NCBI GenBank assembly: GCA_016182605.1
Contig: JACPGE010000060.1
Coordinates: forward strand, 9,807 to 73,806
Direction: 5' to 3'
DNA: 64,000 nt
DNA from: Candidatus Hydrogenedentota bacterium
Lineage (GTDB): Bacteria > Hydrogenedentota > Hydrogenedentia > Hydrogenedentales > JAEUWI01
The position numbers and the translations under genes were made by a program. How positions within the stretch are numbered: position 1 is the first letter of the stretch; each line of letters starts with the position of its first letter. The notes under the pieces are model-generated. The model did not search any database and was not told the DNA's origin. It saw only the letters and a list, made by a program, of their open reading frames with translations. This document shows, piece after piece, positions 1-64,000 of this stretch.

Positions 1-2
1 TC

Positions 3-425
3 AGTCTCCTCGCCAAAGGCTGGCCCGTTCCGCCCCACGACTTTGTGGTGGTCGGCGCATCCATACATCAGGCCCACTATTCGGAGGCCCTGAAAAAGTT
101 TCTCCGGCAGCATGAGGAATTGCTCCAGGCGGAGCGATCGGCTTTCTTCTCCGTGAGCCTCTCCGAAGCAGGCAGCCCGGAAAAGAAATCGGAAGCACGA
201 CGTTACATCGATTCGCTCTTAAAAGAGATCGGGTGGACGCCGTGCGCGGTCATCTCCCTGGCCGGAGCCTTGCGCTATCGCGACTACGGGTTCCTGAAAC
301 GCTGGATGCTCAAGAAGGTCATGGAAGAGTCTGGCGGCGAAACGGATACTTCGCGAAACCATGAATACACCGACTGGCAACAGGTGGAGACCTTCGCCCG
401 AAAGTGTGAACAGTTGGCGGCATAG
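3..425 (+). CDS. hemG: Protoporphyrinogen IX oxidase HemG (flavodoxin-like, menaquinone-dependent), 5'-partial
   Basis: Translation ...FVVVGASIHQAHYSEALKKF...SAFFSVSLS...CAVISLAGALRYRDYGFLKRWMLKKVMEESGGETDT...YTDWQQVETFARKCEQLAA is collinear with E. coli HemG (VVIGASIRYGHY..SAFYSVNL..CAVIAGALRYPRY..MSGGETDT..YTDWEQVANFAREI). The reading frame is open to the window edge, so the N-terminus lies outside the window. Confidence 0.8.
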   Translation, partial: SLLAKGWPVPPHDFVVVGASIHQAHYSEALKKFLRQHEELLQAERSAFFSVSLSEAGSPEKKSEARRYIDSLLKEIGWTPCAVISLAGALRYRDYGFLKRWMLKKVMEESGGETDTSRNHEYTDWQQVETFARKCEQLAA

Positions 426-2852
426 GCCGGACCCAGGAAGCGGTCTCCGGCTATGGAGTGGATAGCGCCCGCCCGCCGGCGGCGGCCCCGGAAGCACAAC
501 CACCTGGCCCAGTACGCCCCTGCCTGGGAGATGGAGTCCGAGAGGAACCTGAGTCACAGACTGCCAGTGTGTGATCTCCTTGCTGACCAGCACGCGGGCG
601 TGATTGTGCCACGTGCTCGTGGGCGGATCGGGAAAGCCCGGGTCCCAGTTTGCAAAACCCAGCGAGCGTTGCGGCGCCGGCAGTTGCTCCCGCGCCTCCG
701 GCGGCACTTCGCCGTGCATGAATATCCGCCAGTCCTCCGGAATGGGCGCGGTGCACTGAAAGACCAGGTGGATCATCATGCGCCCGCCTTCGAGCGCCTC
801 GTAGCGGAAATCTTCGAGTTCCAGTCCGGGTGCGATCGGATACCGGCTCATGGAAACGCGGGCATCGTCCGGGAAGGCTCGTTTCACTGCTTCTGCCATC
901 TGGCGTCCCGCGCGCTCCTGGGTGTGCGTTCCCACATACGCCAGGAGTTCCCGGTCCCAACGTGGGGTGCTGCGTGCCAGCAGGGGCGAGGGAGTGATGC
1001 GGAGTTCGCTCGCAAAATCCATGATGAGATCCGTCAGCGCGCCATACTGTCCCGAGGACACGAATTCGGGCAGAAACCGGTATGCAGTGCGGACAATATA
1101 CATGGCCTGTTCCGCACGAAGTTCCCCCGCTTTGCATCGTTCCAACTCCCGCTGAATCAGACCCAAATCCGTCGTCCTCTGGAGCGCATCCACAAGCCGG
1201 CGCTCAGGCGAATCGCTCCCCGCAATACTGTCCCGCCGCACCCAGTACCCCGATCGGACATAGTCGCCATACTCGTCCTTGAATGCGGGGTTGCGCGCGA
1301 ATCGCTTCCTCAGATAATCGTCGATCTCTGCCTGTTCCGCAATATACTGCTCCTGAAAGCGCGGATCCTTGAAGAGATAGGCATAGCGCATGGACCAGAT
1401 GCCATGCAGTTCGATGAGATCCGGCGCGGCGACATCGAAGAAAAAGTCCGCAATCTCTTGCTCGTTCTTGAGCTGGCTCAACACGGGACTCCCCAGCATC
1501 CCGAGATCGAGAATATTAAAATCCTTGTGCCAGCTCATCAGCCCGAGATCCGGGTTGGCAATCGTGGGACGCGGGATATCGTATTTCGCCTGCAACGCAA
1601 GAAGCTGATCGCGGTACGGCGCAAACACCTTCTCCGAGAACCAGAGATAATAGGGCGGCGTTGAATTCCACTGTGCCGTAGCCCACATGCCCGAGATCGC
1701 AATAAACGCGGTGATGGGAAGCATCCAGCTACGGCGCACATGAACCGCCGTCACCACCAGCAACGCGACGATGGCCAGCGCCGCCTGCGTGCTGAGGCGC
1801 GTGGGGTCCAGGCGCGCCTCGCCGAAAAGCAGCGGACTCAACAGACTCGTCGCCGCAAGGCTCGCCAGGAAAAGCACCGCCGGGACCGTCCGCCGGTTCC
1901 AGCGCATCCAGGGCAGGCAGAGCAGCGCGGGGACCAGCAGCCAGCCGTGGTGCATGAGGAAAAGCCGGGTGACGAGGCTGCCGGACTGTTTCCAATACGC
2001 GGGATCGCGGTGCAGCAGCAACCCGGCGCGCTCGCTGAGCGAGATGCCCTGTGCCGCGGCGGTATTGGGGAAGACCTCGCCAAAGTAGGCCCAGCGCGCG
2101 GCGAAGATCAGCGCCCAGATCGTGAAGAACAGCGCCGCAAAGCCGAGACAGCGGAACTGACGGTAGAGGACGAGCCAGCACAATACAAAGAGCATCACCA
2201 GCGGGCCGATATGGTAGATGCTCTCGATGCGCGCAATCGATGCGGCGGCAACTGGGATCACCCACGTGTAGCGCAGACGGCCATCCGCGAGCATGCGTCC
2301 CAGCAGAAACACACCCAGCAGAAAAAAACCGTGGGTAAGGGCGTTTTCCATGCCGGAGGCGTGCCATTCGAGAAAGCTGGGATCGCGGGTGAGCATCCAC
2401 GCAGCCGCCCCGCATGCAAAGAGTCCCGCCACGCGCCGGGGCAGGCAGAGGCCGTAGATCAAAACGCCGAAAAGAGCGATCATGATGCCCGCAACCGCGA
2501 GGAAGTAGCCGCTGTAATGCAGTCCAATGGCAGCGTAGAGCGGCGTGAAAAGGAGGAATTGCAGCGGCGACGAAAAGCCCTCCACCCGCTCGCCCGCGGG
2601 GTTCACACCGACAGAGCCATACTCCACAAAATTGCGCGCGTGGCTCACTGTAATGATGCCGTCATCCCGGTTGCGGTAGTCGTCGGGATCGATCCCACGA
2701 TAGGCCCACGCGAATATGGCGAGAAAGATCAACCCCGCAAGCGCGGCCCCGGCGAGGTCTTTCAACAGGCTGCGCTCTATGTCCGCGGCGGCCCCGGCCA
2801 CGGCGTCGCCGGATGGCCCGGTATCGATCTGCGCTTCGGTCACGTCACTCAT
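219..2852 (-). CDS. Large polytopic membrane protein (about 12 predicted TM helices in the N-terminal half, C-terminal soluble domain). GT-C-like glycosyltransferase fold suspected. Paralog of the protein at 4326..5948
   Basis: 877-aa ORF. Hydrophobic helices throughout the first ~420 aa. First-loop motif RNRDDGIITVSHARNFVEYG is comparable to the DDAFYYLGLARSF motif of the paralog. Both share a C-terminal soluble region with a G.W..G....N.DGL pattern (DLGLMSWHKDFNILDLGML here, versus HVGSWNAGILGYFEGGHIVNLDGL). The last ~70 codons overlap hemG on the opposite strand and look low-complexity, so the true C-terminus is uncertain. Confidence 0.55.
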   Translation of the reverse strand: MSDVTEAQIDTGPSGDAVAGAAADIERSLLKDLAGAALAGLIFLAIFAWAYRGIDPDDYRNRDDGIITVSHARNFVEYGSVGVNPAGERVEGFSSPLQFLLFTPLYAAIGLHYSGYFLAVAGIMIALFGVLIYGLCLPRRVAGLFACGAAAWMLTRDPSFLEWHASGMENALTHGFFLLGVFLLGRMLADGRLRYTWVIPVAAASIARIESIYHIGPLVMLFVLCWLVLYRQFRCLGFAALFFTIWALIFAARWAYFGEVFPNTAAAQGISLSERAGLLLHRDPAYWKQSGSLVTRLFLMHHGWLLVPALLCLPWMRWNRRTVPAVLFLASLAATSLLSPLLFGEARLDPTRLSTQAALAIVALLVVTAVHVRRSWMLPITAFIAISGMWATAQWNSTPPYYLWFSEKVFAPYRDQLLALQAKYDIPRPTIANPDLGLMSWHKDFNILDLGMLGSPVLSQLKNEQEIADFFFDVAAPDLIELHGIWSMRYAYLFKDPRFQEQYIAEQAEIDDYLRKRFARNPAFKDEYGDYVRSGYWVRRDSIAGSDSPERRLVDALQRTTDLGLIQRELERCKAGELRAEQAMYIVRTAYRFLPEFVSSGQYGALTDLIMDFASELRITPSPLLARSTPRWDRELLAYVGTHTQERAGRQMAEAVKRAFPDDARVSMSRYPIAPGLELEDFRYEALEGGRMMIHLVFQCTAPIPEDWRIFMHGEVPPEAREQLPAPQRSLGFANWDPGFPDPPTSTWHNHARVLVSKEITHWQSVTQVPLGLHLPGRGVLGQVVVLPGPPPAGGRYPLHSRRPLPGSGLCRQLFTLSGEGLHLLPVGVFMVSRSIRFAARLFHDLLEHPAFQEPVVAIAQGSGQGDDRARRPPDLF

Positions 2853-2896
2853 AGGCGGTCATGCTATCCCAAGCGCTCCGGCGCCGGCAACGAAGT

Positions 2897-4291
2897 TCAA
2901 TTCAAAGTCGTGAAGATGGAGACCGATTCGGCCGCGCACGAAATCGGCAGCGTGCCGCCTGCTGGCAAGGTGATGCGTTCCTCCGGCTCCGGAAGGCCCG
3001 CTTCGTTGCTTCCTTGTGCGCCGTCCACGTAGCGAAAATGCTGCACCGGCCGGGACAAGCCCTCCGGCGCCTGCACCGCCACTTCCCGCGCTGCGCCACG
3101 GTTCACGCAGACGAGGCTCCAGTCCCCTTCCGAGACCGCCAGCAGCATCCGCATGTTTTCCGGTGCATTCACGCGGTATACGGCAGCCCCGGGGCGCACA
3201 TAGCGGCAAAGGAGCGACCACGGATAAAACCAGGGGCGCAACGTCATCCCCTGTTCCTGGTTGCGCCACAGGCCCCACGCGAAGTTGCGGTGGCCATTGT
3301 CGCTCAACATCCACGCGGATACGCCCGTCCACCCCGCGCTGACTGCCTGCACCGCATAGTCCGCCATATCGACGCCGTACGTGTAGCTGTCGATCGCGTC
3401 GGACACGGCGTGGTTGCCGCTCTGCGTCCACATGCCGGCTTCGCCCACGAGAAAGGGCTTCGACGCGGCCTTGGGATCGTGCGCAATGGCGTAGTCCCGC
3501 TGTTTGCGCCAGTAGGCCTCCATCGTGCCACTGCGCACCTCGTCCACCGAGGCATAGCGGTGGATGTCGTAGACGCCAAGCACATCCTGAAGTTCGTCCA
3601 CCGCCAGGCGGTGCCAGGGTTCGTCTTCGGCCGCTTGCGAGGTGTCCGATCCCGCGAGCGTGATCTGCGTGTTCAGTCCTCGCTGCTTGATTGCGGCCTC
3701 GACATTGAGCAGGCCCTGTTTCCAGCGCGCCCAGTCGTTCACTTCCCAGTTCGGCTCGTTCGTGCAAATGAAATAACGGATGCACGTGTAGCCCTTCGTG
3801 CGCACAAGATATTCCAGGTAGGTCCCCATCGCTTCGGCATAGACCGGATCTTCCACGCTCTTGATGCCCGGGCCGCGCGTCCAGTCTTTCTCGCCGCCCC
3901 AGTCGGTGAGAAACACCGTGACGCCCAGCTCTTGAAGCAGGTCCAGGCTGCGGTAAAGCTGCTGCATGCCCGGCGAGTCCCACGTGTACGTGCCATTGTC
4001 GTAGAGCCACCGCGTGAGCACCATCACCCGCATGATCCCCGGCCGCATCCAGCGCACTCGGGCGGCCTCTTGCGCATGCTGTGCCTCCGTGAGCGGATAG
4101 CTGAGGTAACCATTGGCGTCCCACTCGTTGCCAAAACCCAGGAAGGATTCGCATACCCGCTGTTCCGGCGCCAGCGACAGGGTGACCGTTTCCGCAGCGT
4201 GGCTGGCGCCCGCGTATAGCGCCATCAGGAATACGCCAAGCAGGGAATACGTGGCACGTCGCCGGGGAAGTGTGGGGGAGGGGTACATCAT
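2897..4291 (-). CDS. Secreted glycoside hydrolase, clan GH-A (GH5/GH30-like)
   Basis: N-terminal signal peptide LLGVFLMALYAGASHAAE. Candidate acid/base motif FICTNEPNWE (an NEP motif) and candidate nucleophile motif FLVGEAGMW. 464 aa. Tightly spaced between the two paralogous membrane proteins on the same strand. Confidence 0.6.
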   Translation of the reverse strand: MMYPSPTLPRRRATYSLLGVFLMALYAGASHAAETVTLSLAPEQRVCESFLGFGNEWDANGYLSYPLTEAQHAQEAARVRWMRPGIMRVMVLTRWLYDNGTYTWDSPGMQQLYRSLDLLQELGVTVFLTDWGGEKDWTRGPGIKSVEDPVYAEAMGTYLEYLVRTKGYTCIRYFICTNEPNWEVNDWARWKQGLLNVEAAIKQRGLNTQITLAGSDTSQAAEDEPWHRLAVDELQDVLGVYDIHRYASVDEVRSGTMEAYWRKQRDYAIAHDPKAASKPFLVGEAGMWTQSGNHAVSDAIDSYTYGVDMADYAVQAVSAGWTGVSAWMLSDNGHRNFAWGLWRNQEQGMTLRPWFYPWSLLCRYVRPGAAVYRVNAPENMRMLLAVSEGDWSLVCVNRGAAREVAVQAPEGLSRPVQHFRYVDGAQGSNEAGLPEPEERITLPAGGTLPISCAAESVSIFTTLN

Positions 4292-4325
4292 ATTACTTCC
4301 TGGTGCTGCCGTGCAGCGGCTGTCT

Positions 4326-5948
4326 TCAAGGCGGGGATGCGGAGGCCCCGTGATCCTGCACGGTTTGGCCCGCGGGGTTCAACCTGTACAAGACCAGCCG
4401 GCCCTGCACGGATTCGGGCGTGTCAAAATAGTGGATGGGTTCCAGCCGGCTCAGGAAGGCAGGACCGTCGTAACCGCCGCGCCGGACCTTCTGCGGATTG
4501 CTGAGCATCGTCTCGAAATCGCAGATATATGTGATCGGTACAGCGTCCACATAAGCCGCCAGCCGCATCTCCCGTGCGTAGGAGTAAATGTCGTTGTTGA
4601 CCAGGCCGTCGAGGTTCACAATATGCCCGCCCTCGAAATAGCCGAGTATGCCTGCATTCCAACTGCCCACGTGACCGGGCAGTTTCGCCTCCTTCAAGTA
4701 CTGCGCGGCATCGTACGCTGCCCGCTGGTAGGGCCATTCGGGATCGCTTCGCGGCGCGCTTCCCGCCAGCATCTGACGCGCGCAAAGCAGGCCCAGGATC
4801 GCGATCGCAGCCGTGCCCAGGGGAGTCCTCGTGCGCAGGTGTGCCGCGGGCAATGCAATCATCAGAAAAAGTGGCGCCACGAGATTCGCGGTGTACCACA
4901 GTTGCACCGACACGGGGTTGAGCGCGTAGAGCACGATGTAGCCCGCCGTGGAAAGTGCGCTGCCGGTCCACAGCAGCCGGGATGCATCGTCCCTCCAGGG
5001 TGTGGCCCCGGAATTTTCCGCCGTGCCCTGGCGGCGCTGGCGCACCCATGCCACTCCCACCCAAATAGAGATCGGAATCAACGCGCTGACCAGTGTCTCG
5101 GTCACAAGCGTCTTGTCCCCAAAGAGCGCGAATACCTGGTTCATGATCGGCCGTGCGGTGGGGCCGTACTGTTCCATCCAGAGCTGTTTCATCCGCGCGC
5201 TGGATTGCACCGCCTCGCCCGTGAAAGCGAAATTGTGCACGAACAGAAGCAGCACCCCGCTTGCCGCGCCCGCCACCCCGGAGGCCGCGCACAGCACCGG
5301 CTTCCATCCATGTTCGGCGCGCAGGCACAGCCACGCTGCGGCCAGGATCGACGCAGGCAACAGCCCAAAATCGGCCCGCGCGAGGCTCCCGGCCAGGCCG
5401 CAGCAAAACAGGGCCACTGCAAGGCGGCGATGCCGGCCGCCAGCGATGCCCCCGCTCAACATCAGGTACACGCCCGCCAGCGAAACCACCCAGCTCCACT
5501 CCATGGCCGATACCAGGTTCATGGAAACATTCCGCGACAGCATAAGGATCAGGAACAGCATGGCAGGCGCGATCCGGTTCGTGCGTATCGTGTAGCTGGT
5601 GCCAAGCGCCAGGGCAGGCAGGCCGGCCGCCACCGTAACGAGCATGCCCAGCAGCACAAAGGCCTCGGTCCCCGGCTGCAGCGCGGCGTAGAGTGCCGCG
5701 AGCACATAGGCATGCAAGGGATGAAAGCCGCTCGTGGTGCTCACGCCCGAGTCAAAGCTCCAGACGCCATCCACCGCAAAACTGCGGGCCAGGCCGAGAT
5801 AATAGAAGGCGTCGTCCGGCAGCAGCCCGATTCGCGAGAGCGGTGATCCGGCGAGATGCCCCAGTAGCGGGATCGCAACCGCCACCGCCCCAACGGCCAC
5901 CAAGCCGGGAACGGCCGCGCGCGATACGTACGTGCCTGAGCCTCTCAC
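4326..5948 (-). CDS. Large polytopic membrane protein, paralog of 219..2852 (GT-C-like fold suspected)
   Basis: The ORF track extends to 6572, but the upstream part is antisense to a well-supported GNAT gene and is low-complexity. The likely real start is a GTG at 5948, preceded by AAGGGA. Motif LLPDDAFYYLGLARSF, multiple TM helices, and a C-terminal soluble domain similar to the paralog. Confidence 0.5.
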   Translation of the reverse strand: MRGSGTYVSRAAVPGLVAVGAVAVAIPLLGHLAGSPLSRIGLLPDDAFYYLGLARSFAVDGVWSFDSGVSTTSGFHPLHAYVLAALYAALQPGTEAFVLLGMLVTVAAGLPALALGTSYTIRTNRIAPAMLFLILMLSRNVSMNLVSAMEWSWVVSLAGVYLMLSGGIAGGRHRRLAVALFCCGLAGSLARADFGLLPASILAAAWLCLRAEHGWKPVLCAASGVAGAASGVLLLFVHNFAFTGEAVQSSARMKQLWMEQYGPTARPIMNQVFALFGDKTLVTETLVSALIPISIWVGVAWVRQRRQGTAENSGATPWRDDASRLLWTGSALSTAGYIVLYALNPVSVQLWYTANLVAPLFLMIALPAAHLRTRTPLGTAAIAILGLLCARQMLAGSAPRSDPEWPYQRAAYDAAQYLKEAKLPGHVGSWNAGILGYFEGGHIVNLDGLVNNDIYSYAREMRLAAYVDAVPITYICDFETMLSNPQKVRRGGYDGPAFLSRLEPIHYFDTPESVQGRLVLYRLNPAGQTVQDHGASASPP

Positions 5949-6080
5949 TGCGTCCCTTCGATCCCCGGTCTGCCCCGAAATTTGTGTGGCATGATATATC
6001 AAGGCGCTGGCCCCCTTCGAGATCGCCTGCCGCCCGCGCTTCCCGTATACTGTCGCCAACCCAATGAGGCGCCCCCCGCA

Positions 6081-6575
6081 ATGACCTTCTCTTTCCTGCC
6101 CCCCGCCAGGCCGCTCGTCGACGGCGAATTGACCCTGCACTTGAAGTGTGCCGATTGGGAAATCTCCGACCGGATCCGCGTGCCGGTCTACCGCTTCATC
6201 ATGTTCCAGGAGGGCATCGAGGAGGAGGCCGGACACATCAACCTGCGCCTCGGAAACACGGACACCATCCTCCGCTATCAGGGCCACATCGGTTACGCCG
6301 TCCGCCCGCCGTTTCGAGGCCGGCGCTTTGCCGCCCGAAGCTGCCGCCTCGTGTTGCCCATCTTCCAGGAACACGGCTTCACCACCGTCTGGGCCACCTG
6401 TAACCCGGAGAACGTCGCCTCGCTCTGCTCCCTCGAACTGGCCGGCGCGGTCTTCGTGGAAGAAGTGGATATTCCGCAGAGCTATCCCGCCTATTGGCAG
6501 GGCGAGCAGGCCAAATTGCGTTACCGCTTCGATCTCTGGAGTCTGCTGCAGCAACCGAAGCAGGGATGGCAATGA
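6081..6575 (+). CDS. GNAT family N-acetyltransferase (RimJ/RimL-like)
   Basis: MTFSFLPPARPLVDGELTLH...GHIGYAVRPPFRGRRFAARSCRLVLPIFQEHGFTTVWATCNPENVASLCSLELAGAVFVEEV. Typical GNAT core (Q/RxxGxG/A-like motif FRGRRFAA). Confidence 0.75.
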   Translation: MTFSFLPPARPLVDGELTLHLKCADWEISDRIRVPVYRFIMFQEGIEEEAGHINLRLGNTDTILRYQGHIGYAVRPPFRGRRFAARSCRLVLPIFQEHGFTTVWATCNPENVASLCSLELAGAVFVEEVDIPQSYPAYWQGEQAKLRYRFDLWSLLQQPKQGWQ

Positions 6576-6759
6576 TTAAAACCGATGATAGACGACGCTG
6601 TTTGTGTTGGTAATATAACTTTATAAGCGGTATTAATTCAAAGCCCTTCTTATTCCCGCGCATTGGACAAAACACAAAATATAAGGCAAAATAACTGTTG
6701 AAACAATAATTGTTGAAACTTGTATTGGCTCGGCAACACCCCGAAAGGAGCATTCCACC

Positions 6760-7458
6760 ATGATTACCCTGCGCAAATCCAATGAACGCGGCGGCGCCGA
6801 CCACGGTTGGCTGAAAACACGCCACACCTTCTCCTTCTCCACCTACTACGATCCCGCGCACATGGGGTTCCGTGCCCTGCGCGTCATGAACGAGGACTGG
6901 GTCGCGCCGAGCCAGGGTTTTGGAAAGCATCCCCACGACAACATGGAGATCCTCACCTACGTGCTCGAAGGCGCACTGAAGCACCAGGACAGCATGGGCA
7001 ATGGCGAGGTGGTGCACGCGGGCGAACTCCAGCGCATGAGCGCCGGCACCGGCATACACCATAGTGAGTTCAACGCCTCGCAGGAGGACCCCGTGCGCCT
7101 CTATCAGATCTGGCTGCTGCCCGGCCAGCGGGGCCTCGAACCGGGCTACGAACAGAAAGCCTTCAGCCCGGAAGACAAGAAAGGCAGGCTGCGCCTCGTC
7201 GCTTCACCCGCCGGAGAAGACGGCGCCCTGACCATTCATCAGGACGTCCGTATCTACCTCGCGGGACTGACCGCGGGAGAAAGCCTTGCGCACACGCTCC
7301 AGCCCGGCCGCCACGCCTGGGTGCAGGTCATCTCTGGCGCGGCGAGCGTAAACGGTCAGGCCCTGAAAGCCGGGGACGGCGCCGCGATTTCAGACGAAAC
7401 CACGCTGACGCTTGCGGGCCGCACCGACGCCGAGATCATGCTCTTTGACCTAGCCTGA
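6760..7458 (+). CDS. yhhW: Pirin-family protein (quercetin 2,3-dioxygenase YhhW-like)
   Basis: [84 protein letters not shown] is near-collinear with E. coli YhhW ([66 protein letters not shown]). Strong RBS AAGGAG 8 nt upstream. Confidence 0.9.
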   Translation: [232 protein letters not shown]

Positions 7459-7544
7459 TGCCGCCCCGCTTAGAACGGCGGACCAGGAGAAGTCCAACAA
7501 GATCGGTTTTGAGCACCAAGGGCACTATTCTGAACGGCGCTAAC

Positions 7545-7700
7545 ATGTTGCAGTCTCACTCCAATCACGCCGCTCGGCGGGCAACGGGCTACCATTTTGG
7601 CACGCCCAAACAGGCCTTCGCTCGCCGGGCAGCCTGCCACCATTTAGACACGCCACCCAAGTAGGCCTTCGCTCGCCGAGCGTAGGCATTCCGCGTCGAA
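7545..7700. repeat. Partial inverted copy of the interspersed repeat unit (module carrying 'aggccttcgctcgccg' twice)
   Basis: ctcactccaatcacgccgctcggcg...cccaagtaggccttcgctcgccgagcgtaggcattcc matches the reverse complement of 8455..8535 and the left part of 54790..54850. Confidence 0.7.
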
Positions 7701-8143
7701 GTACCTCGTCCCGCACCCCTCTACACACGGCCACACTTCATCACAAAATCCAGATCAATCCGGCTTTCGTAGCTCCCAATTTCAATTGGGAGTTCGAATC
7801 CCAAACCTCTGCGCGCTTACGTCGACGCATTCACGCACACACCCATTGTCATCTCGAACGCAGTGAGAGATCTCCCAAGGGGACTGTACCCGCCGGAAGG
7901 CAATAGGCCTACCCGGCGGAAAGATCTTCCACCGGCGGGGACTGTACCCGGGCCCCAATCACGCACACCCCGCAACCCCAACCACCCTGCTATCCCGAAC
8001 CCTTCCCTGTCATCTCGAACGCAGTGAGAGATCTCCCCGGGGAGCGCCATGCGCCGCGACGTGGACCACAAAAAGCTGGGGCGGTCTTATTTTCCAGGAA
8101 TGTCCGGTCCCTTGGGGCTCAGACATTCCTTATAGTAACCACG

Positions 8144-8213
8144 TTGGTTATCCACAGCCGACAGCAAGGCCACCTCGGTTGGCCTTCGTCGGCTGTCGGG
8201 TGTGGATAACCAA
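8144..8213. repeat. Long imperfect hairpin (about 30-bp stem, 8-nt loop)
   Basis: ttggttatccacagccgacagcaaggcc acctcggt tggccttcgtcggctgtcgggtgtggataaccaa. The outer 13 bp are perfectly complementary. Confidence 0.6.
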
Positions 8214-8368
8214 CCGGCTGGGGATGCAGTATTTCTGGCGTAACCCAAACTCGGTTTGGGCGGCGACGGCTCCTTCCGCGCCCCGCGCATCCCTCCAGCC
8301 GCAAGGACCGGCGCCCGATCCCATTCCCGCGTGTTCGACACCCGCGTCTCCGCCCGTTGATTCTCCAA

Positions 8369-8760
8369 GGAAAATTCGGGGCAGTAACCATTTTTTGCAG
8401 GATTCTCGCCCGGTTGACGGGGTGTAAGCTGGTACCTTGACGAGGAATGCCTATGCTCGGCGAGCGAAGGCCTACTTGGGTGGTGTCTAACAGGTAGCAC
8501 GCTGCTCGCCGAGCGGCGTGATTGGAGTGAGACCGCAAGTGTTAGCCCGCATATTTCACCACTTCAAGGTTTCTTGGCAACGAGTTCGACTTGGAAGATG
8601 GTGAAAAATGCTCAGCGTGGCGATGGTGCTGGCGTTCACCGGGCAGGCTAAATCACGGGCTGTTTGTTATTCCCAAGCTTGAAGTTGGGACAACGATATG
8701 TATGAATGGGTGTTACGACTACATCGTTTGGAGCCCGTGATTTATCCGAGTACACGGTCC
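8369..8760. repeat. Composite copy of the interspersed repeat family (minus orientation relative to the 54790 copy). It carries module R1, the 'gtgaaatatgcggg' module, the 50-bp core and its hairpin partner
   Basis: 8369..8540 is about 85% identical to 9249..9425 (direct). 8546..8662 is the reverse complement of 54905..55082. 8741..8759 (gagcccgtgatttatccg) pairs with 8644..8662 (ggctaaatcacgggctg) to form a 12-bp stem around a ~75-nt loop. Confidence 0.75.
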
Positions 8761-8876
8761 ATGCACCGTATTTCGACACAGGTACAACGCCGGCCGGGCA
8801 GGTGTGGCACGGACGCGGCTGCCAGCGATCCTCCACACTCACCGCTCCCACCCGTTTCGAAACAACATCCCTCATT

Positions 8877-8925
8877 CCCATCCGTGTGCATCGGTGTTCA
8901 TTCGTGGTTTGATTCCCTCAAGAAC
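8877..8925. repeat. Short direct repeat (copy 1 of 2; copy 2 at 9138..9185)
   Basis: cccatccgtgtgcatcggtgt.cat.cgtggtttgattccc is shared by both loci. Copy 1 is followed by an inverted repeat gttcattcgtggt...accacgaatgaac. Confidence 0.6.
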
Positions 8926-9248
8926 CAGGCCATCAATCAGACCACGAATGAACGCCAATACACGCGAATAAGACACAAGAACACGCCGGACCCCATGCCC
9001 ATCCTTCCCATTCCTCTTTCAGTGTGCTCCCTGTGTTCCGTGGTCGGCGAAGCGCTATCCTTAGTCCCCGCCCCGCCCCCGCGTTTCGCAAAGTCCATCC
9101 CGTCCATCAGGTCCATGTAGCCAGTCCACACGCCCCTCCCCATCCGTGTGCATCGGTGTCCATCCGTGGTTGATTCCCCCCAGTACCAACGTTTCGCCCG
9201 CCCTTCAACTCCTTTGCGACTTTGCGGCTTTGCGTGAGACAACTTTCC

Positions 9249-9425
9249 GGGAGAAATTGTGGACAGTAACCATTTTTGCAGGATTCTCTCCTGTTTGACG
9301 GGGTGTAGACAGGCGCTTCGACGTGGAATGCCTGCGCTCGCCGAGAGCGAAGGTCTACATTGGTGGCGTGCTTCATGGCAGCGCGCTGTTCGCCGAGCGG
9401 CGTAACCGGGGCGAGGCGGGAAAAG
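9249..9425. repeat. Second direct copy of repeat module R1
   Basis: gggagaaattgtggacagtaaccatttttgcaggattctc...gacggggtgta...ggaatgcct.cgctcg.cgag.gcgaagg.ctac aligns to 8369..8540. Confidence 0.7.
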
Positions 9426-9573
9426 TAAGCGCCATTCGGAGCGGTCCCCGGCAAAATCGATTGCACCATTTCAACCTTCGCAGACTTTTTCCGCTCTGGC
9501 CTTTGATCGGTGGACCGGGAGAAGCTACAGTAGTGTTGGAATCCTAAAGGCATTGCCAGGAGGCCGACACCCC

Positions 9574-10212
9574 ATGTATCTCTTCGCCGGAACCGCCATT
9601 CTTGCTGCACTGAGCCTGCTGGTCATCGTCAGCCTGATCTGGCGCTGGGCCTCCACGCGCCAGGCCCTGCCGTGCCCCTCCCAGTTCTCCTGGATGCTGG
9701 AAAACCCCCTCATGAACCAGATGGCGGGCGCCACCCGGCTCTTCGACTTCCTCGATCTGCGGCCCGGCATGACGCTTCTCGATGTGGGCTGTGGTCCGGG
9801 CCGCATGACGGTGCCCGGCGCGCTCCGCGTTGGCACGGAAGGCCGCGTTCTCGCGCTCGACATGCAGGAAGCCATGATCCGGAAGGCCCAGAACCGCGCA
9901 CAGCAGGCTGGCCTCACCAACATCGAGTTCATTCTGAAAGGCATGGGTGAGGGGGCGCTCCCAGCGGCATGCTGTGATCGCGCCATCCTGGTTACCGTCC
10001 TCGGCGAAATCCCCGATCGGGCCGCCGCCCTCCGTGGCATCCACACCGCCCTCCGCCCCGGCGGCCGCCTGTGCATTGCGGAGATCCTTCTCGATCCCCA
10101 CTACCAGCCCCGCGCCCGCGTCGAAGCCCTCGCACGCGAGACGGGCTTCACGCTCGGTCCGTATCAGGGCGGCTGGATCTCCTACACACAGATTCTGGAG
10201 AAGCCGGAATAG
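9574..10212 (+). CDS. Class I SAM-dependent methyltransferase with an N-terminal TM anchor
   Basis: RBS CAGGAGG 8 nt before the ATG at 9574. TM helix LFAGTAILAALSLLVIVSLIW. Motif I LLDVGCGPGRMT and the post-I acidic residue (LALDMQEAM). Motif IV-like DRAILVTVL. Confidence 0.75.
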   Translation: MYLFAGTAILAALSLLVIVSLIWRWASTRQALPCPSQFSWMLENPLMNQMAGATRLFDFLDLRPGMTLLDVGCGPGRMTVPGALRVGTEGRVLALDMQEAMIRKAQNRAQQAGLTNIEFILKGMGEGALPAACCDRAILVTVLGEIPDRAAALRGIHTALRPGGRLCIAEILLDPHYQPRARVEALARETGFTLGPYQGGWISYTQILEKPE

Positions 10213-10258
10213 CGGGTTTGGAATCGTTTGGCACGGACAACCCGAGACATGAGCATTT

Positions 10259-11512
10259 TCATGTGCCTTTATCACGAAGTAGACAGTTCTTGACCGAATA
10301 CCAGTCGGCTTGCTCAATGCCTTTGACGAAGGGAATCACTTTCTCGTCGCCAATGAGCCGTTCCCATTTCCTTCTTATGGCACCACGTGCAAGCTCTTCC
10401 ATACGTGAAGCATTGGGATCAACGACAGCCAGTCGATGAGATTCTGAAGAGCATAGCCAATCCAAGAGACGGGCGTTTATGACTTTGTCACCAAAACTGT
10501 ATCCGCATACAACTAGGTAGTCTGTCGTCAGCAGGTTCTGGTGAAACATGACTTGAAGTTCTGCGAAGATTCCATAGTTGTACTCCAGGAGCTTGTTGAA
10601 AGTTCCCATTAACATCAGTGGTCCTCTTACATGCCAGAGTTCGTGCCTTTCACCAAGTTCGTTCCTGGCGTGATAAGGATCGCGGTCCAATGATTTTCCA
10701 ACGCATTGGCTTTGCCATACGGGGCCTGGCGATGGGAACGAGTACCAGTCGACAGAGCCATGCAGTTTAAATATACGAACCTTTGCATTTGAGTGCGACA
10801 GGTCATTCCGGTTCCAGTGCAATACGTTTCCTCTGTGATCGCAGAAACCGTCCGAATACGGAACTCCGAAAGATCGAAAGAGTTCTTCAAGGATGGTGTC
10901 GTGATTCAAAGTGTAAATGTCGATCTTTGAGAGGGATCCATCGCGAGAGGCGGAGAGTAGGAACGACAATGCCCAAAGTCGGTTCGGAGTCTTCCACAAT
11001 TCGTTCTCCACGACATCGCGGATATAGGTGCATACCTCATTCAACAGTGGCGTGAGTTCCCAATTTTCATGCAGTTCACCAGGTTTATGCTGCAGAATTT
11101 TGAGAACAGCCGGCATCTTAAGCAGCTTTTCGTACAACGCCTGAACTGCGGGGTTCTCGTACTCGAAGTGATCGCTGTCTGAAAGCTGACGTGCACAAAA
11201 ATAGAGGTCTTCGTAATTCGTCTGATGCCGCCCAAAGGTCTTGTAGAACTCTGCTTCATTGCTCAGCGAGTGTCGGCCACAGTGAAAAAATCCGTCTACT
11301 TCGTCCTTTAGTATTTGGAGCAGCGCAGTGACTCGAGGAACATATACTTCCTGAGACTCAAAATCTTCGCGAACTCTATCATCAAATTCGTAGTTGCCGC
11401 AGGTGTGCCGTCGGTAGTTCACACCAGCCAGGACTGTGCTCGTCAGGCTCGCCGTTGAAGGCTTTCCAACGGGAATAGATGTTCCCGCGCCGCAGACGAT
11501 GCCAACTCTCAT
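10259..11512 (-). CDS. SIR2-like (sirtuin superfamily, SIR2_2-type) NAD-binding/NADase-like protein
   Basis: Nucleotide-binding loop VGIVCGAGTSIPVGKPS (compare sirtuin GAGIS.E.GIP). Asn motif IYTLNHDTILEE (compare TQNID). Catalytic-His motif KLHGSVDWY (compare sirtuin LHGS). Second Rossmann strand VVCGYSFGDKVIN. The gene GC (~48%) is well below its neighbours (~63%). Its start codon overlaps the stop of the upstream ATPase gene (ATGA). Confidence 0.75.
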   Translation of the reverse strand: MRVGIVCGAGTSIPVGKPSTASLTSTVLAGVNYRRHTCGNYEFDDRVREDFESQEVYVPRVTALLQILKDEVDGFFHCGRHSLSNEAEFYKTFGRHQTNYEDLYFCARQLSDSDHFEYENPAVQALYEKLLKMPAVLKILQHKPGELHENWELTPLLNEVCTYIRDVVENELWKTPNRLWALSFLLSASRDGSLSKIDIYTLNHDTILEELFRSFGVPYSDGFCDHRGNVLHWNRNDLSHSNAKVRIFKLHGSVDWYSFPSPGPVWQSQCVGKSLDRDPYHARNELGERHELWHVRGPLMLMGTFNKLLEYNYGIFAELQVMFHQNLLTTDYLVVCGYSFGDKVINARLLDWLCSSESHRLAVVDPNASRMEELARGAIRRKWERLIGDEKVIPFVKGIEQADWYSVKNCLLRDKGT

Positions 11513-12708
11513 GTGGTCGTTCCCAAAGTATCGTTTTTTCTGTTGGGTCGTACGCTAGAATCCATTGAGTAATTCAGGCCCGTCAATTCCCCACCCACGG
11601 GGACCGTGCTCACCTTGTCCCCCAGCGGATAGGCCTTGTCCCCCGGATAAACAACCCATAAATGCTCCAGTTCCAAATCCTCCAGCGCACTGCGCATCGA
11701 ACGCGTGATCCGCGGCGCGTCGGCGTACTTCACCTCCACGGCCCAGTTCTTGCCCCGATCCTGCCAGAAGAGATCAACCTCGGCGCCGGAGTGCGTGGCC
11801 CAGAAGTAGAGTTCTTCCTTCCGTTTGCCAAGCGCCCGCGTTACGGTCTCCAACGCAAAGCCTTCCCAGGACGCGCCGAGCTTGTTGTGGGTCGCGAGAT
11901 CTCCCGCTGTGCGCGCCGAGAGCAGGGTGTGAAAGAGCCCGGAATCGCGGAAGTAGATCTTGGGCCGTTTGACAAGGCGCTTCCCCACGTTCGCATGCCA
12001 CGGCTGTAACAGCCGGATCATAAAGGTCCCTTCGAGGACGTCCAGGTAGCGCCGGACCGTTGCGTCGGACACGCCGAAGGAACGGGCGAACTCGGAGTAG
12101 TTCATCAACTGGCCATGATAGTGACAGAGCATGGTCCAGAAGCGCCGCAACGCGGCCGCGGGAATATCAATGCCGAGTTGCGGGATGTCACGCTCCAGGA
12201 AGGTGGCCACATACTGCTCGCGCCACAAGTGGCTCGCCGCATCGCTGTCCGCTGTGTATGCGCGCGGCAGCCCGCCCCGCAACCAGAGGGACCGCCAATG
12301 TTCCGTGCCCACGTCTTCGAGCCGGAATCCCCCCAATTCATGGTAGGCAATGCGCCCCGCCAACGACTCTGCCGATTGCCGGATAAGATCCCGCGATGCA
12401 CTGCCCAAGATCAGGTAGCGCTGTCCAGGGCGGGTGTCGACGAGGTGGCGCAACAGGGGGAAGAGGTTGGGAGCCCGCTGTATTTCGTCGATGACGATCA
12501 GACCCGAAAGGGGCTCCAGAGCCAGTTGCGCCTGCTCCATCATGACCGCATCCCGAGGATTTTCCAGATCGAAGAAGTGCGCCGCCGGAAAAGCCCGTGC
12601 AAGACACGTTTTCCCGGCCTGACGCGGCCCCAAGAGAGCAGTCACGGGAAAGTGTTCCAATAAGGCACGAATGGCCTCTGTATCGGCATGCCGGGCTATC
12701 ATAGCCAC
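11509..12708 (-). CDS. P-loop ATPase fused to a PD-(D/E)xK nuclease-like C-terminal domain (AAA_14/DUF4143-like by motif recall)
   Basis: Walker A LLGPRQAGKTCLA and Walker B LIVIDEIQRAPNLF. The C-terminal region GAEVDLFWQDRGKNWAVEVKYADAP has a D...E.K arrangement typical of the restriction-endonuclease fold. 399 aa. Translationally coupled to the SIR2-like gene. Confidence 0.7.
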   Translation of the reverse strand: MAMIARHADTEAIRALLEHFPVTALLGPRQAGKTCLARAFPAAHFFDLENPRDAVMMEQAQLALEPLSGLIVIDEIQRAPNLFPLLRHLVDTRPGQRYLILGSASRDLIRQSAESLAGRIAYHELGGFRLEDVGTEHWRSLWLRGGLPRAYTADSDAASHLWREQYVATFLERDIPQLGIDIPAAALRRFWTMLCHYHGQLMNYSEFARSFGVSDATVRRYLDVLEGTFMIRLLQPWHANVGKRLVKRPKIYFRDSGLFHTLLSARTAGDLATHNKLGASWEGFALETVTRALGKRKEELYFWATHSGAEVDLFWQDRGKNWAVEVKYADAPRITRSMRSALEDLELEHLWVVYPGDKAYPLGDKVSTVPVGGELTGLNYSMDSSVRPNRKNDTLGTTT

Positions 12709-12780
12709 ATTTTAGCGCATTATCATTGAAAATTCAATGTGATGCGACGAAATTTCAATAATAAATCACTTGCGCCACAC

Positions 12781-13197
12781 TCAGCGGTGCCGAACCATAT
12801 AATCCATGGCCGCGTTCGCAAGTAGGCCGGAACGGGTCTGGCCATGGGACACTGCCCATTGGTCGACCGCTTCGAGTACGTATTCCGGAAGCGTGATGTT
12901 TATCCGTTGGGCACGGCCGGTCGGGAGTTCAATGCCGATTTGAGCAAGAACCACCCGGTGCCCTTCAGACTCGTAGTCGGCGATCAACTCCAGCAGCCCG
13001 GCTTCGTCGCCGCCCGGGGGAATGGGATCGCCGTCGTCCACCATGGATTGCACATGCAGGGAAAGGGCCTCGGCGGCACGGCGTTGTGCATCCTCGAGCG
13101 TAGGAGCCACCGTGACGCATCCGGGAAAATCGGGAAACGCGACATCGATCTGAACGGAACCCAAGCCTGCAAAGATAGCCTGGTAATATCGAATCAC
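12781..13197 (-). CDS. hicB: HicB-family antitoxin (type II TA)
   Basis: 138 aa. N-terminal HicB/UPF0150-like fold (MIRYYQAIFAGLGSVQIDVAFPDFPGCVTVAPTLEDAQRRAAEAL). C-terminal ribbon-helix-helix-like region (INITLPEYVLEAVDQWAVSHGQTRSGLLANAAM). Sits immediately downstream of hicA. Confidence 0.75.
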   Translation of the reverse strand: MIRYYQAIFAGLGSVQIDVAFPDFPGCVTVAPTLEDAQRRAAEALSLHVQSMVDDGDPIPPGGDEAGLLELIADYESEGHRVVLAQIGIELPTGRAQRINITLPEYVLEAVDQWAVSHGQTRSGLLANAAMDYMVRHR

Positions 13198-13209
13198 GCA
13201 GTGTACCTC

Positions 13210-13392
13210 CTACTTCAGTCCTGCCTGCCGCAGGATGCTGTTAACCGTGCCCTTCTTGAGATCCTTTGCGGGATGCGGAACGGTAACTTTGCCCGGTTTT
13301 ATTGGATGGTCGAAGTGATGGTGATCGCCTTTGACGGCTTTCAATTGCCAGCCATCGCCCTTGAGTATCTGGATGATCGTTCTACTGTCCAC
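13210..13392 (-). CDS. hicA: HicA-family toxin (mRNA interferase)
   Basis: 60 aa. MDSRTIIQILKGDGWQLKAVKGDHHHFDHPIKPGKVTVPHPAKDLKKGTVNSILRQAGLK matches the HicA consensus (..LEK.GW..VR.KGSHH.F.HP.KPG.VTVPHP.KDL..GT..SILKQAGL). Confidence 0.85.
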   Translation of the reverse strand: MDSRTIIQILKGDGWQLKAVKGDHHHFDHPIKPGKVTVPHPAKDLKKGTVNSILRQAGLK

Positions 13393-13581
13393 GGCCCGTT
13401 CCGGGTTGATCCATCCCTGAGATTATTATACACACCATACACACTCTCGGCAAGGGCTTTGGCAAGCAAGTGTAATGAAAGCAGGAACTCTTTGGCCCTA
13501 AAGACTACTCTGGAGGGCGCAGATTGGACACCGAGTCAGTGGCCCGCCCGGCGCAGGGGCATACGTCGAGATAATCACCCC

Positions 13582-15573
13582 TCACCGATCCCGCATGGCC
13601 AGCATCCGCAGTCCATTCGCCACCACAATCAAGGTGCTGCCCTCATGGCCGATAACGCCCAACGGCATCGGCAGGGTGAACAAAAAGGTGCCCGCCACGA
13701 GGAAAGCAATAACGGCGAGAGAAAAGGCCACGTTCATGCGGACGATGGTGTTGGCGCGGCGGCTCAGGCGCACCGCAAAGGCGATCTTGCGCAGGTCGTC
13801 GCCCATGAGCACCACATCCGCGCTCTCCAGGGTCACGTCCGTGCCGGCGCCTCCCATCGCCATGCCAACCGCCGCATGCGCAAGCGCCGGCGCGTCGTTC
13901 ACGCCATCACCCACCATGAGCACATTGCCCAGGTTCTTCTGCAGCCGGTGCAGCATTTCCACTTTCTCTTCCGGCAGCAGCGCGGCATGAAACTCATCGA
14001 CCCCGGCGGCCTTGGCAACGGTTTCCGCGACAGAGGGGTTGTCGCCAGTAAGCATCACGGTGCGCACGATGCCGAGGCGCTTGAGCGCGGCGATCGCTTC
14101 GGGTGCCTGCGGGCGCATGGTGTCCGCCACGGCAACGAGGCCGAGCCACCCGCCGTCTTCTTCGTGCTGCCCGATATTGCCCGTGCGGCCCAATTCACGG
14201 TGGAGCACAAGCACCGACTTGCCCTCTTTCTCCAGCCGTTGCTTTGTCTCGAGCAGGTGCGCGGGAATCCGTTCGCCATGCTCTTCGAAAAGGCGTTCCC
14301 CGCCGATCCAGACCAGGAAATTGTCCAGGGTCACCTGTACGCCGCGGCCCGGAAGGCTGATAAATTTGTGGACCTCCGGCAGCACGAGGCCGCGCTCTTC
14401 CGCCGCGCGCACGATGGCTTTGGCTATCGAATGCTCAGACTTCGATTCCATCGCCGCGGCCCAGGCCAGGAGCGTGTCTTCCGCCGGACTCTCGGCCAGG
14501 TCCGTGTTCACGACAATGTCGGTGAGCTTGGGCACACCCGTGGTAAGTGTGCCGGTTTTGTCGAAAGCCACGACCTTGATCTCCGCAAGGTTCTCAAGGT
14601 GGATACCGCCTTTGAAGAGGACCCCATTGCGCGCGGCTGCCGCTATCGCGGAGAGAATCGCCGCGGGCGTGGAGATGACCAGCGCGCAGGGTGAGGCCAC
14701 AACCAGCAACACCATCGCGCGGTAAAAGGTGGTGGTAAAATCGGCGCTGAAAACCAGCCACGGTACGAGTATGAAGAATACAGTGCCCACGGCCACCGTC
14801 CACGCGTAGTATCCTTCCACGTCATCGAGGAAGCGCTGGGTGCGCGCCTTCTCACCCTGTGCGGATTCCACCAGCTTGACGATGCGCGCGAGCGTCGAGT
14901 CTTCCGGCGCTCGTTGCGTCTCAATCTCCAAACTGCCCGCACCGTTGAGCGTGCCGGCAAAAACCTTGTCGCCGGGGCCCTTGTCGATGGGCTTGGATTC
15001 GCCCGTAATGCTGGCCTCGTTGATGTCGCTGAGTCCCGCACGGATTTTTCCGTCGGTGGGCGTCATCTCCCCGGGGCGCACCACCACCACATCGCCCACC
15101 TGCACCGATTCGAGGGGTACTTTCTGCTCTTTGCCGTCACGCAGAACGTTGGCGTCCTTCGGGCGGAGTTTGAGCAGGCCTTCAATAGCGCGCCGTGACC
15201 GGCCCATCGCATACGTTTGAAGCGTGTTGGAAAGGGAGAAGAGGAATAGGAGCGTGGCCCCTTCGTGCCATTGATCGATGCTGGCCGCGCCAACCGCGGC
15301 GATAATCATCAGGAAGTCGACCCCAAGTTTCCGGTTCCGAAGATCGCCCAGCGTATCCAACAGCCCAAACCATCCGCCTGCGGCGTAGGCACTGACGTTG
15401 AAAAGAAGGATAAGCGGTGTGGCGAGTTCGAGGCGTTCCGCGCCCAGACTGAGGAAAATGCACGCAAGGGTAATGGCGGTGAAAGTCAGTTCCCAGCGGC
15501 GTCGCAGGCTGTCGGCATCGCGATCCGGCGCCTGGCTTCGTGCAGGGGCTTCGACAGGGGAGACTGTGCTCAT
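13582..15573 (-). CDS. Heavy-metal translocating P-type ATPase, P1B subgroup with an SPC transmembrane motif (P1B-4-like; Co/Ni/Zn-type), no N-terminal metal-binding domain
   Basis: DKTGTLT phosphorylation motif. TGES actuator motif (ITGESKP). ASPCALVIS in the TM helix. MVGDGVNDAPAL hinge. Start set at the ATG at 15573 (MSTVSPV...), because the longer ORF would overlap miaA. Confidence 0.8.
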   Translation of the reverse strand: MSTVSPVEAPARSQAPDRDADSLRRRWELTFTAITLACIFLSLGAERLELATPLILLFNVSAYAAGGWFGLLDTLGDLRNRKLGVDFLMIIAAVGAASIDQWHEGATLLFLFSLSNTLQTYAMGRSRRAIEGLLKLRPKDANVLRDGKEQKVPLESVQVGDVVVVRPGEMTPTDGKIRAGLSDINEASITGESKPIDKGPGDKVFAGTLNGAGSLEIETQRAPEDSTLARIVKLVESAQGEKARTQRFLDDVEGYYAWTVAVGTVFFILVPWLVFSADFTTTFYRAMVLLVVASPCALVISTPAAILSAIAAAARNGVLFKGGIHLENLAEIKVVAFDKTGTLTTGVPKLTDIVVNTDLAESPAEDTLLAWAAAMESKSEHSIAKAIVRAAEERGLVLPEVHKFISLPGRGVQVTLDNFLVWIGGERLFEEHGERIPAHLLETKQRLEKEGKSVLVLHRELGRTGNIGQHEEDGGWLGLVAVADTMRPQAPEAIAALKRLGIVRTVMLTGDNPSVAETVAKAAGVDEFHAALLPEEKVEMLHRLQKNLGNVLMVGDGVNDAPALAHAAVGMAMGGAGTDVTLESADVVLMGDDLRKIAFAVRLSRRANTIVRMNVAFSLAVIAFLVAGTFLFTLPMPLGVIGHEGSTLIVVANGLRMLAMRDR

Positions 15574-15686
15574 GGAGTAGCGCTCTTTGCTAGCCGATGG
15601 AATTGCCGGCGCATTGATTGTAGACCCGTAGACGGTTCGCTTCAATTGTATCCGTGTCCAAATACTTTGACAGAGGGCCCGCGACC

Positions 15687-16658
15687 CTATTCCCGGACGC
15701 GCCAAGATTCGGGAATCTGCCGCCAGACTGCGTCGAGTTGGGATACGGGCGTGGGGTGGATCGTCGTGTCGATCCACTGCACGCGGGGATCGTTGCGAAA
15801 CCAGGTGAGTTGGCGCTTCGCATAGCGCCGGTGGTGGAGCTTGGTGGCCTCGATGGCCGTTTCGAGAGGCTGCTCGCCATGCAACGCGGAAGCGATCTCC
15901 CGGTAGCCCAGGGCCTTGAGGCGATCAATCTGGGGACCATAACCCAGGTCAAGCAGGCGTTGCACTTCCGTCACCCAGCCTGCCGCTATCATGGCGTCGA
16001 CCCGCGCGTTGATACGCGCATACAGCACCTCGCGATCCGGATAATGCAATGCAAATTGCACGCTCTCCAACGGCTCCAACAGCGCCTGGTGCGCCGCGTG
16101 CAGTTCGGAAAAGGGCCGGCCAGAGCATTCGAAAACTTCGAGCGCGCGCACCACCCGCACCGAGTCGTTGGAACTCGTGAGCTGCGCCGCATACGCGGGA
16201 TCGACCGCCCGGAGCCGCGCAAACAGGGCCTCGTTGCCCTCTTCCCGGGCCTCGGCGCGAAGCCGTGCGCGCACATGCTCGTCGCGCCCTGGACCATCGA
16301 AAATGCCGTCCAGAAGTGCAGAAACATAGAGCCCCGATCCCCCCGCGGCCACGGGTACGCGTCCCTGCGCATGAAGTTGTTCCGCGATGCTGCGTGCCCG
16401 CGCCTCGAAGTCCCCGGCGTTCATGGACTCATCCGGATCGATGATGCTCACCAGGTGATGGGGCACACGGGTCCGCTCTTCCAAGGTGGGCGCCGCGGTG
16501 CCTATCTCCATGCCGCGATAACACTGCATGGAATCCACGGAGAGAATCTCCGAGCCGAGCCGCTCCGCGAGGCCAATGGCAAGCGCCGTCTTCCCGGAAC
16601 CGGTGGGTCCCACGACGGCAACAATGCGGGGACGCCCTGAATCGGCAGACAGCGTCAC
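15687..16658 (-). CDS. miaA: tRNA dimethylallyltransferase
   Basis: P-loop IVAVVGPTGSGKTALAI. SVDSMQCYRGMEIGTAAP, DPAYAAQL and LHHRRYAKRQLTWFRN are all collinear with MiaA. Confidence 0.9.
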   Translation of the reverse strand: MTLSADSGRPRIVAVVGPTGSGKTALAIGLAERLGSEILSVDSMQCYRGMEIGTAAPTLEERTRVPHHLVSIIDPDESMNAGDFEARARSIAEQLHAQGRVPVAAGGSGLYVSALLDGIFDGPGRDEHVRARLRAEAREEGNEALFARLRAVDPAYAAQLTSSNDSVRVVRALEVFECSGRPFSELHAAHQALLEPLESVQFALHYPDREVLYARINARVDAMIAAGWVTEVQRLLDLGYGPQIDRLKALGYREIASALHGEQPLETAIEATKLHHRRYAKRQLTWFRNDPRVQWIDTTIHPTPVSQLDAVWRQIPESWRVRE

Positions 16659-18604
16659 TGAATTCTCCGGAAGCTCTTTTCCATCTGGTGCTGCGTCAGT
16701 TCCACGATGATGGGCCGCCCATGCGGGCAGGTGTAGGGCGGGCGAAGCTGGCGGAAGCCTTCCAGCAGGCCCTTCCGCTCTGCCGGACTCAGGCGATCGC
16801 CCGCGCGCACAGACGCCTTGCAGGCGCGCGTGGCGAGCCGCAGCACATCGGCCAGAAAGTTGCCGCGATCAAAGAGATCCCCCTGCTGCAATTCATCCAG
16901 CACGCTGTACACCAGATCGCGCACCTTGTCATCTTCGTAGAGATGGCAAATCGCCGTGATCTGAAACGAAGTGCCGCCAAAGGGCTCGATCTCTATCCCG
17001 ATCTGCGCAAAGACCTTCAAATTCGTTTCCACAAGCCGCACCTGCGAGGGCGCGACCTCAAACACGATCGGCACCGCCAATTGCTGGGATTCGTACGTGT
17101 TGTCCTCCAGTTCCTGGAGAAGATTGTCGTAGTTTAGCCGCTCATGCAGCGCATGCTGATCGATAATAAGAAGCCGATCCTCGCCGGGCACCAGCAGGTA
17201 GGTGTCGAAGACCTGCAATGGCGCTTCTTCCAGTTCGCCAATGGCTTCATACAACGCCTCGGGGATCACCTGTTCCGTCGGACGCTGTATGCCCGGCAAA
17301 ATTTCCTGCTGCACCGGGCGCGCAGGAAGCGGCGCGGGTTCCGGCCGTGTTTCCGCAAAGGGCGCGGCCACAACCGGGCGCTGTAGAGGCTGCTCCGCGC
17401 GATGAACTGGCGGCGGTGTCATCGGTACAGGCCGCATCGGGGGGCGCGGTTGCTCCGGCGTTGAGGCCTCCTGTATCTCCAGTTCTTCCAGCGTCTGCTG
17501 GATCTCGTCCTCCTCGATCTCCTCCACAATGGGATCGGGCGCGACCAGTTCGAACTGTGCCGGGATCATTTCGCGCGCAGGCGGCAACGGACGCGGCGCC
17601 ATGACGGCCAGACTGCGCCGCAGTATGTCGCGCACGGCATCGCGCGCGGCGCGTTCGTCCCGAAACCGGATCTCGCGTTTCGCGGGATGAATATTCACAT
17701 CGACAAAACGCGGATGGGTCTCAATCATCAGGATTCCCACCGGGTGGCGGCCAATCGTGACCAGCCCGCGGAACCCATCCTCAAATCCATATTGAAGCGA
17801 ACGGTTGACCACCGGACGCCGGTTCATGAAAAAAAACTGGTGGCTGCGCTGGGCCCGCGTGAGGCCCGGCTTGCCCACAATGCCGCGCACCGTAAAGCCC
17901 GCCTGCTCGCCCTCCACCTCCACCATGTCGTTGGCAAACGTGAGCCCCCAGATCAGCGCCACCCGCTCGCGAAGCGCCGCATGCTCGGGGATATCAAGCA
18001 GCACCTTGTCGTTGTGAATGAATTGAAAGCCCACGCCCAGTTGGGACAGCGCATGGCGTTGCACCGCGTCTATGCAATGGCCAAGCTCGGTCGTGATCCC
18101 CTTGAGAAACTTCGCGCGCACCGGCGTATTGAAGTAAAGCCGGTTCACCGTGATGCGTGTGCCCGTTTGCGCGCCGATCTGGCTCACATCGCGCAGGATG
18201 CCCCCGTCAATGCGAATCCGCGTGCCCGCCTCGTCCTTCGCGCGCCGCGTCACCAGTTCGAACCGCGACACCGCCGCAATACTCGCCAGCGCCTCCCCGC
18301 GAAAACCCATTGTGAGCACGCTCTCCAGATCCTCCGCGGTCCGGATCTTGCTCGTGGCGTGCCGTTCGATCGCGAGCAACGCGTTCTGCTCCGACATCCC
18401 GTGCCCATTGTCGATCACCTCCACCAGCCGCCGGCCCGCGGCAACCACCCGCACCTGGATGCGCGTCGCTTTCGCGTCGATCGCATTCTCCACCAGTTCC
18501 TTCACCACCGAAGACGGCCGCTCCACGACTTCCCCCGCCGCAATCTTGTTGGCGATGTCGTCCGGCAGAATGCGGACGGGAGCAATGTCGATGGCCGTGC
18601 TCAT
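16655..18604 (-). CDS. mutL: DNA mismatch repair protein MutL
   Basis: N-terminal GHKL ATPase: IRILPDDIANKIAAGEVVERPSSVVKELVENAIDAKAT, DNGHGM, MGFRGEALASIA. A Pro-rich linker and a C-terminal dimerisation domain. A 4-bp overlap with miaA gives the conserved mutL-miaA arrangement. Confidence 0.9.
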   Translation of the reverse strand: MSTAIDIAPVRILPDDIANKIAAGEVVERPSSVVKELVENAIDAKATRIQVRVVAAGRRLVEVIDNGHGMSEQNALLAIERHATSKIRTAEDLESVLTMGFRGEALASIAAVSRFELVTRRAKDEAGTRIRIDGGILRDVSQIGAQTGTRITVNRLYFNTPVRAKFLKGITTELGHCIDAVQRHALSQLGVGFQFIHNDKVLLDIPEHAALRERVALIWGLTFANDMVEVEGEQAGFTVRGIVGKPGLTRAQRSHQFFFMNRRPVVNRSLQYGFEDGFRGLVTIGRHPVGILMIETHPRFVDVNIHPAKREIRFRDERAARDAVRDILRRSLAVMAPRPLPPAREMIPAQFELVAPDPIVEEIEEDEIQQTLEELEIQEASTPEQPRPPMRPVPMTPPPVHRAEQPLQRPVVAAPFAETRPEPAPLPARPVQQEILPGIQRPTEQVIPEALYEAIGELEEAPLQVFDTYLLVPGEDRLLIIDQHALHERLNYDNLLQELEDNTYESQQLAVPIVFEVAPSQVRLVETNLKVFAQIGIEIEPFGGTSFQITAICHLYEDDKVRDLVYSVLDELQQGDLFDRGNFLADVLRLATRACKASVRAGDRLSPAERKGLLEGFRQLRPPYTCPHGRPIIVELTQHQMEKSFRRIQ

Positions 18605-19015
18605 GCTGGTGTCCTGGTCTCCGTGATCTCCGGTGGCCGCCCCCAGGTGTGGCGGGCGTCAGCGCGGGGAAGGCAGGCCCGGAAGGGGGCCCTTCGGCTA
18701 TTGTATTCAAGCCCGAACTAAATTACAATGAAAGGTTAATTTGGGCGCCCTTACCCTGCCCTCCGCTCCGTTCTATATCCATAAGGCATTGTGACCAAAA
18801 CACTTGCGCCCATGCCTTCGGCGCGCTGGCGCCGTCTCGTGGCCGTCGCCACCGTATTCGCCGCGCCGATCGGCGGCCCATACCACCAAACACCACGCTC
18901 CGTTCTAAAAAGACTTGCAATGGCGGGACTGACGGTGCACGGCTCAGGCGATTCGAACGCGATGCGCCAAAGGAACGGGGTGGAACCCCGAAGGATACTT
19001 GGATACAATTCGACC

Positions 19016-19525
19016 ATGGTTCCTTACGAAATACGCGAGGCAGTAGAAGACGATTTGCCCTTCATCCGCGCCATGCTCTATGAGGCAACCCATTGGCGCG
19101 AATCGGAAGCGCCACAGGAAGGGGAGCCCCCGGATGTGGACGCGGGGCTGGCGCATCCAGACTTGGCAAAGCTCCTGGAAAGCTGGCCGCGACAGGGAGA
19201 TTTCGGGGCCATCGCGGCTGCGGAAGACGGTACCCCACTCGGCGCGGCTTGGTTCCGCTATTGGACCGATGAAAATCATTCCTATGGCTACGTGGCGTCC
19301 GACGTGCCGGAACTTGCCATCGGGGTGATCAAGCCCTACCGCCACGTCGGCATTGGCCGCGCGCTCCTCCACACCCTGCAAGGCGCAGCCCTGGCACTGG
19401 AAATCCCCCGCCTCAGCCTCAGCGTGGAGAAAGACAACCCCGCGCTGCTGCTCTACCAGAGCGAAGGCTTTGCCACCGTGGGCACGCTGGGGAATGCGTA
19501 TACCATGGTGTGGCACGCCGTATAG
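19016..19525 (+). CDS. GNAT family N-acetyltransferase
   Basis: ATG at 19016 (MVPYEIREAVEDDLPFI...). GNAT core IKPYRHVGIGRALLHTLQG...LSLSVEKDNPALLLYQSEGF. Confidence 0.7.
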   Translation: MVPYEIREAVEDDLPFIRAMLYEATHWRESEAPQEGEPPDVDAGLAHPDLAKLLESWPRQGDFGAIAAAEDGTPLGAAWFRYWTDENHSYGYVASDVPELAIGVIKPYRHVGIGRALLHTLQGAALALEIPRLSLSVEKDNPALLLYQSEGFATVGTLGNAYTMVWHAV

Positions 19526-19563
19526 CGGTGAGCACCGGGCGCGCCGGGATCGCCTCAATCAAT

Positions 19564-22317
19564 TCACCGCGTCCCGCCCAGCCCAGTCCTGAAGTCGATC
19601 AAAACAGGTGCGTTCTCGCCCTCCGCAATATGCACCGGGACCGCTGCAACCAGTCTGCCCTTGCCCCAGGTGTCGACGTAAACACTCTCTTCCGCATAGA
19701 TCAGATAGTCGCCCGCAGGCCATGCAAACCGCTCCGGCCCTGCCTGGCTGTCCGCCTGCGCAGGGTAATACGGCGCCATGCGCCACGCATGATGCGGGGG
19801 CCAGAGGAGGTCTTGATCGAGGTCCAGGCCGGCCCTAAATGCGCGCATGTCCAGCGCCGTCGCTGCTGGCTGCGCCCAAGGTATCATCGAATAGGAAACG
19901 CGGCCAGGATCGGGGAGGCCATCCGGCCACGCCACCGCACACTCGACCGTGCCCTGCCCGGGCGCCGGCCATACAACGGTTATCGCTTCGCTTCCTTTGA
20001 GCGTAATCGACTGCATATGGGAACTTTCCCAGTCCTGCAGCAACAGTTGATAGGTCCCGGGCAACAGATTCTGAAAGTAGAAGTCTTCGAGTTCGTGCGT
20101 GCCGTCCTCCTGCTCCTCCGCAAGAATGCGGACCGTGTAATGCTCCGAAAAATCCCCCTCCATACGGCATAGTTCCGCACGGATATACTCCGCCGCGCCC
20201 ACATCGAAACGCTTCCCGCCGGTCACGATGCCAGATCCCTGATCAAACTGAAACGGCGCCTCCACATGACCTAAAGGGGGAAGCTCAACCCAGCGTTGCT
20301 GGTAGTGAAAATTCTCGCTCACGCGCACGAGCACCCGGCCGGGCGGCACATTCTGGAACGTAACCGCCCCGTCCTGCAATCCAAGCTCATACGGCTGGAT
20401 AAGCCCGGGGCCATAGAGGTTCACCTTGGCCGCAACGGGTCCAAATTCGTTCCGTGCACTGACGGATAGCGTGGCCGTGTCCCCAAGGACTACCCGAAGT
20501 TCGCGGTCGCGATACTCGCCCGGCGTGAACCGTACAGGAAGTATGGGATACTCCGGATGGGCCGCATAAAACGTGCGCTCGAAATCCGGGTGCAGGCCCT
20601 CCAGGGTTACCCGGCCGTATTGGTTCGTGCGTGTTTGAAGCGCCTGCGCCGTGCTCGATGGACCGCGCGGCTCGCGCTTTGCGTGGCTGGTGGCGCTGCC
20701 CATATCCGGGGTGAACATCGCCCCTTCTATGGCGTTGCCCGCAGCATCCGCAATCTGTACCGTGAGATCCACACCGCGCTGCAACGTGAGATCCAGCGTG
20801 TTCAAGGTCTTTCCAAGATCCGGCGTCACTGTGATCACCCGCGATAGGTAGGGGCGCGCGGACATAGTGATCGTGACCGCGCCCTCGCTGCGCCAGGGGA
20901 GCGCGTAAAAGCCCTCCGGACTGGAAAGATACCGCTCCCGCGGCACCAGGGGAAATCCAACCCCATCGTTGCTCCGCCACGAACTGGAGAACTCGGTAAT
21001 CGGCGCGCCCGTATCGGCATCGGTCACGTGGCCCGCCACGATCACGTATCCAGCACCCGTTGTTGGCCGGGCAAGGGTGGGTTCCGTCCAGGGCGTGGGC
21101 CGCAGCGTGGCCACGGGCGCGGCCTGATCGGGCAGTATCCATTGGGCATGACTTGCCGAATAATCCTCCTCTCTGGAACCGCGTGGCCGCCCGCGCTCCA
21201 CGGAGTCCGTGTGATGGCTGCAATACACCTCATAGAGCCCCCAGGGAAGACCACTGAACGTGACCACGCCGTCCGCTCCCGTGGGCGCAGGCGGATGGCT
21301 GGCGTGTACCCGCCCCACGGCCTCCAGCCCGGGCGCCTGGCCCTGCTCATCCACCAGCCAGTAAAGGTGGATGTACACGTCTGGAATGGGCGTGGGACCC
21401 TGAATATGGGCCAGGTGCACCGTCAGTCGGCCTTGCCACGCCGGGTCGGGTTCCGCCGCTTCCACACTTATAAACTCCATTCCGGGAGACGCACTTACCG
21501 CAGGCACTGGTGACGCGCCCTGCCAATTCGCATACCGGGAGTCTCCCGCTTCCACAGATGCGTCGTGCGCGGGCCGTTCCAGCGCTGCTTGCTGGATCCA
21601 CCACACGATCCCCGCCACCACGGCCAGGATCGGAATGGCGCCCAGGATGGTGGACTTGGCCGTCAGAATGGCCGCGATTCCCGTGGCGGCTGCCGCGTCC
21701 CTTCCATGCAGCAGGGGTAACGCAGCCACCGCCGCCAGAATCTGCTGTTTGCGTGCGCCCGTGCTCCGGAGGAGCGCCTGTTCATCCGGGTTCAGATCGG
21801 TGAGGATGTGTCCAGCGAGATCCTTGCGCGCGCGCTCAAGCCGTTTCGCCGCGGCATCGCGCGAGATGTTCAACATCGCCGCCATGTCGTTGAGTGAATA
21901 CCCCGCCAGATAGTGCAGCGACAGCACCTCGCGATGGGGCTCGGGAAGCCGTTGCAGCGCCGCGCCCAACAGGTGGATGCGTTCTCGGCGCTCGGGCTCG
22001 GGCCAGAGAACGGCGGCGTTTTCCCGGGGCTCGCCCACATTCTGCGGCCCCCGGTGTGTGCGGAGTGCGTCGTTTCGCGCAATGCGCAAAAGCCACGCCG
22101 CAAAAAGCTTCGGCTCCCGCAGTGTATCCAGCTTCTGCCAGGCAGTGACAAAGGTCTCCTGAACCACGTCATCGGCACGGTCCAGGCCCGCGCCCGCCGA
22201 GAGCGCCATCGCGCGCACCGCCGGGATATAGCGCTCCACGAGGCGCGCAAACGCCGTCGTGTCGCCACCTTGTGTCGCGCGTACAAGGGCCGCGTCGGAA
22301 TGTGTCCACCAGCGCAT
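19564..22317 (-). CDS. ECF (sigma-70 family) sigma factor fused to a single-pass TM segment and a large extracytoplasmic domain (sigma/anti-sigma-like fusion)
   Basis: Residues 1-180 carry sigma region 2 (FARLVERYIPAVRAMAL...VQETFVTAWQKLDTL) and region 4 (EVLSLHYLAGYSLNDMAAMLNISRDAAAKRLERAR). Then a TM helix ILGAIPILAVVAGIVWWI and a ~650-aa presumably periplasmic beta-rich domain. Confidence 0.65.
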   Translation of the reverse strand: MRWWTHSDAALVRATQGGDTTAFARLVERYIPAVRAMALSAGAGLDRADDVVQETFVTAWQKLDTLREPKLFAAWLLRIARNDALRTHRGPQNVGEPRENAAVLWPEPERRERIHLLGAALQRLPEPHREVLSLHYLAGYSLNDMAAMLNISRDAAAKRLERARKDLAGHILTDLNPDEQALLRSTGARKQQILAAVAALPLLHGRDAAAATGIAAILTAKSTILGAIPILAVVAGIVWWIQQAALERPAHDASVEAGDSRYANWQGASPVPAVSASPGMEFISVEAAEPDPAWQGRLTVHLAHIQGPTPIPDVYIHLYWLVDEQGQAPGLEAVGRVHASHPPAPTGADGVVTFSGLPWGLYEVYCSHHTDSVERGRPRGSREEDYSASHAQWILPDQAAPVATLRPTPWTEPTLARPTTGAGYVIVAGHVTDADTGAPITEFSSSWRSNDGVGFPLVPRERYLSSPEGFYALPWRSEGAVTITMSARPYLSRVITVTPDLGKTLNTLDLTLQRGVDLTVQIADAAGNAIEGAMFTPDMGSATSHAKREPRGPSSTAQALQTRTNQYGRVTLEGLHPDFERTFYAAHPEYPILPVRFTPGEYRDRELRVVLGDTATLSVSARNEFGPVAAKVNLYGPGLIQPYELGLQDGAVTFQNVPPGRVLVRVSENFHYQQRWVELPPLGHVEAPFQFDQGSGIVTGGKRFDVGAAEYIRAELCRMEGDFSEHYTVRILAEEQEDGTHELEDFYFQNLLPGTYQLLLQDWESSHMQSITLKGSEAITVVWPAPGQGTVECAVAWPDGLPDPGRVSYSMIPWAQPAATALDMRAFRAGLDLDQDLLWPPHHAWRMAPYYPAQADSQAGPERFAWPAGDYLIYAEESVYVDTWGKGRLVAAVPVHIAEGENAPVLIDFRTGLGGTR

Positions 22318-22549
22318 TCGGGTTCGTCTCCTTTACGGGTTATACCTATACGAGCCATCACAATGCGATTTGTTGACATCGAAGAGCAGGCGCCGGGCTG
22401 CGGAGCCGGATCGATTGGAGCCGTCGAGAGTGGAGCGGCAGGCAAAAATGTGTTACAACACAGGCCCATGTGCGCCCCAGGGGGGCTGCCGCCCCCAGGG
22501 CAATTGTCTTTCACACACCGTCAGCGGAAGGCGGAGGGAGAAGTTATCC

Positions 22550-23335
22550 ATGGCCGAACTGGCATTTATTCAGGCGTTTCTCGAAGACAATCTCGCCTAC
22601 GCAAGGGACAAGTTCCGTTCGCGCACGGAACTGACCGTGACCTCGAAACGGGACGCGAACGATCTCCTCACCGAAGTCGATCTGACGCTCCAGAAGCGCG
22701 CCATCGAAGCGATTGAAAAGCGATTCCCGGGAGATCGCATCGTCTCCGAAGAAGGCGACTACGCGGTGCTGCCCAAGTCCCCCTACGGGCGCTGCTGGGT
22801 TATGGATCCCATCGACGGCACCAACAACTTCGTGCGCGGACTCTTTCCCATCTTCGCCGTTTCCCTCGCCTTCTCCGTCGAGGGCCGCGCGGCGTCGGTG
22901 GGCGTGCTGCTGCCGGGAACGGGCGACCTCTTCCTGGCCAAGCGCGGAAAGGGCGCCTTCCTCAACGGAAAGCGCCTCCACGTCTCCACGGTGAACGGTC
23001 TTGGTGAGGCCAGGGTCGATTTCGATTTTAGCCTCATTGCCGAGCGTGAAGAAATGCTTACCCGCGCGCGTGAAGTGTTCCTGCGTGCAGGCCAGGTGCG
23101 CTGTTATGGTTCTGCTGTCGCTTCGATCTGCCAGATTGCCACGGGCGACACCGACGGCTACCTGCACATGAGCCTCAGCCCCTGGGACTACGCCGCATCG
23201 CAATTGATCGTGGAAGAGGCCGGGGGCGCCGCGAGCCGGCTCGACGGCTCGACACTGCAACTCTTCGATGGGCGCAAAGGGGTCCTGATCACAAACGGCG
23301 CCGTGCACCAGGAAGTCCTCGGGCTGTTGCGGTGA
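22550..23335 (+). CDS. Inositol monophosphatase family protein (SuhB/IMPase-like)
   Basis: RBS GGAGGGAG before the ATG at 22550. Metal-binding motifs EEG (VSEEGDY) and WVMDPIDGTNNFV. A C-terminal WDYAA motif (SPWDYAASQLIVEEAGG). Confidence 0.8.
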   Translation: MAELAFIQAFLEDNLAYARDKFRSRTELTVTSKRDANDLLTEVDLTLQKRAIEAIEKRFPGDRIVSEEGDYAVLPKSPYGRCWVMDPIDGTNNFVRGLFPIFAVSLAFSVEGRAASVGVLLPGTGDLFLAKRGKGAFLNGKRLHVSTVNGLGEARVDFDFSLIAEREEMLTRAREVFLRAGQVRCYGSAVASICQIATGDTDGYLHMSLSPWDYAASQLIVEEAGGAASRLDGSTLQLFDGRKGVLITNGAVHQEVLGLLR

Positions 23336-23453
23336 TCGCAGCCGGGCGGCGAATAGCTCGCCCGATCAACGGACAGAATATCTGTCGGATCAGTCGGATC
23401 CGGCCGATCCGTCCAATCGAAGTTGCGGCAGATGACAACCCGTTCCCGTGTGA

Positions 23454-24008
23454 TCACACCGCCCCTTTCTCCGTGATCACCGCTTCCACCGCAATATCAT
23501 GCGCCTCGACCGCCAGATCCCGTGCCAGGCATGCCTCGAAACACAGCCCAATCGTGTGCCCGGAAAAGCCTGCAAGAAAGCGGTCGTAATAACCGCCACC
23601 ATGGCCGAGCCGGTGGCCCCCTGGCGAATAGGCTATCGCAGGAACAATACACACCGCACCCCGCGCAGGGACAAGCGGACGAAAGCACTCAGGGCGCGCT
23701 TCCAGGATGCCCAAGCGATTGGGACCAAGTTCATCCCACGTCTGAAAAGCATGCCACTCCAGCGTGCCGCCCGCACGGGCCATGGGCACACCCACCTTCA
23801 CCCCCCGGGCAGTCAGGGCATCTATAATGCCACGCGTCGGCGCCTCGTTCTCCTTGGCGTCCACGTAGCAGAAGCACTGGGCAGCCGCAGCCACCCACGG
23901 GTGGGCCAGCACATGGACACAAATGGCCTCGCCCCACGCATGCACCTGCTCCGGAGCCAGCGCAGCTCGTAGAGCCCGGTATCGTGTCCGCATTTCTTGC
24001 TTCGTCAC
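23454..24008 (-). CDS. 5-formyltetrahydrofolate cyclo-ligase
   Basis: MTKQEMRTRYRALRAAL... and GGGYYDRFL motifs are typical of the MTHFS family. 184 aa. Confidence 0.7.
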   Translation of the reverse strand: MTKQEMRTRYRALRAALAPEQVHAWGEAICVHVLAHPWVAAAAQCFCYVDAKENEAPTRGIIDALTARGVKVGVPMARAGGTLEWHAFQTWDELGPNRLGILEARPECFRPLVPARGAVCIVPAIAYSPGGHRLGHGGGYYDRFLAGFSGHTIGLCFEACLARDLAVEAHDIAVEAVITEKGAV

Positions 24009-24305
24009 GTTTCCTCCGCTCCTTCCGCAGCCATTCTATCAGCATCGGCCCAGGGTGCAGAAAGTTCCACACGAGGGAAAGTTTTGCAGGCAGCCCCGAT
24101 ACACGCACCCCGTTGACCCGTCGAAATGCCCCTGAAATCCCGCTTTCGCCCGTCACACCGACTTGGCACAGACCTTGCACTAAACTCCGGTGGCGGATTT
24201 GGTTCCCATTCCGAATCCGCCTTCGTGAGTGGTTGGCCCAGCGTGCCGGAATGCTACGTCCCATGGCGTTCCGGGTCCGTCGCGGGAATAAGCGCGGGCC
24301 TTCCT

Positions 24306-24332
24306 CTAAAGGTACCGGGTCTTGGGCCCGAA
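24306..24332 (+). promoter_or_regulatory. Possible sigma-28 (FliA)-type promoter upstream of flgF
   Basis: TAAAG-N15-GCCCGAAA, compared with the consensus TAAAGTTT-N11-GCCGATAA. The spacing is correct and 5/8 of the -10 element matches. About 30 nt upstream of the flgF ATG. Confidence 0.25.
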
Positions 24333-24363
24333 ACATATACATTACCGGGACGAGGAACGCGGC

Positions 24364-25122
24364 ATGATCAAAGGGCTTTATTCGGCAGCATCCGGGATGC
24401 TCGCGATTGAAGCCCGCCAGGACGTGGTGGCCAACAACATCGCCAACGCCGCCACCCCCGGCTACAAGCGCCAGGAACTCGTCCAACTGGGATTCTACGA
24501 CATCTTCAGCGATAAGATGCGCAACGCCCAGTACTTCAACATGCAGCCCGCACCGGCCGGCGGCGTAAAGCAGGTGGAAACCTTCCCCGACGTGGCGCAG
24601 GGCATGCTTCAAGACACCGGCCAGCCCCTGCAACTCGGGCTCATGGGCCCGGGCTTTTTCGTCGTCGACACGCCCGCGGGCGAACGTTACACGCGCAGCG
24701 GCGACTTCTCCATTGACGTGGAAGGCCATCTCGCCACCCTGGACGGCTTCAAGATCCAGTCCACCTCGGGCCAGCCCATCGATGTGCGCGGCGGTACCCC
24801 AGTGATCGGCAACAACGGCAACGTGCTGGTCAACGGCATCCTCGCCGGCGAAATTCGCACGGTGGAATTCGCGGAACCGGCCCGGCTCACGCGTGAGGGC
24901 AGCAACCTCTATTCGGCCTCTGAAGCCGTGCTCGAACAGCGCGCCGAAGCGGCGGACACCACCATCCAGCAGGGACAGATAGAACGATCCAACGTGAACG
25001 TGACGCAGGAGATGACCAAGATGATGTTGGGGCTCCGCGCGTACGAAGCGAACCAGCGGGTTATCCAGGCCGTCGATACCACCATCGGGCGCCTGATCGA
25101 CCAGGTCGCCGTGTCGCAATAG
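24364..25122 (+). CDS. flgF: Flagellar basal-body rod protein FlgF
   Basis: MIKGLYSAASGMLAIEARQDVVANNIANAATPGYKR N-terminal rod-protein motif. C-terminal GLRAYEANQRVIQAVDTTIGRLIDQV. 252 aa. Confidence 0.85.
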   Translation: MIKGLYSAASGMLAIEARQDVVANNIANAATPGYKRQELVQLGFYDIFSDKMRNAQYFNMQPAPAGGVKQVETFPDVAQGMLQDTGQPLQLGLMGPGFFVVDTPAGERYTRSGDFSIDVEGHLATLDGFKIQSTSGQPIDVRGGTPVIGNNGNVLVNGILAGEIRTVEFAEPARLTREGSNLYSASEAVLEQRAEAADTTIQQGQIERSNVNVTQEMTKMMLGLRAYEANQRVIQAVDTTIGRLIDQVAVSQ

Positions 25123-25144
25123 CGCAACGCAATAGGGAGGCCCC

Positions 25145-25936
25145 ATGATACGGTCATTGTTTACTGCCGCGACCGGGATGATAGGCCAGCAGCTCAACAT
25201 CGATACGATCGCCAACAACTTGGCGAACGTGAACACCACCGGCTTCAAAAAAAGCCGCGTAAACTTTCAAGACTTGATGTACGAAACCATCAAGCCCGCC
25301 GGGGCGCAAACTACCGCCGGAACAACCATTCCCGAAGGCATTCAGGTAGGGCATGGTACACGGCCTTCCGCCATCGCCAAGGTCTTCAGCCAGGGTTCCG
25401 CCATTCAGACCGGGAACCCGCTCGACATCTATGTCGAGGGCGATGGCTTCTTCCAGGTGACCCTCCCCGATGGCACCGTCGCCTACACGCGCGACGGCGC
25501 CTTCAAGCAGAACGCCGAGGGCCAGGTTCTCACCGCCGACGGCTATCTGCTGGAACCGGCCATTACCATTCCCACCGATGCCGAACTGATCACCATCGGC
25601 TCTGACGGCACCATCTCGGTGCGCGTCCCCGGTGATAACACCCCACAGAACCTGGGCGAGATCCAGTTGGTGCGCTTCTCCAACCCCGCCGGTCTGGACG
25701 CGAGCCTGGGCCGCAACCTCCTGCTGGAAAATGAGGCCAGCGGCGCCGCCGTCACAGGCACGCCTGGCGTGGACGGTCTCGGCACCATTGCCCAAGGCTT
25801 CCTCGAAAATTCCAACGTGCAGGTGGTGGAGGAAATCCTCCAGATGATCATCGCACAGCGCGCCTACGAGGCGAACTCCAAAGTAATTCAAACCTCCGAC
25901 GAAATGCTGCAAACGGCCAACAACGTCCGGCGGTAA
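25145..25936 (+). CDS. flgG: Flagellar basal-body rod protein FlgG
   Basis: [46 protein letters not shown]...[27 protein letters not shown]. 263 aa, canonical for FlgG. Confidence 0.9.
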
Positions 25937-25957
25937 TCGTCAGACAGGATACCGATC

Positions 25958-26971
25958 ATGACTAGCGCAAGAGAGTCAGGGCTAACTCAAGGGCTGAGTA
26001 AAGCGGGTGGGGCGGCGCATTGGGGCGCCGCCTCCCGCGCTTTCGCCATGCTGCTCCTGGGGCTGCTCGCAATGCCCCTGGGTGCCGAAGATCGCGTCGT
26101 ATTGAAGGAAGTGGTCGCCGTGAAGGGCCCCCTGCTGCGTCTGGGAGATCTCGCCACCATCGAAAGTCCAGACGCGCTCGCTCTCGCGGAAGTGGAAGTC
26201 GGCGCTGCGGCCGTGCCCGGCAGCTACAAAAACGTCAACCTCAGTTTGGTCGAAGCCAGTCTGCGCAACGCCGGCATCGAAGGCCGCGAGTTCAAATTCG
26301 AAGGCGCCGCCCAGGTGCGCGCCGAAACACTCAGCCTGGAACTCTCCCGCGAAATGATCACCGCGTCGCTCCGCAGTTTCATCGAACAGGAAATGCCCTG
26401 GGACGCGAGCGAAGCGGAAGTGGAAATCCCCATGGTCCTGCAAAACGTCGTCGTGCCCGACGGTGTGCACGACATCCGCTGGAAGGCCAATCCCCAGTAT
26501 GAATACCTCGGCACAGGCTCCTTCCAGGGGGTGATCGTCGTCGACGGCGTCGAACAGAAACACCTCATGGCGCGCGCAACCATCGAAGCCTACGGCAATG
26601 TGCTCGTTGCCGCTACCGACATTCCCCGGGGACGCCCCATCAGCGCTGGAGATCTGGAGATGAAGAAGCACCCCCTCAGCAACGCGCCCGCAAACGCCTT
26701 CACGGACATGAAAGACGCCATTGGGCTCGTCGCGAAGAAAACCATCTTTCCCGGACAGGTGCTCACCGAACGCAACGTGGAAGCCCGTCTCGTCGTCAAG
26801 CGCAATCAGATCGTTCCCGTCGAGATGCGCGTGGGTGGCGTAAACATTCAAACCAGCGCGAAGGCCCTCATGGATGGCCGCGCCAACGACGTCATTGTCT
26901 GCGCCAATCCCTCCTCGAAAGAGGAATTCCAGGGGCTGGTTCGTGATGACGGCACAGTGGTGGTTCAATGA
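25958..26971 (+). CDS. flgA: Flagellar basal-body P-ring formation protein FlgA
   Basis: Signal peptide MLLLGLLAMPLGA. SAF-like C-terminal domain (VVAATDIPRGRPISAGDLEMK...IFPGQVLTERNVEARLVVKRNQIVPVEMRVGGVNIQTSAKALMDG). The start is uncertain (25958 or 26048). Confidence 0.7.
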   Translation: MTSARESGLTQGLSKAGGAAHWGAASRAFAMLLLGLLAMPLGAEDRVVLKEVVAVKGPLLRLGDLATIESPDALALAEVEVGAAAVPGSYKNVNLSLVEASLRNAGIEGREFKFEGAAQVRAETLSLELSREMITASLRSFIEQEMPWDASEAEVEIPMVLQNVVVPDGVHDIRWKANPQYEYLGTGSFQGVIVVDGVEQKHLMARATIEAYGNVLVAATDIPRGRPISAGDLEMKKHPLSNAPANAFTDMKDAIGLVAKKTIFPGQVLTERNVEARLVVKRNQIVPVEMRVGGVNIQTSAKALMDGRANDVIVCANPSSKEEFQGLVRDDGTVVVQ

Positions 26972-27636
26972 TGTACACAACGTTTCCCGGCCATCTCGCA
27001 CGGCTGCTGCCTGGTCTCTCGCTTTGCGCGGCTTCCCTCATCGCCGCGCCCGCATGGGGCGACTCCCTCTTCAACCAGGAAGCCTCCAAAGGCGGCACCC
27101 TGGTCAGTCAAAAAGTCTCCCGCTTCGAGGTCGGCGACATCATCACCGTCATGGTGCGCGAATCCCTCAACGCGGACACCTCCGCAGAGACCAACACAGA
27201 CAAGAAAAACAAGATCGACATGCAGGCGCCCATCGCGGCGAACCCGCTGCTCGTGGGCAATCCCCCCGAGGGTCCCGGCATCTTCAACCCCGGCGAACTG
27301 CCCAACGTGGACATTGAAACCAAGAACAAGGCCCAGAACACGGGCAGCACCAGCCGGAAAAACACCCTGACCACCAGCATCTCCTGCTTCGTAACGCAAA
27401 TCTTCCCCAATGGCAACGTGGAACTCCGGGGCGAGAAACGCGTCACCGTCAACCGCGACGACTCCATCATCGAGATCGTCGGCATCGTCCGCTCCAAAGA
27501 CGTGACCCCCGAAAACACCGTTCTGTCGAGCCAGGTCGCCAACGCGCAAGTGATGGTCAAGGGCAAGGGCCCCCTGTGGAACAATCAGCGGCGCGGCCTG
27601 CTGACCAAGTTCCTCGACTGGTTCTCACCGTTCTAA
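26968..27636 (+). CDS. flgH: Flagellar L-ring protein FlgH
   Basis: Signal/lipoprotein-like N-terminus followed by SLFNQEASKGGTLVSQKVSRFEVGDIITVMVRESLNA...NVELRGEKRVTVNRDDSIIEIVGIVRSKDVTPENTVLSSQVANAQV. Collinear with FlgH. Confidence 0.85.
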   Translation: MMYTTFPGHLARLLPGLSLCAASLIAAPAWGDSLFNQEASKGGTLVSQKVSRFEVGDIITVMVRESLNADTSAETNTDKKNKIDMQAPIAANPLLVGNPPEGPGIFNPGELPNVDIETKNKAQNTGSTSRKNTLTTSISCFVTQIFPNGNVELRGEKRVTVNRDDSIIEIVGIVRSKDVTPENTVLSSQVANAQVMVKGKGPLWNNQRRGLLTKFLDWFSPF

Positions 27637-27649
27637 ATGGGATACGCGC

Positions 27650-28753
27650 ATGAGTAACAACAATCTTCGATGCTGGCTCGTCGCCCTGCTCCTGTGGATC
27701 GCGTCCGCGGCAGGCGCAGAGCGCATAGGCGATATCTGCGAGGTGCAAGGCGCACGCGACAACATGCTCAAAGGCATCGGCATCGTCGTCGGCCTGGCGG
27801 GCACGGGCGACAACACCGCCGAGTCCATTGCCGCACAGCGCAACGTCCTGGAGCGCCTGGGCATCACCGTGGAAAGTCTCGGCGGCCTCTCGTCGGACAA
27901 CGCCGCAATGGTGCTCGTAACCGCAACGATTCCCGCCTTCGCAAAAGAGGGCACCCGTCTCGACGTAAAAGTCGATTCTATCTTCGACGCCGAAAGTCTC
28001 GAAGGCGGACAGCTCATGGAAACCCACCTCCGGGGACCCGGGCTGGGCGACACCGTCTACGCGGTCGCACAGGGCCCCGTATCCGTCGGAGGCTTCAACG
28101 CAGACGCGGGCGGCGGTACCAAAGCACGCAAGAACCACGTCACCGCAGGGCTCGTCCCGGGCGGTGGCATCGTGGAAGAAGAAGTGCCCTCGCGCGTTAC
28201 CGACGGCAGCCGCATCACTCTGCTCCTCAAGCATCCCGGTTTCGAGGCCGCCGCAGCCATTCAAAAAGCCATCAACGAAAAGGCCGGCGAAGGCGCTGCC
28301 TTTGCCATGGGTGGCGGCGCGGTGCAAGTGGCCATTCCCGAAGGCGAACGCACCGACCTTGTCGCCTTCGTCAATCAGGTCAAGGCCGTGGAAGTCTCCA
28401 CGCCCATTCCGGCCCGCGTGGTCTTGAATGAACGCACCGGCACGATCGTGGTCGGCGGCGATGTCATGATCAAGCCCTGCCAGGTCGCGCACGGCACCCT
28501 GACCATCAAAATTTCCAGCACGCCCCAGGTCACCCCCGCACTCCCCTTCACCGATGCCGAACCCGTCGTAACGGAAACCCAGACCGTAGAAGTGGAGGAG
28601 CCCGAAGCCTACCTCATGCCCGTGGAGGGCACCTCCGCAGGCTCCGTGGCCCAGGCACTCAACGCATTGCGCGTCACCCCCCGCGACATGATCTCCATCT
28701 TTCAAGCCATAGACAAGGCCGGCGCGCTCACCGCGGAATTGGTGATCATGTAA
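27650..28753 (+). CDS. flgI: Flagellar P-ring protein FlgI
   Basis: Signal peptide, then RIGDICEVQGARDNMLKGIGIVVGLAGTGD...DVKVDSIFDAESLEGGQLMETHLRGP...VVLNERTGTIVVGGDVMIKPCQVAHGTLTI. Canonical FlgI. Confidence 0.9.
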   Translation: MSNNNLRCWLVALLLWIASAAGAERIGDICEVQGARDNMLKGIGIVVGLAGTGDNTAESIAAQRNVLERLGITVESLGGLSSDNAAMVLVTATIPAFAKEGTRLDVKVDSIFDAESLEGGQLMETHLRGPGLGDTVYAVAQGPVSVGGFNADAGGGTKARKNHVTAGLVPGGGIVEEEVPSRVTDGSRITLLLKHPGFEAAAAIQKAINEKAGEGAAFAMGGGAVQVAIPEGERTDLVAFVNQVKAVEVSTPIPARVVLNERTGTIVVGGDVMIKPCQVAHGTLTIKISSTPQVTPALPFTDAEPVVTETQTVEVEEPEAYLMPVEGTSAGSVAQALNALRVTPRDMISIFQAIDKAGALTAELVIM

Positions 28754-29310
28754 TGCTGTACGTTAACCCCGCATACAACCGCTCTTTCGATCAGGCCAGC
28801 CTGCAAGGCAAGAAACCGAGCGAAGAGACAAAGGCCCTGCGCGAATTCGAACGCATCTTCGCCTACCAGTTTATCAAAGAACTCCGGAAATCCGTCCCCG
28901 AAAGCCCCCTCTTCGGCAGCAGCACCGCCACCGAGTATTTCAACGACATGCTCGACGATCTCTGGGCCGGAGAAATGGCGAAGTCCGGGCAACTCGGCAT
29001 CGCGCGCGATATCCAAAGCCAATGGCGCGCCCAGGAAGCGGGCAAGAAGGGGCTGGCCAGCGCGCAGCATCGCGGCGGCATCTCACTGCTACCCGCGCCC
29101 GCGGGGCTGGGCATCCCCCTGAAACCACCCGCCACTGGCATACCGTTGCATGCCGGCTCACCGTCCGATCCAGCCTCCGCAAACACCGGTGGAATCCCCT
29201 TACCCTCAACCGCGAATCCAGCCTGGTTCAAGTTGCATGACGCAACTGCCGATAATCCGTACACAGCGGGTTCCGGTACCCGGGCGGCGCAGCAGGAGAA
29301 CGTACCATGA
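28753..29310 (+). CDS. Flagellar rod-binding protein (FlgJ N-terminal/Rod_binding domain, no peptidoglycan hydrolase domain)
   Basis: ALREFERIFAYQFIKELRKSVPESPLFGSSTATEYFNDMLDDLWAGEMAKSGQLGIA matches the Rod_binding domain consensus. Pro/Gly-rich C-terminal tail. Confidence 0.7.
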   Translation: MLYVNPAYNRSFDQASLQGKKPSEETKALREFERIFAYQFIKELRKSVPESPLFGSSTATEYFNDMLDDLWAGEMAKSGQLGIARDIQSQWRAQEAGKKGLASAQHRGGISLLPAPAGLGIPLKPPATGIPLHAGSPSDPASANTGGIPLPSTANPAWFKLHDATADNPYTAGSGTRAAQQENVP

Positions 29311-29675
29311 GTCTTTTACAGGGTATTGGCGCGGCATCAGGGCTGCTCCAGGGAGCCGCTTCCTTGATGCAGACGCTCCGGCCCCAGCCCAAACCGGCGG
29401 AGTCCTTTGAGAATGTGCTGCGCAATCAATTGAATCCCGCGCAGCAACGCCTCAAAGCCCTCGAACACCTCGAAGCAAGCACCCGGAACTTCATTCAAGA
29501 CAGGGACCTCAATCAGGACGGCCAATTGCGCCTGGACGAGAGCGGTCTCGACAAGGAAGCCTTTACCCGGCTCGACACGAATCAGGATGGCCTCTTGAGC
29601 CCCGATGAATTGACGGCTCCAGCCCGGGCAGCGCTTGCGCGGCGCTTTGAGGCAGCGGAAACCCAAACACCATAA
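29307..29675 (+). CDS. Small EF-hand pair protein (two canonical Ca-binding loops) inside the flagellar operon
   Basis: DLNQDGQLRLDE and DTNQDGLLSPDE both fit the 12-residue EF-hand loop D-x-[DN]-x-D-G-x-[ILV]-x-x-x-E. 122 aa. Overlaps neighbouring genes by 4 bp, consistent with an operon. Confidence 0.55.
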   Translation: MSLLQGIGAASGLLQGAASLMQTLRPQPKPAESFENVLRNQLNPAQQRLKALEHLEASTRNFIQDRDLNQDGQLRLDESGLDKEAFTRLDTNQDGLLSPDELTAPARAALARRFEAAETQTP

Positions 29676-29686
29676 AGCAGGCACCC

Positions 29687-30244
29687 ATGAACCCTATGCC
29701 ACAAGAAGCGAATACAGCCGGATCGCTCCTCACCCCAATGGATCTGCTGCTGGAAGCGCTCTGCGATCATTTTGACGACGAACTCGAACGCCAGCAAACC
29801 ATTCTCGAAGTCTGCCGCGCACAAGGGCATGCAGCCCGCGCACACAATCGGGCCGCCCTGGAAGACCGGGCAGTTGCCCTCGCGCTACTTATTCAAGAGG
29901 CCACCCTCGCGGAAAAACGCCGCCTCGAACTGCTCCGTCAACTGGTGGACGCATTGAACTTGCCGCTGGAACGCCAGACATTAAGCGGGCTCATCGCCGC
30001 CATCGATCATCCCTGGAAGCTGCGCATGCAGGAGTTTCAGCTGCAGATGCGCGGCACCCTCGCCGCCACAAAAGAAATCGTCCGCGAAAACAACCTCGTG
30101 CTGCGGCGCTCGTTGCGCATCGTGAACCAGGCCCTCAGCCGGGTCGCGCCCGCCTGGGCCGGCGAACAGCACTACACGCATTCCGGCGCCGCAAACGCCC
30201 GCACCGGTGTGGCCCTCCCCGGCCGCATCAATCAACAGGGATGA
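29687..30244 (+). CDS. FlgN-like flagellar export chaperone (putative)
   Basis: 185-aa helical protein immediately upstream of flgL. Coiled-coil-like ...LEALCDHFDDELERQQTILEVCRAQG...EFQLQMRGTLAATKEIVRENNLVLRRSL. Assigned by position and composition only. Confidence 0.4.
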   Translation: MNPMPQEANTAGSLLTPMDLLLEALCDHFDDELERQQTILEVCRAQGHAARAHNRAALEDRAVALALLIQEATLAEKRRLELLRQLVDALNLPLERQTLSGLIAAIDHPWKLRMQEFQLQMRGTLAATKEIVRENNLVLRRSLRIVNQALSRVAPAWAGEQHYTHSGAANARTGVALPGRINQQG

Positions 30245-30247
30245 ACG

Positions 30248-31171
30248 ATGGGCGCATTTCGCATCACGCAGCGGCTCATGATTGACCGCACCCTCTTCAA
30301 CCTCGGCAATCAGGAACGCAAGCTTCTCGATCTCCAGGAACAGCTCGCCACCGGATTGAGCGTGAACCGCCCCTCGGACGACCCGCTCGCCGTGCGGCGC
30401 GCCCTGAACGGACGGACCGAGATCTCCAAGACCGAACAGTTCCTGACCAACATCTCCACCATCACCCCCACATTGCGCGAAACGGAAACCTCCACCCTGA
30501 CCACCGTGAACATTATTCAACGCGCCAACGAATTGACCTTGCAGGGCATCAACGATACCAACGGACAGGATCAGCGCGACGCCATCGCGCTCGAAATCGA
30601 TGCCCTGCTGGAAAGCCTTTTCAACGAGGGCAATCACATCACCGACGAACGCTACATCTTCGGCGGCACACGCACCACGGCCGCCCCCTTCGCCGCCACC
30701 CGGAACGTGGATGGGGAGATCTCCGCCGTTGCCTACGAAGGCAATGATCAACGGATAGAGATTGAAGTCCAGGAAGACGTGCGCGCCCAGATCAACGCCA
30801 CCGGCGAAGAGGTCTTCACCTCCACCTCGCCCACGAGTGTCAACCTCTTCGATACGCTTATCGGCATCCGCGACGAACTGCGCGCCGGGAACACCGGCGC
30901 GCTCGACGCCCGCCTCGCCGAACTGGACCGCGGCCAGTCCCAGGTGCTGGTGGCCACCGCACGGGTTGGCGCCATCGAGAACCGGATCGAACGCATTCAG
31001 GCCAGCCACGAGCAACTCATTGTCCAGTTCCAAACCGTGGTCTCCGACAATATCGACGCCGATTTCGGCGAAGTCATCGTCGAATTGAACGCGCAATCGA
31101 ACGCCTTCCAGGCCTCGCTGGATGCCGCCGCCCGCGTTATTCAACCCAGCCTCCTGACCTTCCTCTCATAA
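30248..31171 (+). CDS. flgL: Flagellar hook-associated protein 3 FlgL (flagellin N/C-terminal helical domains)
   Basis: LATGLSVNRPSDDPLAVRRAL (flagellin-N motif G.RV..PSDDP) and ERYIFGGTRTTAAPF (FlgL GRYIFAG motif). 307 aa. Confidence 0.8.
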   Translation: MGAFRITQRLMIDRTLFNLGNQERKLLDLQEQLATGLSVNRPSDDPLAVRRALNGRTEISKTEQFLTNISTITPTLRETETSTLTTVNIIQRANELTLQGINDTNGQDQRDAIALEIDALLESLFNEGNHITDERYIFGGTRTTAAPFAATRNVDGEISAVAYEGNDQRIEIEVQEDVRAQINATGEEVFTSTSPTSVNLFDTLIGIRDELRAGNTGALDARLAELDRGQSQVLVATARVGAIENRIERIQASHEQLIVQFQTVVSDNIDADFGEVIVELNAQSNAFQASLDAAARVIQPSLLTFLS

Positions 31172-31308
31172 ACGCTTCGGGCGCCGCTTTCTTTTTTTCT
31201 CCCGGGGAAATGCTATACTCCCTGCACCGTCCCGGGCGCGGCATTGGGGCCGGCAACGCGTTCCCCCCGCCGCCCAAACGAATCCTGTCGTGAAAAAAGG
31301 AGAAGATT

Positions 31309-31824
31309 GTGCAGCAGTTTGCCATTCTTATAATTCTCGCCGGCCTGGCCGGCTGTGCCACCTCCGGCGATGTCAGCGTGATGGACAAGGTCCTCACCGA
31401 CTTCGGATTGCAGGAAGCCCCGGAAGGTTATATACAGGGCAGCGACCGCGTCTTCGAAGAACTCGACAAGGTCGGGCAATCGGAAATGAAACGCCTCAAC
31501 GGCGACGGCCGGCACGGCGAGGTGAAGTTTCAGCAAGACGGCCTGCGCGGGCTCTACTTCAAAGAAGTCAAAGTCTACACGAATTACTTCCCGCTGGACG
31601 CCCGCGCCGTATCAAAGGCCGGCGCCGACAAGGATCGGGGCTATCAGGGCTACGTCGAGTATGAGTACCGCTACTACGAAAGCGAACGCACCCAGAACCG
31701 CGCCGAAGCCGAGGCTGCCACCGCCTCTATCGGCACCGATCGTGGCGGCCGCGAGTCCTACCGCTATCACTTCACCTCCAGCGGCGTCTGGAACGGCAAC
31801 GAAGGCGAACGCACCAAAAATTGA
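31309..31824 (+). CDS. Lipoprotein of unknown function
   Basis: GTG start after RBS AAAAAGGAGAAG. Signal peptide with lipobox ILAGLAGC. Tyr/Glu-rich mature part. Confidence 0.55.
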   Translation: MQQFAILIILAGLAGCATSGDVSVMDKVLTDFGLQEAPEGYIQGSDRVFEELDKVGQSEMKRLNGDGRHGEVKFQQDGLRGLYFKEVKVYTNYFPLDARAVSKAGADKDRGYQGYVEYEYRYYESERTQNRAEAEAATASIGTDRGGRESYRYHFTSSGVWNGNEGERTKN

Positions 31825-31853
31825 GCGCCTCGGCGCCCAGGGAGAGCACAGGC

Positions 31854-32870
31854 ATGACCATGAACCGGCAGATTACCCTCGCGGCACGCCCCGTCGGCGC
31901 CATTAAGGAATCCGATTTCGCGTATCGCGAAGCCCCCATGCCCGCCGTGAACGGCGGCGAGGTGCTGGTCCGCAACCTCTACCTCTCGCTAGACCCCGCC
32001 ATGCGCGGCTGGATGACCGAGAACCGGGATTCCTACATCCCGCCCGTCGAACTGGGCGAGGTCATGCGCGGGCTCACCGTGGGCGAAGTCGTCGAATCCA
32101 AGAACCCCGCCTACGCCCCGGGAGACAAAGTGACCGGCCGTGGCGGCTGGCAAGACTACTATGTCTTCAACAGCCAGGATCTCGCCATGAAGATCCCCGA
32201 TGGCGTGCCAATCCCCGTCACCGCCTTCGTCAGCGTGCTCGGCATGACCGGACTCACCGCCTACTTCGGCCTTCTCGATGTCGCCGCGCCTAAGCCCGGT
32301 GAAACCGTCGTCGTCTCTACGGCCGCGGGCGCCGTCGGCTCAATCGTCGGGCAAATCGCAAAGATTCACGGCTGCCGCGTCGTGGGCATCGCAGGCTCCG
32401 CCGAAAAATGCCGCTGGGTGACCGAAGATCTGGGCTTCGACGCCTGCATCAACTATAAAACCGAAAACGTGGCGGAAAAACTCCGGGAATATTGCCCGAA
32501 GAAGATCGATGTCTACTTCGACAACGTGGGCGGCGCCATCCTGAACGACGTGCTCGGCTGCATCAACGTCGGCGCGCGCATCAGCATCTGCGGCGCCATC
32601 ACCCAATACAACGCCACCGAACTCGCACCGGGACCCGCCAACTACCTCTCCTTGCTCACCAAGCGATCCAGAATGCAGGGGTTCATCGTGCTCGATTACG
32701 CCCCGCGATTCATGGAAGGCGTCATGCAACTAAGCCAGTGGCTGCTCGAAGGCAAGCTCAAATATAAAGTCGACGTGGTTACGGGCCTCGAAAACGCGCC
32801 GAAGGCGATTGGCAAACTCTTCGATGGAAGCAACCAGGGAAAACTTCTCATCCAAATCGCCAACGGGTGA
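31854..32870 (+). CDS. NADP-dependent oxidoreductase, MDR superfamily (YncB/CurA/prostaglandin reductase-like)
   Basis: GETVVVSTAAGAVGSIVGQIAKIHGCRVVGIAGSAEKCRW nucleotide-binding motif. N-terminal ...GGEVLVRNLYLSLDPAMRGWM is typical of this subfamily. Confidence 0.8.
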   Translation: MTMNRQITLAARPVGAIKESDFAYREAPMPAVNGGEVLVRNLYLSLDPAMRGWMTENRDSYIPPVELGEVMRGLTVGEVVESKNPAYAPGDKVTGRGGWQDYYVFNSQDLAMKIPDGVPIPVTAFVSVLGMTGLTAYFGLLDVAAPKPGETVVVSTAAGAVGSIVGQIAKIHGCRVVGIAGSAEKCRWVTEDLGFDACINYKTENVAEKLREYCPKKIDVYFDNVGGAILNDVLGCINVGARISICGAITQYNATELAPGPANYLSLLTKRSRMQGFIVLDYAPRFMEGVMQLSQWLLEGKLKYKVDVVTGLENAPKAIGKLFDGSNQGKLLIQIANG

Positions 32871-32904
32871 TCCGGGTTCGCCAGGCGAAAATTCCACCGG
32901 TGCG

Positions 32905-33537
32905 GTGACGCGGCTCTTCCGCTGGATAGAGTTCATTGCGCTCTTCGTGATGCTGCCGTGGCTCTACGTGCGCGATTGGCTGCCAGTTCCCATGATCCCC
33001 CTGCTGCTGTGCATTGCGGCAGTCTTGTTCGTGGCACTCTTGCGGGACAAGTCCTTTCCACGCGAGCGCCTCATGAACCTGGCCCCGTTGATCGCCCACG
33101 GACCGGGCATCGTGGCGCTCTTCCTGGCCTCCTCCGCAACGATCGGCGCCCTCGTCTGGCAATACGCGCCCGATACCCTCTTCAACTTCGTGCGCCAGCG
33201 CCCCGGCATGTGGCTCTTCGTCATGGTCTTCTATCCCGTCTTCTCCGTCTACCCCCAGGAACTCATCTACCGCACCTGGTTCTTCCACCGTTACCGCCCA
33301 ATCCTGCCGCGTGACCAGCAACTCATTTGGACCAGCGCCCTGGCCTTCGGCTACATGCACATCGTCTTCCAGAACTGGATCGCCGTGCTCCTCTGCGTGC
33401 CCGGTGGCTACCTCTTCGCACGCACCTACGCCCGCACCCACTCCACCGCAACCGTATGCTTCGAGCATGCCCTCTACGGATGCTTCATCTTCACCATCGG
33501 CCTCGGCATGTACTTCTATGGCGGCGCGGTGAGATAG
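32905..33537 (+). CDS. CPBP family intramembrane metalloprotease (CAAX protease/Abi-like)
   Basis: Motif 1 YPQELIYRTWFF (E-E-x-x-x-R). Motif 2 FGYMHI. Motif 3 ...ALYGCFIF. Multi-TM. Start chosen as GTG 32905 or ATG ~32950 (uncertain). Confidence 0.65.
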   Translation: MTRLFRWIEFIALFVMLPWLYVRDWLPVPMIPLLLCIAAVLFVALLRDKSFPRERLMNLAPLIAHGPGIVALFLASSATIGALVWQYAPDTLFNFVRQRPGMWLFVMVFYPVFSVYPQELIYRTWFFHRYRPILPRDQQLIWTSALAFGYMHIVFQNWIAVLLCVPGGYLFARTYARTHSTATVCFEHALYGCFIFTIGLGMYFYGGAVR

Positions 33538-33591
33538 CGGGGGATTCGACATGGAAGCAGGCTTGACGCAACGGAAATTCAGACCCTATAC

Positions 33592-34779
33592 TTGGCTTGG
33601 GATCTAAGAAATCAAAAAGCCAACTCTTGGATAGAGGTGAAAGCCGCCGTGCCGCAGACTAAGATTGTATCCGGCGCCGTTCACGGCCTTCGAAGATTCG
33701 GAAGCTTTTGGAAGGCATGTGCCGCACTCTTGCTGGGATCCGTGCTGGCCTTGCTCCTTGTCCTCGCGATCGACTTCGCATGCGGATTCATCTATCAGCG
33801 CAAACCGCCCGTTTTCGCTGAAAAGTCGGTTTCCGGAAGGCCGGTGAGTCTGCCAGACGGCAATCTGGGCTTCCACCTGGTTCCCAACGCGTCTGAACTC
33901 GTGAATCGGACTGCCGGCGCTCAAACCATATACAGCGTTACCTACACGACGGACGCCTGTGGCCGGCGCGTCGTGCCAGCGGCGGCGCATGGCGGCCAAA
34001 GCCAATTCCTGATCTTTTTCGGCTGCTCGTTTACATTTGGGGCTGGGCTGGGAGACAACGATACGCTCCCCAATCAAGTTGCGGCGCTTGCACCGGACTA
34101 CCATGTCTATAACTATGCGTGCGGCGGCTACGGCCCCGCTCAGATGCTCGCCATACTGGAATCTGGCGTCCTCCCCAAAGAGATTCAGGAACCGGCTGGA
34201 ATCGCAGTATATGTACTGCGCCCGGGTCACGTAGCGCGGGTGGTCGGTTCCATGCGGACGACGGCATCGTGGGCACGGCATTTCCCCTATTACGCCATCG
34301 AGGACGATGGCGCCCTGTCGCGGCGGGGAAATTTCGATGAGGACCGCCGGTTTACGAATTGGTATTACAACCTGGCGGGTAAAAGCGGCATCTTGAATTT
34401 GCTCTCCCTCGACTTGCCGCTTTGGTATCGCGAATCCCATTACGCACTCACAGCGCGAGTTCTCATTGAGTCGCGGGACCTCTTCTTGAAGTCATTCAAG
34501 GACGGAAAATTTTATGTCGTTTTTTATCCCGCATGGGACGACTACCGGCTCGTGTATACGCGCATTCTTCCGTATCTCGAAAAAGCAGGCGTCACGGTCT
34601 TGAACTATAACCAGTTGCTCGAGCCAGAACACGACGCCTATTTTCTGCATCCCGTGTATGACCGGCACCCCTCCGCAGTTGCCCATAAACAAGTCGCCGC
34701 GCAACTCGCTCAAGACCTTGACGTGATTCCCCCGCAACAAAGCGAATCGAACGGGTCCGTGACGCCAGACAGCCCGTGA
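33592..34779 (+). CDS. Membrane-anchored SGNH/GDSL-like hydrolase or acyltransferase-accessory-like protein
   Basis: N-terminal TM helix ACAALLLGSVLALLLVLAI. Motif QFLIFFGCSFTFGAG resembles the GDS(L) block. 395 aa. GC lower than the neighbouring genes. Confidence 0.45.
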   Translation: MAWDLRNQKANSWIEVKAAVPQTKIVSGAVHGLRRFGSFWKACAALLLGSVLALLLVLAIDFACGFIYQRKPPVFAEKSVSGRPVSLPDGNLGFHLVPNASELVNRTAGAQTIYSVTYTTDACGRRVVPAAAHGGQSQFLIFFGCSFTFGAGLGDNDTLPNQVAALAPDYHVYNYACGGYGPAQMLAILESGVLPKEIQEPAGIAVYVLRPGHVARVVGSMRTTASWARHFPYYAIEDDGALSRRGNFDEDRRFTNWYYNLAGKSGILNLLSLDLPLWYRESHYALTARVLIESRDLFLKSFKDGKFYVVFYPAWDDYRLVYTRILPYLEKAGVTVLNYNQLLEPEHDAYFLHPVYDRHPSAVAHKQVAAQLAQDLDVIPPQQSESNGSVTPDSP

Positions 34780-34822
34780 TTTAACCTGCCCGCCGAACGC
34801 CAGCACCATCCTCACGCCGAGT
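34770..34822. repeat. Partial copy of the 50-bp repeat core (family 'cagcccgtgatttaacctgcccggtgaacgccagcaccatcgtcacgctga')
   Basis: cagcccgtgatttaacctgcccgccgaacgccagcaccatcctcacgccgag. Same orientation and ~90% identity to 55030..55082. Confidence 0.7.
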
Positions 34823-34857
34823 GCTTGGGCGATACCGCGATCTCGCCGCCAACATCC

Positions 34858-34960
34858 CCGGATCATCTCCGCCTGACGCACTTCCTGGCGCCCGGAATCG
34901 GCCCAGAAGGGTATTCGTGCGGATAGATAAAGCGCCGGATACTGGGATGGAAGCGCCGCC
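34858..34960 (-). pseudogene. Decayed duplicate of the 3' terminus of pncB
   Basis: About 85% nucleotide identity to 37305..37408 (the 3' end of pncB). The minus-strand translation ...YPALYLSARIPFWADSGRQEVRQAEMIRG parallels the PncB C-terminus ...YPHEYPSGLDSGLHEARQAEMIRMKRGK but lacks the stop codon. Confidence 0.7.
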
Positions 34961-35161
34961 GAATGCATAACCCATTGGGGTGAGAACTTGGGGATCGGAA
35001 GTGAAATGCGTGTTCATGTCCGCAATAATCTTCAGGCGTCGTTCACACGTGCGTCGATCAGGAAGGCGGGCCGCGCAATAGTTGATGAATCCCCCGCCAA
35101 TCTGCTATTTTTTGGAAAAGTCCCCTCTAAAAACGCTCTGTATAAAAAAGGATTGGCTGTT

Positions 35162-37246
35162 ATGAAAATGCCGCATACTGTAGCGCTCTGTCTTTTCGTG
35201 GCCAGTCTGGCCATGCCTTCCCTCGAAGCCCAACTCGACGCCTCCGGCGCGCTCGCCGGTCTATCCAGGCTCCAGGACGCGGTCTCGCGCAGGGAGTCCT
35301 CCTCCGACCCAAACTGGGACACCGGCAATGGGGATGCGCGCCGCCTGGAGCCGGGCGAAACCCTCGTGCTTGCAGACATCGATGGGCCCGGGGTGATCAC
35401 GCACTTTTGGAACACGATTGCCACGAAACAGGAACGCTACTCCAAGCTCATTTCGCTGCGCATCTACTGGGACCACGAAGAGCACCCTTCGGTCGAAGCG
35501 CCGCTGGGCGACTTCTTCGGTGTGGGCCACGGCATGGATGTCCCGTTCGAATCCCTGCCGGTGAATGTCTCCTCGGAAGGACGCGCGCGGAATTGTTACT
35601 GGCCCATGCCCTTCCGGAAACATGCGCGCTTCGAAGCAACCAATGAGGGCACGCTGCCCATAGACGCGTTCTACTTCCAGGTCGACTGGGAAAAGCGAAG
35701 CTTCATTGCCGAAGACGAAGCCTACTTCCACGCCTCCTACCGCCAGGAATTCCCCACAGAGATGGGGAAGCGTTTCTTAATCGCCGACATAGAGGGGCGC
35801 GGACACTACGTAGGCACGGTGCAGAGTGTGCGCCAGCGCCTGGATAGCTGGTACGGCGAGGGCGACGACTTCTTCTTCTTGGATGGTGACGAGTCGCCCA
35901 CGCTGCGTGGAACCGGTTCGGAGGACTATTTCCTGGACGCCTGGGGCTTCCGCCTTGCCGACAGCGCGTTCTATGGCGCGCCCATCTACGAGGGCGAGAT
36001 CGTCGGCGGGCGCACGAGCGTCTACCGCTGGCATATTGCCGATCCCGTGCGATTCGCCAAGTCGTTGCGGGTAGAAATTGAGCACGTGGGCCCAACCGTC
36101 AACGATTACTCGCTAGCCCGCGTGGGCTATGGGGAACGCCCTGACGATATGGCCACGGTAGCCTTCTGGTACCAGGTGGAGCCGCACAAGCCCTGGCCAG
36201 CCATGGCGAAGGGGCAGGATCGCCTCTATCCGGGTGGCTTTGAAGACCTGCCTTTTGGCCCGGAGGTAGACGAAAAATTTGCGCGCATCTGGCTCAACAC
36301 GGCCATCGAGGATCGCGTCGGTGCGCCGTCGCCGCTACGCTTTGACAGCGAGATCGCCATGCCCCACCCGATGGAGCTGGAGGTCTTCAATCCAACGGGC
36401 GTTCCCGTGGAAGTGCGGGGAGTATTGCCGGAACGCATCGATTTCACGATTCCAAACGGAAGTTTTCAGGTGGACGTAGCGCCGCGCGAAACGGAGATAG
36501 TGAAGGTGGATTTGCAGGCGCTGGAGCGCGTGGATCTGCGCGGCGCGGCTCCGCTCGGTTTGGAACTCCACCTGCTCTTCAAGCCGGAGGGCGGGGACCC
36601 GATGGAGATGATCCTGCCCCGCAACCTCTATCTGGAGGCGCCCTTTGCGTGCCGGACGGCTCCTGCGTCTCCGCGGGTGGACGGAGATCTGACTGACTGG
36701 ACCGAACTCCCGTTTGTGATGGCGGGCCCGGTAAGAGGCGACGAGGCCGCCGCGCACTGGACCGGTCCAGAAGACAGTTCATTCCGCTTCGGCCTGGCGC
36801 GGGACGAACAATTCGTCTATGTGGCCGTCGATGCCCGGGATGAAGAGCGGGTGAAAGCAGACAACAGCATGCCGTGGCATCAAGACGGGGTCGAGATTCG
36901 CATCAACGCCCAGGCCGATCCGATGCGCAGCGCTTCGAAGGGTCAGGGCGAGTTCAGCGAGATACTGCTCATCGCGGTGCCCAGCGGGGCCGCCGCACCC
37001 TTCAATCCGCGAGCGCTGCCCGAAGGCGTGCAGGCGGTGAATACGGTGCACGCGGGTGGACACCGCACGGAAGTGGCCATTCCCGTGGCTTGGCTGGACG
37101 CGCAGCAGGGCAGTGGCTGGAGCAAGTTCCGCCTAAACGTGACGCTGGACGACACGGATGGCGTACAACTTTGCCAGTTGTGGTGGCGTCCAGACTGGCG
37201 CAAGCGGCTCAGCCACGACGCTTCCGGCACCTTCGTGAAGCAGTAA
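35162..37246 (+). CDS. Secreted DUF2961/GH172-family protein (by motif recall) with a C-terminal CBM9/DOMON-like domain
   Basis: Signal peptide MKMPHTVALCLFVASLAMPSLEAQ. Conserved motifs WYGEGDDFFFLDG and LRGTGSEDYF are typical of the DUF2961/GH172 family. C-terminal DGDLTDWTELPF...HQDGVEIRINA resembles carbohydrate-binding family 9-like folds. Confidence 0.65.
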   Translation: MKMPHTVALCLFVASLAMPSLEAQLDASGALAGLSRLQDAVSRRESSSDPNWDTGNGDARRLEPGETLVLADIDGPGVITHFWNTIATKQERYSKLISLRIYWDHEEHPSVEAPLGDFFGVGHGMDVPFESLPVNVSSEGRARNCYWPMPFRKHARFEATNEGTLPIDAFYFQVDWEKRSFIAEDEAYFHASYRQEFPTEMGKRFLIADIEGRGHYVGTVQSVRQRLDSWYGEGDDFFFLDGDESPTLRGTGSEDYFLDAWGFRLADSAFYGAPIYEGEIVGGRTSVYRWHIADPVRFAKSLRVEIEHVGPTVNDYSLARVGYGERPDDMATVAFWYQVEPHKPWPAMAKGQDRLYPGGFEDLPFGPEVDEKFARIWLNTAIEDRVGAPSPLRFDSEIAMPHPMELEVFNPTGVPVEVRGVLPERIDFTIPNGSFQVDVAPRETEIVKVDLQALERVDLRGAAPLGLELHLLFKPEGGDPMEMILPRNLYLEAPFACRTAPASPRVDGDLTDWTELPFVMAGPVRGDEAAAHWTGPEDSSFRFGLARDEQFVYVAVDARDEERVKADNSMPWHQDGVEIRINAQADPMRSASKGQGEFSEILLIAVPSGAAAPFNPRALPEGVQAVNTVHAGGHRTEVAIPVAWLDAQQGSGWSKFRLNVTLDDTDGVQLCQLWWRPDWRKRLSHDASGTFVKQ

Positions 37247-37286
37247 GGCTTAATTGAGCGCGCATGCGAACACTCGCCCTCATGAT

Positions 37287-38756
37287 TCATTTCCCCCGCT
37301 TCATCCGGATCATCTCCGCCTGACGCGCCTCGTGGAGCCCGGAATCGAGCCCGGAAGGATATTCATGGGGATAGATAAAACGCCGGATGCTCGGATGAAA
37401 CCGGCGCAAGTCATCGAAGGCGTGCTGGCGGATCTCGTGGATGCTCGGGGGCTCGTACACAAGGTGGCCCTGCTCGAAGATGGGCAAGAGTAAGTCAAAG
37501 CTCTTCGCATCCGGGGCTATGGTCTTTGTGCGGAAAGGGTTCATCGGATCCACCAGCGTCGTCGGCTCCGCTATCCCGTTACGCTCATCATAGATGCAGT
37601 CGCCCAGATATGTATCGCCGCGCCGGAACCGCCGGACGTTCAAAATGCCAGGAATGGAGTTCTTCGCCGCCTGCTCCGAAAGTTTGACCTTGTTTACCCA
37701 CTCCCCGGCGTCGTCCCGCACCGCCGCCAATTTGTAGACCGCGCCCAGCGCCGGCTGATCATACGCCGTGATCAATTTCGTCCCCACGCCCCACACCGCG
37801 ATGGTCGCGCCCTGATCCTTGAGCGAGCTAATAATGTGTTCGTCCAAGTCGTTCGAAGCAATGATACGCGTGTCCTGAAACCCCGCTTCATCCAGCAACT
37901 TGCGCGCTTCGATCGAGAGATAGGCCAAGTCGCCCGAATCCAGCCGGATACCGGCAAACTGATACCCCTTCTCGCGCAGCCGCTGCCCCGCCGCGATCGC
38001 GTTGCGCACCCCTCCCAGCGTGTCGTACGTGTCCACCAGAAACACGCAGTTGTTCGGCATGACCTCCGCATACGTCTCAAACGCCTGCAACTCGTCCGGA
38101 AAGAGCATCACCCAGGAATGGGCGTGCGTGCCGCGAACAGGAATACCGTAAATACGGCCCGCCAATACATTCGAGGTCGCAAAGCACCCGCCAATATACG
38201 CCGCACGGCTCGCCGCCAGGCCGCCATCGATTCCCTGTGCCCGGCGCAGCCCGAATTCCAGCACGGGATCCCCCTGGGCCGCATGGCAGACCCGCGCCGC
38301 CTTCGTGGCCACCAGGCTCTGGAAACCCACGATCGTGAGCAAGGCCGTCTCCAAAAGTTGCCCCTGAAGTATCGGACCCTGGATCCGCAACAATGGCTCC
38401 TGTGGAAAGACCGCGGCGCCTTCCGGAACCCCCTTCACACTGCACGAAAAGCGCAGGGCAAGCAAATACTCCAGAAAATCCTGCGAAAAAAGGGGCGCGC
38501 CATCGTTGCCGTTCAGCGTCCCCAGATAGGTCACATCGTCTTCGTCGAAGTGAAAATCCTGCAAATACTCGATCACCGTGCCCAGGCCGCACGCAAGCGT
38601 ATAGCCCGAGTTGAACGGCGGATGCCGGAACGCCAAATTGAAGATCGCCTCGCGCTCCGCCAGACCGGACTTCCAATAGGAATACGCCATCGTAATCTGG
38701 TAAAGATCGGTCAGCAGGGCCAATGAAGGCCGGTAGATCTCTCGCAATGCACTCAT
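37287..38756 (-). CDS. pncB: Nicotinate phosphoribosyltransferase
   Basis: MSALREIYRPSLALLTDLYQITMAYSYWKSG...GTHAHSWVM...IRLDSGDLAYLS. Collinear with the NAPRTase family. 489 aa. Confidence 0.9.
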   Translation of the reverse strand: MSALREIYRPSLALLTDLYQITMAYSYWKSGLAEREAIFNLAFRHPPFNSGYTLACGLGTVIEYLQDFHFDEDDVTYLGTLNGNDGAPLFSQDFLEYLLALRFSCSVKGVPEGAAVFPQEPLLRIQGPILQGQLLETALLTIVGFQSLVATKAARVCHAAQGDPVLEFGLRRAQGIDGGLAASRAAYIGGCFATSNVLAGRIYGIPVRGTHAHSWVMLFPDELQAFETYAEVMPNNCVFLVDTYDTLGGVRNAIAAGQRLREKGYQFAGIRLDSGDLAYLSIEARKLLDEAGFQDTRIIASNDLDEHIISSLKDQGATIAVWGVGTKLITAYDQPALGAVYKLAAVRDDAGEWVNKVKLSEQAAKNSIPGILNVRRFRRGDTYLGDCIYDERNGIAEPTTLVDPMNPFRTKTIAPDAKSFDLLLPIFEQGHLVYEPPSIHEIRQHAFDDLRRFHPSIRRFIYPHEYPSGLDSGLHEARQAEMIRMKRGK

Positions 38757-38868
38757 GGAATGCCGCTTCCTTATATTCCTGGACTTGCTACTTCCCGTCC
38801 AGATGCATACCCTTCAGTGTAGGCCCCGCAAGCGCCCGCTTCAAGGGCGCAGCCCACGAAGGTATACC

Positions 38869-39474
38869 ATGCAGCCGGAAAACATACTGAACATCGCCCG
38901 CAAAAGCCTCGCAGGGATGGACATCTACCTCCTGGATCTCGTTCTCTCTGGAAAACTCATACCGCCGATGCGCGTGCTCGACGCCGGCTGCGGCGCCGGG
39001 AGAAACCTCGCTGTGCTCGGATCGCTGGGTTTCGACGTGGTCGGGCTGGACCGGTCCGCCCAGGCACTGAGCGATGCGAGACGCCAGGCGCCCGGGGCGC
39101 CGATTCTGCGCGCCCGCTTGGACGCCCTCCCGTGGGCAACACCCACCTTTGACGTGGTGGTGGCAAACGCGGTATTGCACTTCGCATCCAACCCAGACGA
39201 GTTTGACGGAATGCTGGCGGAGCTGTGGCGCTTGCTTCTTCCGGGCGGCATCCTCTTCGCCCGGCTCGCCGTGATCGACGGCATGGAAGCCCAGGCATCC
39301 CCCCGGGCAAACGGCCAATACGGCTTGCCCGACGGCACAGTACGCTTTCTGTCCAGTCTGGACAACCTGGAGCTGCGCACGCGCACCCTCGGCGGCAGCC
39401 TCGTGATCCCGCTCAAAACCGCCCTGGTGCACCGCCAGCGGAGTATGGCCACCTGGTGCCTCCGCAAAGAATAG
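38869..39474 (+). CDS. Class I SAM-dependent methyltransferase
   Basis: ATG at 38869. Motif I VLDAGCGAGRNLAVL. Post-I LDRS. Motif II/III FDVVVANAVLHF. LLPGGILF. Confidence 0.75.
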   Translation: MQPENILNIARKSLAGMDIYLLDLVLSGKLIPPMRVLDAGCGAGRNLAVLGSLGFDVVGLDRSAQALSDARRQAPGAPILRARLDALPWATPTFDVVVANAVLHFASNPDEFDGMLAELWRLLLPGGILFARLAVIDGMEAQASPRANGQYGLPDGTVRFLSSLDNLELRTRTLGGSLVIPLKTALVHRQRSMATWCLRKE

Positions 39475-39574
39475 AGTCGATTTCCAGAACGGTGCTATGA
39501 TGGAGTTCTCCGCCGCATACAGGGGGAATTAGGTACCCCGGAGTGGCACAGACACCGCAGGATGATACTTTACG

Positions 39575-40117
39575 ATGGGTGATTTACGCGATCAGCTCTT
39601 GAAAGCAGGCCTCGCCTCGAAGAAGGCCGTCAAGGCCGTCGAGACCGAGGAACGGCGGGAAAACAAGAAGAAGCTGAAAGAACAAAAAAAGAGCGGCGTG
39701 GCTGCACCCGCCCTCGCTGCGGCCCAGCAGGCCCTGGCGGAAAAGGCCGAGGCGGACCGCCTCCGCGCAGCGGCGGAGAAAGCCGCGCGCGAGGAAAAGG
39801 AACTGCGCGCCCAGGTGGCGGACATGATCGAGCAGCACGCCCTGAAGAAACGGGGCAAGGGACTCACCTACCACTTTCCCCATGACAAAGTGGTCAAGAA
39901 ACTGGAAGTATCCGAAGAGACCCAGCGCGCACTGAGTTTGGGGAAACTGGCCATCGTTTTCTGGGAGAATCAGTATCGCCTCGTCCCGGGTGAGACGGCG
40001 GATAAGATTGATGCGCGCCTGCCGGACGCGATCGTGTATTGGTGTGCCCCCGCACCCGGCCCGGACGAAGACGATCCCTACAAGTCCTGCCAGGTCCCGG
40101 ACGATTTGATGTGGTGA
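39575..40117 (+). CDS. DUF2058-like protein (Lys/Ala/Glu-rich N-terminal region)
   Basis: MGDLRDQLLKAGLASKKAVKAVETEERRENKKKLKEQKK... followed by a conserved C-terminal YHFPHDKVVKKLEVSEETQRALSLGKLAIVFWENQYRLVP. Confidence 0.45.
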   Translation: MGDLRDQLLKAGLASKKAVKAVETEERRENKKKLKEQKKSGVAAPALAAAQQALAEKAEADRLRAAAEKAAREEKELRAQVADMIEQHALKKRGKGLTYHFPHDKVVKKLEVSEETQRALSLGKLAIVFWENQYRLVPGETADKIDARLPDAIVYWCAPAPGPDEDDPYKSCQVPDDLMW

Positions 40118-40156
40118 ACCGCCGCTGCGGCGTGAATGAAGTTATGAACAAGGAGA

Positions 40157-40654
40157 ATGACGGTGCCTACTTTTGACGTGGTCAATGAAATCAGCATGCA
40201 AGAGGTCGACAACGCGATCAACATCACGAAAAAAGCCCTCGAAAACCGCTACGACTTCAAGGGAAGCGAAACGGAAATCACCCTGAACCGGACCGAAAAG
40301 AAAATCACCGTCCTCACTTCCGACGACATGAAACTCCGCGCCATCGAGGATGCCCTCGCGGGAAATCTCATCAAACGCAAAATCAGCCCCAAAGCCCTCG
40401 AATGGCCCGAGCCAGAGCAAGCCAGCAAGGGCGCCCTCCGCTGCATCATCAAGATACGAGACGGTATCGAGACCGAACAGGCCAAGAAGATCGTCAAGAT
40501 CATCAAGGAATCCAAACTCAAGGTCCAGGCCCGGATTCAGGATGAACAGGTCCGGGTTGAGGGCAAGAAGATCGACGATCTTCAGGCCGTTATCGCGCTC
40601 CTGAAGGAAGCCAACCTCGACGTCCCCCTCCAATATGTGAATATGCGCAGTTAA
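40157..40654 (+). CDS. yajQ: YajQ family (UPF0234) nucleotide/c-di-GMP-binding protein
   Basis: MTVPTFDVVNEISMQEVDNAINITKKALENRYDFKGSE...KKIVKIIKESKLKVQARIQDEQVRVEGKKIDDLQAVIALLK is collinear with E. coli YajQ ([56 protein letters not shown]). Confidence 0.9.
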   Translation: MTVPTFDVVNEISMQEVDNAINITKKALENRYDFKGSETEITLNRTEKKITVLTSDDMKLRAIEDALAGNLIKRKISPKALEWPEPEQASKGALRCIIKIRDGIETEQAKKIVKIIKESKLKVQARIQDEQVRVEGKKIDDLQAVIALLKEANLDVPLQYVNMRS

Positions 40655-40745
40655 CCCAATCGAATATCACGGGCCTTTCGGGTGTAGTAGGTTCCATACA
40701 CGGCGCCTCGCGCCCGTGCACAACCCGTGAAAAGGAGAACGTGTC

Positions 40746-42089
40746 ATGAGCCCGCCCGAAGCTGAATTCATCGGTCCCCGCGGCCGCAACCCCGCAAAGG
40801 TCAATCTCAAGATCCCGGCCTTCGGCGGCGCCCTCCTGATGCTCTGCGCCGTCCTCGTGGTCACCCTCTTCTTCGTGTACAACAGTTGCTTCGTCTATAT
40901 CGCCCCCAACGAGTTCGGTATCAAAGAAGTCAAGATCGGGATGGACACCGGCATTCAAAAAGACGTCTACGGCGCGGGCCTGCAGTTCCGCATCCCCGTG
41001 CTCAGCCAGGTCCACAAGTTGCCCCGCGACGTGCAGGTCTTTGAACTCACCGGCGCCCAGTACGAAGGCCGGGAAGGCGTCTACGTTTCCGACATGGCCA
41101 ACATCCAGACCTCCGATGGCTTCTTTGTCGACGTCGATGTCAGTATTCTCTACCACATCGTCGATCCCTACACGGTCATCACCAAGCTGGGCCCGGGACA
41201 GCGCTACTTGCAGCAGGGCGTCCTGCCGAAGGCCGAACCCATCCTCAAGGAAACCCTCGGCCAGTTGACGACCGAAGACTTTTACAACAGCCCCATGCGC
41301 GTGGAGAAACAGGAACTGGCGCGCAAAATGCTCGATGAGGAATTGCGCGATCTGGGCATGGAAGTCGAGCGCGTGCTCATCCGCTACTTCGAATATAGCG
41401 AGGCCATCCAGCAAAACATTGAGGACAAAAAGTTGCAAGACCAGTTGGTCTTCACCAACCAGTCCAAGAGAAAGGCCGCGGAACAGGATCAACAGCTCAA
41501 GCGGGTCACGGAAGAAGGCGAGTACCATGTGAAGATCGCCCTCCAGGAGGGCGACGCCTATCGCGTGGAAAAAGAAGCCGAACGCGACCTCTACATGCGC
41601 GCGAAAACCGCCGAAGCCGACCTCCTCGTGAAACTCGCCGAGGCCGAAAGTACTCGCCTGAAGAACGAGGCCCTGCAGACCGCCGGCTCCAGCACCCTCG
41701 TGGCCATGGAAATGACCCGGCTCCTGGATGGCATCGACACCGTCATCGTGCCGGCCGGCGGCGCAAGCGGCCTGAACCCCTTGGATCTGAGCAGCGTGTT
41801 GACCCTCTTCGGGATCGATTCCGCCACTGTTGAAGCGGCGGCTGCCTTGCCCGATGCAGACGCGGAACATGTGTCCTCGCCCCTGCTGCAGCAACTGATC
41901 GAAGGCGCCGCGCAAGCGAGCGAAGCCATCCCCATCCCGCCTTCGGAAGATCTGCTCACGCCGGAAGCCCTGCCCGAGGCGGCCCCGCCATCCGCTACGC
42001 CTCCGCCTGAAGCTGCCCCAGTTGAAGCAGCGCCTATCGAAACAACGCCCGCGGATCCTTCCACCACTTCGGCGGAGGTGCAGCAATGA
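40746..42089 (+). CDS. SPFH/Band-7 domain membrane protein (HflK/prohibitin-like), paralog 1
   Basis: N-terminal TM helix. SPFH core ...VQVFELTGAQYEGREGVYVSDMANIQTSDGFFVDVDVSILYHIVDPY... Coiled-coil region. Ala/Pro/Glu-rich C-terminal tail. Confidence 0.75.
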   Translation: MSPPEAEFIGPRGRNPAKVNLKIPAFGGALLMLCAVLVVTLFFVYNSCFVYIAPNEFGIKEVKIGMDTGIQKDVYGAGLQFRIPVLSQVHKLPRDVQVFELTGAQYEGREGVYVSDMANIQTSDGFFVDVDVSILYHIVDPYTVITKLGPGQRYLQQGVLPKAEPILKETLGQLTTEDFYNSPMRVEKQELARKMLDEELRDLGMEVERVLIRYFEYSEAIQQNIEDKKLQDQLVFTNQSKRKAAEQDQQLKRVTEEGEYHVKIALQEGDAYRVEKEAERDLYMRAKTAEADLLVKLAEAESTRLKNEALQTAGSSTLVAMEMTRLLDGIDTVIVPAGGASGLNPLDLSSVLTLFGIDSATVEAAAALPDADAEHVSSPLLQQLIEGAAQASEAIPIPPSEDLLTPEALPEAAPPSATPPPEAAPVEAAPIETTPADPSTTSAEVQQ

Positions 42090-43225
42090 AAACGCAACGC
42101 CTTTCCCTGGCCGTGGCAGCCCTGCTGCTTTCCACCCTGTCCGGCTGCCTCCCCTATTCCACCGGCCCCACCGAGGTGGGGGTGCGCACCATAAAATTCG
42201 GATGGAACAAGGGCATCGAGAAAACGGTCTACGCCCCGGGTTCCACCTACTTCTTCGTGCCCTTCCTCACCGACTGGCACACCTTCGACACGCGCCTGCG
42301 CAACCTCGAAATGACCCTGGAAGGCTCCTCCGATGGGCGCAGCCGCGATGAACTGCTCTTCAAGACCATCGACGGCAACGACATCAGTCTGGATGTCATC
42401 ATTTCCTATCGCATCGATCCGGAGAGAGCCCCGGATATCCTGCAACTCGTCGGACTCGACGACGACGATGTGGAAGAAAAAATCGTGCGCACCATCGCGC
42501 GGAGCCGGCCCCGCGATATCTTCGGGGAACTGAACACCGAAGAGTTCTACATCGCAGACAGCCGCGCGAAGAAGGCCCTGGAAGTCGAAGTCACCCTGAA
42601 CGACATGCTGAAAGGCTATGGCGTCATCGTCGAGCGTGTGAACACCCAGGACTACCGCTTCAATCCCGCCTATCAGGAAGCCATCGAAAACAAGAAGGTG
42701 GCCGACCAGCAGGCGGAAAAGCTCCGCTCGGAAACCCTGGCGGTTACCGAGGAATACACCACCAAAGTCGCCGAAGCCAAGGCCACCGTCAATAAGATCA
42801 AGGCCGGGGCAGACGGCGAGTACCAGCGTTCCCTCATCGAAGCCGACGCCTACTACCAGCAGCAGCGGCGCATCGCCGAAGCCACCCTGGCCGAAGGCAA
42901 GGCCGAGGCAGAGGGGATCCGCGAACTCAACGCCGCGCTCTCCGGTCCCGGCGGGGCCAATGTGGTCAAACTGGCCATCGCAGAAGCCCTCCAGAACAAG
43001 CGCATCGTCATGTTGCCCTTCGGCGAAGGCGGCCTCGACGTGCGCTCCACCGACATCAATCAGTTGCTCAGCCTCTACGGCGTGAAAACGCTCGGTGAGA
43101 AAGCAAAGCGCCCCGCGCCAGAGGCGCCCGCGGCGGCCCCCGCAGTGGAACCTGCCCCGGCAGCCCAGCCGGCCCAGGTAGACCCCAATCAGCCTCTCCC
43201 GAAATTGCGGCGCAATCCCCGCTAA
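42086..43225 (+). CDS. SPFH/Band-7 domain lipoprotein (HflC-like), paralog 2
   Basis: Lipobox LSGC. SPFH core TIKFGWNKGIEKTVYAPGSTYFFVPFLTDWHTFDTRLRNLEM... 4-bp overlap with the upstream paralog. Confidence 0.75.
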   Translation: MKTQRLSLAVAALLLSTLSGCLPYSTGPTEVGVRTIKFGWNKGIEKTVYAPGSTYFFVPFLTDWHTFDTRLRNLEMTLEGSSDGRSRDELLFKTIDGNDISLDVIISYRIDPERAPDILQLVGLDDDDVEEKIVRTIARSRPRDIFGELNTEEFYIADSRAKKALEVEVTLNDMLKGYGVIVERVNTQDYRFNPAYQEAIENKKVADQQAEKLRSETLAVTEEYTTKVAEAKATVNKIKAGADGEYQRSLIEADAYYQQQRRIAEATLAEGKAEAEGIRELNAALSGPGGANVVKLAIAEALQNKRIVMLPFGEGGLDVRSTDINQLLSLYGVKTLGEKAKRPAPEAPAAAPAVEPAPAAQPAQVDPNQPLPKLRRNPR

Positions 43226-43248
43226 ACGGCGCGGCACTTTCCAAACAC

Positions 43249-43288
43249 AGAGGGCCTGTCCATCCGCGGACAGGCCCTCTTGTATCAC
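43249..43288. terminator. Bidirectional rho-independent terminator candidate between the convergent SPFH and MCP genes
   Basis: Perfect 13-bp stem agagggcctgtcc / ggacaggccctct with a 6-nt loop atccgc. T/A-rich flanks on both sides. Confidence 0.5.
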
Positions 43289-43340
43289 CTCACTTGTATC
43301 GCCTCACTTGGGCGCCTCCCAACGCCGGGAGCGGCGGAAC

Positions 43341-46300
43341 TCAGACCTTGAACTGTTTCATGAGCGCTTCGAGTTCCAGGGAAAGTGTTTCCATGGACGA
43401 TGCAGAATCGCTCATCTCCTGGGCGCACTTCTTGTTCGACTCCGCGGCACTGTTGACCGAGGCCACTATGCGCGCCGTGTCAGACATACCGAGCGAAGCC
43501 TCCCCGGCATTCTTCGAAATCTCGTTGGAAACGGCCGCCAATTCCCCGATGTTCCGGGCAATGTCGTTCATCCCCATCGAAGCCTGCTGCACATTCCGCG
43601 TAATTTCCTGCACGCCCGCGGCCGCCTCGTCCACCGTCCGCGATACCTCGTTCGTGCCCTCCGCCGTATCGGCAACGCTCATGGAGATCTCATTCACCGC
43701 CTTGCTCTGTTCGGAGACCGCCGCATTGATCTCGGCGAAGGCGCCGTTCAAGTTCCGCACGACACCTTCAATCTTCGCTATGGCCTCGGTAGAGAGCCGC
43801 GTGTCCGTCTGGATCTGATCGATAAACTGCCGGATCTCACTCGTCGCTTTCGACGTCTGGCTGGCCAGCTCCTTCACCTCCGCCGCCACCACCGCAAAAC
43901 CCTTGCCGGCTTCTCCCGCCGAAGCGGCCTCAATCGTCGCATTCAACGCAAGCAGGTTAGTCTGGCTTGCAATACTCGTGATTATCTCCACAATGGATTC
44001 GATCTTCTTCACCGACTCGTTCAGCGCGGCCACGGTGCGCACCGTGCTGCTCGCCTGCTCCACCGCTTTCGCTGCCACGTCCGACGACCGCCGGGTGCTC
44101 TCCGAGACGCCCCCAAGGGAAGCCGACATCTCCGTCACGGCGGCAGATACCGTGTTCACGGAAGCAGACATGTTCTTGCTCCGCTCCGCGATGGTCGACA
44201 TGTTCGTGGCCATCTCCTCAATAGCCGCGCCCACCGTGATAAGATTGGCCGACACCTCCTCCGAGGCCGCCGCAACCGTGTTCGAATTCGCGCTCATCTC
44301 CTCTATCCCCGCCGCTATATTCTGAAGATTGGCGCTCGCCTCTTCCGTCGAGGCCGCCGCCGAATGCGCCATGTGCGTCATCTCTTCGGCGCTCCTCGTC
44401 ATCGTCCCCGCCGTGCCTGCCATCTCGCGCGAGGAGGACGCGATCGTCAGGGCATGGCTCACCACTTGCTGTATCGTCGAGCGCAACGTGGCCGCCATGC
44501 GATTCAATGCGCGCACCAGAATCCCTACCTCGTCCTTCTGGTCAACACTGGACTGCTGCGTGAAGTCCCCGCCGGAAACGACCTGCACAAAATCCACCCC
44601 CTTGAGCAGCGGCGCCACGATCGTCACCGCGATAAAGAACGCCAGGACCGCCACGATGCCGCCGGCGATCCCCGCCGCGATCAAGATCGAACGAATAAGC
44701 GCACTGATGGGCTCGTTGACTTCTGCTTCATCGATCTCCGCAAGCAGCGCCCATTTCTTCCCAAATACCTCTACCGGGGCAAATGCCGAAAGCACACGGT
44801 GGCCGTTATAATCCGTGACCACCCGGGCGCCAGACTCGCCCGCCAGGGCCGCCGTGCTTGCCTCCGTATCCACATCGCCGGCCTCCGGATCGGCAAAGGA
44901 CGCTTCCACCGTGTGGTGAACCGTGTCAAGAAACGAATCCGAACGCATCAACTTATCCGGCCCCACCAGATAACTCTCCCCCGTCTCGCCCATACCCGTC
45001 CGCTCCTGCATCACGGCGTTGATCTCCGTCAGCGGTATCTGAAGCGCCACAACCGTTTCCACCGCGCCATCCCGGAGGACCGGTTGCGCAATAAATGCGG
45101 CCGGCTTGTCCTCGCTGGGCGCATAGGGCGCGAAATCGGCAAACCCGGCGCTCTTCGAGGCCATCACCTCACGGAATAGAACGCCCAGATTGGAATCCTT
45201 GTAGGGACCAGTCGCCAGATTCGTCTGGTAGTCCGCTTCTCGCGCCTGCGTGTAGTAGCAATAGCCGTCCGGGTTGAGCAAAAAAACGTCATAATAACCA
45301 AATAAATTGACGTAGCGATCATAAAAAGCATGCCCTTCCACATCCTTCGGGACGAAAGCCTCCGCCACATCGATCTCCACCGCAAGCGCCCAAGTGTGCG
45401 TGCCCACGGTCACCGGCGCATACGCGGAAAGCACCGGATTCCCCCGGTAATCCACAATCACCCCCACATCCGTGCTCCCGGCCAAGGCCTGCTCCACCGC
45501 ATCCGTGGTGACACTGCCCTCTGACGGATTGCGGAATGACGCAAGCACCGACCGGTGCTCGGGATCCAGATGAGAATCCGAACGCATCAGGTGGTCTGGA
45601 CCAACCAAATAGCTTTCTCCCGTCTCCCCGAGTCCCGCGCGCACCCCCATGGTCTCATTGAGCTTGTCGATGGACAACTGGAATATGGCCACGCCGATCT
45701 TGCGGCCGCCCGCATAAATCGGAGTGGCTATGAAACTTGCCGCCGCCTCGTAAGAAGGGGGATATTGTTTGTAATCGGTCAATATCGCGGTATCGCTCCC
45801 CTCGGAATCGCGCGCCTGCCGGAATGCCTCTCCCAGATTCGTTTCCGCATAGGGGCCCGTGAGAAGGTTCGTCCCAAAATCGAGCTCCTTAAATACCGTA
45901 TACACAATATCTCCCGTGCCCGCATCCACAAAAAAAATGTCGTAATACCCAAACTGCTTCAAATAGTCGCGCAGAATCGGGTGGATATCCCCATGAATCT
46001 GGCTGTACGTCGAGCCGTCGGACGCCCGGTCCATTTCATGCTTTGCCCCAAGCGCTCCCGGGTTGTTTTGAATATAATGATATTGCGATACAATCGCAGT
46101 ACTGCCCAACCGCGCGATCAGCTTGTCCGTGTCGATCGATGCCCCGTTGTTCTGCCGGGCGTATTCCGCCGAAAACTGCTCCGTATAATACGTGCGCAAG
46201 TCCTCCTTCATCCGGGCCAGTTGATCCGCCTCGATTAGATTCTCCGCCTGCATCTGCGGAAAGGCCCCCGCAAAAGCCTCCATCGCCTCCACCACCATGC

Positions 46301-46643
46301 GATCCCGGGAGAAGGTAAGCATGTGCCCCTCGATGCCCTTAAAATGATTCTCGATACTCACCCGTTTCGTTTCCCGAATGGCCGACAGCCGGTTGAAGGC
46401 CTCATTCCGGAACGTACTGACACTGGACACAAGCACATCCAGGTTGCTGCTGTGGTTCTTGATGAGGCCCCCGATCTGTCCCCGCTTGATCTCGCGAACC
46501 GCCTCAAGTTCTCCAAAGGCCGACGCGCGCAAGGCCTTGCCAGCCAATCCCGACGCGAGCCACCCCACAACGGCAAGCGGAATGAGACCCACAAGGAGGA
46601 ACAAGCCGATCATCTTCGGCTTCATTTTGAGATTTTTTAGCAT
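43341..46643 (-). CDS. Methyl-accepting chemotaxis protein with two tandem double-Cache (dCache) periplasmic modules, a HAMP domain and an MCP signalling domain
   Basis: N-terminal TM helix [20 protein letters not shown]. About 650 aa periplasmic region with duplicated sensing modules. Second TM helix [28 protein letters not shown] domain. Highly conserved MCP signalling core ...[50 protein letters not shown]. Start set at the ATG at 46643 ([10 protein letters not shown]). Confidence 0.85.
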
Positions 46644-46987
46644 AAAAATGGTTTTCCAGTTTTGAACAAGCCCGCAGATACTACCCAGATGGCAAGCATA
46701 CAATAGATTTTCACGGCTTGCAACACTTTATTTCCCGATACCCAAGCTTGGATATGCCTTGACTCAGTTCCCTAAATTGTCAATGCTTGTGTTCGAAATG
46801 CATAACTAAACGGCGAATAACGCTAAAGATCTAGCTCCCGCTCCAAGTGTCTTACGATGGCAGTCCCGGCCGAATACGCCAGGTTGACTCGCAAGGTGTG
46901 CGCTGTCCATCATGAACCCGCATTAACGCCGATTCCAATGACTGTTTGGCAACTATTTGTGGTGTGCTCACCCGGAGGAGAATAGCT

Positions 46988-48541
46988 ATGACAAAGCGAT
47001 GGATACGGTTGACAATGGGGCTCTTCTTCTGGACACTGGCCCTCCAACCCGCCTTTGCCGGGCTCGCGCTCCCATCGCTTTTCACGGATCATATGCTGCT
47101 CCAAATGCGTACACCCCTGCTTGTTTGGGGCACGGCCACCCCCGGGGAGACCGTTGAAGTTGCCCTCTTTGATATCAAAAAGTCTGGAAAAGCGGATGCC
47201 AGCGGCACCTGGAGTGTGACCCTTCCGCCCCTTGAGGCTCGCGCAGATGCCGGAACACTTACCATAACGTCCGGGCAGGATACGAAAACGATACACGATG
47301 TGCTGCTGGGCGAAGTCTGGGTCTGTTCCGGCCAGTCCAATATGCAGTGGGGCGTCAATCGCGCGCTGAACCCGGAAGAAGAGATCGCCGCGGCAAATCA
47401 TCCCAACTTGCGCCTCTTCCAGGTTCCACGCCTGACCGCGGATACGCCCCAAACCGCCATCGACGCACAATGGCAACGTTGTACGCCCGAAACGATAGGC
47501 GGCTTCTCTGCCGTAGCCTATTATTTCGGCCGCGAACTTCAGCGCATGCGCAACGTGCCCGTCGGACTCATTCATACTTCCTGGGGAGGCACTCCCTCCG
47601 AGTCCTGGACCGCGCTCGACGAATTGCAGAAACTGGAAGTGGCCGCTCCCCTGCTCAAGCGCTGGGACGGCCTTATCGCCGCCTACCCGGCAGCCAGGCA
47701 AAAATACGACCGGGAACTGGCGGACTGGCAGAAGGCGGCAGAAGCCGCCAAAGCCGCCGGTGCCGAAGAGCCGCGCCGCCCGGCAGAACCCATGGGACCA
47801 CACCATACCCACCGCCCGGCAACCCTGTACAACGCCATGATCCATCCACTCCTTCCGTACACCATCGGAGGCGCCATCTGGTATCAAGGAGAAAGCAACG
47901 CGGGGCGTGCCTACCAGTACCGCGCCCTCTTTCCCACTATGATCGAGAACTGGCGTGAAGACTGGAATCAGGGAAAATTCCCCTTCCTCTTTGTGCAACT
48001 CGCAAACTTCGAGGCGAGCCAGAAAGCGCCCTACGCCTCGGAATGGGCCGAACTCCGCGAAGCCCAGGCGATGACCCTCAAGCTCAAAAACACAGGCATG
48101 GCCGTGACCATCGATATCGGCGACCCCAAAGACATCCACCCCAAGAACAAACAGGAGGTGGGCCGCCGGCTGGCCCTCCTGGCGCAAACGGTGGCCTATG
48201 GCGAAAAAGACATCCTCAGCAACGGACCCCAATTCAAGAAGGCCCGCTTCAAAGACGGCAAGGCCGTTTTGCGCTTTGTCCATACGGGCGGGGGGCTTGC
48301 CGCCAAAGACGGACCACTGACAGGCTTTGGTATTGCGGGGGCAGACCAGAAGTTCGTCGACGCGGATGCCGTAATCGAGGGCGATACCGTGCGCGTCTCC
48401 TCGCCGCAGGTGCCCAAGCCCATCGCTGTGCGCTATGCCTGGGCGGACAACCCAGCCTGCAACCTCTGCAATGGCGCCGGCCTCCCCGCTTCGCCATTCC
48501 GTACCGACGATTGGCCCGGATTAACGATTGACGCGCGCTGA
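46988..48541 (+). CDS. Sialate O-acetylesterase-like SGNH hydrolase (carbohydrate esterase)
   Basis: Signal peptide MTKRWIRLTMGLFFWTLALQPAFA. GEVWVCSGQSNMQWGV (the GQSNM catalytic Ser block of the DUF303/SASA family). IWYQGESNAG. 517 aa. Confidence 0.75.
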   Translation: MTKRWIRLTMGLFFWTLALQPAFAGLALPSLFTDHMLLQMRTPLLVWGTATPGETVEVALFDIKKSGKADASGTWSVTLPPLEARADAGTLTITSGQDTKTIHDVLLGEVWVCSGQSNMQWGVNRALNPEEEIAAANHPNLRLFQVPRLTADTPQTAIDAQWQRCTPETIGGFSAVAYYFGRELQRMRNVPVGLIHTSWGGTPSESWTALDELQKLEVAAPLLKRWDGLIAAYPAARQKYDRELADWQKAAEAAKAAGAEEPRRPAEPMGPHHTHRPATLYNAMIHPLLPYTIGGAIWYQGESNAGRAYQYRALFPTMIENWREDWNQGKFPFLFVQLANFEASQKAPYASEWAELREAQAMTLKLKNTGMAVTIDIGDPKDIHPKNKQEVGRRLALLAQTVAYGEKDILSNGPQFKKARFKDGKAVLRFVHTGGGLAAKDGPLTGFGIAGADQKFVDADAVIEGDTVRVSSPQVPKPIAVRYAWADNPACNLCNGAGLPASPFRTDDWPGLTIDAR

Positions 48542-48604
48542 TCCCGTGCCCTGAAACCCGGACCCGGATTCCCGCGTCCATTGCGGCATAACTTGGAGAA
48601 CCCC

Positions 48605-49621
48605 ATGCGTGCAGCGCTAATCGACGGCGGATTCGGCATCGACAACGTCAAGGTGATTTCCCGGCCCGACCCGGCGCCGGGCCCGGGGCAGGTGCTCATT
48701 CGGGTCCATGCGGCCTCGCTGAACTACCGCGACCTGCTTACCGTCCGCGGGCACTACAACCCCAAACAGCCCCTTCCACTCATTCCCTGCTCCGACGGCG
48801 CAGGGGAGGTGCTCGCCGCCGGAGAGGGCGTGACCCGGGTGAAACCGGGAGACAAGGTCGCCGGGGCCTTTGCCCAGGGCTGGATCGGCGGAAGGCCCAC
48901 GCGCGAAAAAGTTCAAGCCACCACCCTCGGCGGACCGCGCGATGGCATGCTCGCCGAACTCATTTGTCTGCATGAAAGTGGTGTCGTTGTCCTGCCCGAT
49001 CACCTCAGTTACAACGAAGGCGCCACCCTGCCCTGCGCCGCCGTGACGGCCTGGAGTGCCCTGGTCCGCCATGGCCACCTGAAAGCGGGGGAAACCGTCC
49101 TCACCCTGGGCACCGGCGGGGTCTCCGTCTTCGCCTTGCAACTCGCACGCCTCTTCGGCGCGGAAGTGATCATCACCTCCAGCAGCGACGCCAAGCTGGA
49201 ATGCGCCCGCGAGTTCGGCGCGGCCCACACCATCAACTACCGCGAAGACCCCCAATGGTCCCGCACCGTCCGCGCGCTGACCAATGGCGAGGGGGTGGAT
49301 CATATCGTCGAAGTCGGCGGCGTGGGCACCCTCACACAATCCACCCGGTGCGTCGCCATGGGCGGCAACATCTACCTCATCGGCGTGCTCGCCGGCCCCG
49401 AAGCGCCCCTCAATCTCACCCCCGTACTGATGCAGGACGTGCGCATTCAGGGGGTTTTCGTCGGGCCCGTCGAAGCCTTCGAAGAGATGAACCGCGCCAT
49501 TGCCGCAAGTGGATTGCGCCCCGTCATCGATACCGTCTTTCCGCTCGACGAAGTGCAAGAGGCATTCAGCTACATGGAGTCCGGCGAACACTTCGGCAAA
49601 ATCGTCATCTCAATGGACTAA
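48605..49621 (+). CDS. Zn-independent MDR-family NAD(P)H:quinone oxidoreductase / alcohol dehydrogenase-like
   Basis: MRAALIDGGFG...VLIRVHAASLNYRDL... Nucleotide-binding GETVLTLGTGGVSVFALQLARLFGAEVIITSSS. Confidence 0.8.
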   Translation: MRAALIDGGFGIDNVKVISRPDPAPGPGQVLIRVHAASLNYRDLLTVRGHYNPKQPLPLIPCSDGAGEVLAAGEGVTRVKPGDKVAGAFAQGWIGGRPTREKVQATTLGGPRDGMLAELICLHESGVVVLPDHLSYNEGATLPCAAVTAWSALVRHGHLKAGETVLTLGTGGVSVFALQLARLFGAEVIITSSSDAKLECAREFGAAHTINYREDPQWSRTVRALTNGEGVDHIVEVGGVGTLTQSTRCVAMGGNIYLIGVLAGPEAPLNLTPVLMQDVRIQGVFVGPVEAFEEMNRAIAASGLRPVIDTVFPLDEVQEAFSYMESGEHFGKIVISMD

Positions 49622-49633
49622 TCCGTCCGCCAC

Positions 49634-50101
49634 TCATTCGGGTTGCCCGCGCAATTCGTTCAACACCTTCATCTTCGACTCGATCATCTGGGGATGATTC
49701 AAATTCAACAAATTCCGCAGCTTGTGCGCCAAGTGATCCTCGTGCCCGTCCAGCGTGCCATCGCTGTAAAATATCCGCCAGATCTCCTCCAGCACCGCCA
49801 GCTTCTCCTGCTGGGTCAAGCGCCCGTTCAACTCCGCGGTGAACCGGAACAGATCCGTGCTCTCATCGCGCACCTCCATCGCCGCCTCCAGCAGTTCCTC
49901 CGCCTCCTCCTCCCTCAGTTCGAATCGCTGGCGCACCGCATGCAAGATGTGCCGCCGCTCGTCATTCGTAAACTCATCGTCGATCCGCGCCGCTTCCAGC
50001 AGCAACACGCACGTGGCCAACTCCAGCCGCTCATGAGGCGCTTGCTCCGGAGCGGTGGACTTGCCGCTCCCCAGTAGCACCTGTTTAATCCGGTTCAGCA
50101 C
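49634..50101 (-). CDS. TerB-family (tellurite resistance TerB-like) protein
   Basis: 155-aa all-helical protein. ...ELATCVLLLEAARIDDEFTNDERRHILHAVRQRFEL...LAVLEEIWRIFYSDGTLDGHEDHLAHKL matches the TerB-family architecture. Confidence 0.6.
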   Translation of the reverse strand: MLNRIKQVLLGSGKSTAPEQAPHERLELATCVLLLEAARIDDEFTNDERRHILHAVRQRFELREEEAEELLEAAMEVRDESTDLFRFTAELNGRLTQQEKLAVLEEIWRIFYSDGTLDGHEDHLAHKLRNLLNLNHPQMIESKMKVLNELRGQPE

Positions 50102-50489
50102 TGCCTGGCTCCTTTGCCATCACAAGGCGCTGCCTCGTTCCCTGCGAATCGATTCCCGCCGGCTGGACCGGCGCCCTGCGCGGGATCCCTGACACTGACG
50201 GCGCATCCGGGCTGCATGCCCCAAGTGTATTCGGCACAAACCATTGCACGAACCGCTTTTCTTCACGGAGCACAGGGTATACAGCCCGTGAGTCCGCGCC
50301 ATTAAGGTACTATACCGCCCAGTCACGAGGCAAACTCCAAGATGGCTTCAGCCATCAACCTAAGTTTCGATCCCGCCATTCCGAAAAAATTTGAGTTGAC
50401 AAAAAGAGGCTTCTTGCGATATCTTCATTCGCAAGGGGCATCTGCACACTAGCTAATAGGGGCATAGCGTGAGGCTCGGAGGTTTTAAA

Positions 50490-52259
50490 ATGAAACTGTA
50501 TTCTGTCGTATTGTCTTTACTCTTACTTGCCGCGGGTCAGGCTTCGGGGCAAACCACCCTGAGCCTGGGCGATGCCGTACCGCTCCTCAACAGCGACTTC
50601 TACACCGGAGTCGACCAAAATGGTTCCGGGCCGTCCCCATCGGGCCGGCTCACCTTCTTCGGCCAGCCCTCCAAAGACGGTACCCAAGTCGCCTTCTGGG
50701 CCGCCGCCGGAAACTTCAGTTCTATCGCCATCTTCGGGGTCACCATTGGGGAGCCCGATAGCTGGTTTCGTATATCCCCCGATATTGCAGCTTCGCCCAG
50801 CACACCCATTGCTTGGAGCCCGGACGACAGCCATGTCTTCACCACGGATCGGCGCTTCGATGTGGCTACGGGAACCGAAGAAATTCCCTTTGGTTACACG
50901 CTGCAACACCCAGTCAATGGAGCCGAATTCTACCCCATTGATGACACCAGCACTACGAGCACAGCATCCGGAAACTGGCTCGCCACATTGGCGAACCCGC
51001 TGGTGCCGGCTGGCGGCGGCTACGAACAGGTGCTACTGGTTCCCGTTCACCCCGATGGTTCACTGGATACGGGCCGGGATCCCGTATTCGTAACGAACTT
51101 CTCCGACGGCCTGGAATTCGACTGGCCACACATCTCTGTAGACGGTTCATTGGTGGCGGGCGCCTACTTCCAAGGGGGCGGCGTCAGCGGCGTCAATGCC
51201 GATGTCAGCGATATCTACCTCGTCAAAAATGTGCAACAGATTGTCGCCGCGCCTAAAATAGCAGGTACGATGATCTCCTCGCTGGCTCCGACCTCGGCCG
51301 CGGACAGCAATGTCGTGGCCATTCGCACGAACGAAGACGCGGTAGACAATTTCGCGCACGTGCCGGTCTTCTCCCAGGCGAAGGACCTCGTGTTCTATTG
51401 CGAAGATTGGAACAACATTTGGACAGACGACGATTTCTTCGGAACACTCAACCTCAGTGATTTCGACATCATGGCGTCAAACACCGACGGCACCGGTGCC
51501 GACATCCGCTTTCCAAATGCCGGCAACCAATTTGTCACCGGGCTCACCCTCGGCGGATTGCGCGTGCTCTACCTGAACGGACCCGGCGCAAACATCCAGC
51601 TCTACATGAGCACCATCGAAACCGCCACCAGCGTCGAAGACGTCTCCGATCCCTTGCCGGAAAACACCACCGAGGTGGATCTCGGCGAAGGGCCCGTGCC
51701 GCTCCCCTTCGTACTCACCGACAGCGCCGTGCAATTGACCACCGAAGCAGAAGTGGCCGACGCAAGCGGCACCACGATCGTCTTGCCGCCCAATCAGGTC
51801 ATCAACTTCCCGGAAGGCTCCGGCGCCTCCTCCATCACGATTGAGACCCCCATCTCGCCCGTAACGGAAGCGCAGTTGCCGCCGAATCCGTTCGTCAATG
51901 CCATCCCGATCGTGCGCGAATTCACCCCCTCCGGAACCCAGTTCTTCCCCCCGATCTCCATCACCATCGCCTACACCGATGCGGAAGTCGACGGCATCGA
52001 CGAAGCCAATCTAGCGCCCTACCTCTTCAACGACATGACCGGCATCTTCGATATCCCCGTAGCGCCGGAAGACATTATCGATCGTGACGTGGTGAACAAC
52101 ACCATCACCTTCCGTGTCTCCCACTTCAGCGTCTACGGTCTCGGAGGCACCCTGGAAAGCGCCGTACCCGCAAGCTCGAACACCGGGCTTATCGCCCTGA
52201 CAGCGCTCCTGCTGCTCACAGGAGCCGCAGTCGCCACGCGCCGCGCCATGCAGCGCTAA
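50490..52259 (+). CDS. Secreted protein of unknown function with a C-terminal hydrophobic-helix/basic-tail sorting-signal-like segment (PEP-CTERM-like variant?)
   Basis: RBS GGAGG before the ATG at 50490. Signal peptide MKLYSVVLSLLLLAAGQASG. Asp/Thr/Gly-rich beta-type composition. C-terminus VPASSNTGLIALTALLLLTGAAVATRRAMQR. Confidence 0.5.
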   Translation: MKLYSVVLSLLLLAAGQASGQTTLSLGDAVPLLNSDFYTGVDQNGSGPSPSGRLTFFGQPSKDGTQVAFWAAAGNFSSIAIFGVTIGEPDSWFRISPDIAASPSTPIAWSPDDSHVFTTDRRFDVATGTEEIPFGYTLQHPVNGAEFYPIDDTSTTSTASGNWLATLANPLVPAGGGYEQVLLVPVHPDGSLDTGRDPVFVTNFSDGLEFDWPHISVDGSLVAGAYFQGGGVSGVNADVSDIYLVKNVQQIVAAPKIAGTMISSLAPTSAADSNVVAIRTNEDAVDNFAHVPVFSQAKDLVFYCEDWNNIWTDDDFFGTLNLSDFDIMASNTDGTGADIRFPNAGNQFVTGLTLGGLRVLYLNGPGANIQLYMSTIETATSVEDVSDPLPENTTEVDLGEGPVPLPFVLTDSAVQLTTEAEVADASGTTIVLPPNQVINFPEGSGASSITIETPISPVTEAQLPPNPFVNAIPIVREFTPSGTQFFPPISITIAYTDAEVDGIDEANLAPYLFNDMTGIFDIPVAPEDIIDRDVVNNTITFRVSHFSVYGLGGTLESAVPASSNTGLIALTALLLLTGAAVATRRAMQR

Positions 52260-52284
52260 CAACCAATCTAGCGTCCAGTCCTGA

Positions 52285-52325
52285 CGGCCCCGGAAGTCCA
52301 CAGACTCCCGGGGCCGCTTTTCTCG
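52285..52325 (+). terminator. Rho-independent terminator candidate
   Basis: Stem cggccccgg / ccggggccg (9 bp, 14-nt loop) followed by cttttctc. About 25 nt after the stop at 52259. Confidence 0.4.
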
Positions 52326-52388
52326 CGCGCCAGATGGATAGGGACACAGTCACCACCTGCGCCTGTCATGGCAGTCTGTGCGCATCTA

Positions 52389-52528
52389 TCCCGGATAAAT
52401 CACGGGCTCCACGTATTCGTGTCATAACCCCTTTTCTCGTCTGTCATTGCCACAACATGCACGGCGGCATCGCCAGACAGCCCGCGCTTTAGCCTGCCCG
52501 GTGAACGCCAGCGCCATCGTCACGCTGA
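52389..52528. repeat. Interspersed repeat copy (hairpin-partner module + loop + 50-bp core). Left member of a near-identical inverted pair with 63490..63603
   Basis: 52389..52460 differs from the reverse complement of 63531..63603 at a single position (tattcgtg vs tatttgtg). A further ~40 bp is ~70% identical. 52478..52528 is a core copy (cagcccgcgctttagcctgcccggtgaacgccagcgccatcgtcacgctga). Confidence 0.8.
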
Positions 52529-53006
52529 TGGACTGGATCGACGATCTGCCAGTGGAGATCGAGCTTGTCGCGGGGCTGCCGGGCGAAGCCGGCGCGGAAC
52601 CGGTGCAGCCGCGGGAACAGCGCCATAACGGCAGAAACTTGCCGCGCCTTCGCCCTGCTTGATAAAATCTCCCACGCAGTTGAAGTTCTTCCCCACGCAT
52701 GCCTCCGGCATGGATGCGCCCGATGGTTCACGCACACACCAGCGATGACTTGCGGCGCCCGCGTGAGCGGCGCCCGCACGGGGCCGCGTTTTTGCTGCAT
52801 TCCAACCCAACCTTCACCCCGTTTGACTGCCTCGATCCGTCTGCCGTATCTACCCCTGTCCCGCGCGGCGTCAAATGTCTGCCGTCAACGAGCGAAATCC
52901 TCGATGCGCCTGCCAGGATTCAACTCCACCCCCCATTCCGTGGGATTCCACAGCGCTGCTACAACCGCCGGGCAGTCGTTACTGCCGGGAAAGGCTCGAT
53001 ACAAAT

Positions 53007-54671
53007 ATGATCTGGATTCAGGAACTCTTCAAAGGAGAATCCATCGCCGGTACCGTCGCGATACTTGCCCTGGTCGCTGTGGTGGGACTCGTCTTCGGCA
53101 GCCTCAAACTCCGCGGCGTCGGTCTCGGTATTGCCGGCGTGCTCTTCTCCGGCCTCCTCTTCGGCCACCTCAAGTTCTCCGTCAATCCGGAGATGATGGA
53201 GTTCGCGCGCGAATTCGGACTCATCCTCTTCGTCTACTCCATCGGCATGCAAGTCGGGCCCGGCATCATCGACTCCCTCCGCCGCGAAGGGCTTCCCATG
53301 AATCTCCTCGCCGCAGGTGTCGTGCTCCTCGGAGCCGCAACCGCCCTCGTACTCGGCCGCTATTTCAATGTGGAAATGCCCGTCATCGTCGGCCTCCTTA
53401 GCGGCGCCACCACCAACACACCCAGCCTCGGCGCTGCCCAGGCCGCCATCTTCGATTCCGGTGGCGCCGCGGAACTGCTCGCCCTCCCCGGACTGGGCTA
53501 CGCCGTCGCCTATCCCTTCGGCATTGTCGGCATCATCCTCTCCATGCTCTTCTTGCGATTCTTCTTCCGCGTCAAAGTGGCCGGCGAGGCCGCCGCGCTC
53601 AAGCAGGCCCGCGCAGGGCAGGTCGAGTCGCTGGAACGCTCCAATCTGGCCGTCGAAAACCCCAATCTCGAAGGCATGCCACTCGGGGAAATATCGCTCT
53701 TCGAAGATTCCGGCGTCATCATCTCACGCGTCCAGCACGAAGGCATTCAATCCGTGGCCACCCCAAAGACCGTCCTCCACCTGGGAGACATCGTGCTCGC
53801 CGTGGGCCCGCCCAAAAAACTTCACGCACTCAAGCTCCTCGTGGGACAAAAGTCCGCGATCGATCTCTCCAGCGCACCCAGTGCCGTCGAATCGAAAAAA
53901 CTCATTGTCACAAAAAATAACGTCGTGGGAAAAACCCTCCGCGAACTCGCCCTGCCCATCCGTTTCAACGTGCGCGTTACCCGCCTCCTCCGTGCAGGCG
54001 TCGAAATGCCCATCGTGCCCTCCATGAAACTGCACTACGGTGACACCATCGTCACCGTCGGCGATAAGGAACACCTCGATCAGGTCGCAAGCATCGTCGG
54101 CAACTCCAAGCGCGCCCTGAACCATCCGGAAATGCTGCCCGTCTTCATCGGCATCGTGCTCGGCGTCATCGTGGGCAGCATTCCCTTTCACGTGCCCGGC
54201 GTGCCCGCACCCGTAAAGCTCGGCCTCGCCGGGGGCCCCTTGCTCGTCGCCATCGTCCTCAGCCGCCTCGGCAACGTGGGCAATGTCGTCTGGTACCTGC
54301 CCGACAGCGCCAGCCTCATCATCCGGGAACTCGGGATCGTGCTCTTCCTCTCCTGCGTCGGACTCAAGGCCGGCAACCACCTTATGGAAACCCTCGTAAA
54401 CGGCGACGGCCTGCTCTGGGTGTTCATCGGCGCCATGATCACCATGGTGCCCCTGATCGTCATCGGTGCGATCGCGCGCGTCGCCATGAAGATGAACTTC
54501 CTCTCCGTGTGCGGCCTCCTCGCCGGCAGCATGACCGATCCCCCCGCACTCGCCTTCGCCGGCAACTTCGCAGGCTCCGAAGGCCCCACCGTCGCCTACG
54601 CCACCGTCTACCCCCTCACCATGATCCTCCGCGTGATCATCGCCCAAGTCTTGATTCTCATGTTCCTGTGA
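53007..54671 (+). CDS. YidE/YbjL-type putative transporter (AAE, aspartate:alanine exchanger family) with two internal TrkA_C/RCK_C domains
   Basis: Duplicated 5-TM halves (GVGLGIAGVLFSGLLFGHL... and ...LGLAGGPLLVAIVLSRLG) separated by two RCK_C-like segments (MPLGEISLFEDSGVIISRVQHEG ; VVGKTLRELALPIRFNVRVTRLLRAG). Confidence 0.75.
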   Translation: MIWIQELFKGESIAGTVAILALVAVVGLVFGSLKLRGVGLGIAGVLFSGLLFGHLKFSVNPEMMEFAREFGLILFVYSIGMQVGPGIIDSLRREGLPMNLLAAGVVLLGAATALVLGRYFNVEMPVIVGLLSGATTNTPSLGAAQAAIFDSGGAAELLALPGLGYAVAYPFGIVGIILSMLFLRFFFRVKVAGEAAALKQARAGQVESLERSNLAVENPNLEGMPLGEISLFEDSGVIISRVQHEGIQSVATPKTVLHLGDIVLAVGPPKKLHALKLLVGQKSAIDLSSAPSAVESKKLIVTKNNVVGKTLRELALPIRFNVRVTRLLRAGVEMPIVPSMKLHYGDTIVTVGDKEHLDQVASIVGNSKRALNHPEMLPVFIGIVLGVIVGSIPFHVPGVPAPVKLGLAGGPLLVAIVLSRLGNVGNVVWYLPDSASLIIRELGIVLFLSCVGLKAGNHLMETLVNGDGLLWVFIGAMITMVPLIVIGAIARVAMKMNFLSVCGLLAGSMTDPPALAFAGNFAGSEGPTVAYATVYPLTMILRVIIAQVLILMFL

Positions 54672-54789
54672 GCAGCGCAAAACCTGAAAAGCCACGCCAA
54701 AACAAAGTCGCCAACAGCAAGATCGCTGCAATGGAAAACGTGGCGCCCACAGCTCAACGAGCCCGGCAACGCAAAGACCTTCTACGTCC

Positions 54790-55085
54790 CCGTCGGCCTT
54801 GCCGGAAGTAGGCCTTCGCTCGCCGGGCGCAGGTATGGGCGCTTTCCGTGCGGAGCCCAAGTGCGGGCGTGGAGTATGCCCTCGGGCAGGCAGTGGAGCG
54901 CGTTGCCCACAAGTTTTGAAGTGGTGAAATATGCGGGTTAGCCCGGATAAATCACGGGCTCCAGCCGACGGAGCCATAACTCTCACTCACACTTGCTGTT
55001 GCCCAAACCTTGGATCCGGAAACAACAGACAGCCCGTGATTTAACCTGCCCGGTGAACGCCAGCACCATCGTCACGCTGAGCAGT
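54790..55085. repeat. Most complete copy of the interspersed repeat family (about 295 bp; plus orientation)
   Basis: Modules in order: aggccttcgctcgccgggc ; ttgaagtggtgaaatatgcgggttagc ; cccggataaatcacgggctcc ; ~70-nt loop ; cagcccgtgatttaacctgcccggtgaacgccagcaccatcgtcacgctgagca. The stem aaatcacgggct/agcccgtgattt forms a 12-bp hairpin. Confidence 0.8.
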
Positions 55086-55172
55086 CAAAAATGCGCATAT
55101 TGATAATAATGGCTTATATTGACGGAGGGGGGCTTGGTTTGATGATGCCTGGTGGGTTCCGCGTGACGGGTC

Positions 55173-55201
55173 TTGACAGGGCATTCGCAGGGTGGCACAA
55201 T
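55173..55201 (+). promoter_or_regulatory. Sigma-70-like promoter candidate for the TetR-icmF cluster
   Basis: TTGACA-17 nt-CACAAT (or CAATAT at 19 nt). Followed by a palindromic gagcgctc core that could serve as the TetR operator. Confidence 0.3.
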
Positions 55202-55242
55202 ATTGAGCGAGCGCTCAGTCGGAACACGCTAAAGGTCTGCCC

Positions 55243-55875
55243 ATGTCTGGTGCCGCCACGCGAAATGTCCCCGCCCAAGTCAAGAATGCCGATTTGGTTT
55301 CCCGGCGCCGCCAGGAGTTAATCCAGGCGGCGGTGGGCCTCTTTGGGCGCAAGGGCTATCACGAGACGACCACGCGCGAGCTTGCCCGCGAGGTGGGCTG
55401 GTCGGTGGGGGCGCTTTACGAATACATTTCCTCGAAGGAAGATGTGTTGTATCTGGTGTGCGATTCCATCCATGGGGAGATGGAGCGCGCAGTGATTGAC
55501 ATCATGCCGGAGCAGCCGTGCAGTCTGGCATCTTTCCGGGAGATTTTTGCGGCGTACTTGCGCACGTGCGATCGGATGCAGGCGCCGATCCTGCTTATCT
55601 ACCAGCAGACGCGTTCGCTGAAGCCGGCGTCGCGGCAGCATGTGTTGCGGAACGAGGCGCGCATCACGGGGCTTTTCGAGGAATTGATTGCGCGGGGCGT
55701 GGCCGAGGGGGCGTTTTGCATCCCTGAGGGGACGCCCCCCGGATTGCTGGCGCACAATATTATGGTCACGGGTCACCAGTGGGCGTTTCGCCGCTGGGCC
55801 TTTGGCGGGCCGGTCCCGATTGAGACCTATATCCAGCAGCAATGGGCACTACTTGAACGCATCGTGACGGCCTGA
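55243..55875 (+). CDS. TetR/AcrR family transcriptional regulator
   Basis: N-terminal HTH RRQELIQAAVGLFGRKGYHETTTRELAREVGWSVGALYEYISSKEDVL. 210 aa. Confidence 0.85.
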   Translation: MSGAATRNVPAQVKNADLVSRRRQELIQAAVGLFGRKGYHETTTRELAREVGWSVGALYEYISSKEDVLYLVCDSIHGEMERAVIDIMPEQPCSLASFREIFAAYLRTCDRMQAPILLIYQQTRSLKPASRQHVLRNEARITGLFEELIARGVAEGAFCIPEGTPPGLLAHNIMVTGHQWAFRRWAFGGPVPIETYIQQQWALLERIVTA

Positions 55876-55901
55876 GGGCCGCAGCCAGGAGAGACCGGAT
55901 C

Positions 55902-58900
55902 ATGGAGAGCACCCAGCTTCAAGCGCCGCGCGTGGGCTTTCGGATCGAGCGCCCGATTCGCGTGATTACGGCGACGGCGCTTTTTGACGGTCATGACGCG
56001 GCGATCAACCTGATGCGGCGCATCATGCAGGACCTTGGCGCGGAGGTGATCCATCTGGGGCACAACCGCAGCGCGCTGGAGGTGGTGGAGGCGGCGATAC
56101 AGGAAGACGCGGCCGCGATCTCGGTCAGTTCGTACCAGGGCGGGCATGTCGAATACTTTAAATATATGATCGACTTGCTGCGTGAACGCGGCGCGGGCCA
56201 CATCCAGGTTTTTGGCGGCGGCGGCGGGGTAATTGTGCCGCTGGAGATCAAAGAGCTTGAGGCCTATGGCGTCAACCGGATCTATTCTCCGGAAGACGGG
56301 CGCCGCCTGGGGCTGGCGCCCATGATCGAGGATCTGCTCCGCCGGACGGCTGCGGCACGGCGTCCCGCCGCGTTTCCCGCGCCCTGCGACTTGAACAACC
56401 CGTTGGCGCTTGCACAGGCGATAACGGCGGTGGAAGAGGCCAAGCTGAATCAGGATCCGCGCTTGGCGGATTATCTGGAGGCCGCGGGCCGGGGCATGAA
56501 GACGCCGCCGGTCCTGGGGGTGACGGGCACGGGCGGCGCGGGCAAGTCTTCCCTGGTCGACGAATTGGTGAACCGCTTCCTTCGCGACAGCGGCGCGCGG
56601 CGCATTGCGGTGCTGTCGATCGATCCGACGCGGCGGCGTACGGGCGGCGCGCTGCTGGGCGACCGTATCCGGATGAATTCCGTGGGCAGTCCGCGGGTGT
56701 TCTTGCGATCGCTTGCGACGCGCACCCGTCACGCGGATGTGTCGGACGCGCTGGGCGAGATCTTGAGCCTGTTGAAGGCGGCTCCCTTCGACCTGATTGT
56801 GGTGGAGACGGCGGGCATCGGCCAGGGCGACGCGGGAATTGCCCCGTACGTCGATGGGGCGCTTTATGTGATGACGGCGGAGTTTGGCGCGGCGAGCCAG
56901 CTTGAGAAGATTGACATGATCGACTATGCGGATATTGTGGCGATCAACAAGTTCGACCGGGCGGGGAGCGCGGATGCGCTGCGCGATGTGCGCAAGCAGT
57001 TTCAGCGCAACCACCACGCTTTCGACCGCGCCCCGGAAGAGATGCCTGTGTACGGCACCATAGCCGCGCGCTTCAATGACGATGGCGTGACGGCACTCTA
57101 CCACGGCATTTTGGACTTGCTGCGCGGGAAAGGCCATATCGACTGGACATCCTCCCTCCCACGCCCGTCCAGCAAGCACGCGAGTGAGCGGCAGGCGGTG
57201 ATTCCCAAAGAGCGCATGCGGTACCTTGCGGATATTGCGGGGACGGTCCGCGGCTACAAGCAGACGGCGCACACGCAGGCCCGGATCGCCCGCGACGCGT
57301 GGCACCTGCGCGAGTCGGCGGCGCTGGTCACGGATGCGGCGGCACGCGCGGTGCTGGAGGACGCGGCGAAGGAGAAGGAGCAGGCGCTTCTCCCCCATTG
57401 CGCGCGCCTGATTGCCGGATTCGACGCGCTCCGCACGGCGTATACGGCGGACGAGTATGTGTTCAACGTGCGCGGCAAAGAACTGCGCACCCCGCTCCAC
57501 CGCGAATCGCTGTCGGGGTCGCGCATACCGCGGGTATGCCTGCCGGCGAGCGCCGATCATGGGGAACGGCTGTCGTGGCTGCTTCTGGAGAATATGCCGG
57601 GGTCGTTTCCCTTTACGGCGGGGGTCTTTCCCTTCAAGCGCGGCGACGAGGATCCCACGCGCATGTTTGCGGGCGAGGGCGATGCGAAGCGCACGAATGC
57701 GCGCTTCAAATACCTCTCGCGCAATTCGGAGGCCAAGCGGCTCTCGACCGCATTTGACTCGGTGACGCTCTATGGCGCCGATCCGGAGCCGCGTCCGGAT
57801 ATCCTGGGCAAGGTAGGCACTTCGGGGGTGTCCATAGCGACGCTGGACGATATGAAACAGCTTTACGACGGGTTCGATCTCAGTGCGCACAACACGTCGG
57901 TGTCGATGACGATCAACGGGCCGGCGCCGGCGATTCTGGCGATGTTTTTTAACACGGCGATGGATCAGCGGCTGGACGCTTTCCGGCGTGAGCATGGGCG
58001 TGAAGCGGACGCGGCTGAAGCGGCGGCAATTCGCGCGCAGGTGTTGACGCAGGTGCGGGGGACGGTGCAGGCGGACATACTGAAGGAGGATCAGGGGCAG
58101 AACACCTGTATCTTTGGGCTCGATTTTGCGCTGCGGATGCAGGGGGACATGCAGCAGTATTTCATTGAGCACCAGGTGCGCAATTTCTACTCCATTTCGA
58201 TCTCGGGTTACCATATCGCGGAAGCGGGCGCGAACCCCATCACGCAGCTTGCGTTTACGCTGGCAAACGGGTTTACGTTTGTGGAGTATTTCCTCTCCCG
58301 CGGCATGGCGGTGGACGACTTCGCGCCGAATCTTTCCTTCTTCTTTTCCTGCGGTATGGATCCGGAATACGCCGTGTTGAACCGGGTTGCCCGGCGGATC
58401 TGGGCAGTGGCGCTGCGCGACCGGTATGGCGCGAACGAACGCAGCCAGAAACTGAAGACACATATACAGACGAGCGGGCGATCGCTGCATGCGCAGGAGG
58501 TGGACTTTAACGATATCCGCACGACGCTGGAGGCGTTGACCGCGCTGTACGACAACTGCAATTCGCTGCACACGAACGCCTTCGACGAGGCCGTGACAAC
58601 GCCGACAGAGAACAGCGTGCGGCGCGCGCTGGCCATCCAGCTTATCATCAACCGGGAGCACGGGCTGGCGATGAACGAAAATACGCTCCAGGGGAGTTTC
58701 ATCATCAACGAGCTTACGGAACTGGTGGAGGAAGCGGTGCTGACGGAGTTCGAACGGCTTGCGGAGCGGGGCGGGGTGCTGGGGGCGATGGAGCGCGGGT
58801 ATCAGCGCGGCCGGATACAGGACGAGTCGCATCACTACGAGATGCTCAAGAGCAGCGGGGCCCACCCGCTGGTGGGCGTAAACACCTTTGTAAATCCGGA

Positions 58901-59162
58901 CGCGGATCACGAGGCCTTGATGGGGGCAATGGAATTGCGCCGGGGCACGGACGAAGAGAAGCAAAGGCAGGTGCGGCAGGTGCGCGCGTTCAAGGCGGCG
59001 CACGAGGCGGAGTCCACGGCGGCATTGGCCCGGCTCCAGGAAGTGGCATTGAGGGAAGAGAATCTCTTTGCGGCGTTGATGGAGGCGGCCCGAGTGTGTA
59101 CGCTGGGTCAGATCTCGAACGCCCTTTTTGAAGTGGGCGGCCAGTACCGGCGCAACACCTGA
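55902..59162 (+). CDS. icmF: Fused isobutyryl-CoA mutase IcmF (B12-binding domain + MeaB-like G-protein domain + mutase substrate-binding domain)
   Basis: N-terminal B12-binding domain VITATALFDGHDAAINLMRRIMQDLGAEVIHLGHN (DxHxxG B12 motif). Central GTPase domain GVTGTGGAGKSSLVDEL (P-loop) and ETAGIGQ switch. C-terminal mutase barrel. 1086 aa. Confidence 0.85.
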   Translation: MESTQLQAPRVGFRIERPIRVITATALFDGHDAAINLMRRIMQDLGAEVIHLGHNRSALEVVEAAIQEDAAAISVSSYQGGHVEYFKYMIDLLRERGAGHIQVFGGGGGVIVPLEIKELEAYGVNRIYSPEDGRRLGLAPMIEDLLRRTAAARRPAAFPAPCDLNNPLALAQAITAVEEAKLNQDPRLADYLEAAGRGMKTPPVLGVTGTGGAGKSSLVDELVNRFLRDSGARRIAVLSIDPTRRRTGGALLGDRIRMNSVGSPRVFLRSLATRTRHADVSDALGEILSLLKAAPFDLIVVETAGIGQGDAGIAPYVDGALYVMTAEFGAASQLEKIDMIDYADIVAINKFDRAGSADALRDVRKQFQRNHHAFDRAPEEMPVYGTIAARFNDDGVTALYHGILDLLRGKGHIDWTSSLPRPSSKHASERQAVIPKERMRYLADIAGTVRGYKQTAHTQARIARDAWHLRESAALVTDAAARAVLEDAAKEKEQALLPHCARLIAGFDALRTAYTADEYVFNVRGKELRTPLHRESLSGSRIPRVCLPASADHGERLSWLLLENMPGSFPFTAGVFPFKRGDEDPTRMFAGEGDAKRTNARFKYLSRNSEAKRLSTAFDSVTLYGADPEPRPDILGKVGTSGVSIATLDDMKQLYDGFDLSAHNTSVSMTINGPAPAILAMFFNTAMDQRLDAFRREHGREADAAEAAAIRAQVLTQVRGTVQADILKEDQGQNTCIFGLDFALRMQGDMQQYFIEHQVRNFYSISISGYHIAEAGANPITQLAFTLANGFTFVEYFLSRGMAVDDFAPNLSFFFSCGMDPEYAVLNRVARRIWAVALRDRYGANERSQKLKTHIQTSGRSLHAQEVDFNDIRTTLEALTALYDNCNSLHTNAFDEAVTTPTENSVRRALAIQLIINREHGLAMNENTLQGSFIINELTELVEEAVLTEFERLAERGGVLGAMERGYQRGRIQDESHHYEMLKSSGAHPLVGVNTFVNPDADHEALMGAMELRRGTDEEKQRQVRQVRAFKAAHEAESTAALARLQEVALREENLFAALMEAARVCTLGQISNALFEVGGQYRRNT

Positions 59163-59173
59163 GGGAGCGCGGC

Positions 59174-59635
59174 ATGAGCACGCAGGATACGAAGACGGTC
59201 GCGACGGCGCACTGCCGCGTCGCGGCCCGGGGCGATGGCGCGTTGCTGGAGGCGTTTGCGTTGCGTTACCGGGTCTTCGCGCATGAACAGAACGTGACGC
59301 CAGAAATTGAACTGGATGACGAGGACCGGACGGCGGCGCACTGCGTGGCGGAGATGGACGGGCGCGTAGTGGGCACGCTGCGGATCCTGGATCGGCCGGG
59401 CTACACCAAGATTGGCCGGGTCGCGGTGGATGCCGCGTGGCGGAAGCACGGCATCGGGCAGCAGATCATGGAGTTTGCCCACGCAGTGATTCGCGAACGG
59501 CATGCCCCGCAGGTTGTTCTGCATGCGCAGACGGCGGTGCGGCGCTTTTACGAGCGGCTGGGCTACACGGTCTGTGGCGAGGAGTTTCTGGAAGACGGCA
59601 TTGCGCATATTGAAATGCGGAAGCGGCTGGATTGA
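59174..59635 (+). CDS. GNAT family N-acetyltransferase (ElaA-like)
   Basis: VGTLRILDRPGYTKIGRVAVDAAWRKHGIGQQIMEFAHAVIRERHAPQVVLHAQTAVRRFYERLGY. Canonical GNAT motifs A/B. Confidence 0.8.
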   Translation: MSTQDTKTVATAHCRVAARGDGALLEAFALRYRVFAHEQNVTPEIELDDEDRTAAHCVAEMDGRVVGTLRILDRPGYTKIGRVAVDAAWRKHGIGQQIMEFAHAVIRERHAPQVVLHAQTAVRRFYERLGYTVCGEEFLEDGIAHIEMRKRLD

Positions 59636-59656
59636 GCCGCTGGGCTTCAGGAGCGA

Positions 59657-60040
59657 ATGGGCATGCTGGACATGGCGCAATTGGCCTGTTTTTCGGCGAC
59701 GGCACGGCCCGGCGAGGCGCGGCGCTTCTACGGGAAGATATTGGGGCTGCATCTGGTGGAAGAGACGGCCTTTGCGCTCGTCTTCGATGCCAACGGCACT
59801 TCCTTGCGCATTCAGAAGGCGCCCGCCCACGATCCGGCGGCGCATACGGCACTGGGGTGGGTGGCGCCGGACCTTCGCGGGATGATACACCGCCTGATAC
59901 TGAAGGGAGTGCGTTTCGAGCGCTACGCGCCGCTGCAGCAGGATGACGATGCGATCTGGACCGCGCCTGGCGGGGCGCAGGTGGCGTGGTTCAAGGATCC
60001 GGACGGCAATGTCATTTCCCTTTCCGAGGATCCGCGCTGA
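59657..60040 (+). CDS. VOC-family (glyoxalase/bleomycin-resistance fold) protein
   Basis: ARRFYGKILGLHLVEE...LRIQKAP...WFKDPDGNVISLSED, a typical betaalphabetabetabeta-module motif set. 127 aa. Confidence 0.7.
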   Translation: MGMLDMAQLACFSATARPGEARRFYGKILGLHLVEETAFALVFDANGTSLRIQKAPAHDPAAHTALGWVAPDLRGMIHRLILKGVRFERYAPLQQDDDAIWTAPGGAQVAWFKDPDGNVISLSEDPR

Positions 60041-60301
60041 GCCCCACACATCCACGCGGAGAGCGTGTGAGCGGCCTCCCGCGTCCGCCGATGGGTGATT
60101 CGCAAGGTGCTGCCCCGTAGCCAGTTCGGCGCTTGGAGCCGCGGTGCGGCGCCACCGCGCCTGCCGGGAAGGGCGGGCCTTGCTTGCATCCCGGCGCGGC
60201 ATGCCGCATGATATGGATTCGGCACCATCAGGTCTTGCGCGCGCTCCTTCGCGCAGAAACCGGCCCTTCAGAGCGGTGCACGTGCGAGATTATCCAACAG
60301 T

Positions 60302-61669
60302 ATGACTCTGCTTTTATTCAGCGTTGCCTGCGCCCTTTTCATTTCGTTCGTATGTTCTTTGCTGGAGGCGGCGCTTCTCAGTGTTACGCCGAGCCAGGTG
60401 GCGAGTCTTTCCGCGCGGCGGCCGGCGCTAGGGGCGATCTGGCGCGGTTTCAAGTCGAATATAGAGAAGCCTATCGCCGTCATTCTGATAACGAACACGA
60501 CGGCGCACACGATTGGGGCCACGATTGCGGGCGCCCAGTTCGAGCAATTGTTTGGCCCCAGATGGCTGATACTTTTCTCGATAGTGTTGACTTATCTCAT
60601 GCTTCAGTTTACCGAGATTTTGCCCAAGACGCTGGGGGTGCAATACAACGGGTTTCTTGCGCCGGCGATTGCGGCGCCGCTGCAGGTGCTGGTGCAGATC
60701 ACACGCCCGATCCTCTGGTTTATCCATCTGGTGAACCGCCCCTTCGATCGCAAGACGGCGCTGGAGGACAACACGCTCGAAGAGATTGCGGCGCTGGCGG
60801 CCACCGCGCGGCTCTCCCACGTAATCGATCCGCATCAGGCGCGCATGATCGTGGCGGCCTCGGAGCTGGAGGACATTTGGGTGCGTCAAATCATGACGCC
60901 CCGCACCGAAGTGGTTTTCCTGCGCACCTCCGATCCGATCGAGGAGGTGATCAAGGTGTTGAAGAAGAGTCCGTACACGCGGCTGCCGCTGTGTGAAGAC
61001 GATGTAGACCACGCCATCGGCATGGTGCATGTGAAAGACATAATCAAGGCGCTCGATCTCGTTCCCGGCCGTTTCCATATAGAGCGGGTGGCGGGCAAAG
61101 AGCACACGACGGTGGAACCGGTGGAGGTGCTGCCGGGCATGGCGCTCCATGTCCTGGGTTCCGGCACGATCGACTTGATGCGCCTGAAGCGGGACGTGGT
61201 GTTTCTTCCGGAGCACTTGAACATACTTCAGGCGTTGCGCCGTTTTCAGGACGCGCGGCTCCACTTGGGGCTCGTGGTGGATGAGTATGGTTCCACGCTG
61301 GGCGTCGTAACGCTTGAAGACGTGATCGAGGAGATGGTGGGCGATATCAAGGACGAATTCGACCTCTTTGCGCCGGAGATGGTGCATGAGTCCGAAGAGG
61401 GCCTTCGGATCAACGGGCGCTTCCCGCTGCATGAGTTGGCGCACTACCTTCCCGATTGCGGTATCGACCACACGGAAGAAGACGTGGACACGGTGGGCGG
61501 TTACATCAGCCAGGTCATGTCACGGGTGCCGCAGGCAGGCGAAAACACCGTGGTGGGTCTGTACACCTGGACAGTGACCTCGTCGGATTCCCGGCGTGTG
61601 CGCGAGATATTGATTGCGCGGGTCAACGAGAATGGGGACACGACCGAAGCCGGCGCGAACGGCGCATGA
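60302..61669 (+). CDS. HlyC/CorC family transporter (DUF21-CBS pair-CorC_HlyC)
   Basis: N-terminal DUF21 TM domain (ILPKTLGVQY... is the family hallmark). Two CBS motifs (IMTPRTEVVFLR..., ...LGLVVDEYGSTLGVVTLEDVIEEMVGDI). C-terminal transporter-associated domain. Confidence 0.85.
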   Translation: MTLLLFSVACALFISFVCSLLEAALLSVTPSQVASLSARRPALGAIWRGFKSNIEKPIAVILITNTTAHTIGATIAGAQFEQLFGPRWLILFSIVLTYLMLQFTEILPKTLGVQYNGFLAPAIAAPLQVLVQITRPILWFIHLVNRPFDRKTALEDNTLEEIAALAATARLSHVIDPHQARMIVAASELEDIWVRQIMTPRTEVVFLRTSDPIEEVIKVLKKSPYTRLPLCEDDVDHAIGMVHVKDIIKALDLVPGRFHIERVAGKEHTTVEPVEVLPGMALHVLGSGTIDLMRLKRDVVFLPEHLNILQALRRFQDARLHLGLVVDEYGSTLGVVTLEDVIEEMVGDIKDEFDLFAPEMVHESEEGLRINGRFPLHELAHYLPDCGIDHTEEDVDTVGGYISQVMSRVPQAGENTVVGLYTWTVTSSDSRRVREILIARVNENGDTTEAGANGA

Positions 61670-62034
61670 CGGGGCTCTTGCCTTAATGGGCAAAGATTGC
61701 AGTCACCGGGAGCATCGCGGTTTGGGGAACGGGGGGCCAGGGCGCTTCGCGGACCACGGGGCACACGGAAAAAGACAAAAAAAGAAGGAAGCCAAGGGGG
61801 CTGTCCCCGCCGGGCGTGCATCTCCTCAACGCCGCAGCACCGTCCCGCACCGGCGCGGGGCTGTCCCCGAAACGTGTAGATGAATGGGGGGATCTCGTTG
61901 CGAGACGAGGGGGGTTTGCGGGTCAATAAGTAGACATTTTGAGATTAATTCAAAATTCAATAAAAACGATAAGAACAATCAGAGCGGGGTGAAGACCGCT
62001 TTTATGGGCTTCAGGAATCCAAGCCGATTTTGTT

Positions 62035-63300
62035 TTAGAATTCGGCGGGGAGGACGCGGACGAGTTCTTCGAGGGTGGTGATGCCGCGGGCAGCCTTGTT
62101 ATAGCCGTCGTTGGCGAGGGTTTCCATGCCGCCTTTGAGTGCGTGGACGTGGATCTGGGCGGTGGTGGGACGTTCGAGGATGCATTCGGCCATGTCGCGG
62201 CTGACCTGGAAGAGTTCACCGATGGAGGCGCGTCCACGGTAGCCGATGCGGTTACAGGCTTCGCAGCCGGCACCCTGGATGAACTTGGGTTTGGTTTTTT
62301 TGCGGTCCTTAAAGCGTTCGAGGAGTATGGGGGAGGGTTTGTAGGGCCGGGCGCATTCGGGGCAGTTGAGGCGGATGAGACGCTGGGCGAGCACGCCGGT
62401 GACGGAGGAGGCGACGAGGAAGGGCTCGATGCCCATGTCGAGGAGGCGGGTGAAGACGCCGGCGGCGGTGCCACTGTGGATGGTGCTGATGACAAAGTGT
62501 CCGGTGAGTCCGGATTGAATGGCCATGCGGGCGGTTTCGTAGTCGCGGATTTCGCCGACCATGATGACCTCGGGGTCTTGGCGCAGAATGGCGCGCAGGG
62601 CGGTGGCGAAGGTGAATTCGACGTGGGGATTGACCTGGATCTGGGCGACGCGATCGAGGGTGTATTCGACGGGGTCTTCGATGGTGACGATGTTTGTGGT
62701 CTGGGATTGCAGCGCCATCATCTCCCGGAGGAGGGCATAGATGGTGGTTGTTTTGCCGCTTGAGCTGGGTCCGGTGAGGAGTAGGGTGCCCGTGGGGCGG
62801 GCGACGATTTCCCGCAGCGATTCCGTGATGTGCGGCTCGAATCCGAGGGTTTCGAGGGTGTAGATGTCGAGGCTGTCGCCCAAGAGGCGGATGACGGTTT
62901 TTTCGCCGCGAATGGTGGGCACGGTGGAAACGCGCATGGGGCGGCTGCAGGAGGTTTTTTCCGAATCGATGCGCCCGTCCTGGGGGACATCTTTGCGATA
63001 GACGACGAGATCGGCCAGGACTTTGATGCGCGCGCCGAGTTTTGCCTGATATTCGCGGGGAATGAGTGCGACCTGCTGCAGGATGCCGTCGAGCCGGTAT
63101 CGCAGGGAGAGGACATCATTCCAGGCTTCCAGATGGATATCGCTGGCGCCGTGGTAGGCGCCCTGGCTGAGAATGAGGTCGATGGCATCGGCGACGCCAT
63201 TGTCATCGCTTTGTTCCAGAGCATTGAGGAGGCGTTCCTGGATGGCGGCGAGGGGCAGTGCCCGCACGAGATCCTGATCCATTTGTGAATTCTTGGTCAC
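62035..63300 (-). CDS. GspE/PilB-family type II/IV secretion system ATPase (short form, lacking the N-terminal N1 domain)
   Basis: Walker A LLLTGPSSSGKTTTIYALL. Asp box IVTIEDPVEY. Walker B VIMVGEIRDYETA. His box GHFVISTIHSG. Tetracysteine motif CPECARPY...GAGCEACNRIGYRGR. Confidence 0.85.
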   Translation of the reverse strand: MTKNSQMDQDLVRALPLAAIQERLLNALEQSDDNGVADAIDLILSQGAYHGASDIHLEAWNDVLSLRYRLDGILQQVALIPREYQAKLGARIKVLADLVVYRKDVPQDGRIDSEKTSCSRPMRVSTVPTIRGEKTVIRLLGDSLDIYTLETLGFEPHITESLREIVARPTGTLLLTGPSSSGKTTTIYALLREMMALQSQTTNIVTIEDPVEYTLDRVAQIQVNPHVEFTFATALRAILRQDPEVIMVGEIRDYETARMAIQSGLTGHFVISTIHSGTAAGVFTRLLDMGIEPFLVASSVTGVLAQRLIRLNCPECARPYKPSPILLERFKDRKKTKPKFIQGAGCEACNRIGYRGRASIGELFQVSRDMAECILERPTTAQIHVHALKGGMETLANDGYNKAARGITTLEELVRVLPAEF

Positions 63301-63489
63301 GTCAATCCCTCTCTGGAGCGAAAATGTGGTAGATTTAATCAGTTGACACTGCGGAAACTATTCTCACCCGTACAGATGGGAAAAGTCAACGGTGCGAACC
63401 CGCCTATTTCGCCATTTTGAGCGGTTCTGAGGAGCAGATCTTCCCGGAAAGCGGTGAAATATTCGGGGCGCGAGTATGGCTTGGCCCCT

Positions 63490-63603
63490 GCCGGAGCGAG
63501 CCAATCGCGGGCTGTCCGGCAATTCCACTGTGCATGTTGTGGCAATGACAGACGAGAAAAGGGGTTATGACACAAATACGTGGAGCCCGTGATTTATCCG
63601 GGC
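63490..63603. repeat. Interspersed repeat copy. Right (inverted) member of the near-identical pair with 52389..52500
   Basis: The reverse complement of 63531..63603 equals 52389..52460 with 1 mismatch. Confidence 0.8.
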
Positions 63604-63808
63604 CAGTCTGAACCGTATGAGCCCCGATTTGATTCGCGGGGCATGGGCAACCTATAGTTACTGCGAATGTGTCAACAAAAAACGTTGACCGATTCAGGCA
63701 ATATTCTTATACTGCTACAATGGACGCTGGGGAGCGTAGTTCGCCGAGGCCACTTGGGGCTGTCGATGCCGGGCTTTCACGGCGGGAGTAGAGGCCGGGA
63801 AGAGGATC

Positions 63809-64000
63809 ATGGAAGAACCAACCAAAGTTTGGACGACATACCTGCCTGGATATCCCACGTGGTGGGAATTGGTGTCATTGCTTGTGGTGGTGGCGATTAT
63901 CATGGCCCTGGGGCAGGCGATCAAGCGGTTTTGGACGGCGAACAACGATTCGGTGCCGATACCGGTTGCGCTGGTGGTTTGGGTGGCGTCTTTTGCGCTG
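63809..64000 (+). CDS. 3'-partial ORF encoding a small-TM protein of unknown function
   Basis: RBS GGGAAGAGG 6 nt before the ATG. MEEPTKVWTTYLPGYPTWWELVSLLVVVAIIMALGQAIKRFW... Open to the window end. Confidence 0.3.
   Translation, partial: MEEPTKVWTTYLPGYPTWWELVSLLVVVAIIMALGQAIKRFWTANNDSVPIPVALVVWVASFAL

Follow-up and report, generated by a model that had tools for sequence, protein, structure and literature searches.

A GH172 gene between two pncB tails in an uncultured Hydrogenedentes bacterium: a probable scar of gene acquisition

In the 64-kb stretch of Hydrogenedentota DNA analyzed here (the window), the 3' end of the NAD-salvage gene pncB is present twice, and a single gene lies between the two tails. 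How did a second tail come to lie beyond that gene, and does it derive from the adjacent pncB or from another allele?

Two pncB tails around one gene

The two segments, 34858-34959 and 37305-37407, are direct repeats with 88 of 103 aligned columns identical (85.4%) and one gap: the upstream copy lacks 1 nt between 34900 and 34901. A blastn search inside the window gives the pair an E-value of ~1e-27. The longest identical block, 22 nt, is 3'-terminal in the repeat and has no obvious dyad symmetry; the window contains exactly two occurrences of this 22-mer, against zero expected from 100 shuffles. Beyond these two segments, blastn and tblastn found no pncB fragment in the 64 kb, to which all copy counts of the 103-nt segment refer. 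A dispersed REP- or MITE-like family would have many copies away from pncB, while this segment has two in 64 kb. As in att-flanked DNA, the repeats come from the 3' end of a gene, bracket an insert, and are unique in the window. The window contains no tRNA genes and no matches to Rfam families.

The downstream segment (copy A, minus strand, PncB residues 451-484) lies inside a full-length pncB (37287-38756, minus strand) encoding a nicotinate phosphoribosyltransferase of 489 aa. The protein matches the Pfam domains NAPRTase_N, NAPRTase, and NAPRTase_C and the NCBIfam equivalog NF006695 (565 bits, cut-off 469), the latter match extending to residue 484. After copy A come five more codons, encoding MKRGK, and the stop codon (37287-37304), and the homology between the copies ends six codons short of the pncB stop. 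The gene is thus full-length and restored, as is the target gene of an integrative element.

The sole gene between the repeats (35162-37246, plus strand, 694 aa) encodes a protein with an N-terminal hydrophobic leader, MKMPHTVALCLFVASLAMPSLEAQ, a GH172/DUF2961 domain (PF11175, E = 1e-80, 271 bits, cut-off 27), and a CBM9-like C-terminal domain (CBM9_1, 28 bits, cut-off 23.4). Precomputed matches on record are GH172_1st, GH172_dom, and GH172_2nd. Its stop codon converges with that of pncB across a spacer of 40 nt (37247-37286). The insert is 2.3 kb long, with normal-sized flanks around its one gene and no pseudogene debris. By Pfam, neither it nor any of the other 19 genes called within ~10 kb on each side encodes an integrase or transposase. 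The GC content of the GH172 gene (0.627) and its GC3 (0.76) are inside the range of its neighbours, and the family is common among Hydrogenedentes MAGs; therefore, the foreignness of the cargo is unsupported. Orthologues of the GH172-CBM9 gene occupy five different, unrelated neighbourhoods, none of which (0/5) adjoins pncB. A previous sequence-only reading had described a duplication of ~103 bp with ~85% identity, its downstream copy forming the 3' end of pncB, and exactly one gene in between, for a secreted DUF2961/GH172-like protein with a CBM9-like tail and with no recombinase. All of these points hold: its coordinates are correct to within 1 nt, pncB is intact, the single gene is confirmed for called genes and its product by Pfam profile matches, and the lack of a recombinase by Pfam within ~10 kb.

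The upstream segment (copy B, minus strand), an orphan tail corresponding to the same PncB residues, falls into three zones. In zone 1 (34902-34958), all differences from pncB are synonymous. The 1-nt deletion is in zone 2 (34880-34901), together with one synonymous change and the replacements L474R, H475Q, and A477V. All 22 nt of zone 3 (34858-34879) agree with the gene copy. On the upstream side of the frameshift, another reading frame of the orphan encodes RRFHPSIRRFIYPHEYPSG, identical in 19 of 19 positions to PncB residues 451-469; this peptide had been overlooked. The AEMIR frame is open as far as 34492, so the orphan had been correctly described as having no stop codon in this frame. 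Across the orphan, no ORF with a start codon is in frame with pncB and no ORF can account for its conservation; small ORFs over it have no Pfam match. Translation of the conserved part was considered and rejected, as its frame has no start-codon ORF. The stretch from the orphan to the GH172 start (34960-35161, plus strand) is non-coding and has no similarity to pncB or to the rest of the window; it contains one sigma-70-like match (35001-35029), which is no more than shuffles yield.

The left neighbour (33649-34779, plus strand, 376 aa) has no Pfam, NCBIfam, or PDB sequence match. Its predicted structure, a high-confidence model (pLDDT 92.5), matches GDSL/SGNH esterases, which supports the earlier label of an SGNH-like protein. 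It has the lowest GC3 among the neighbours (0.65), and its homologues are few and patchily distributed, with at most 45% identity in a set of 5.8 billion proteins and no relatives in metagenome contigs. Its stop codon is overlapped by a copy of a dispersed 56-nt intergenic repeat (34766-34821, plus strand), 86-93% identical to three other copies (52471-52528, 55026-55081, and, on the minus strand, 8611-8666). This copy shows that the region left of the orphan has been remodelled. It had been noted previously as a core repeat immediately next to the orphan; the repeat is real but does not abut it, ending at 34821 and being followed by 36 unmatched nt, and for this reason we rejected it as the left boundary of the orphan. 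There is no covariation that would indicate a structured RNA, and a sigma-54-like reading of the repeat, judged by eye, was dropped, its orientation being inconsistent among the copies.

Substitutions between the tails

Third codon positions account for 12 of the 14 substitutions between the two tails (P = 8e-5). In PncB residues 451-469, there are ten synonymous and no nonsynonymous differences (pS 0.73): none of the 43 nonsynonymous sites of zone 1 has changed. Synonymous divergence is thus saturated in zone 1, and it is low in zones 2 and 3 (1 of ~9.7 sites). The 22 identical nucleotides contain fewer differences than synonymous divergence predicts (P 0.002-0.05).

Since the differences of the orphan from the working copy are mostly silent, the orphan originates from a different allele. 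The codon pattern indicates that the two tails are alternative pncB alleles, which diverged under purifying selection, each within a working pncB. Both share residues that are rare or absent among 120 homologues, namely S468 (0/120), E481 (0/120), and Y462 (4/120); therefore, the second allele seems to come from a related lineage.

Damage to the orphan, as judged from its sequence, is only local. L474R affects a site that is invariant across the 120 homologues, and neither L474R nor H475Q is seen in any functional homologue; copy A has the homologue consensus, L474 and H475. The earlier description of a decaying copy is therefore apt for ~24 nt, containing the frameshift, L474R, and H475Q, but not for the remainder, where the differences are mostly silent.

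Possible origins of the arrangement

Our preferred reading, with a probability of roughly 0.6, is that the GH172-CBM9 gene was acquired when DNA with a pncB tail of its own recombined with the chromosome at the 3' end of pncB. Such an event would have brought the gene into the chromosome on incoming DNA with its own diverged pncB 3' end. The outcome would be one complete pncB and a displaced, untranslated pncB tail of 102 nt beyond the insert. The native tail would be either copy A or copy B; in a comparison of codon usage and GC3 with the pncB body, the tails are too short to discriminate between the two. The exchange site would most likely be the 22-nt identical block.

Two routes may lead to this outcome. 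In the first, a site-specific integrase would have acted as part of an element that later shrank to an att-flanked remnant lacking the integrase, resembling a cis-mobilizable element (CIME) and with the geometry of e14 in icd. In the second, the recombination would be that of the host, either as a Campbell-type insertion of a small circle or as homology-facilitated illegitimate recombination (HFIR), where the donor fragment would have had the GH172 gene already adjoining pncB. We slightly favour the host route, itself a tentative choice, over the integrase, which we consider somewhat less likely, because the insert is one gene with normal flanks, no debris, and native-like composition.

Several observations stand against acquisition: there is no recombinase in ~10 kb, neither a donor nor an empty site was found, none of the collections searched containing a close relative, and the GH172 gene is native-like. 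A single crossover would be expected to leave uniform divergence, which is at odds with the contrast between zone 1 and zones 2-3. Moreover, as the orphan has no stop in its original frame and the homology ends early, further rearrangement to the left must be assumed.

A comparison of pncB with one genome per GTDB species yielded 80 loci, the best with 67% identity and none with shared neighbours. Within 10 kb of these loci, all in other species, there is no further pncB fragment and no GH172 gene (0/80). In the set of 5.8 billion proteins, pncB has matches of at most 66% identity. No empty site was found, since identity to the closest pncB homologue reaches just 66-67% and synteny has not survived. 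A degenerate DNA pattern for the zone 1 peptide FIYPHEYPSG had no matches in metagenome contigs, nor did the 22-mer, pncB, or the GH172 gene match any viral contig. Exact-protein look-ups returned the same contig arrangement only, and a literature search revealed no paper on pncB as an att site or recombination anchor. In species L059, the pncB tail overlaps a local repeat, with unrelated sequence.

The strongest competitor, still unlikely, is that the orphan is a relic of a tandem pncB paralogue that had long been functional, and that the GH172 gene replaced the body of the left gene, with no foreign pncB involved. A paralogue would account just as well for the codon-periodic differences and for the lineage-specific residues common to both tails, and would agree with the native-like composition of the GH172 gene. 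Still, no further pncB, whole or fragmentary, lies within 10 kb of any of the 80 pncB loci of other species, and an insertion or replacement would be required anyway to place the GH172 gene, making for more steps. Nor would a paralogue explain the 22-nt identical block and the low synonymous divergence of zones 2 and 3.

A more speculative possibility, which we regard as doubtful, is a minimal integrase-free cassette of a single gene, which would use the 3' end of pncB for attachment and be mobilized in trans by a recombinase encoded elsewhere in Hydrogenedentes genomes. If that were true, repeated cycles of integration would keep the pncB mimic under selection at the protein level, which would explain both the conserved peptide over saturated synonymous sites and the identical 22-nt core.

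It is quite improbable that the arrangement is an artefact of metagenome assembly, with a piece of the pncB allele of a second strain spliced into the contig. The source is indeed a MAG, so the alleles could come from co-occurring strains, and assembly graphs collapse at sequences such as the 22-nt block. However, two chimeric joints would be needed around a piece of 102 nt, and no alternative context of pncB or of the GH172 gene is on record. For run SRR12113422, the Logan assembly runs colinear with positions 27287-48756 of the window, with two mismatches in 21,470 nt (~21.5 kb), both away from the repeat region. As this independent assembly reproduces the arrangement, an artefact of a single assembly is unlikely.

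There is equally little to recommend a functional or dispersed element, such as a repeat family or an antisense regulator of pncB mRNA carried on read-through transcripts into the GH172 gene. A plus-strand transcript of the segment would complement the pncB 3' end, zone 3 is perfectly conserved, and a true dispersed repeat is 36 nt away. At the same time, the conservation tracks the codon frame of pncB rather than a base-pairing or motif pattern, the segment has two copies in 64 kb and no Rfam match, the single promoter-like site is downstream of it, and the overlap of the pncB tail with a local repeat in L059 involves unrelated sequence.

Finally, in situ segmental duplication of the pncB 3' end, for instance a long target duplication, followed by neutral decay of the upstream copy, would produce direct repeats and allow the frameshift, L474R, and H475Q, but it predicts codon-blind differences and changes at about half of the 43 nonsynonymous sites of zone 1, whereas the differences are codon-periodic and nearly all synonymous (for 10 of 10 synonymous in zone 1, P ~7e-5), and we rejected it as highly implausible. 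Of the two possibilities raised in the sequence-only reading, integration or segmental duplication, duplication followed by decay thus falls away, and an integration-type pattern, as with icd and icdC around e14, is retained. The resemblance of the tails to icd/icdC strengthens the latter by analogy.

Comparable systems

By analogy with known cases, the pncB locus can be seen as an ordinary scar of gene acquisition, akin to e14 in icd of Escherichia coli, and would involve no new mechanism. It would record the gain or relocation of a secreted GH172 protein beside a predicted SGNH-fold esterase in uncultured Hydrogenedentes, and pncB would join the housekeeping genes whose 3' ends act as recombination anchors. 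The locus also shows that the substitution pattern alone can date and source a short orphan gene tail, separating a foreign allele displaced by recombination from a local decaying duplicate when relatives are absent.

In HFIR, one homologous anchor and one illegitimate joint add foreign DNA with no enzyme of a mobile element (PMC3240628). Similar to HFIR or to Campbell-type insertion following transformation or conjugation, the locus has a possible anchor, pncB, and an insert of one gene with no debris. HFIR has been defined experimentally, with parental sequences needed to show it, and by itself does not predict a 22-nt identical block.

CIMEs are decayed remnants of ICEs or IMEs that have kept attL and attR and lost the genes for integration and transfer (PMC5704250); in streptococci, for example, they occur at the fda 3' end. 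Like CIMEs, the pncB locus sits at a protein-coding gene's 3' end and has cargo between att-like direct repeats and no integrase of its own. Unlike it, CIMEs are recognized through intact ICEs of the same species that use the same att site; for the pncB locus, we found no integrase within ~10 kb, and no related element or shared att site in viral contigs.

The closest parallel is the icd/icdC pair around e14 of E. coli K-12 (also seen with phage 21), where icdC is the displaced native 3' end of icd (PMC13626634, PMC6379469). In both cases, a housekeeping gene has two copies of its 3' end in direct orientation with DNA in between, acquired in the case of icd, the gene is intact, and the tails differ mainly at synonymous third positions. 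As measured here, icd and icdC are identical in 153 of 165 positions, with 11 of the 12 differences at third positions (ten synonymous changes and two D>E replacements). The differences from the pncB locus are also clear. The e14 element is 15.2 kb long and carries intE and xisE, whereas the pncB insert, of 2.3 kb, holds a single gene and lacks a recombinase. The homology of icd passes through the stop codon and icdC is intact in frame, while the pncB orphan is frameshifted. In one part, the pncB tails show much greater synonymous divergence (pS 0.73). Unlike in icd/icdC, the longest identical block of the pncB pair is 3'-terminal in the repeat, a position different from that of the e14 core.

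The second pncB tail and its surroundings

The 3' end of pncB occurs twice in the window, once inside the gene (37305-37407) and once as a separate fragment (34858-34959), below called the orphan. The copies share 88 identities over 103 alignment columns, the orphan being without one base between 34900 and 34901. A 22-mer of the repeat occurs exactly twice in the window and in none of 100 shuffles, and sensitive blastn and tblastn searches found no third pncB fragment in the window. A second, separately produced Logan contig (SRR12113422) runs colinear with the window for 21.5 kb and mismatches it at two positions only (31306 and 31312), so the arrangement is independent of any one assembly.

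From left to right, the locus comprises a gene for a 376-aa protein (33649-34779, plus strand), a copy of a dispersed 56-nt repeat (34766-34821, plus), the orphan, a gene for a GH172/DUF2961 protein of 694 aa that starts with a hydrophobic leader and ends in a CBM9_1 tail (35162-37246, plus), a 40-nt spacer, and pncB (37287-38756, minus). The latter is complete, scoring 565 bits against the NCBIfam equivalog NF006695 (cut-off 469 bits) with the alignment reaching residue 484 of 489. The sequence-only reading had described a pncB-tail repeat enclosing exactly one gene, and both points hold, GH172 being the single called gene between the copies. We found no gene debris in the 200 nt upstream or 40 nt downstream of it; its GC3 (0.76) is well inside the range of neighbouring genes, and GH172 genes are frequent in Hydrogenedentes MAGs.

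Divergence of the two pncB tails

Read in the pncB frame, the orphan falls into three zones. In zone 1 (34902-34958; PncB residues 451-469, RRFHPSIRRFIYPHEYPSG), the peptides are identical at 19 of 19 positions, and all ten nucleotide differences are third-position and synonymous; synonymous divergence is essentially saturated (pS = 10/13.7 = 0.73), with 0 of ~43 nonsynonymous sites changed. Zone 2 (34880-34901; residues 470-477) carries a 1-nt deletion, L474R, H475Q, A477V and one synonymous change, while zone 3 (34858-34879; residues 478-484, RQAEMIR) is identical over 22 nt. Across the whole repeat, third codon positions hold 12 of the 14 substitutions (P = 8e-5).

If the orphan were an in-place copy that drifted while pncB remained under selection, the expected synonymous share would be ~39%, and the chance of ten synonymous differences out of ten is 7e-5. 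No start-codon ORF covers the conserved part of the orphan, so present-day selection on the peptide is not the explanation. Together, these observations show that both tails diverged while each was part of a functional pncB gene. Displacement of the orphan was recent enough for zone 1 to have escaped neutral damage (upper bound ~0.07 substitutions per site). Moreover, residues common to both tails are rare or absent in homologues (S468 and E481 in 0/120, Y462 in 4/120), which places the origin of the second pncB allele in a related lineage and not in a distant phylum. The orphan had been regarded as a decaying copy; genuine decay is restricted to zone 2, with its deletion, L474R and H475Q (all 120 homologues have L474, and none has Q at position 475), and the description fails for the all-synonymous zone 1 and the identical zone 3.

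Proposed recombination at the pncB 3' end

As a comparator, we used icd and the icdC pseudogene, flanking the cryptic prophage e14 in E. coli K-12 MG1655. This prophage integrates in icd and brings a replacement 3' end, while the original end stays at its other side (PMC6379469, PMC13626634). The two ends match at 153 of 165 positions; of the 12 differences, 11 fall on third codon positions, and 10 are synonymous, the other two being conservative D>E replacements. In substitution signature and in geometry alike, the pncB locus agrees with this case. Of the two origins proposed from sequence, this supports the integration-type one and, with the substitution pattern, rejects segmental duplication. 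The feature is best read as a scar that recombination left at the 3' terminus of a housekeeping gene, a known kind (e14/icd type); what is new here is that pncB serves as the anchor and that the cargo consists of one carbohydrate-active gene.

We put at about 0.6 the probability that recombination at the pncB 3' end brought in GH172, on DNA with its own pncB tail. The orphan could instead be the relic of a neighbouring pncB paralogue, which would fit the substitution pattern; still, this is unlikely, as none of 80 other species has a second pncB or fragment within 10 kb. Less probable still are an assembly artefact, for which two chimeric joints would be required and against which the second assembly speaks, and a functional or dispersed element, given just two copies in the window and conservation that tracks the codon frame. 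Least credible is duplication in place followed by decay, refuted by the substitution pattern.

In the recombination reading, incoming DNA bearing GH172 and its own pncB tail would have recombined at the pncB 3' end by one of two routes. An integrase-mediated element may have been later reduced to an att-flanked remnant, known as a CIME (PMC5704250). Alternatively, the host may have inserted a small donor fragment via pncB homology, in a Campbell-type event or by homology-facilitated illegitimate recombination, a host route for foreign-DNA insertion (PMC3240628). We weight the host-mediated route slightly higher because of the exactly one gene, normal intergenic distances and native-like composition. 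Either tail could be the native one, as the two are too short for their codon usage to favour one of them.

The locus departs from the e14-type model in its cargo, native-like in composition and of a family common in Hydrogenedentes, and in having no recombinase gene: no integrase, transposase or other recombinase families were found in the 2.3-kb insert or in the 19 other called genes within ~10 kb either side. Homology of the orphan to pncB stops six codons before the pncB stop, and in the AEMIR frame, 3' of the frameshift, the orphan stays open, antisense into the left-hand gene, to 34492; the native tail and stop would thus have been lost, which we assume and which the dispersed repeat, at a distance of 36 nt, makes plausible. 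Had two diverged alleles undergone one crossover, divergence should be uniform along the repeat. Synonymous divergence instead reaches saturation in zone 1, and hardly any synonymous site has changed in zones 2-3 (1 of ~9.7 sites), the identity of zone 3 being improbable in its own right (P 0.002-0.05). This unevenness would require an identity core that a site-specific system maintains, repair of heteroduplex where the joint formed, or gene conversion at a later time.

The closest pncB homologues are 66-67% identical, and no shared neighbours were found at the loci of the best ones. GH172-CBM9 orthologues (45-59% identity) lie in five unrelated gene contexts, with pncB a neighbour in none. 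Two metagenome-contig scans (with a zone-1 degenerate DNA pattern and with the SGNH-like left neighbour) gave no matches, nor did viral contigs scanned with the 22-mer, pncB and GH172. In a Verrucomicrobia MAG contig (JAEWBF010000133.1), the final ~50 nt of pncB are found again at four places in a stretch of 3 kb, ~90% identical (9690-9744, 11673-11711, 12248-12296, 12421-12446); this is a local dispersed repeat overlapping the pncB tail in an unrelated species, a different phenomenon from the orphan.

The left neighbour and other repeats

The left neighbour (33649-34779) has no sequence match in Pfam, NCBIfam or PDB. In an alignment of 22 homologues, the Ser of a GxSFxFG block is invariant and a D-x-H pair is present, and the AlphaFold model (pLDDT 92.5), with a predicted N-terminal long helix and beta-sandwich, has its PDB matches among GDSL/SGNH esterases and acetyl-xylan esterases (E down to 2e-7). 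The motifs and model matches bear out the earlier label "SGNH-like". Among 18 neighbouring genes this one has the lowest GC3 (0.65). Homologues are few and scattered, reach no more than 45% identity and come from Chloroflexi and Thermoanaerobaculia MAGs; the gene, too, may have been horizontally acquired. Its stop codon is supplied by the 34766 copy of the 56-nt repeat.

This intergenic repeat (CAGACAGCCCGTGATTTAACCTGCCCGGTGAACGCCAGCACCATCGTCACGCTGAG) has copies 86-93% identical at 34766-34821, 52471-52528 and 55026-55081 (plus) and 8611-8666 (minus), and a degenerate copy near 63503-63560 (minus). No Rfam match or covariation was found for it. All copies except 34766 have in common a further ~50-nt upstream part, and each is oriented as the next downstream gene, these genes being unrelated (Asp-Al_Ex permease, TetR, PilT-like ATPase, GH172). 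A 100-nt inverted repeat (52390-52489 and 63503-63602, 93% complementary, arms 11 kb apart) extends the upstream part of the family. One copy lies in 7500-9500, ~2 kb of mostly non-coding DNA dense in direct repeats (for example 73-nt at 8392 and 9273; 35-nt at 7847 and 8008) and inverted ones (for example 56-63-nt pairs, 7548-7705 / 8431-8538). A defence-like cluster at ~9500-12500 (Logan contig L084) includes a HicB-like antitoxin, an AAA_14/DUF4143 ATPase and a SIR2_2-domain protein (10259-11512, minus).

Follow-up and report, generated by a model that had tools for sequence, protein, structure and literature searches.

Among the dispersed repeats described in bacterial chromosomes, the systems closest to the one presented here are the bacterial MITEs and the ERIC/IRU repeats. 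The MITEs include the Correia elements of Neisseria, which are about 100-155 bp long, carry terminal inverted repeats and duplicate TA. The ERIC/IRU repeats of Enterobacteriaceae (about 127 bp) are intergenic, imperfectly palindromic sequences with no evidence of a transposase. Inverted repeats can also bracket larger segments. Homologous recombination between rRNA operons, insertion sequences or REP/MITE copies inverts the enclosed DNA, using hundreds to thousands of bp of homology, while in the Hin/Gin-type systems, fimS and the Bacteroides invertons the inverted repeats flank a segment that has a dedicated recombinase in or beside it. Composite transposons, in turn, end in insertion sequence copies that encode a transposase and are bounded by an outer target-site duplication.

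Here, a 64,000-nucleotide stretch of DNA from a Hydrogenedentes MAG (the window) was analyzed, in which an 11.2-kb gene block lies between two inverted repeat copies (Table 1). Each arm of this pair is a copy of an intergenic repeat, termed family A, that is ~141 nt long, non-coding and imperfectly palindromic. The joint reading that these small-repeat copies underwent past homologous exchange, and that the DNA between them is ordinary, non-mobile and non-programmed, is given a probability of roughly 0.6. For annotation and assembly, the value of the analysis is that it describes a family of small repeats from a candidate phylum about which little is known.

Table 1. Positions of repeat copies and genes in the window.
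Feature	Position	Strand	Remarks
Further family-B copies	8543-8608; 54892-54940		
Fourth full family-A copy	8610..8750	-	In 2.1-kb repeat-rich non-coding region
Partial family-A copy	34761..34821	+	3' arm and tail only; nhmmer E = 5e-13
Family-A copy, left arm of pair	52390..52530	+	nhmmer E = 3e-43
YidE-type transporter (Asp-Al_Ex + TrkA_C)	52875..54671	+	Likely true start near 53007
YidE-TetR intergenic region	54672..55242	.	Skew switch and repeat cluster (C at 54806-54836, B, A)
Third family-A copy	54942..55082	+	Inside block, YidE-TetR intergenic region
TetR	55243-55875	+	Pfam; positive-skew domain
IcmF (B12-binding + MeaB + MM_CoA_mutase)	55902-59162	+	Pfam; positive-skew domain
GNAT	59174-59635	+	Pfam; positive-skew domain
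VOC/glyoxalase	59657-60040	+	Pfam; positive-skew domain
CorC/HlyC-family transporter (CNNM + CBS + CorC_HlyC)	60302..61669	+	Pfam
Orphan T2SSE/GspE-family ATPase	62035..63300	-	Pfam
Family-B small palindromic repeat	63388..63470	-	Abuts and overlaps tail of 63.6-kb family-A copy
Family-A copy, right arm of pair	63462..63602	-	nhmmer E = 7e-38; positions 1-73 72/73 identical to left arm

Anatomy and distribution of repeat family A

Within the window, family A is represented by four full copies and a partial one, the latter containing the stop codon of an ORF at 33592-34779. The family follows a common plan that consists of an invariant 5' arm of 22 nt (any two copies share 21/22 bases or more), an interior of ~65 nt that is conserved in length and highly variable in sequence, a complementary 3' arm and a conserved tail of ~35 nt. 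In the left-arm copy, the 5' arm CCCGGATAAATCACGGGCTCCA is followed by the loop, the 3' arm AGCCCGCGCTTTA, which carries two uncompensated mismatches, and a well conserved tail. The terminal arms are degraded in both copies of the inverted pair. Those of the 54.9-kb copy, TAAATCACGGGCT and AGCCCGTGATTTA, form a perfect pairing of 13 bp, and perfect pairing is also found in the 8.7-kb copy, whose predicted fold is more stable than 200 of 200 shuffles (z = -3.7). The tail is 89-97% identical among the other three full copies and only about 50% for the 63.6-kb copy, whose 3' arm and tail together have diverged furthest among the family members (49-70% against any other copy). A second small palindromic repeat, family B (CCCGAATATTTCACC ... 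GGCGAAATAGGCGGG), has termini similar to those of family A and adjoins A copies in differing relative arrangements, as would be expected if both families were independently inserted small elements.

With a size of 141 nt, no consistent ORF common to its copies and terminal inverted repeats that pair perfectly in two of them, family A has features of a MITE, for which the conserved tail outside the 3' arm is atypical. It is an ordinary, lineage-specific MITE/ERIC-like repeat. Mobility is presumed for the family, for which neither a cognate transposase nor a target-site duplication was seen (no direct repeats at the flanks of 4/4 full copies, with an uncertain 3' boundary). A coding repeat was rejected: several copies have an open frame on the reverse strand (…VTMVLAFTGQAKSRAV…), yet frames and stops differ, and substitutions between copies in the shared reverse-strand frame are, by inspection, mostly non-synonymous. 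The same applies to a conserved RNA or ssDNA structure, as the arms pair perfectly over long range in two copies, but those of the inverted pair carry uncompensated changes that disrupt the pairing. Small hairpins 3' of the 5' arm are out of register between copies, and Rfam returned nothing relevant, either at gathering thresholds over the whole window or in an E-value scan of 52.2-55.3 kb. Integron attC sites were also dismissed: the core sites R'' (RYYYAAC) and R' (GTTRRRY) are, by inspection, absent at the arm positions, no integrase was found among the window ORFs scanned and the family-A copies lie 2.5-45 kb apart.

Scans of the genome contigs with a 20-mer and with an arm-gap-arm pattern yielded 0 matches, and no family-A match was obtained among viral contigs searched with the tail or among plasmids searched by blastn. 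In the metagenome contigs, the 20-mer matched once, at a site that lacks the 3' arm and apparently belongs to a coding sequence; this match is read as chance. Family A was found in the Hydrogenedentes MAG, with no real copy in the other collections searched. A literature search retrieved nothing on the source sample, SRR12113422, or on Hydrogenedentes repeats.

Mosaic identity of the inverted pair

The original prediction of a near-identical inverted pair was borne out by blastn and segment comparison. Positions 52390-52489 (+) match the reverse complement of 63503-63602 with 93% identity over 100 nt (E = 5e-36). Within this match, 72 of 73 bases are identical (52390-52462 versus 63602-63530), and the sole mismatch, at 52418, separates exact runs of 28 and 44 nt. 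The outer end of the pair had been placed one base too far out, as 52389 and 63603 are mismatched. A further ~40 bp of weaker similarity had been proposed, which resolves into 21/27 identical bases at element positions 74-100 and roughly 46-50% identity past position 100. The value of 85-90% identity assigned to other pairs of the family proved too high: the whole 141-nt element gives 58-79%, and 85-97% is reached only in the 3' arm and tail and only among copies excluding the 63.6-kb one. That the inverted pair is far more similar than other pairs is accurate for the first 73 nt but not for the whole element, over which it is 79% identical, the same as the pair formed by the 54.9-kb and 8.7-kb copies. 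Its near-identity is confined to the 5' arm and the variable interior, and loop identity is 50/51 (98%) in comparison to 45-59% in all other pairs.

The two copies differ by 1 mismatch at positions 1-73 versus 28 at positions 74-141 (Fisher p = 9e-10), and this heterogeneity holds within the first 100 nt alone (p = 0.0014). Such mosaic identity cannot be produced by uniform decay after a simple duplication. The distribution of mismatches, the loop identity and a derived T-to-C change in the 3' arm that both copies carry fit the earlier suggestion of a recent exchange or gene conversion, and past homologous exchange between family copies is most likely the cause of the near-identity. The 73-nt tract begins at the 5' arm and ends abruptly, on copies with 3' halves of very differing history. 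The exchange may have taken the form of gene conversion over a short tract, or of a crossover from which a chimeric copy resulted. Several points speak against exchange. The comparison covers 4.5 copies, and if others share the interior, the pair would simply belong to a young subfamily. Gene conversion usually requires homologous sequence on either side of the tract, and the boundary at 73/74 falls where the subfamilies are barely homologous. In addition, divergence rises gradually along the element, from about 1% through 22% to over 50%, where a clean mosaic would show two states. The identity between copies could also be slightly inflated by polishing or bubble merging in the metagenome assembly.

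The gene block, its skew switch and alternative readings

Pfam searches recovered the predicted gene content of the block (YidE-type, TetR, IcmF, GNAT, VOC, CorC and T2SSE-family ATPase) and agreed with the prediction that no transposase lies between the copies. Among the ORFs of the 64-kb window that were scanned against Pfam, no transposase, recombinase, integrase or invertase was found. Between 55.1-64 kb and the rest of the window, the tetranucleotide profiles correlate at r = 0.93-0.95, which is the within-window range, and a foreign island was rejected on account of this native profile and the GC content. The CorC protein has a 100% identical counterpart in a 'Candidatus Hydrogenedentes bacterium' MAG, where the matching 3.9-kb Logan contig ends short of the repeats. 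In the four CorC relatives (61-70% aa identity) whose contigs were looked up, the neighbours are entirely different and include no gene of the block. No protein matched the N-terminal fragment (64 residues) of the window's last ORF. The 11.2-kb interval is ordinary chromosomal DNA between two of several nearby repeat copies and shows no sign of a functional or mobile unit.

Inside the block, GC skew switches polarity sharply, with a cumulative minimum, as expected of a replication origin, at 54803 beside the third repeat copy. GC3 skew flips at the switch from about -0.4/-0.5 to +0.2/+0.6, and the YidE gene, with a GC3 skew of -0.52, is like the left flank. A canonical oriC at the switch was rejected for lack of a DnaA-box cluster: within 9 kb, no box resembles TTATCCACA with 1 mismatch or fewer, although the phylum's box consensus may differ, and the intergenic region at the switch holds only two 2-mismatch sites. 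Replication genes (dnaA/dnaN or other origin-linked) were not found in the window by Pfam. A long-standing inversion between the 54.9-kb (+) and 63.6-kb (-) copies is disfavoured as the cause of the switch, since the skew is positive past 63.6 kb. Positions 63603-64000 have a skew of +0.20, a value reached by 0/1089 left-domain windows, and in the terminal ORF the GC3 skew is +0.64.

It is rather unlikely that both copies arose as sisters, by recent insertion of a single active MITE subfamily and without exchange, and that the 63.6-kb copy subsequently had its 3' half destroyed or locally replaced, for example through truncation near position 100 together with insertion of the family-B element next to it. 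The copies do share 50/51 interior positions and the same derived T-to-C change in the 3' arm (CAGCCCGCG), the tail of the 63.6-kb copy is overlapped at its end by the family-B element, and the weak similarity past position ~100 (about 50%) could partly be chance in GC-rich sequence. However, the B element begins only at about position 128, with divergence already at 74, and positions 74-100 are clearly homologous yet 22% diverged, versus 1.4% at 1-73, so that simple truncation offers no explanation; nor do target-site duplications or a transposase back a recent transposition. The original prediction had also considered the pair as the ends of a non-autonomous composite element, here taken as a mobile one with the seven genes as cargo, for which the inverted orientation of two similar ends is the only support and which is so improbable that it can nearly be set aside. 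The ends share only 73-100 nt, no transposase was found in the window ORFs scanned, a third copy lies within the block, the outer flanks differ (left ...CATCTAT, right CCAGTCTG...) without direct repeats, and the composition is native. Moreover, YidE agrees in GC3 skew with the left flank, and the genes from TetR to GspE agree with the right flank, which indicates that the cargo has long been in its present strand context, and CorC, the sole block gene looked up in relatives, is found there without block genes alongside.

A further alternative, which corresponds to the main reading of the original prediction, holds that the block is currently invertible, in that a RecA crossover flips it in part of the population and accompanying conversion keeps the copies identical. 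The inverted orientation, the two exact runs (28 and 44 nt), the match of 93% across 100 nt and the mosaic pattern, which implies exchange between these two copies, are consistent with this scenario, and flipping a block that contains the skew switch leaves the skew unchanged, so that no counter-selection on that ground would be expected. For the same reason GC skew does not decide the matter, even though no discontinuity exists at 52.39 kb or 63.6 kb. Nevertheless, current inversion is quite unlikely. A match of 44 nt barely exceeds the shortest length at which RecA-dependent recombination is efficient in E. coli; inversion between the arms would be possible in principle, and with so short an exact match it should be rare. 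No site-specific recombinase was found in the window ORFs scanned, the assembled orientation is the only one known directly, and searches turned up neither close relatives nor population data. Scans for consensus promoters and terminators suggest that the breakpoints lie between terminators and promoters and that each gene would keep its own promoter, so that inversion would presumably be phenotypically silent, with no phase-variable phenotype. It is very improbable that the 54.8-kb minimum is an unconventional chromosomal origin amid A, B and C repeats, lacking both dnaA linkage and a canonical DnaA-box cluster, where the inverted A copies mediate recurrent origin-spanning inversions. If true, these inversions would leave the skew unchanged and keep the two copies homogenised. 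The inverted copies lie 2.4 kb to the left and 8.8 kb to the right of the switch, and 3/4 full family-A copies of the window are within 9 kb of it.

Under the favoured reading of past exchange, family-A copies have most likely exchanged sequence, any inversion between the arms should be rare and silent, and repeats of this kind are likely breakpoints for rearrangements and for MAG assembly errors. The skew switch and the co-located repeat cluster constitute the one feature worth following up: in this uncultured lineage, it is the mark of either an origin of replication or a breakpoint of rearrangement.

Comparison with known systems

As in the Hin/Gin-type systems, fimS and the Bacteroides invertons, inverted repeats flank a segment; in contrast to these, the ORFs scanned in the window encode no invertase or recombinase, the segment is far larger than typical and no promoter is positioned for switching in the 11.2-kb block. 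With known inversions by homologous recombination, the locus shares an inverted homologous bracket and an exchange footprint, whereas the longest exact homology is 44 nt and only the assembled orientation was seen. Family A occurs in another phylum than ERIC/IRU, has no sequence homology to it and possesses a hypervariable interior unlike that of ERIC, yet both are alike in size, imperfectly palindromic, intergenic and without evidence of a transposase. Compared to MITEs, family A shows no target-site duplication such as the TA of Correia elements and no cognate transposase or insertion sequence, its ~35-nt conserved tail lies outside the inverted arms, and its sequence is unlike any known element in the Rfam, contig, viral and plasmid searches. 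Structurally, it resembles a MITE or ERIC-type element: as in the Correia elements, its copies are small and non-coding with inverted arms, here of 13-16 bp and perfect in 2/4 copies, and they are dispersed, intergenic, present in both orientations, diverged in their interiors and clustered with other small repeats.

Similarity within the inverted repeat pair

The two inverted repeat copies at 52.4 kb and 63.6 kb belong to family A, a ~141-nt non-coding and imperfectly palindromic intergenic repeat. The inverted arrangement is real: positions 52390-52489 match the reverse complement of 63503-63602 with 93% identity over 100 nt (E = 5e-36), and the first 73 nt of this match (52390-52462 versus 63602-63530) are identical except at position 52418, the match being split into exact stretches of 28 and 44 nt. 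The match limits are 52390 and 63602, so that the outer coordinates of the original prediction were one base too wide, while its list of enclosed genes (YidE-type transporter, TetR, IcmF, GNAT, VOC, CorC and a GspE-family ATPase) was correct.

Members and anatomy of the repeat families A and B in the window
Feature	Coordinates or length	Strand	Description
8.7-kb family-A copy	8610-8750	-	full
34.8-kb family-A copy	34761-34821	+	partial: 3' arm and tail
52.4-kb family-A copy	52390-52530	+	full
54.9-kb family-A copy	54942-55082	+	full
63.6-kb family-A copy	63462-63602	-	full
Family-A 5' arm	22 nt		CCCGGATAAATCACGGGCTCCA
Family-A interior	~65 nt		variable
Family-A 3' arm			AGCCCGTGATTTA, complementary to 5' arm
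Family-A tail	~35 nt		conserved, GCCTGCCCGGTGAACGCCAGCACCATCGTCACGCTGAG
Family-B copy	8543-8608		small palindromic repeat
Family-B copy	54892-54940		small palindromic repeat
Family-B copy	63388-63470		small palindromic repeat

The two copies had been described as far more similar to each other than any other pair. This holds for the interior, where 50 of 51 positions agree compared to 45-59% identity between most copies, but not for the full element, whose identity of 79% is no better than that of the 54.9-kb/8.7-kb pair. Segment-wise comparison identified the 5' arm as invariant, with at least 21 of 22 positions identical in every pair of copies. The 3' arm and tail share 85-97% identity among the 52.4-kb, 54.9-kb and 8.7-kb copies; no other copy has diverged as far in these segments as the one at 63.6 kb (49-70% to any copy). 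Within the inverted pair, one mismatch is located in positions 1-73, six in 74-100 and 22 in 101-141, and this heterogeneity is significant overall (p = 9e-10) as well as in the first 100 nt (p = 0.0014). The uneven distribution rules out uniform decay after a duplication as the source of the pair.

Homologous exchange between family copies would be the simplest reading of the pair's identity, and the mosaic pattern supports the earlier remark on recent conversion or exchange. The exchange could have proceeded via gene conversion over a short tract, with the invariant 5' arm as its anchor, although the 3' boundary of the tract would then lie where little homology is available for resolution, or via a crossover from which a chimeric copy remained. 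Alternatively, with 4.5 copies compared, the shared interior may represent a young subfamily.

The enclosed block and the effect of its inversion

The evidence indicates that the 11.2-kb block is not a unit. A third family-A copy at 54.9 kb lies inside it and thereby creates a direct pair around YidE (52.4/54.9 kb) and a second inverted pair (54.9/63.6 kb). The outer ends of the block are devoid of direct repeats, and Pfam searches found no transposase or recombinase within it. In its strand-symmetric tetranucleotide profile, the 55.1-64 kb segment resembles the rest of the window as closely (correlation 0.93-0.95) as chunks elsewhere in the window resemble each other. The suggestion of a composite element is therefore rejected, given the missing outer direct repeats and transposase, the internal third copy and the native composition. 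In addition, the block genes show no functional relation to one another, and none of them was present beside CorC relatives (61-70% identity) in the four contigs looked up.

According to consensus scans and sequence inspection, the 52.4-kb copy is flanked by a terminator-like hairpin (~52284-52325) 3' of a 596-aa gene on one side and a promoter-like site of YidE (52639-52668) on the other; the 63.6-kb copy separates the promoter-like sites of two divergently transcribed genes, GspE and the terminal ORF. Because the repeats lie between these sites, an inversion would be predicted from the pattern matches to carry each gene along with its own promoter. A RecA-dependent crossover between the arms is possible and expected to be rare, since the longest exact match is 44 nt; this expectation is based on the minimal homology lengths in Escherichia coli.

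Several features of the region can be noted separately. A near-perfect palindrome, TGAGCGAGCGCTCA (55203-55218), is located directly 3' of the best promoter-like site before TetR (55173-55201) and is a candidate operator through which TetR could act on the TetR-IcmF-GNAT-VOC cluster. CorC (60302-61669) is 100% identical to a recorded protein on a 139-kb NCBI contig of a 'Candidatus Hydrogenedentes bacterium' MAG and run SRR12113422 contains it as well, on a Logan contig of 3.9 kb. The T2SSE/GspE-family ATPase (62035-63300) stands alone: its surroundings in the window contain no further genes for type II secretion or type IV pili. The terminal ORF (63809-64000), which encodes a membrane-like protein (MEEPTKVWTTYLPGYPTWWELVSLLVVVAII…), continues past the window end; its 64 residues gave no protein match in a collection of 5.8 billion sequences, although records exist for other proteins of this contig.

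GC skew and gene content of the window

The most useful lead to come out of this analysis is a GC-skew switch located at the internal repeat cluster. On the plus strand, the first 54.8 kb have negative GC skew and the remaining part of the window has positive skew, with a sharp polarity change and a cumulative minimum at 54803. This minimum falls into the YidE-TetR intergenic region (54672-55242), which carries the third family-A copy together with B and C modules (C being a further repeat family). Third-codon-position (GC3) skew, given in plus-strand terms, is -0.41 for the 596-aa flank gene and -0.52 for YidE, followed by +0.24 for TetR, +0.20 for IcmF, +0.18 for CorC, +0.63 for GspE and +0.64 for the terminal ORF. 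The 398 nt past the 63.6-kb copy have a skew of +0.20, reached by none of 1089 left-domain windows. Thus, neither block border is a skew discontinuity.

An old inversion between the copies at 54.9 and 63.6 kb is disfavoured as cause of the switch, as the skew stays positive past 63.6 kb. Inverting a segment that contains the switch preserves the negative-to-positive pattern, so that skew cannot refute an inversion between 52.4 and 63.6 kb. Two readings of the switch are considered: an origin-like site, or a rearrangement breakpoint with its partner beyond the window. The V-shaped minimum is a signature of replication origins, but the switch lacks a DnaA-box cluster, neither dnaA nor dnaN is encoded nearby, and replication from this point would run head-on into the transcription of most genes on its left.

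The window, part of a metagenome-assembled genome (MAG) with the label 'Candidatus Hydrogenedentes bacterium', has a G+C content of 61% and an ordinary chromosomal gene content that includes mutL, miaA, P-type ATPase, pncB, MCP and IcmF genes, among others, and a flagellar operon of the flgF-to-flgL type. Neither transposase, integrase nor invertase was detected with Pfam among the window ORFs scanned, and the window contains no tRNA or known RNA family. Genes for a SIR2_2-domain protein, an AAA_14/DUF4143 ATPase and a HicB-like antitoxin lie in a patch of lower GC (10259-13197; 0.54 versus 0.61), possibly a small islet with a defence or toxin-antitoxin role. Additionally, ~100 bp of the 3' end (37305-37407) of the nicotinate phosphoribosyltransferase gene pncB (37287-38756, minus strand) recur with 85% identity at 34858-34959, across a DUF2961/CBM9 gene (34988-37246), and the GC skew at 35-38 kb is shifted toward zero or positive. 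This duplication and the deviating skew suggest an insertion or rearrangement that brought the DUF2961 gene to this site.

Repeat families and their relation to known elements

Family-A copies were collected with a profile built from the copies, which gave no further matches in the window. The four full copies align over 141 nt with one 1-nt gap, and in the copies at 54.9 and 8.7 kb the arms base-pair perfectly over 13 positions. All full copies (4/4) are intergenic and the substitution pattern is not of the coding type; the stop codon of a 395-aa ORF without Pfam match (33592-34779) is the TGA within AGCCCGTGATTTA of the partial copy. All three family-B repeats, with termini CCCGMATATTTCACC … GGTGAAATATGCGGG, adjoin an A copy on differing sides, the pattern of independently inserted small elements. 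CCCGMATATTTCACC resembles the family-A terminus CCCGGATAAATCAC, and one mobilising enzyme may serve both families. The 2.1 kb of 7460-9550 lack a convincing gene and are dense in dispersed and inverted modules, including GCTCGCCGAGCG-type palindromes, two copies of TGTCATCTCGAACGCAGTGAGAGATCTCC and direct repeats (8372-8519 and 9254-9403) spaced by 881 bp. The only two perfect DnaA-box sequences of the window (8148 and 8201) are located here, in both arms of a 20-bp inverted repeat.

Family A has no Rfam match, and its full copies are not bordered by target-site duplications. Two patterns gave 0 matches in 185,579 species-representative genomes, and viral contigs and plasmids yielded none; the one match of a family-A 20-mer in JGI metagenomes, without the 3' arm and apparently within a coding region, is read as chance. 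Not detected outside this MAG, family A is structurally MITE- or ERIC-like, and we infer that it is mobile. It belongs to the known class of small palindromic intergenic repeats.

What the first reader, a model, noticed from the sequence alone, without database searches (positions are those of the whole stretch)
54790..55085. High-copy structured intergenic repeat family (at least 7 loci in 64 kb) built around a conserved 12-bp-stem hairpin
The module set appears at about 7545, 8369-8760, 9249-9425, 34770, 52389-52528, 54790-55085 and 63490-63603, in both orientations and always intergenic. Its modules are 'aggccttcgctcgccg', 'gtggtgaaatatgcgggttagc', 'ccggataaatcacgggctcc', a ~70-nt loop, and 'cagcccgtgatttaacctgcccggtgaacgccagcaccatcgtcacgctga'. 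The two 'aaatcacgggct'/'agcccgtgattt' segments are mutual reverse complements, so each full copy can fold as a long stem-loop. That density is unusual.

Every core copy also contains a short potential reading frame (MVLAFTGQ[A/V]K[S/A]RAV...) on one strand. The substitutions between copies include multi-nucleotide changes and do not preserve the stem either. Selection at the peptide level or the RNA level is therefore unresolved.
Basis: seen in the sequence. Interest (0 to 1): 0.5.

Follow-up and report, generated by a model that had tools for sequence, protein, structure and literature searches.

The report
Intergenic hairpin repeats beside REP clusters
This is a real but ordinary kind of bacterial "junk" repeat: a roughly 145-base non-coding element present four and a half times in this stretch of an uncultivated Hydrogenedentes genome, sitting next to classic GTAG-tagged REP palindromes, with no sign that it encodes a peptide.

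Summary
The repeats are real and far beyond chance, but the finding merges at least three separate repeat families.

- **Hairpin core (~145 nt).** There are four full copies (8608-8752 -, 52387-52531 +, 54939-55084 +, 63462-63605 -) and one half copy (34762-34822 +).
  - Each has a near-invariant 21-nt left arm, a poorly conserved 62-nt spacer (44-58% identity between subtypes), an inverted right arm and a ~40-nt tail.
- **Module 'AGGCCTTCGCTCGCCG'.** This is a GTAG-tagged REP palindrome. It is clustered at 7.5-9.4 kb, with one more copy at 54806.
- **Module 'GGTGAAATATGCGGG'.** This is a third unit, and its position relative to the core differs between loci.

The stem is perfect in two of four copies. 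All its variation lies on one arm, with no compensatory changes.

The micro-ORF is not conserved. It has different stops, is frameshifted in one copy, and four of five variable codons are nonsynonymous.

Nothing matches in Rfam, and the ends carry no terminal inverted repeats or target-site duplication. No transposase lies in the window. No copy occurs in 77 kb from five related genomes, nor in any scanned collection.

Best reading: a lineage-specific, REPIN-like non-autonomous intergenic repeat. Genome-wide copy number and the mobilising enzyme could not be tested.

The parts
54939..55084 (+). Hairpin-core copy B, the copy in the finding (full element)
   Evidence: nhmmer E=2e-42. 81% identical over 141 nt to copy A.
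54943..54963 (+). Left arm of B, CCGGATAAATCACGGGCTCCA. It is identical in copies B, C and D, and differs at 1 nt in A.
   Evidence: Segment identities are 95-100%. Invariant columns shown.
54964..55025 (+). Spacer of B (62 nt), poorly conserved
   Evidence: 44-58% identity between copies, except C/D at 92%.
55026..55043 (+). Right arm of B, CAGACAGCCCGTGATTTA. It contains the reverse complement of the left-arm core.
   Evidence: 72-94% identity between copies.
55044..55083 (+). Tail of B (ACCTGCCCGGTGAACGCCAGCACCATCGTCACGCTGAGCA). The opposite strand carries the non-conserved micro-ORF 54983-55069.
   Evidence: The tail is 94% identical among copies A, B and C, and similar in E. It diverges in D. 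ORF analysis.
54892..54940 (+). M2 unit (…GAAGTGGTGAAATATGCGGGTTA) abutting the left arm of B
   Evidence: 82% identical to 8591-8543. The 15-mer occurs 4 times, at <=2 mismatches.
54806..54836 (+). M1: degenerate GTAG-tagged REP palindrome (AAGTAGGCCTTCGCTCGCCGGGCGCAGGTAT)
   Evidence: 6 hits against 0.04 expected.
8608..8752 (-). Hairpin-core copy A (full; 13-bp perfect stem)
   Evidence: nhmmer E=8.5e-43. Fold z-score about -3 on both strands.
8543..8612 (.). Inverted M2/M2' pair next to the tail of copy A (GCATATTTCACCAC … GGTGAAAAATGC). A similar pair lies at 63399-63467 next to copy D.
8447..8520. REP doublet: two GTAG-tagged palindromes in inverted orientation with the tags facing inward (GTAG at 8475 on the - strand and 8494 on the + strand)
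   Evidence: stems of 9-10 out of 11 pairs, loop of 1 nt.
7539..7705 (+). REP cluster G (three REP units, GTAG at 7661). No hairpin core.
9254..9440 (-). REP cluster F, 79% identical to 8372-8519. No hairpin core.
   Evidence: (GTAG at 9358 on the - strand).
52387..52531 (+). Hairpin-core copy C (full; two mismatches in the stem)
   Evidence: nhmmer E=8e-45. Stem counts.
63462..63605 (-). Hairpin-core copy D. It is 93% identical to C over arms and spacer, but its tail is divergent and the micro-ORF is frameshifted.
   Evidence: (repeat I1).
34762..34822 (+). Half copy E: right arm plus tail only (a singlet)
   Evidence: nhmmer E=2e-13, model positions 85-145.

Best explanation
The locus holds one member of a lineage-specific, non-coding, ~145-nt intergenic repeat of a Candidatus Hydrogenedentes genome. 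Its architecture resembles a REPIN or a TIR dimer.

**Architecture (shown)**
- Two short inverted end sequences, a near-invariant 21-nt left arm and its partial inverse, enclose a fast-evolving 62-nt spacer.
- A conserved ~40-nt tail follows on one side.
- At two loci it sits inside clusters of a second, independent family: GTAG-tagged REP palindromes.

**Mechanism (inferred)**
- The copies are, or were, spread in trans by an enzyme encoded elsewhere in the genome. The most likely candidate is an HUH or tyrosine transposase of the RAYT/TIRYT type acting on single-stranded DNA.
- That enzyme would recognise the conserved ends. This would explain why the ends stay identical while the interior decays and recombines between subtypes.
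- The hairpin is a consequence of the inverted ends. It may form in ssDNA or in read-through transcripts, but it is not itself the selected feature.
- The short ORF is fortuitous.

**Shown versus inferred**
- Shown: the anatomy, the unequal conservation, the lack of coding signal and the lineage restriction.
- Inferred: mobility and the identity of the enzyme.
For: **Real, dispersed copies**
- 4 full copies and 1 half copy lie at 8.6, 34.8, 52.4, 55.0 and 63.5 kb. They are in both orientations and flanked by unrelated housekeeping genes.

**Very uneven conservation**
- Left arm 95-100%. Tail 94% among A, B and C. Spacer 44-58%.
- 20 consecutive columns within the left arm are invariant in four copies whose interiors differ by about half.

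**Subtype shuffling**
- C and D share a spacer (92%) but have different tails.
- C shares its tail with A and B but not its spacer.

**A singlet remnant**
- Copy E resembles the REP singlets described for REPINs (PMC3116915, read).

**Co-location with bona fide GTAG-tagged palindromes**
- The palindromes carry a GTAG tag, an 11-bp stem with 1-2 mismatches and a loop of 1-5 nt. One is an inverted doublet.
- This matches the definition in PMC3733652. That paper also describes non-GTAG TIR repeat families, organised as dimers, that flank tyrosine-transposase genes.

**Lineage restriction**
- 0 copies in 77 kb from five relatives at 75-82% protein identity, against 5 copies in 64 kb here.
- Only chance hits in the GTDB representative genomes, JGI metagenomes and IMG/VR. 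No match in the plasmid and phage collections.

**No RNA family and no coding signal**
- No Rfam family matches.
- There is no coding signal.
Against: - No direct evidence of movement. There are no target-site duplications, no empty-site comparison (synteny with relatives is not conserved) and no transposase in the window.
- The core lacks the GTAG tag.
- The inverted arms are not at the element's termini on the tail side.
- The spacer does not form a continuous hairpin, and there are no compensatory changes. It therefore fails strict REPIN and MITE definitions.
- Only five copies could be examined, and the genome-wide number is unknown.
- A near-invariant 21-mer with a variable body is also what sibling small RNAs with a common seed look like.
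Confidence: 0.55

Rival explanations
1. The copies are a family of sibling small RNAs or cis-acting RNA elements, such as 3'-UTR stabilisers or terminator-like structures. The near-invariant 21-nt arm would be a seed or protein-binding site, and the arms would form a closing stem.
For: - The pattern of a near-invariant 21-mer with a variable body fits.
- The 13-15-bp closing stem forms in the minimum-free-energy (MFE) folds of copies A and B.
- One right-arm change gives G·U on one strand.
- 4 of 5 copies are co-oriented with an adjacent gene, judged from the gene map.
- A terminator-like hairpin followed by a U-rich run lies at 54975-54957 on the - strand.
Against: - No shared promoter lies at a fixed distance on either strand (and the flanks read).
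- Fold z-scores are unremarkable for B, C and D, ranging from -1.2 to 0.0.
- There are 0 compensatory pairs, and 2-3 uncompensated mismatches in two of four copies.
- The inner small hairpins fall in different alignment columns in different copies.
- No Rfam match.
- The orientation bias is not significant (4 of 5 copies, P about 0.19).
Confidence: 0.17
2. The conserved arm and tail are DNA binding sites for a host protein such as a nucleoid-associated protein, regulator or recombinase. The repeats would have been recruited as regulatory or architectural sites.
For: - Sequence is conserved, rather than pairing.
- All copies lie in intergenic space, one of them between divergent genes (copy D).
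Against: - The flanking genes share no functional theme: permease, TetR, T2SSE ATPase, DUF2961 and methyltransferase.
- Position relative to gene starts varies.
- No candidate binding protein is known.
Confidence: 0.1
3. The repeat encodes a small peptide (MVLAFTGQ[A/V]K[S/A]RAV…), for example a type I toxin or a leader peptide.
For: An ATG-initiated frame exists in 4 of 5 copies.
Against: - The peptides are 19-31 aa long with unrelated C-termini and different stops.
- Copy E runs on for 105 codons, antisense to the neighbouring ORF.
- Copy D is frameshifted.
- 4 of 5 variable codons are nonsynonymous, two of them through multi-base changes.
- There is no Shine-Dalgarno-like sequence upstream.
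- There is no downstream gene in the right orientation for a leader. At copy B the frame points into the 3' end of a convergent gene.
- The frame would be antisense to the likely read-through transcription at B, C and E.
Confidence: 0.03
4. The repeats are an assembly artefact or a local segmental duplication of a metagenome-assembled genome, not a dispersed family.
For: - The REP-cluster units G, A-adjacent and F all lie within 2 kb (7.5-9.4 kb). They could be local duplications.
- The source is a MAG.
Against: - The core copies are 2.5 to 55 kb apart, in unique gene contexts, and have diverged by 7-50%.
- An independent Logan assembly of run SRR12113422 reproduces the unique flanks up to the repeats. 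Contigs end at 7678, inside M1, and begin at 55054, inside the tail of B.
Confidence: 0.05

Closest known systems
REPINs (REP doublets forming hairpins) mobilised by RAYT transposases (Bertels & Rainey 2011, PMC3116915)
   Same: - Two highly conserved inverted end sequences are separated by a less conserved spacer of similar size. [quoted passage not shown] Here the start-to-start distance is about 83 bp.
- The elements are extragenic and lineage-specific.
- Singlets occur as remnants.
- Some copies occur in higher-order clusters.
   Different: - The core arms carry no GTAG tag.
- The arms are not themselves clear REP palindromes.
- The spacer does not extend the hairpin.
- No compensatory changes are seen.
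- An extra 40-nt conserved tail lies on one side.
- The RAYT could not be looked for.
GTAG-tagged REP palindromes (Di Nocera et al. 2013, PMC3733652)
   Same: - Module M1 and its partner at 8494 fit the definition: a terminal GTAG, an 11-bp stem with 1-2 mismatches, a very short loop and an inverted dimer about 20 nt apart.
- They cluster with flanking DNA reiterated.
   Different: - This applies only to the 'AGGCCTTCGCTCGCCG' module, not to the hairpin core.
- Hydrogenedentes is not among the phyla listed in that survey, as far as the sections I read show.
- The copy number in the genome is unknown.
TIR repeat families associated with TIRYT tyrosine transposases (same paper, section read)
   Same: These are non-GTAG inverted-repeat units forming moderately abundant families, organised as dimers or clusters. 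Some coexist with REPs.
   Different: Membership is defined by flanking a TIRYT gene. None is visible in the window, and there is no sequence relation such as the GGGGWSAS motif.
ERIC / RIME / BIME-type intergenic mosaic repeats of Proteobacteria (own knowledge; reviewed in PMC3184786 and PMC2229807, which I listed but did not read in detail)
   Same: - They are 100-150-nt imperfect palindromes in intergenic, probably transcribed DNA.
- They show mosaic combination of different repeat modules in variable order.
- They have no recognised transposase, terminal inverted repeats or target-site duplication.
   Different: - No sequence similarity is expected or was tested.
- The phylum is different.
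- Here only the ends pair, not the whole element.
Classical MITEs
   Same: Small, non-coding and multi-copy, with inverted repeats.
   Different: - The inverted repeats are not terminal on the tail side.
- There is no target-site duplication.
- No parent insertion sequence was found.

Membership tests
GTAG-tagged REP (for module M1 only) | Unpaired terminal GTAG (or a GYAG/GTRG variant) at one end | tested here: met
   GTAG occurs at 7661(+), 8494(+), 8475(-), 9358(-) and 54808(+). A degenerate ACAG occurs at 7608 (sequences).
GTAG-tagged REP (for module M1 only) | Palindromic stem of 6-13 bp with a short loop | tested here: met
   Four units (7661, 8494, 8475 and 9358) have 8-10 paired positions in 10-11-bp stems, with loops of 1-5 nt. 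The fifth, at 54808, pairs at 8 of 11 by eye and did not pass the scan.
GTAG-tagged REP (for module M1 only) | Many copies in extragenic space, often as inverted dimers 20-100 bp apart | tested here: inconclusive
   There are 6 hits in the window against 0.04 expected, and an inward-facing dimer at 8447-8520.
GTAG-tagged REP (for module M1 only) | A RAYT gene (REPtron) in the genome | not testable with these tools
   None of about 55 window genes is a transposase. The rest of the genome is not in any searchable collection.
REPIN (for the hairpin core) | Two highly conserved inverted ends separated by a less conserved spacer | tested here: met
   Left arm 95-100%, right arm 72-94%, spacer 44-58%.
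REPIN (for the hairpin core) | Each end overlaps a REP, that is a short palindrome with a GTAG head | tested here: not met
   The four bases preceding the left arm are TTAG, GTAC, CTAT and CTGG in the four copies. The left arm has only a 4-6-bp local palindrome, and the right arm has none.
REPIN (for the hairpin core) | The whole unit forms a long hairpin, with compensatory changes across copies | tested here: not met
   Only 13-15 bp pair. There are 0 of 15 pairs with changes on both sides, and all variation is on the right arm. Fold z-scores run from -3 for copy A to about 0 for copy C.
MITE | Terminal inverted repeats at both element ends | tested here: not met
   The left boundary is at the left arm, but conservation extends about 40 nt beyond the right arm. 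The ends CCCGGATAAAT… and …CACGCTGAG are not inverted copies of each other.
MITE | Target-site duplication flanking each copy | tested here: not met
   Flanks of A, C and D show no direct repeat. B has only a loose 10-of-13 similarity (GTGAAATATGCGG / GTCAAAAATGCGC) that belongs to the M2-like motif.
MITE | A parent insertion sequence with the same ends | not testable with these tools
   No transposase in the window. No hits in the plasmid, phage, viral, GTDB or JGI collections.
Any curated RNA family (Rfam 15) | Covariance-model score at or above the gathering threshold | tested here: not met
   0 hits in the whole window at gathering thresholds. Only spurious sub-threshold miRNA or sRNA hits appear in E-value mode.
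Small protein gene | Conserved frame, conserved stop and an excess of synonymous change | tested here: not met
   Peptide lengths are 19-31 and 105 aa. Copy D is frameshifted. 4 of 5 variable codons are nonsynonymous.

The most novel reading that the evidence does not exclude
The hairpin core could be a previously undescribed class of element in the candidate phylum Hydrogenedentes. There are two versions of this reading.
- It could be a family of sibling regulatory RNAs sharing a near-invariant 21-nt seed.
- It could be a non-autonomous element with asymmetric ends (no GTAG, no terminal inverted repeats, no target-site duplication) that is moved by an enzyme or guide mechanism different from known RAYT, IS200 or MITE systems. 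In that case the arms would also serve as recombination points that shuffle spacers and tails.
Probability: 0.12. Interest if true: 0.55.

Novelty: new member of a known kind. Interest (0 to 1): 0.25.

Why it matters
Practically, it shows that this uncultivated lineage carries REP-type and REPIN-like repeat populations. These break short-read assemblies and generate spurious small ORFs, so annotators should mask them.

Biologically, GTAG REPs and a second, untagged inverted-end family in Hydrogenedentes would extend the known range of REP/RAYT-like systems. They would also offer a case where conserved ends, a free-running spacer and subtype shuffling can be studied.

This adds to a known phenomenon. 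It is not a new one.

Tried and rejected
- **GTDB representative genomes, scanned for the 18-mer GGATAAATCACGGGCTCC.** There were 5 hits, all in unrelated phyla. The one I read, L002, lies in coding sequence. The number is what chance predicts, so the source species is not in that collection.
- **Two JGI metagenome scans.** The arm + gap + arm pattern gave 0 hits. The tail pattern gave 1 hit, which lies inside an ABC-2-permease-like coding sequence and lacks the arm. I treat it as chance.
- **IMG/VR scan.** One chance hit, in a coding sequence.
- **Plasmid and phage BLASTN in distant mode.** Nothing.
- **A chimeric six-frame translation of the copies used as a protein query, to fish out miscalled ORFs over other copies.** No hit. 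In hindsight a 939-aa query penalises short local matches too heavily, so this search was wasted.
- **Fetching more of the source genome.** Window proteins retrieve only short Logan contigs of run SRR12113422. The NCBI protein P0001 is not indexed. The 5.9 kb gained beyond the window start has no copy.
- **Empty-site comparison.** Five relatives at 75-82% identity for the permease were fetched. Gene order differs, so no orthologous intergenic region could be compared.
- **Promoter idea for the 'GGTGAAATAT' motif.** No sigma-70-like match was found by the scan, and the spacing is inconsistent.
- **tRNA-fragment idea for 7765-7810.** ARAGORN finds no tRNA. The stretch is better described as another GTAG-tagged palindrome, although a T-arm-like TGGGAGTTCGAATCCCA follows it.
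- **CGTC-tagged REP idea for the tail.** The CGTC is not conserved (CGCC in copy A, CCTC in copy E) and no adjacent palindrome exists.
- **Literature.** No paper mentions the SRA run. None links Hydrogenedentes with the term 'intergenic repeat'.

Full report
**Source and setting**

The window comes from a metagenome-assembled genome labelled Candidatus Hydrogenedentes bacterium. The permease encoded at 53007-54671 is 100% identical to an NCBI protein of that name on a 139-kb contig. The next best relatives are only 82% identical.

The window is ordinary chromosome, about 61% G+C. It carries flagellar genes, mutL, miaA, an IcmF-like mutase, a chemoreceptor and similar genes. None of about 55 ORFs examined is a transposase or integrase.

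Yes. The exact 12-mer AAATCACGGGCT or its complement occurs seven times, against about 0.01 expected.

An nhmmer profile built from the four full copies gives the census:

| Copy | Coordinates | Strand | Content | E-value |
|---|---|---|---|---|
| A | 8608-8752 | - | full | 1e-39 to 1e-45 |
| C | 52387-52531 | + | full | 1e-39 to 1e-45 |
| B | 54939-55084 | + | full | 1e-39 to 1e-45 |
| D | 63462-63605 | - | full | 1e-39 to 1e-45 |
| E | 34762-34822 | + | half: right arm plus tail only | 2e-13 |

Nothing else in the window matches, and nothing matches in 5.9 kb of additional sequence upstream of it. The loci at about 7545 and 9249-9425 contain no hairpin core. They share only the 'AGGCCTTCGCTCGCCG' module.

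**Anatomy of the core**

In a common, ungapped register the element has four parts:

- **Left arm.** 21 nt, CCGGATAAATCACGGGCTCCA, identical in B, C and D with one difference in A.
- **Spacer.** 62 nt, only 44-58% identical between copies, except the C/D pair at 92%.
- **Right arm.** 18 nt, CAGACAGCCCGTGATTTA, 72-94% identical.
- **Tail.** About 40 nt, ACCTGCCCGGTGAACGCCAGCACCATCGTCACGCTGAG. It is 94% identical among A, B and C, similar in E, and only weakly alignable in D (z = 3.3).

C and D therefore share a spacer type but not a tail type. C shares its tail with A and B but not its spacer. Parts have been exchanged between subtypes, with the arms as the likely junctions.

The left boundary is sharp at (C)CCGG. 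The right boundary is at …CACGCTGAG. The two termini are not inverted copies of each other, and the flanks show no target-site duplication.

**The stem**

The arms pair over 13 bp, plus two further pairs. The pairing is perfect in A and B.

In C and D the right arm has changed and the left arm has not. This leaves 2-3 mismatches, one of which is a G·U on one strand.

Counting on the four-copy alignment gives 15 pairs with 93% of cells paired. No pair has changes on both sides, and shuffles equal the observed values on every measure.

Thermodynamic folding is unremarkable. Z-scores are about -3 for A but between -1.2 and 0 for B, C and D on either strand.

Small inner hairpins can be drawn in every copy, but they fall in different alignment columns. 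I do not count them as covariation.

What is conserved is the sequence of one arm and the tail. Base pairing is not what is conserved.

**The micro-ORF**

The frame gives peptides of 19 aa in A (24 aa from the upstream ATG), 28 aa in B and 31 aa in C, with unrelated C-termini.

- In E it runs on for 105 codons, antisense to the neighbouring ORF.
- D has a 1-nt deletion that destroys the frame.
- Among the 14 shared codons, five vary. Four of these are nonsynonymous, two through multi-base changes.
- There is no ribosome-binding site.
- At B the frame points into the 3' end of a convergent gene.

Coding is not supported.

**The other modules are different families**

'AAGTAGGCCTTCGCTCGCCGAGCGTAGGC' is a GTAG tag followed by an 11-bp stem with one or two mismatches and a minimal loop. 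A second such palindrome (GTAGCACGCTGCTCGCCGAGCGGCGTG, 8494) faces it about 20 nt away with the tags inward. Further units lie at 7608, 7661, 9358 and 54808, and a different GTAG palindrome lies at 7769.

This matches the published definition of GTAG-tagged REPs and their dimers (PMC3733652). It also matches the REP-doublet concept (PMC3116915).

The M2 unit (…GAAGTGGTGAAATATGCGGG…) forms an inverted pair next to the tail in A and D. In B it abuts the left arm.

Module order therefore differs between the two composite loci. It is M1-M2-core in B and core-M2-M1 in A. C, D and E have the core without REPs.

The 'module set' is a BIME-like mosaic, not one element.

**Distribution**

No Rfam family matches.

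| Collection | Query | Result |
|---|---|---|
| GTDB representative genomes | left-arm 18-mer | only chance hits; the one I read lies in coding sequence of an unrelated phylum |
| IMG/VR | left-arm 18-mer | one chance hit, in coding sequence |
| JGI metagenomes | arm + gap + arm pattern | 0 hits |
| JGI metagenomes | tail pattern | one chance hit in a coding sequence |
| Plasmid and phage collections | BLASTN, distant mode | nothing |
| Five relatives (75-82% permease identity, 77 kb) | profile, BLASTN, GTAG-palindrome scan | no copy of any module and no comparable GTAG palindromes |

At the density seen here, about six copies would be expected in those 77 kb. The families are therefore specific to, or strongly expanded in, this lineage.

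An independent Logan assembly of run SRR12113422 reproduces the unique flanks. Its contigs end at 7678, inside a REP, and begin at 55054, inside the tail of B. This argues against a MAG artefact and hints at further copies elsewhere. Other contig breaks occur in unique sequence, so the hint is weak.

**Interpretation**

The following combination is the signature of REP/REPIN-type and related non-autonomous repeats whose ends are needed in cis:

- dispersed intergenic copies in both orientations;
- conserved ends with a free-running interior;
- subtype shuffling;
- a singlet remnant;
- association with genuine REP clusters;
- lineage restriction;
- absence of coding or Rfam signal.

The published survey also describes non-GTAG 'TIR' repeat families, organised as dimers, that flank tyrosine-transposase genes. 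That is the closest described analogue for the core.

I therefore favour a REPIN-like element spread in trans by an HUH/tyrosine transposase encoded elsewhere (confidence about 0.55).

It is not a member of the REPIN family as defined. It has no GTAG tag, no REP palindrome in each arm and no extended hairpin. It is not a classical MITE either, having no terminal inverted repeats and no target-site duplication.

The main rival is a family of sibling small RNAs or cis-acting RNA elements with a common 21-nt seed (about 0.17). The data neither support nor exclude it.

**Limits**

- Only five copies could be studied.
- The rest of the genome, any transposase, transcription and site polymorphism were out of reach.

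**Verdict**

This is a genuine repeat family of a known general kind in a poorly studied phylum. The conserved-hairpin and peptide ideas are not borne out. Interest is low to moderate.

Noticed in passing
window 7459-9574: A 2.1-kb gene-free stretch between a pirin gene and a methyltransferase gene, packed with unrelated repeats: REP clusters, hairpin-core copy A and several other families. It looks like a repeat sink or the scar of an integrated element.
   Followed up: partly
window 7769-7806: A GTAG-tagged perfect 9-bp palindrome (GTAGCTCCCAATTTCAATTGGGAG) is immediately followed by a tRNA T-arm-like TGGGAGTTCGAATCCCA. ARAGORN finds no tRNA. It could be a second REP type or a relic tRNA 3' end (att site).
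   Followed up: partly
window 7847-7881 and 8008-8042: A 30-nt exact direct repeat, TGTCATCTCGAACGCAGTGAGAGATCTCCC, occurs 161 nt apart. An 18-nt inverted pair lies between the copies (7879-7896 / 7932-7949). Its nature is unknown.
   Followed up: no
window 8143-8214: A strong isolated hairpin: 23-bp arms, 96% complementary, 26 nt apart (GTTGGTTATCCACAGCCGACAGC…). It is unrelated to the repeat families studied.
   Followed up: no
window 8877-8969 and 9139-9188: Another repeat, CCCATCCGTGTGCATCGGTGTTCATTCGTGG…, has a direct copy 262 nt away and an inverted partner 20 nt away. It gave spurious sub-threshold Rfam miRNA hits.
   Followed up: no
window 10259-12708: A low-GC island (0.53-0.55 against about 0.61) encoding a SIR2-like protein and an AAA_14/DUF4143 ATPase, directly beside the repeat-rich stretch. 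It may be an acquired defence-type island.
   Followed up: no
window 34858-34959 versus 37305-37407: A ~100-nt stretch upstream of the DUF2961 gene is an 85% copy of the 3' end of the nicotinate phosphoribosyltransferase gene on the other side of DUF2961. This suggests the 2.4-kb DUF2961 gene was inserted with duplication of its target.
   Followed up: no
window 34762-34779: Half copy E supplies the last codons and the TGA stop of ORF 33592-34779. That ORF has no Pfam match and a lower GC3 than its neighbours. Either the repeat truncated a gene or the ORF is not real.
   Followed up: partly
window 55173-55218: A good sigma-70-like promoter (TTGACA, 17-nt spacer, CACAAT, preceded by TG) followed by a perfect palindrome, TGAGCGAGCGCTCA, just upstream of the TetR gene. 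This is probably its autoregulatory operator.
   Followed up: no
L007 14236-14593 and L008 1940-2254: Related Hydrogenedentes contigs carry their own tandem repeats in intergenic DNA: about 130-nt units at 97-99% identity in L007, and about 75-130-nt units in L008. These are unrelated in sequence to the families here.
   Followed up: no
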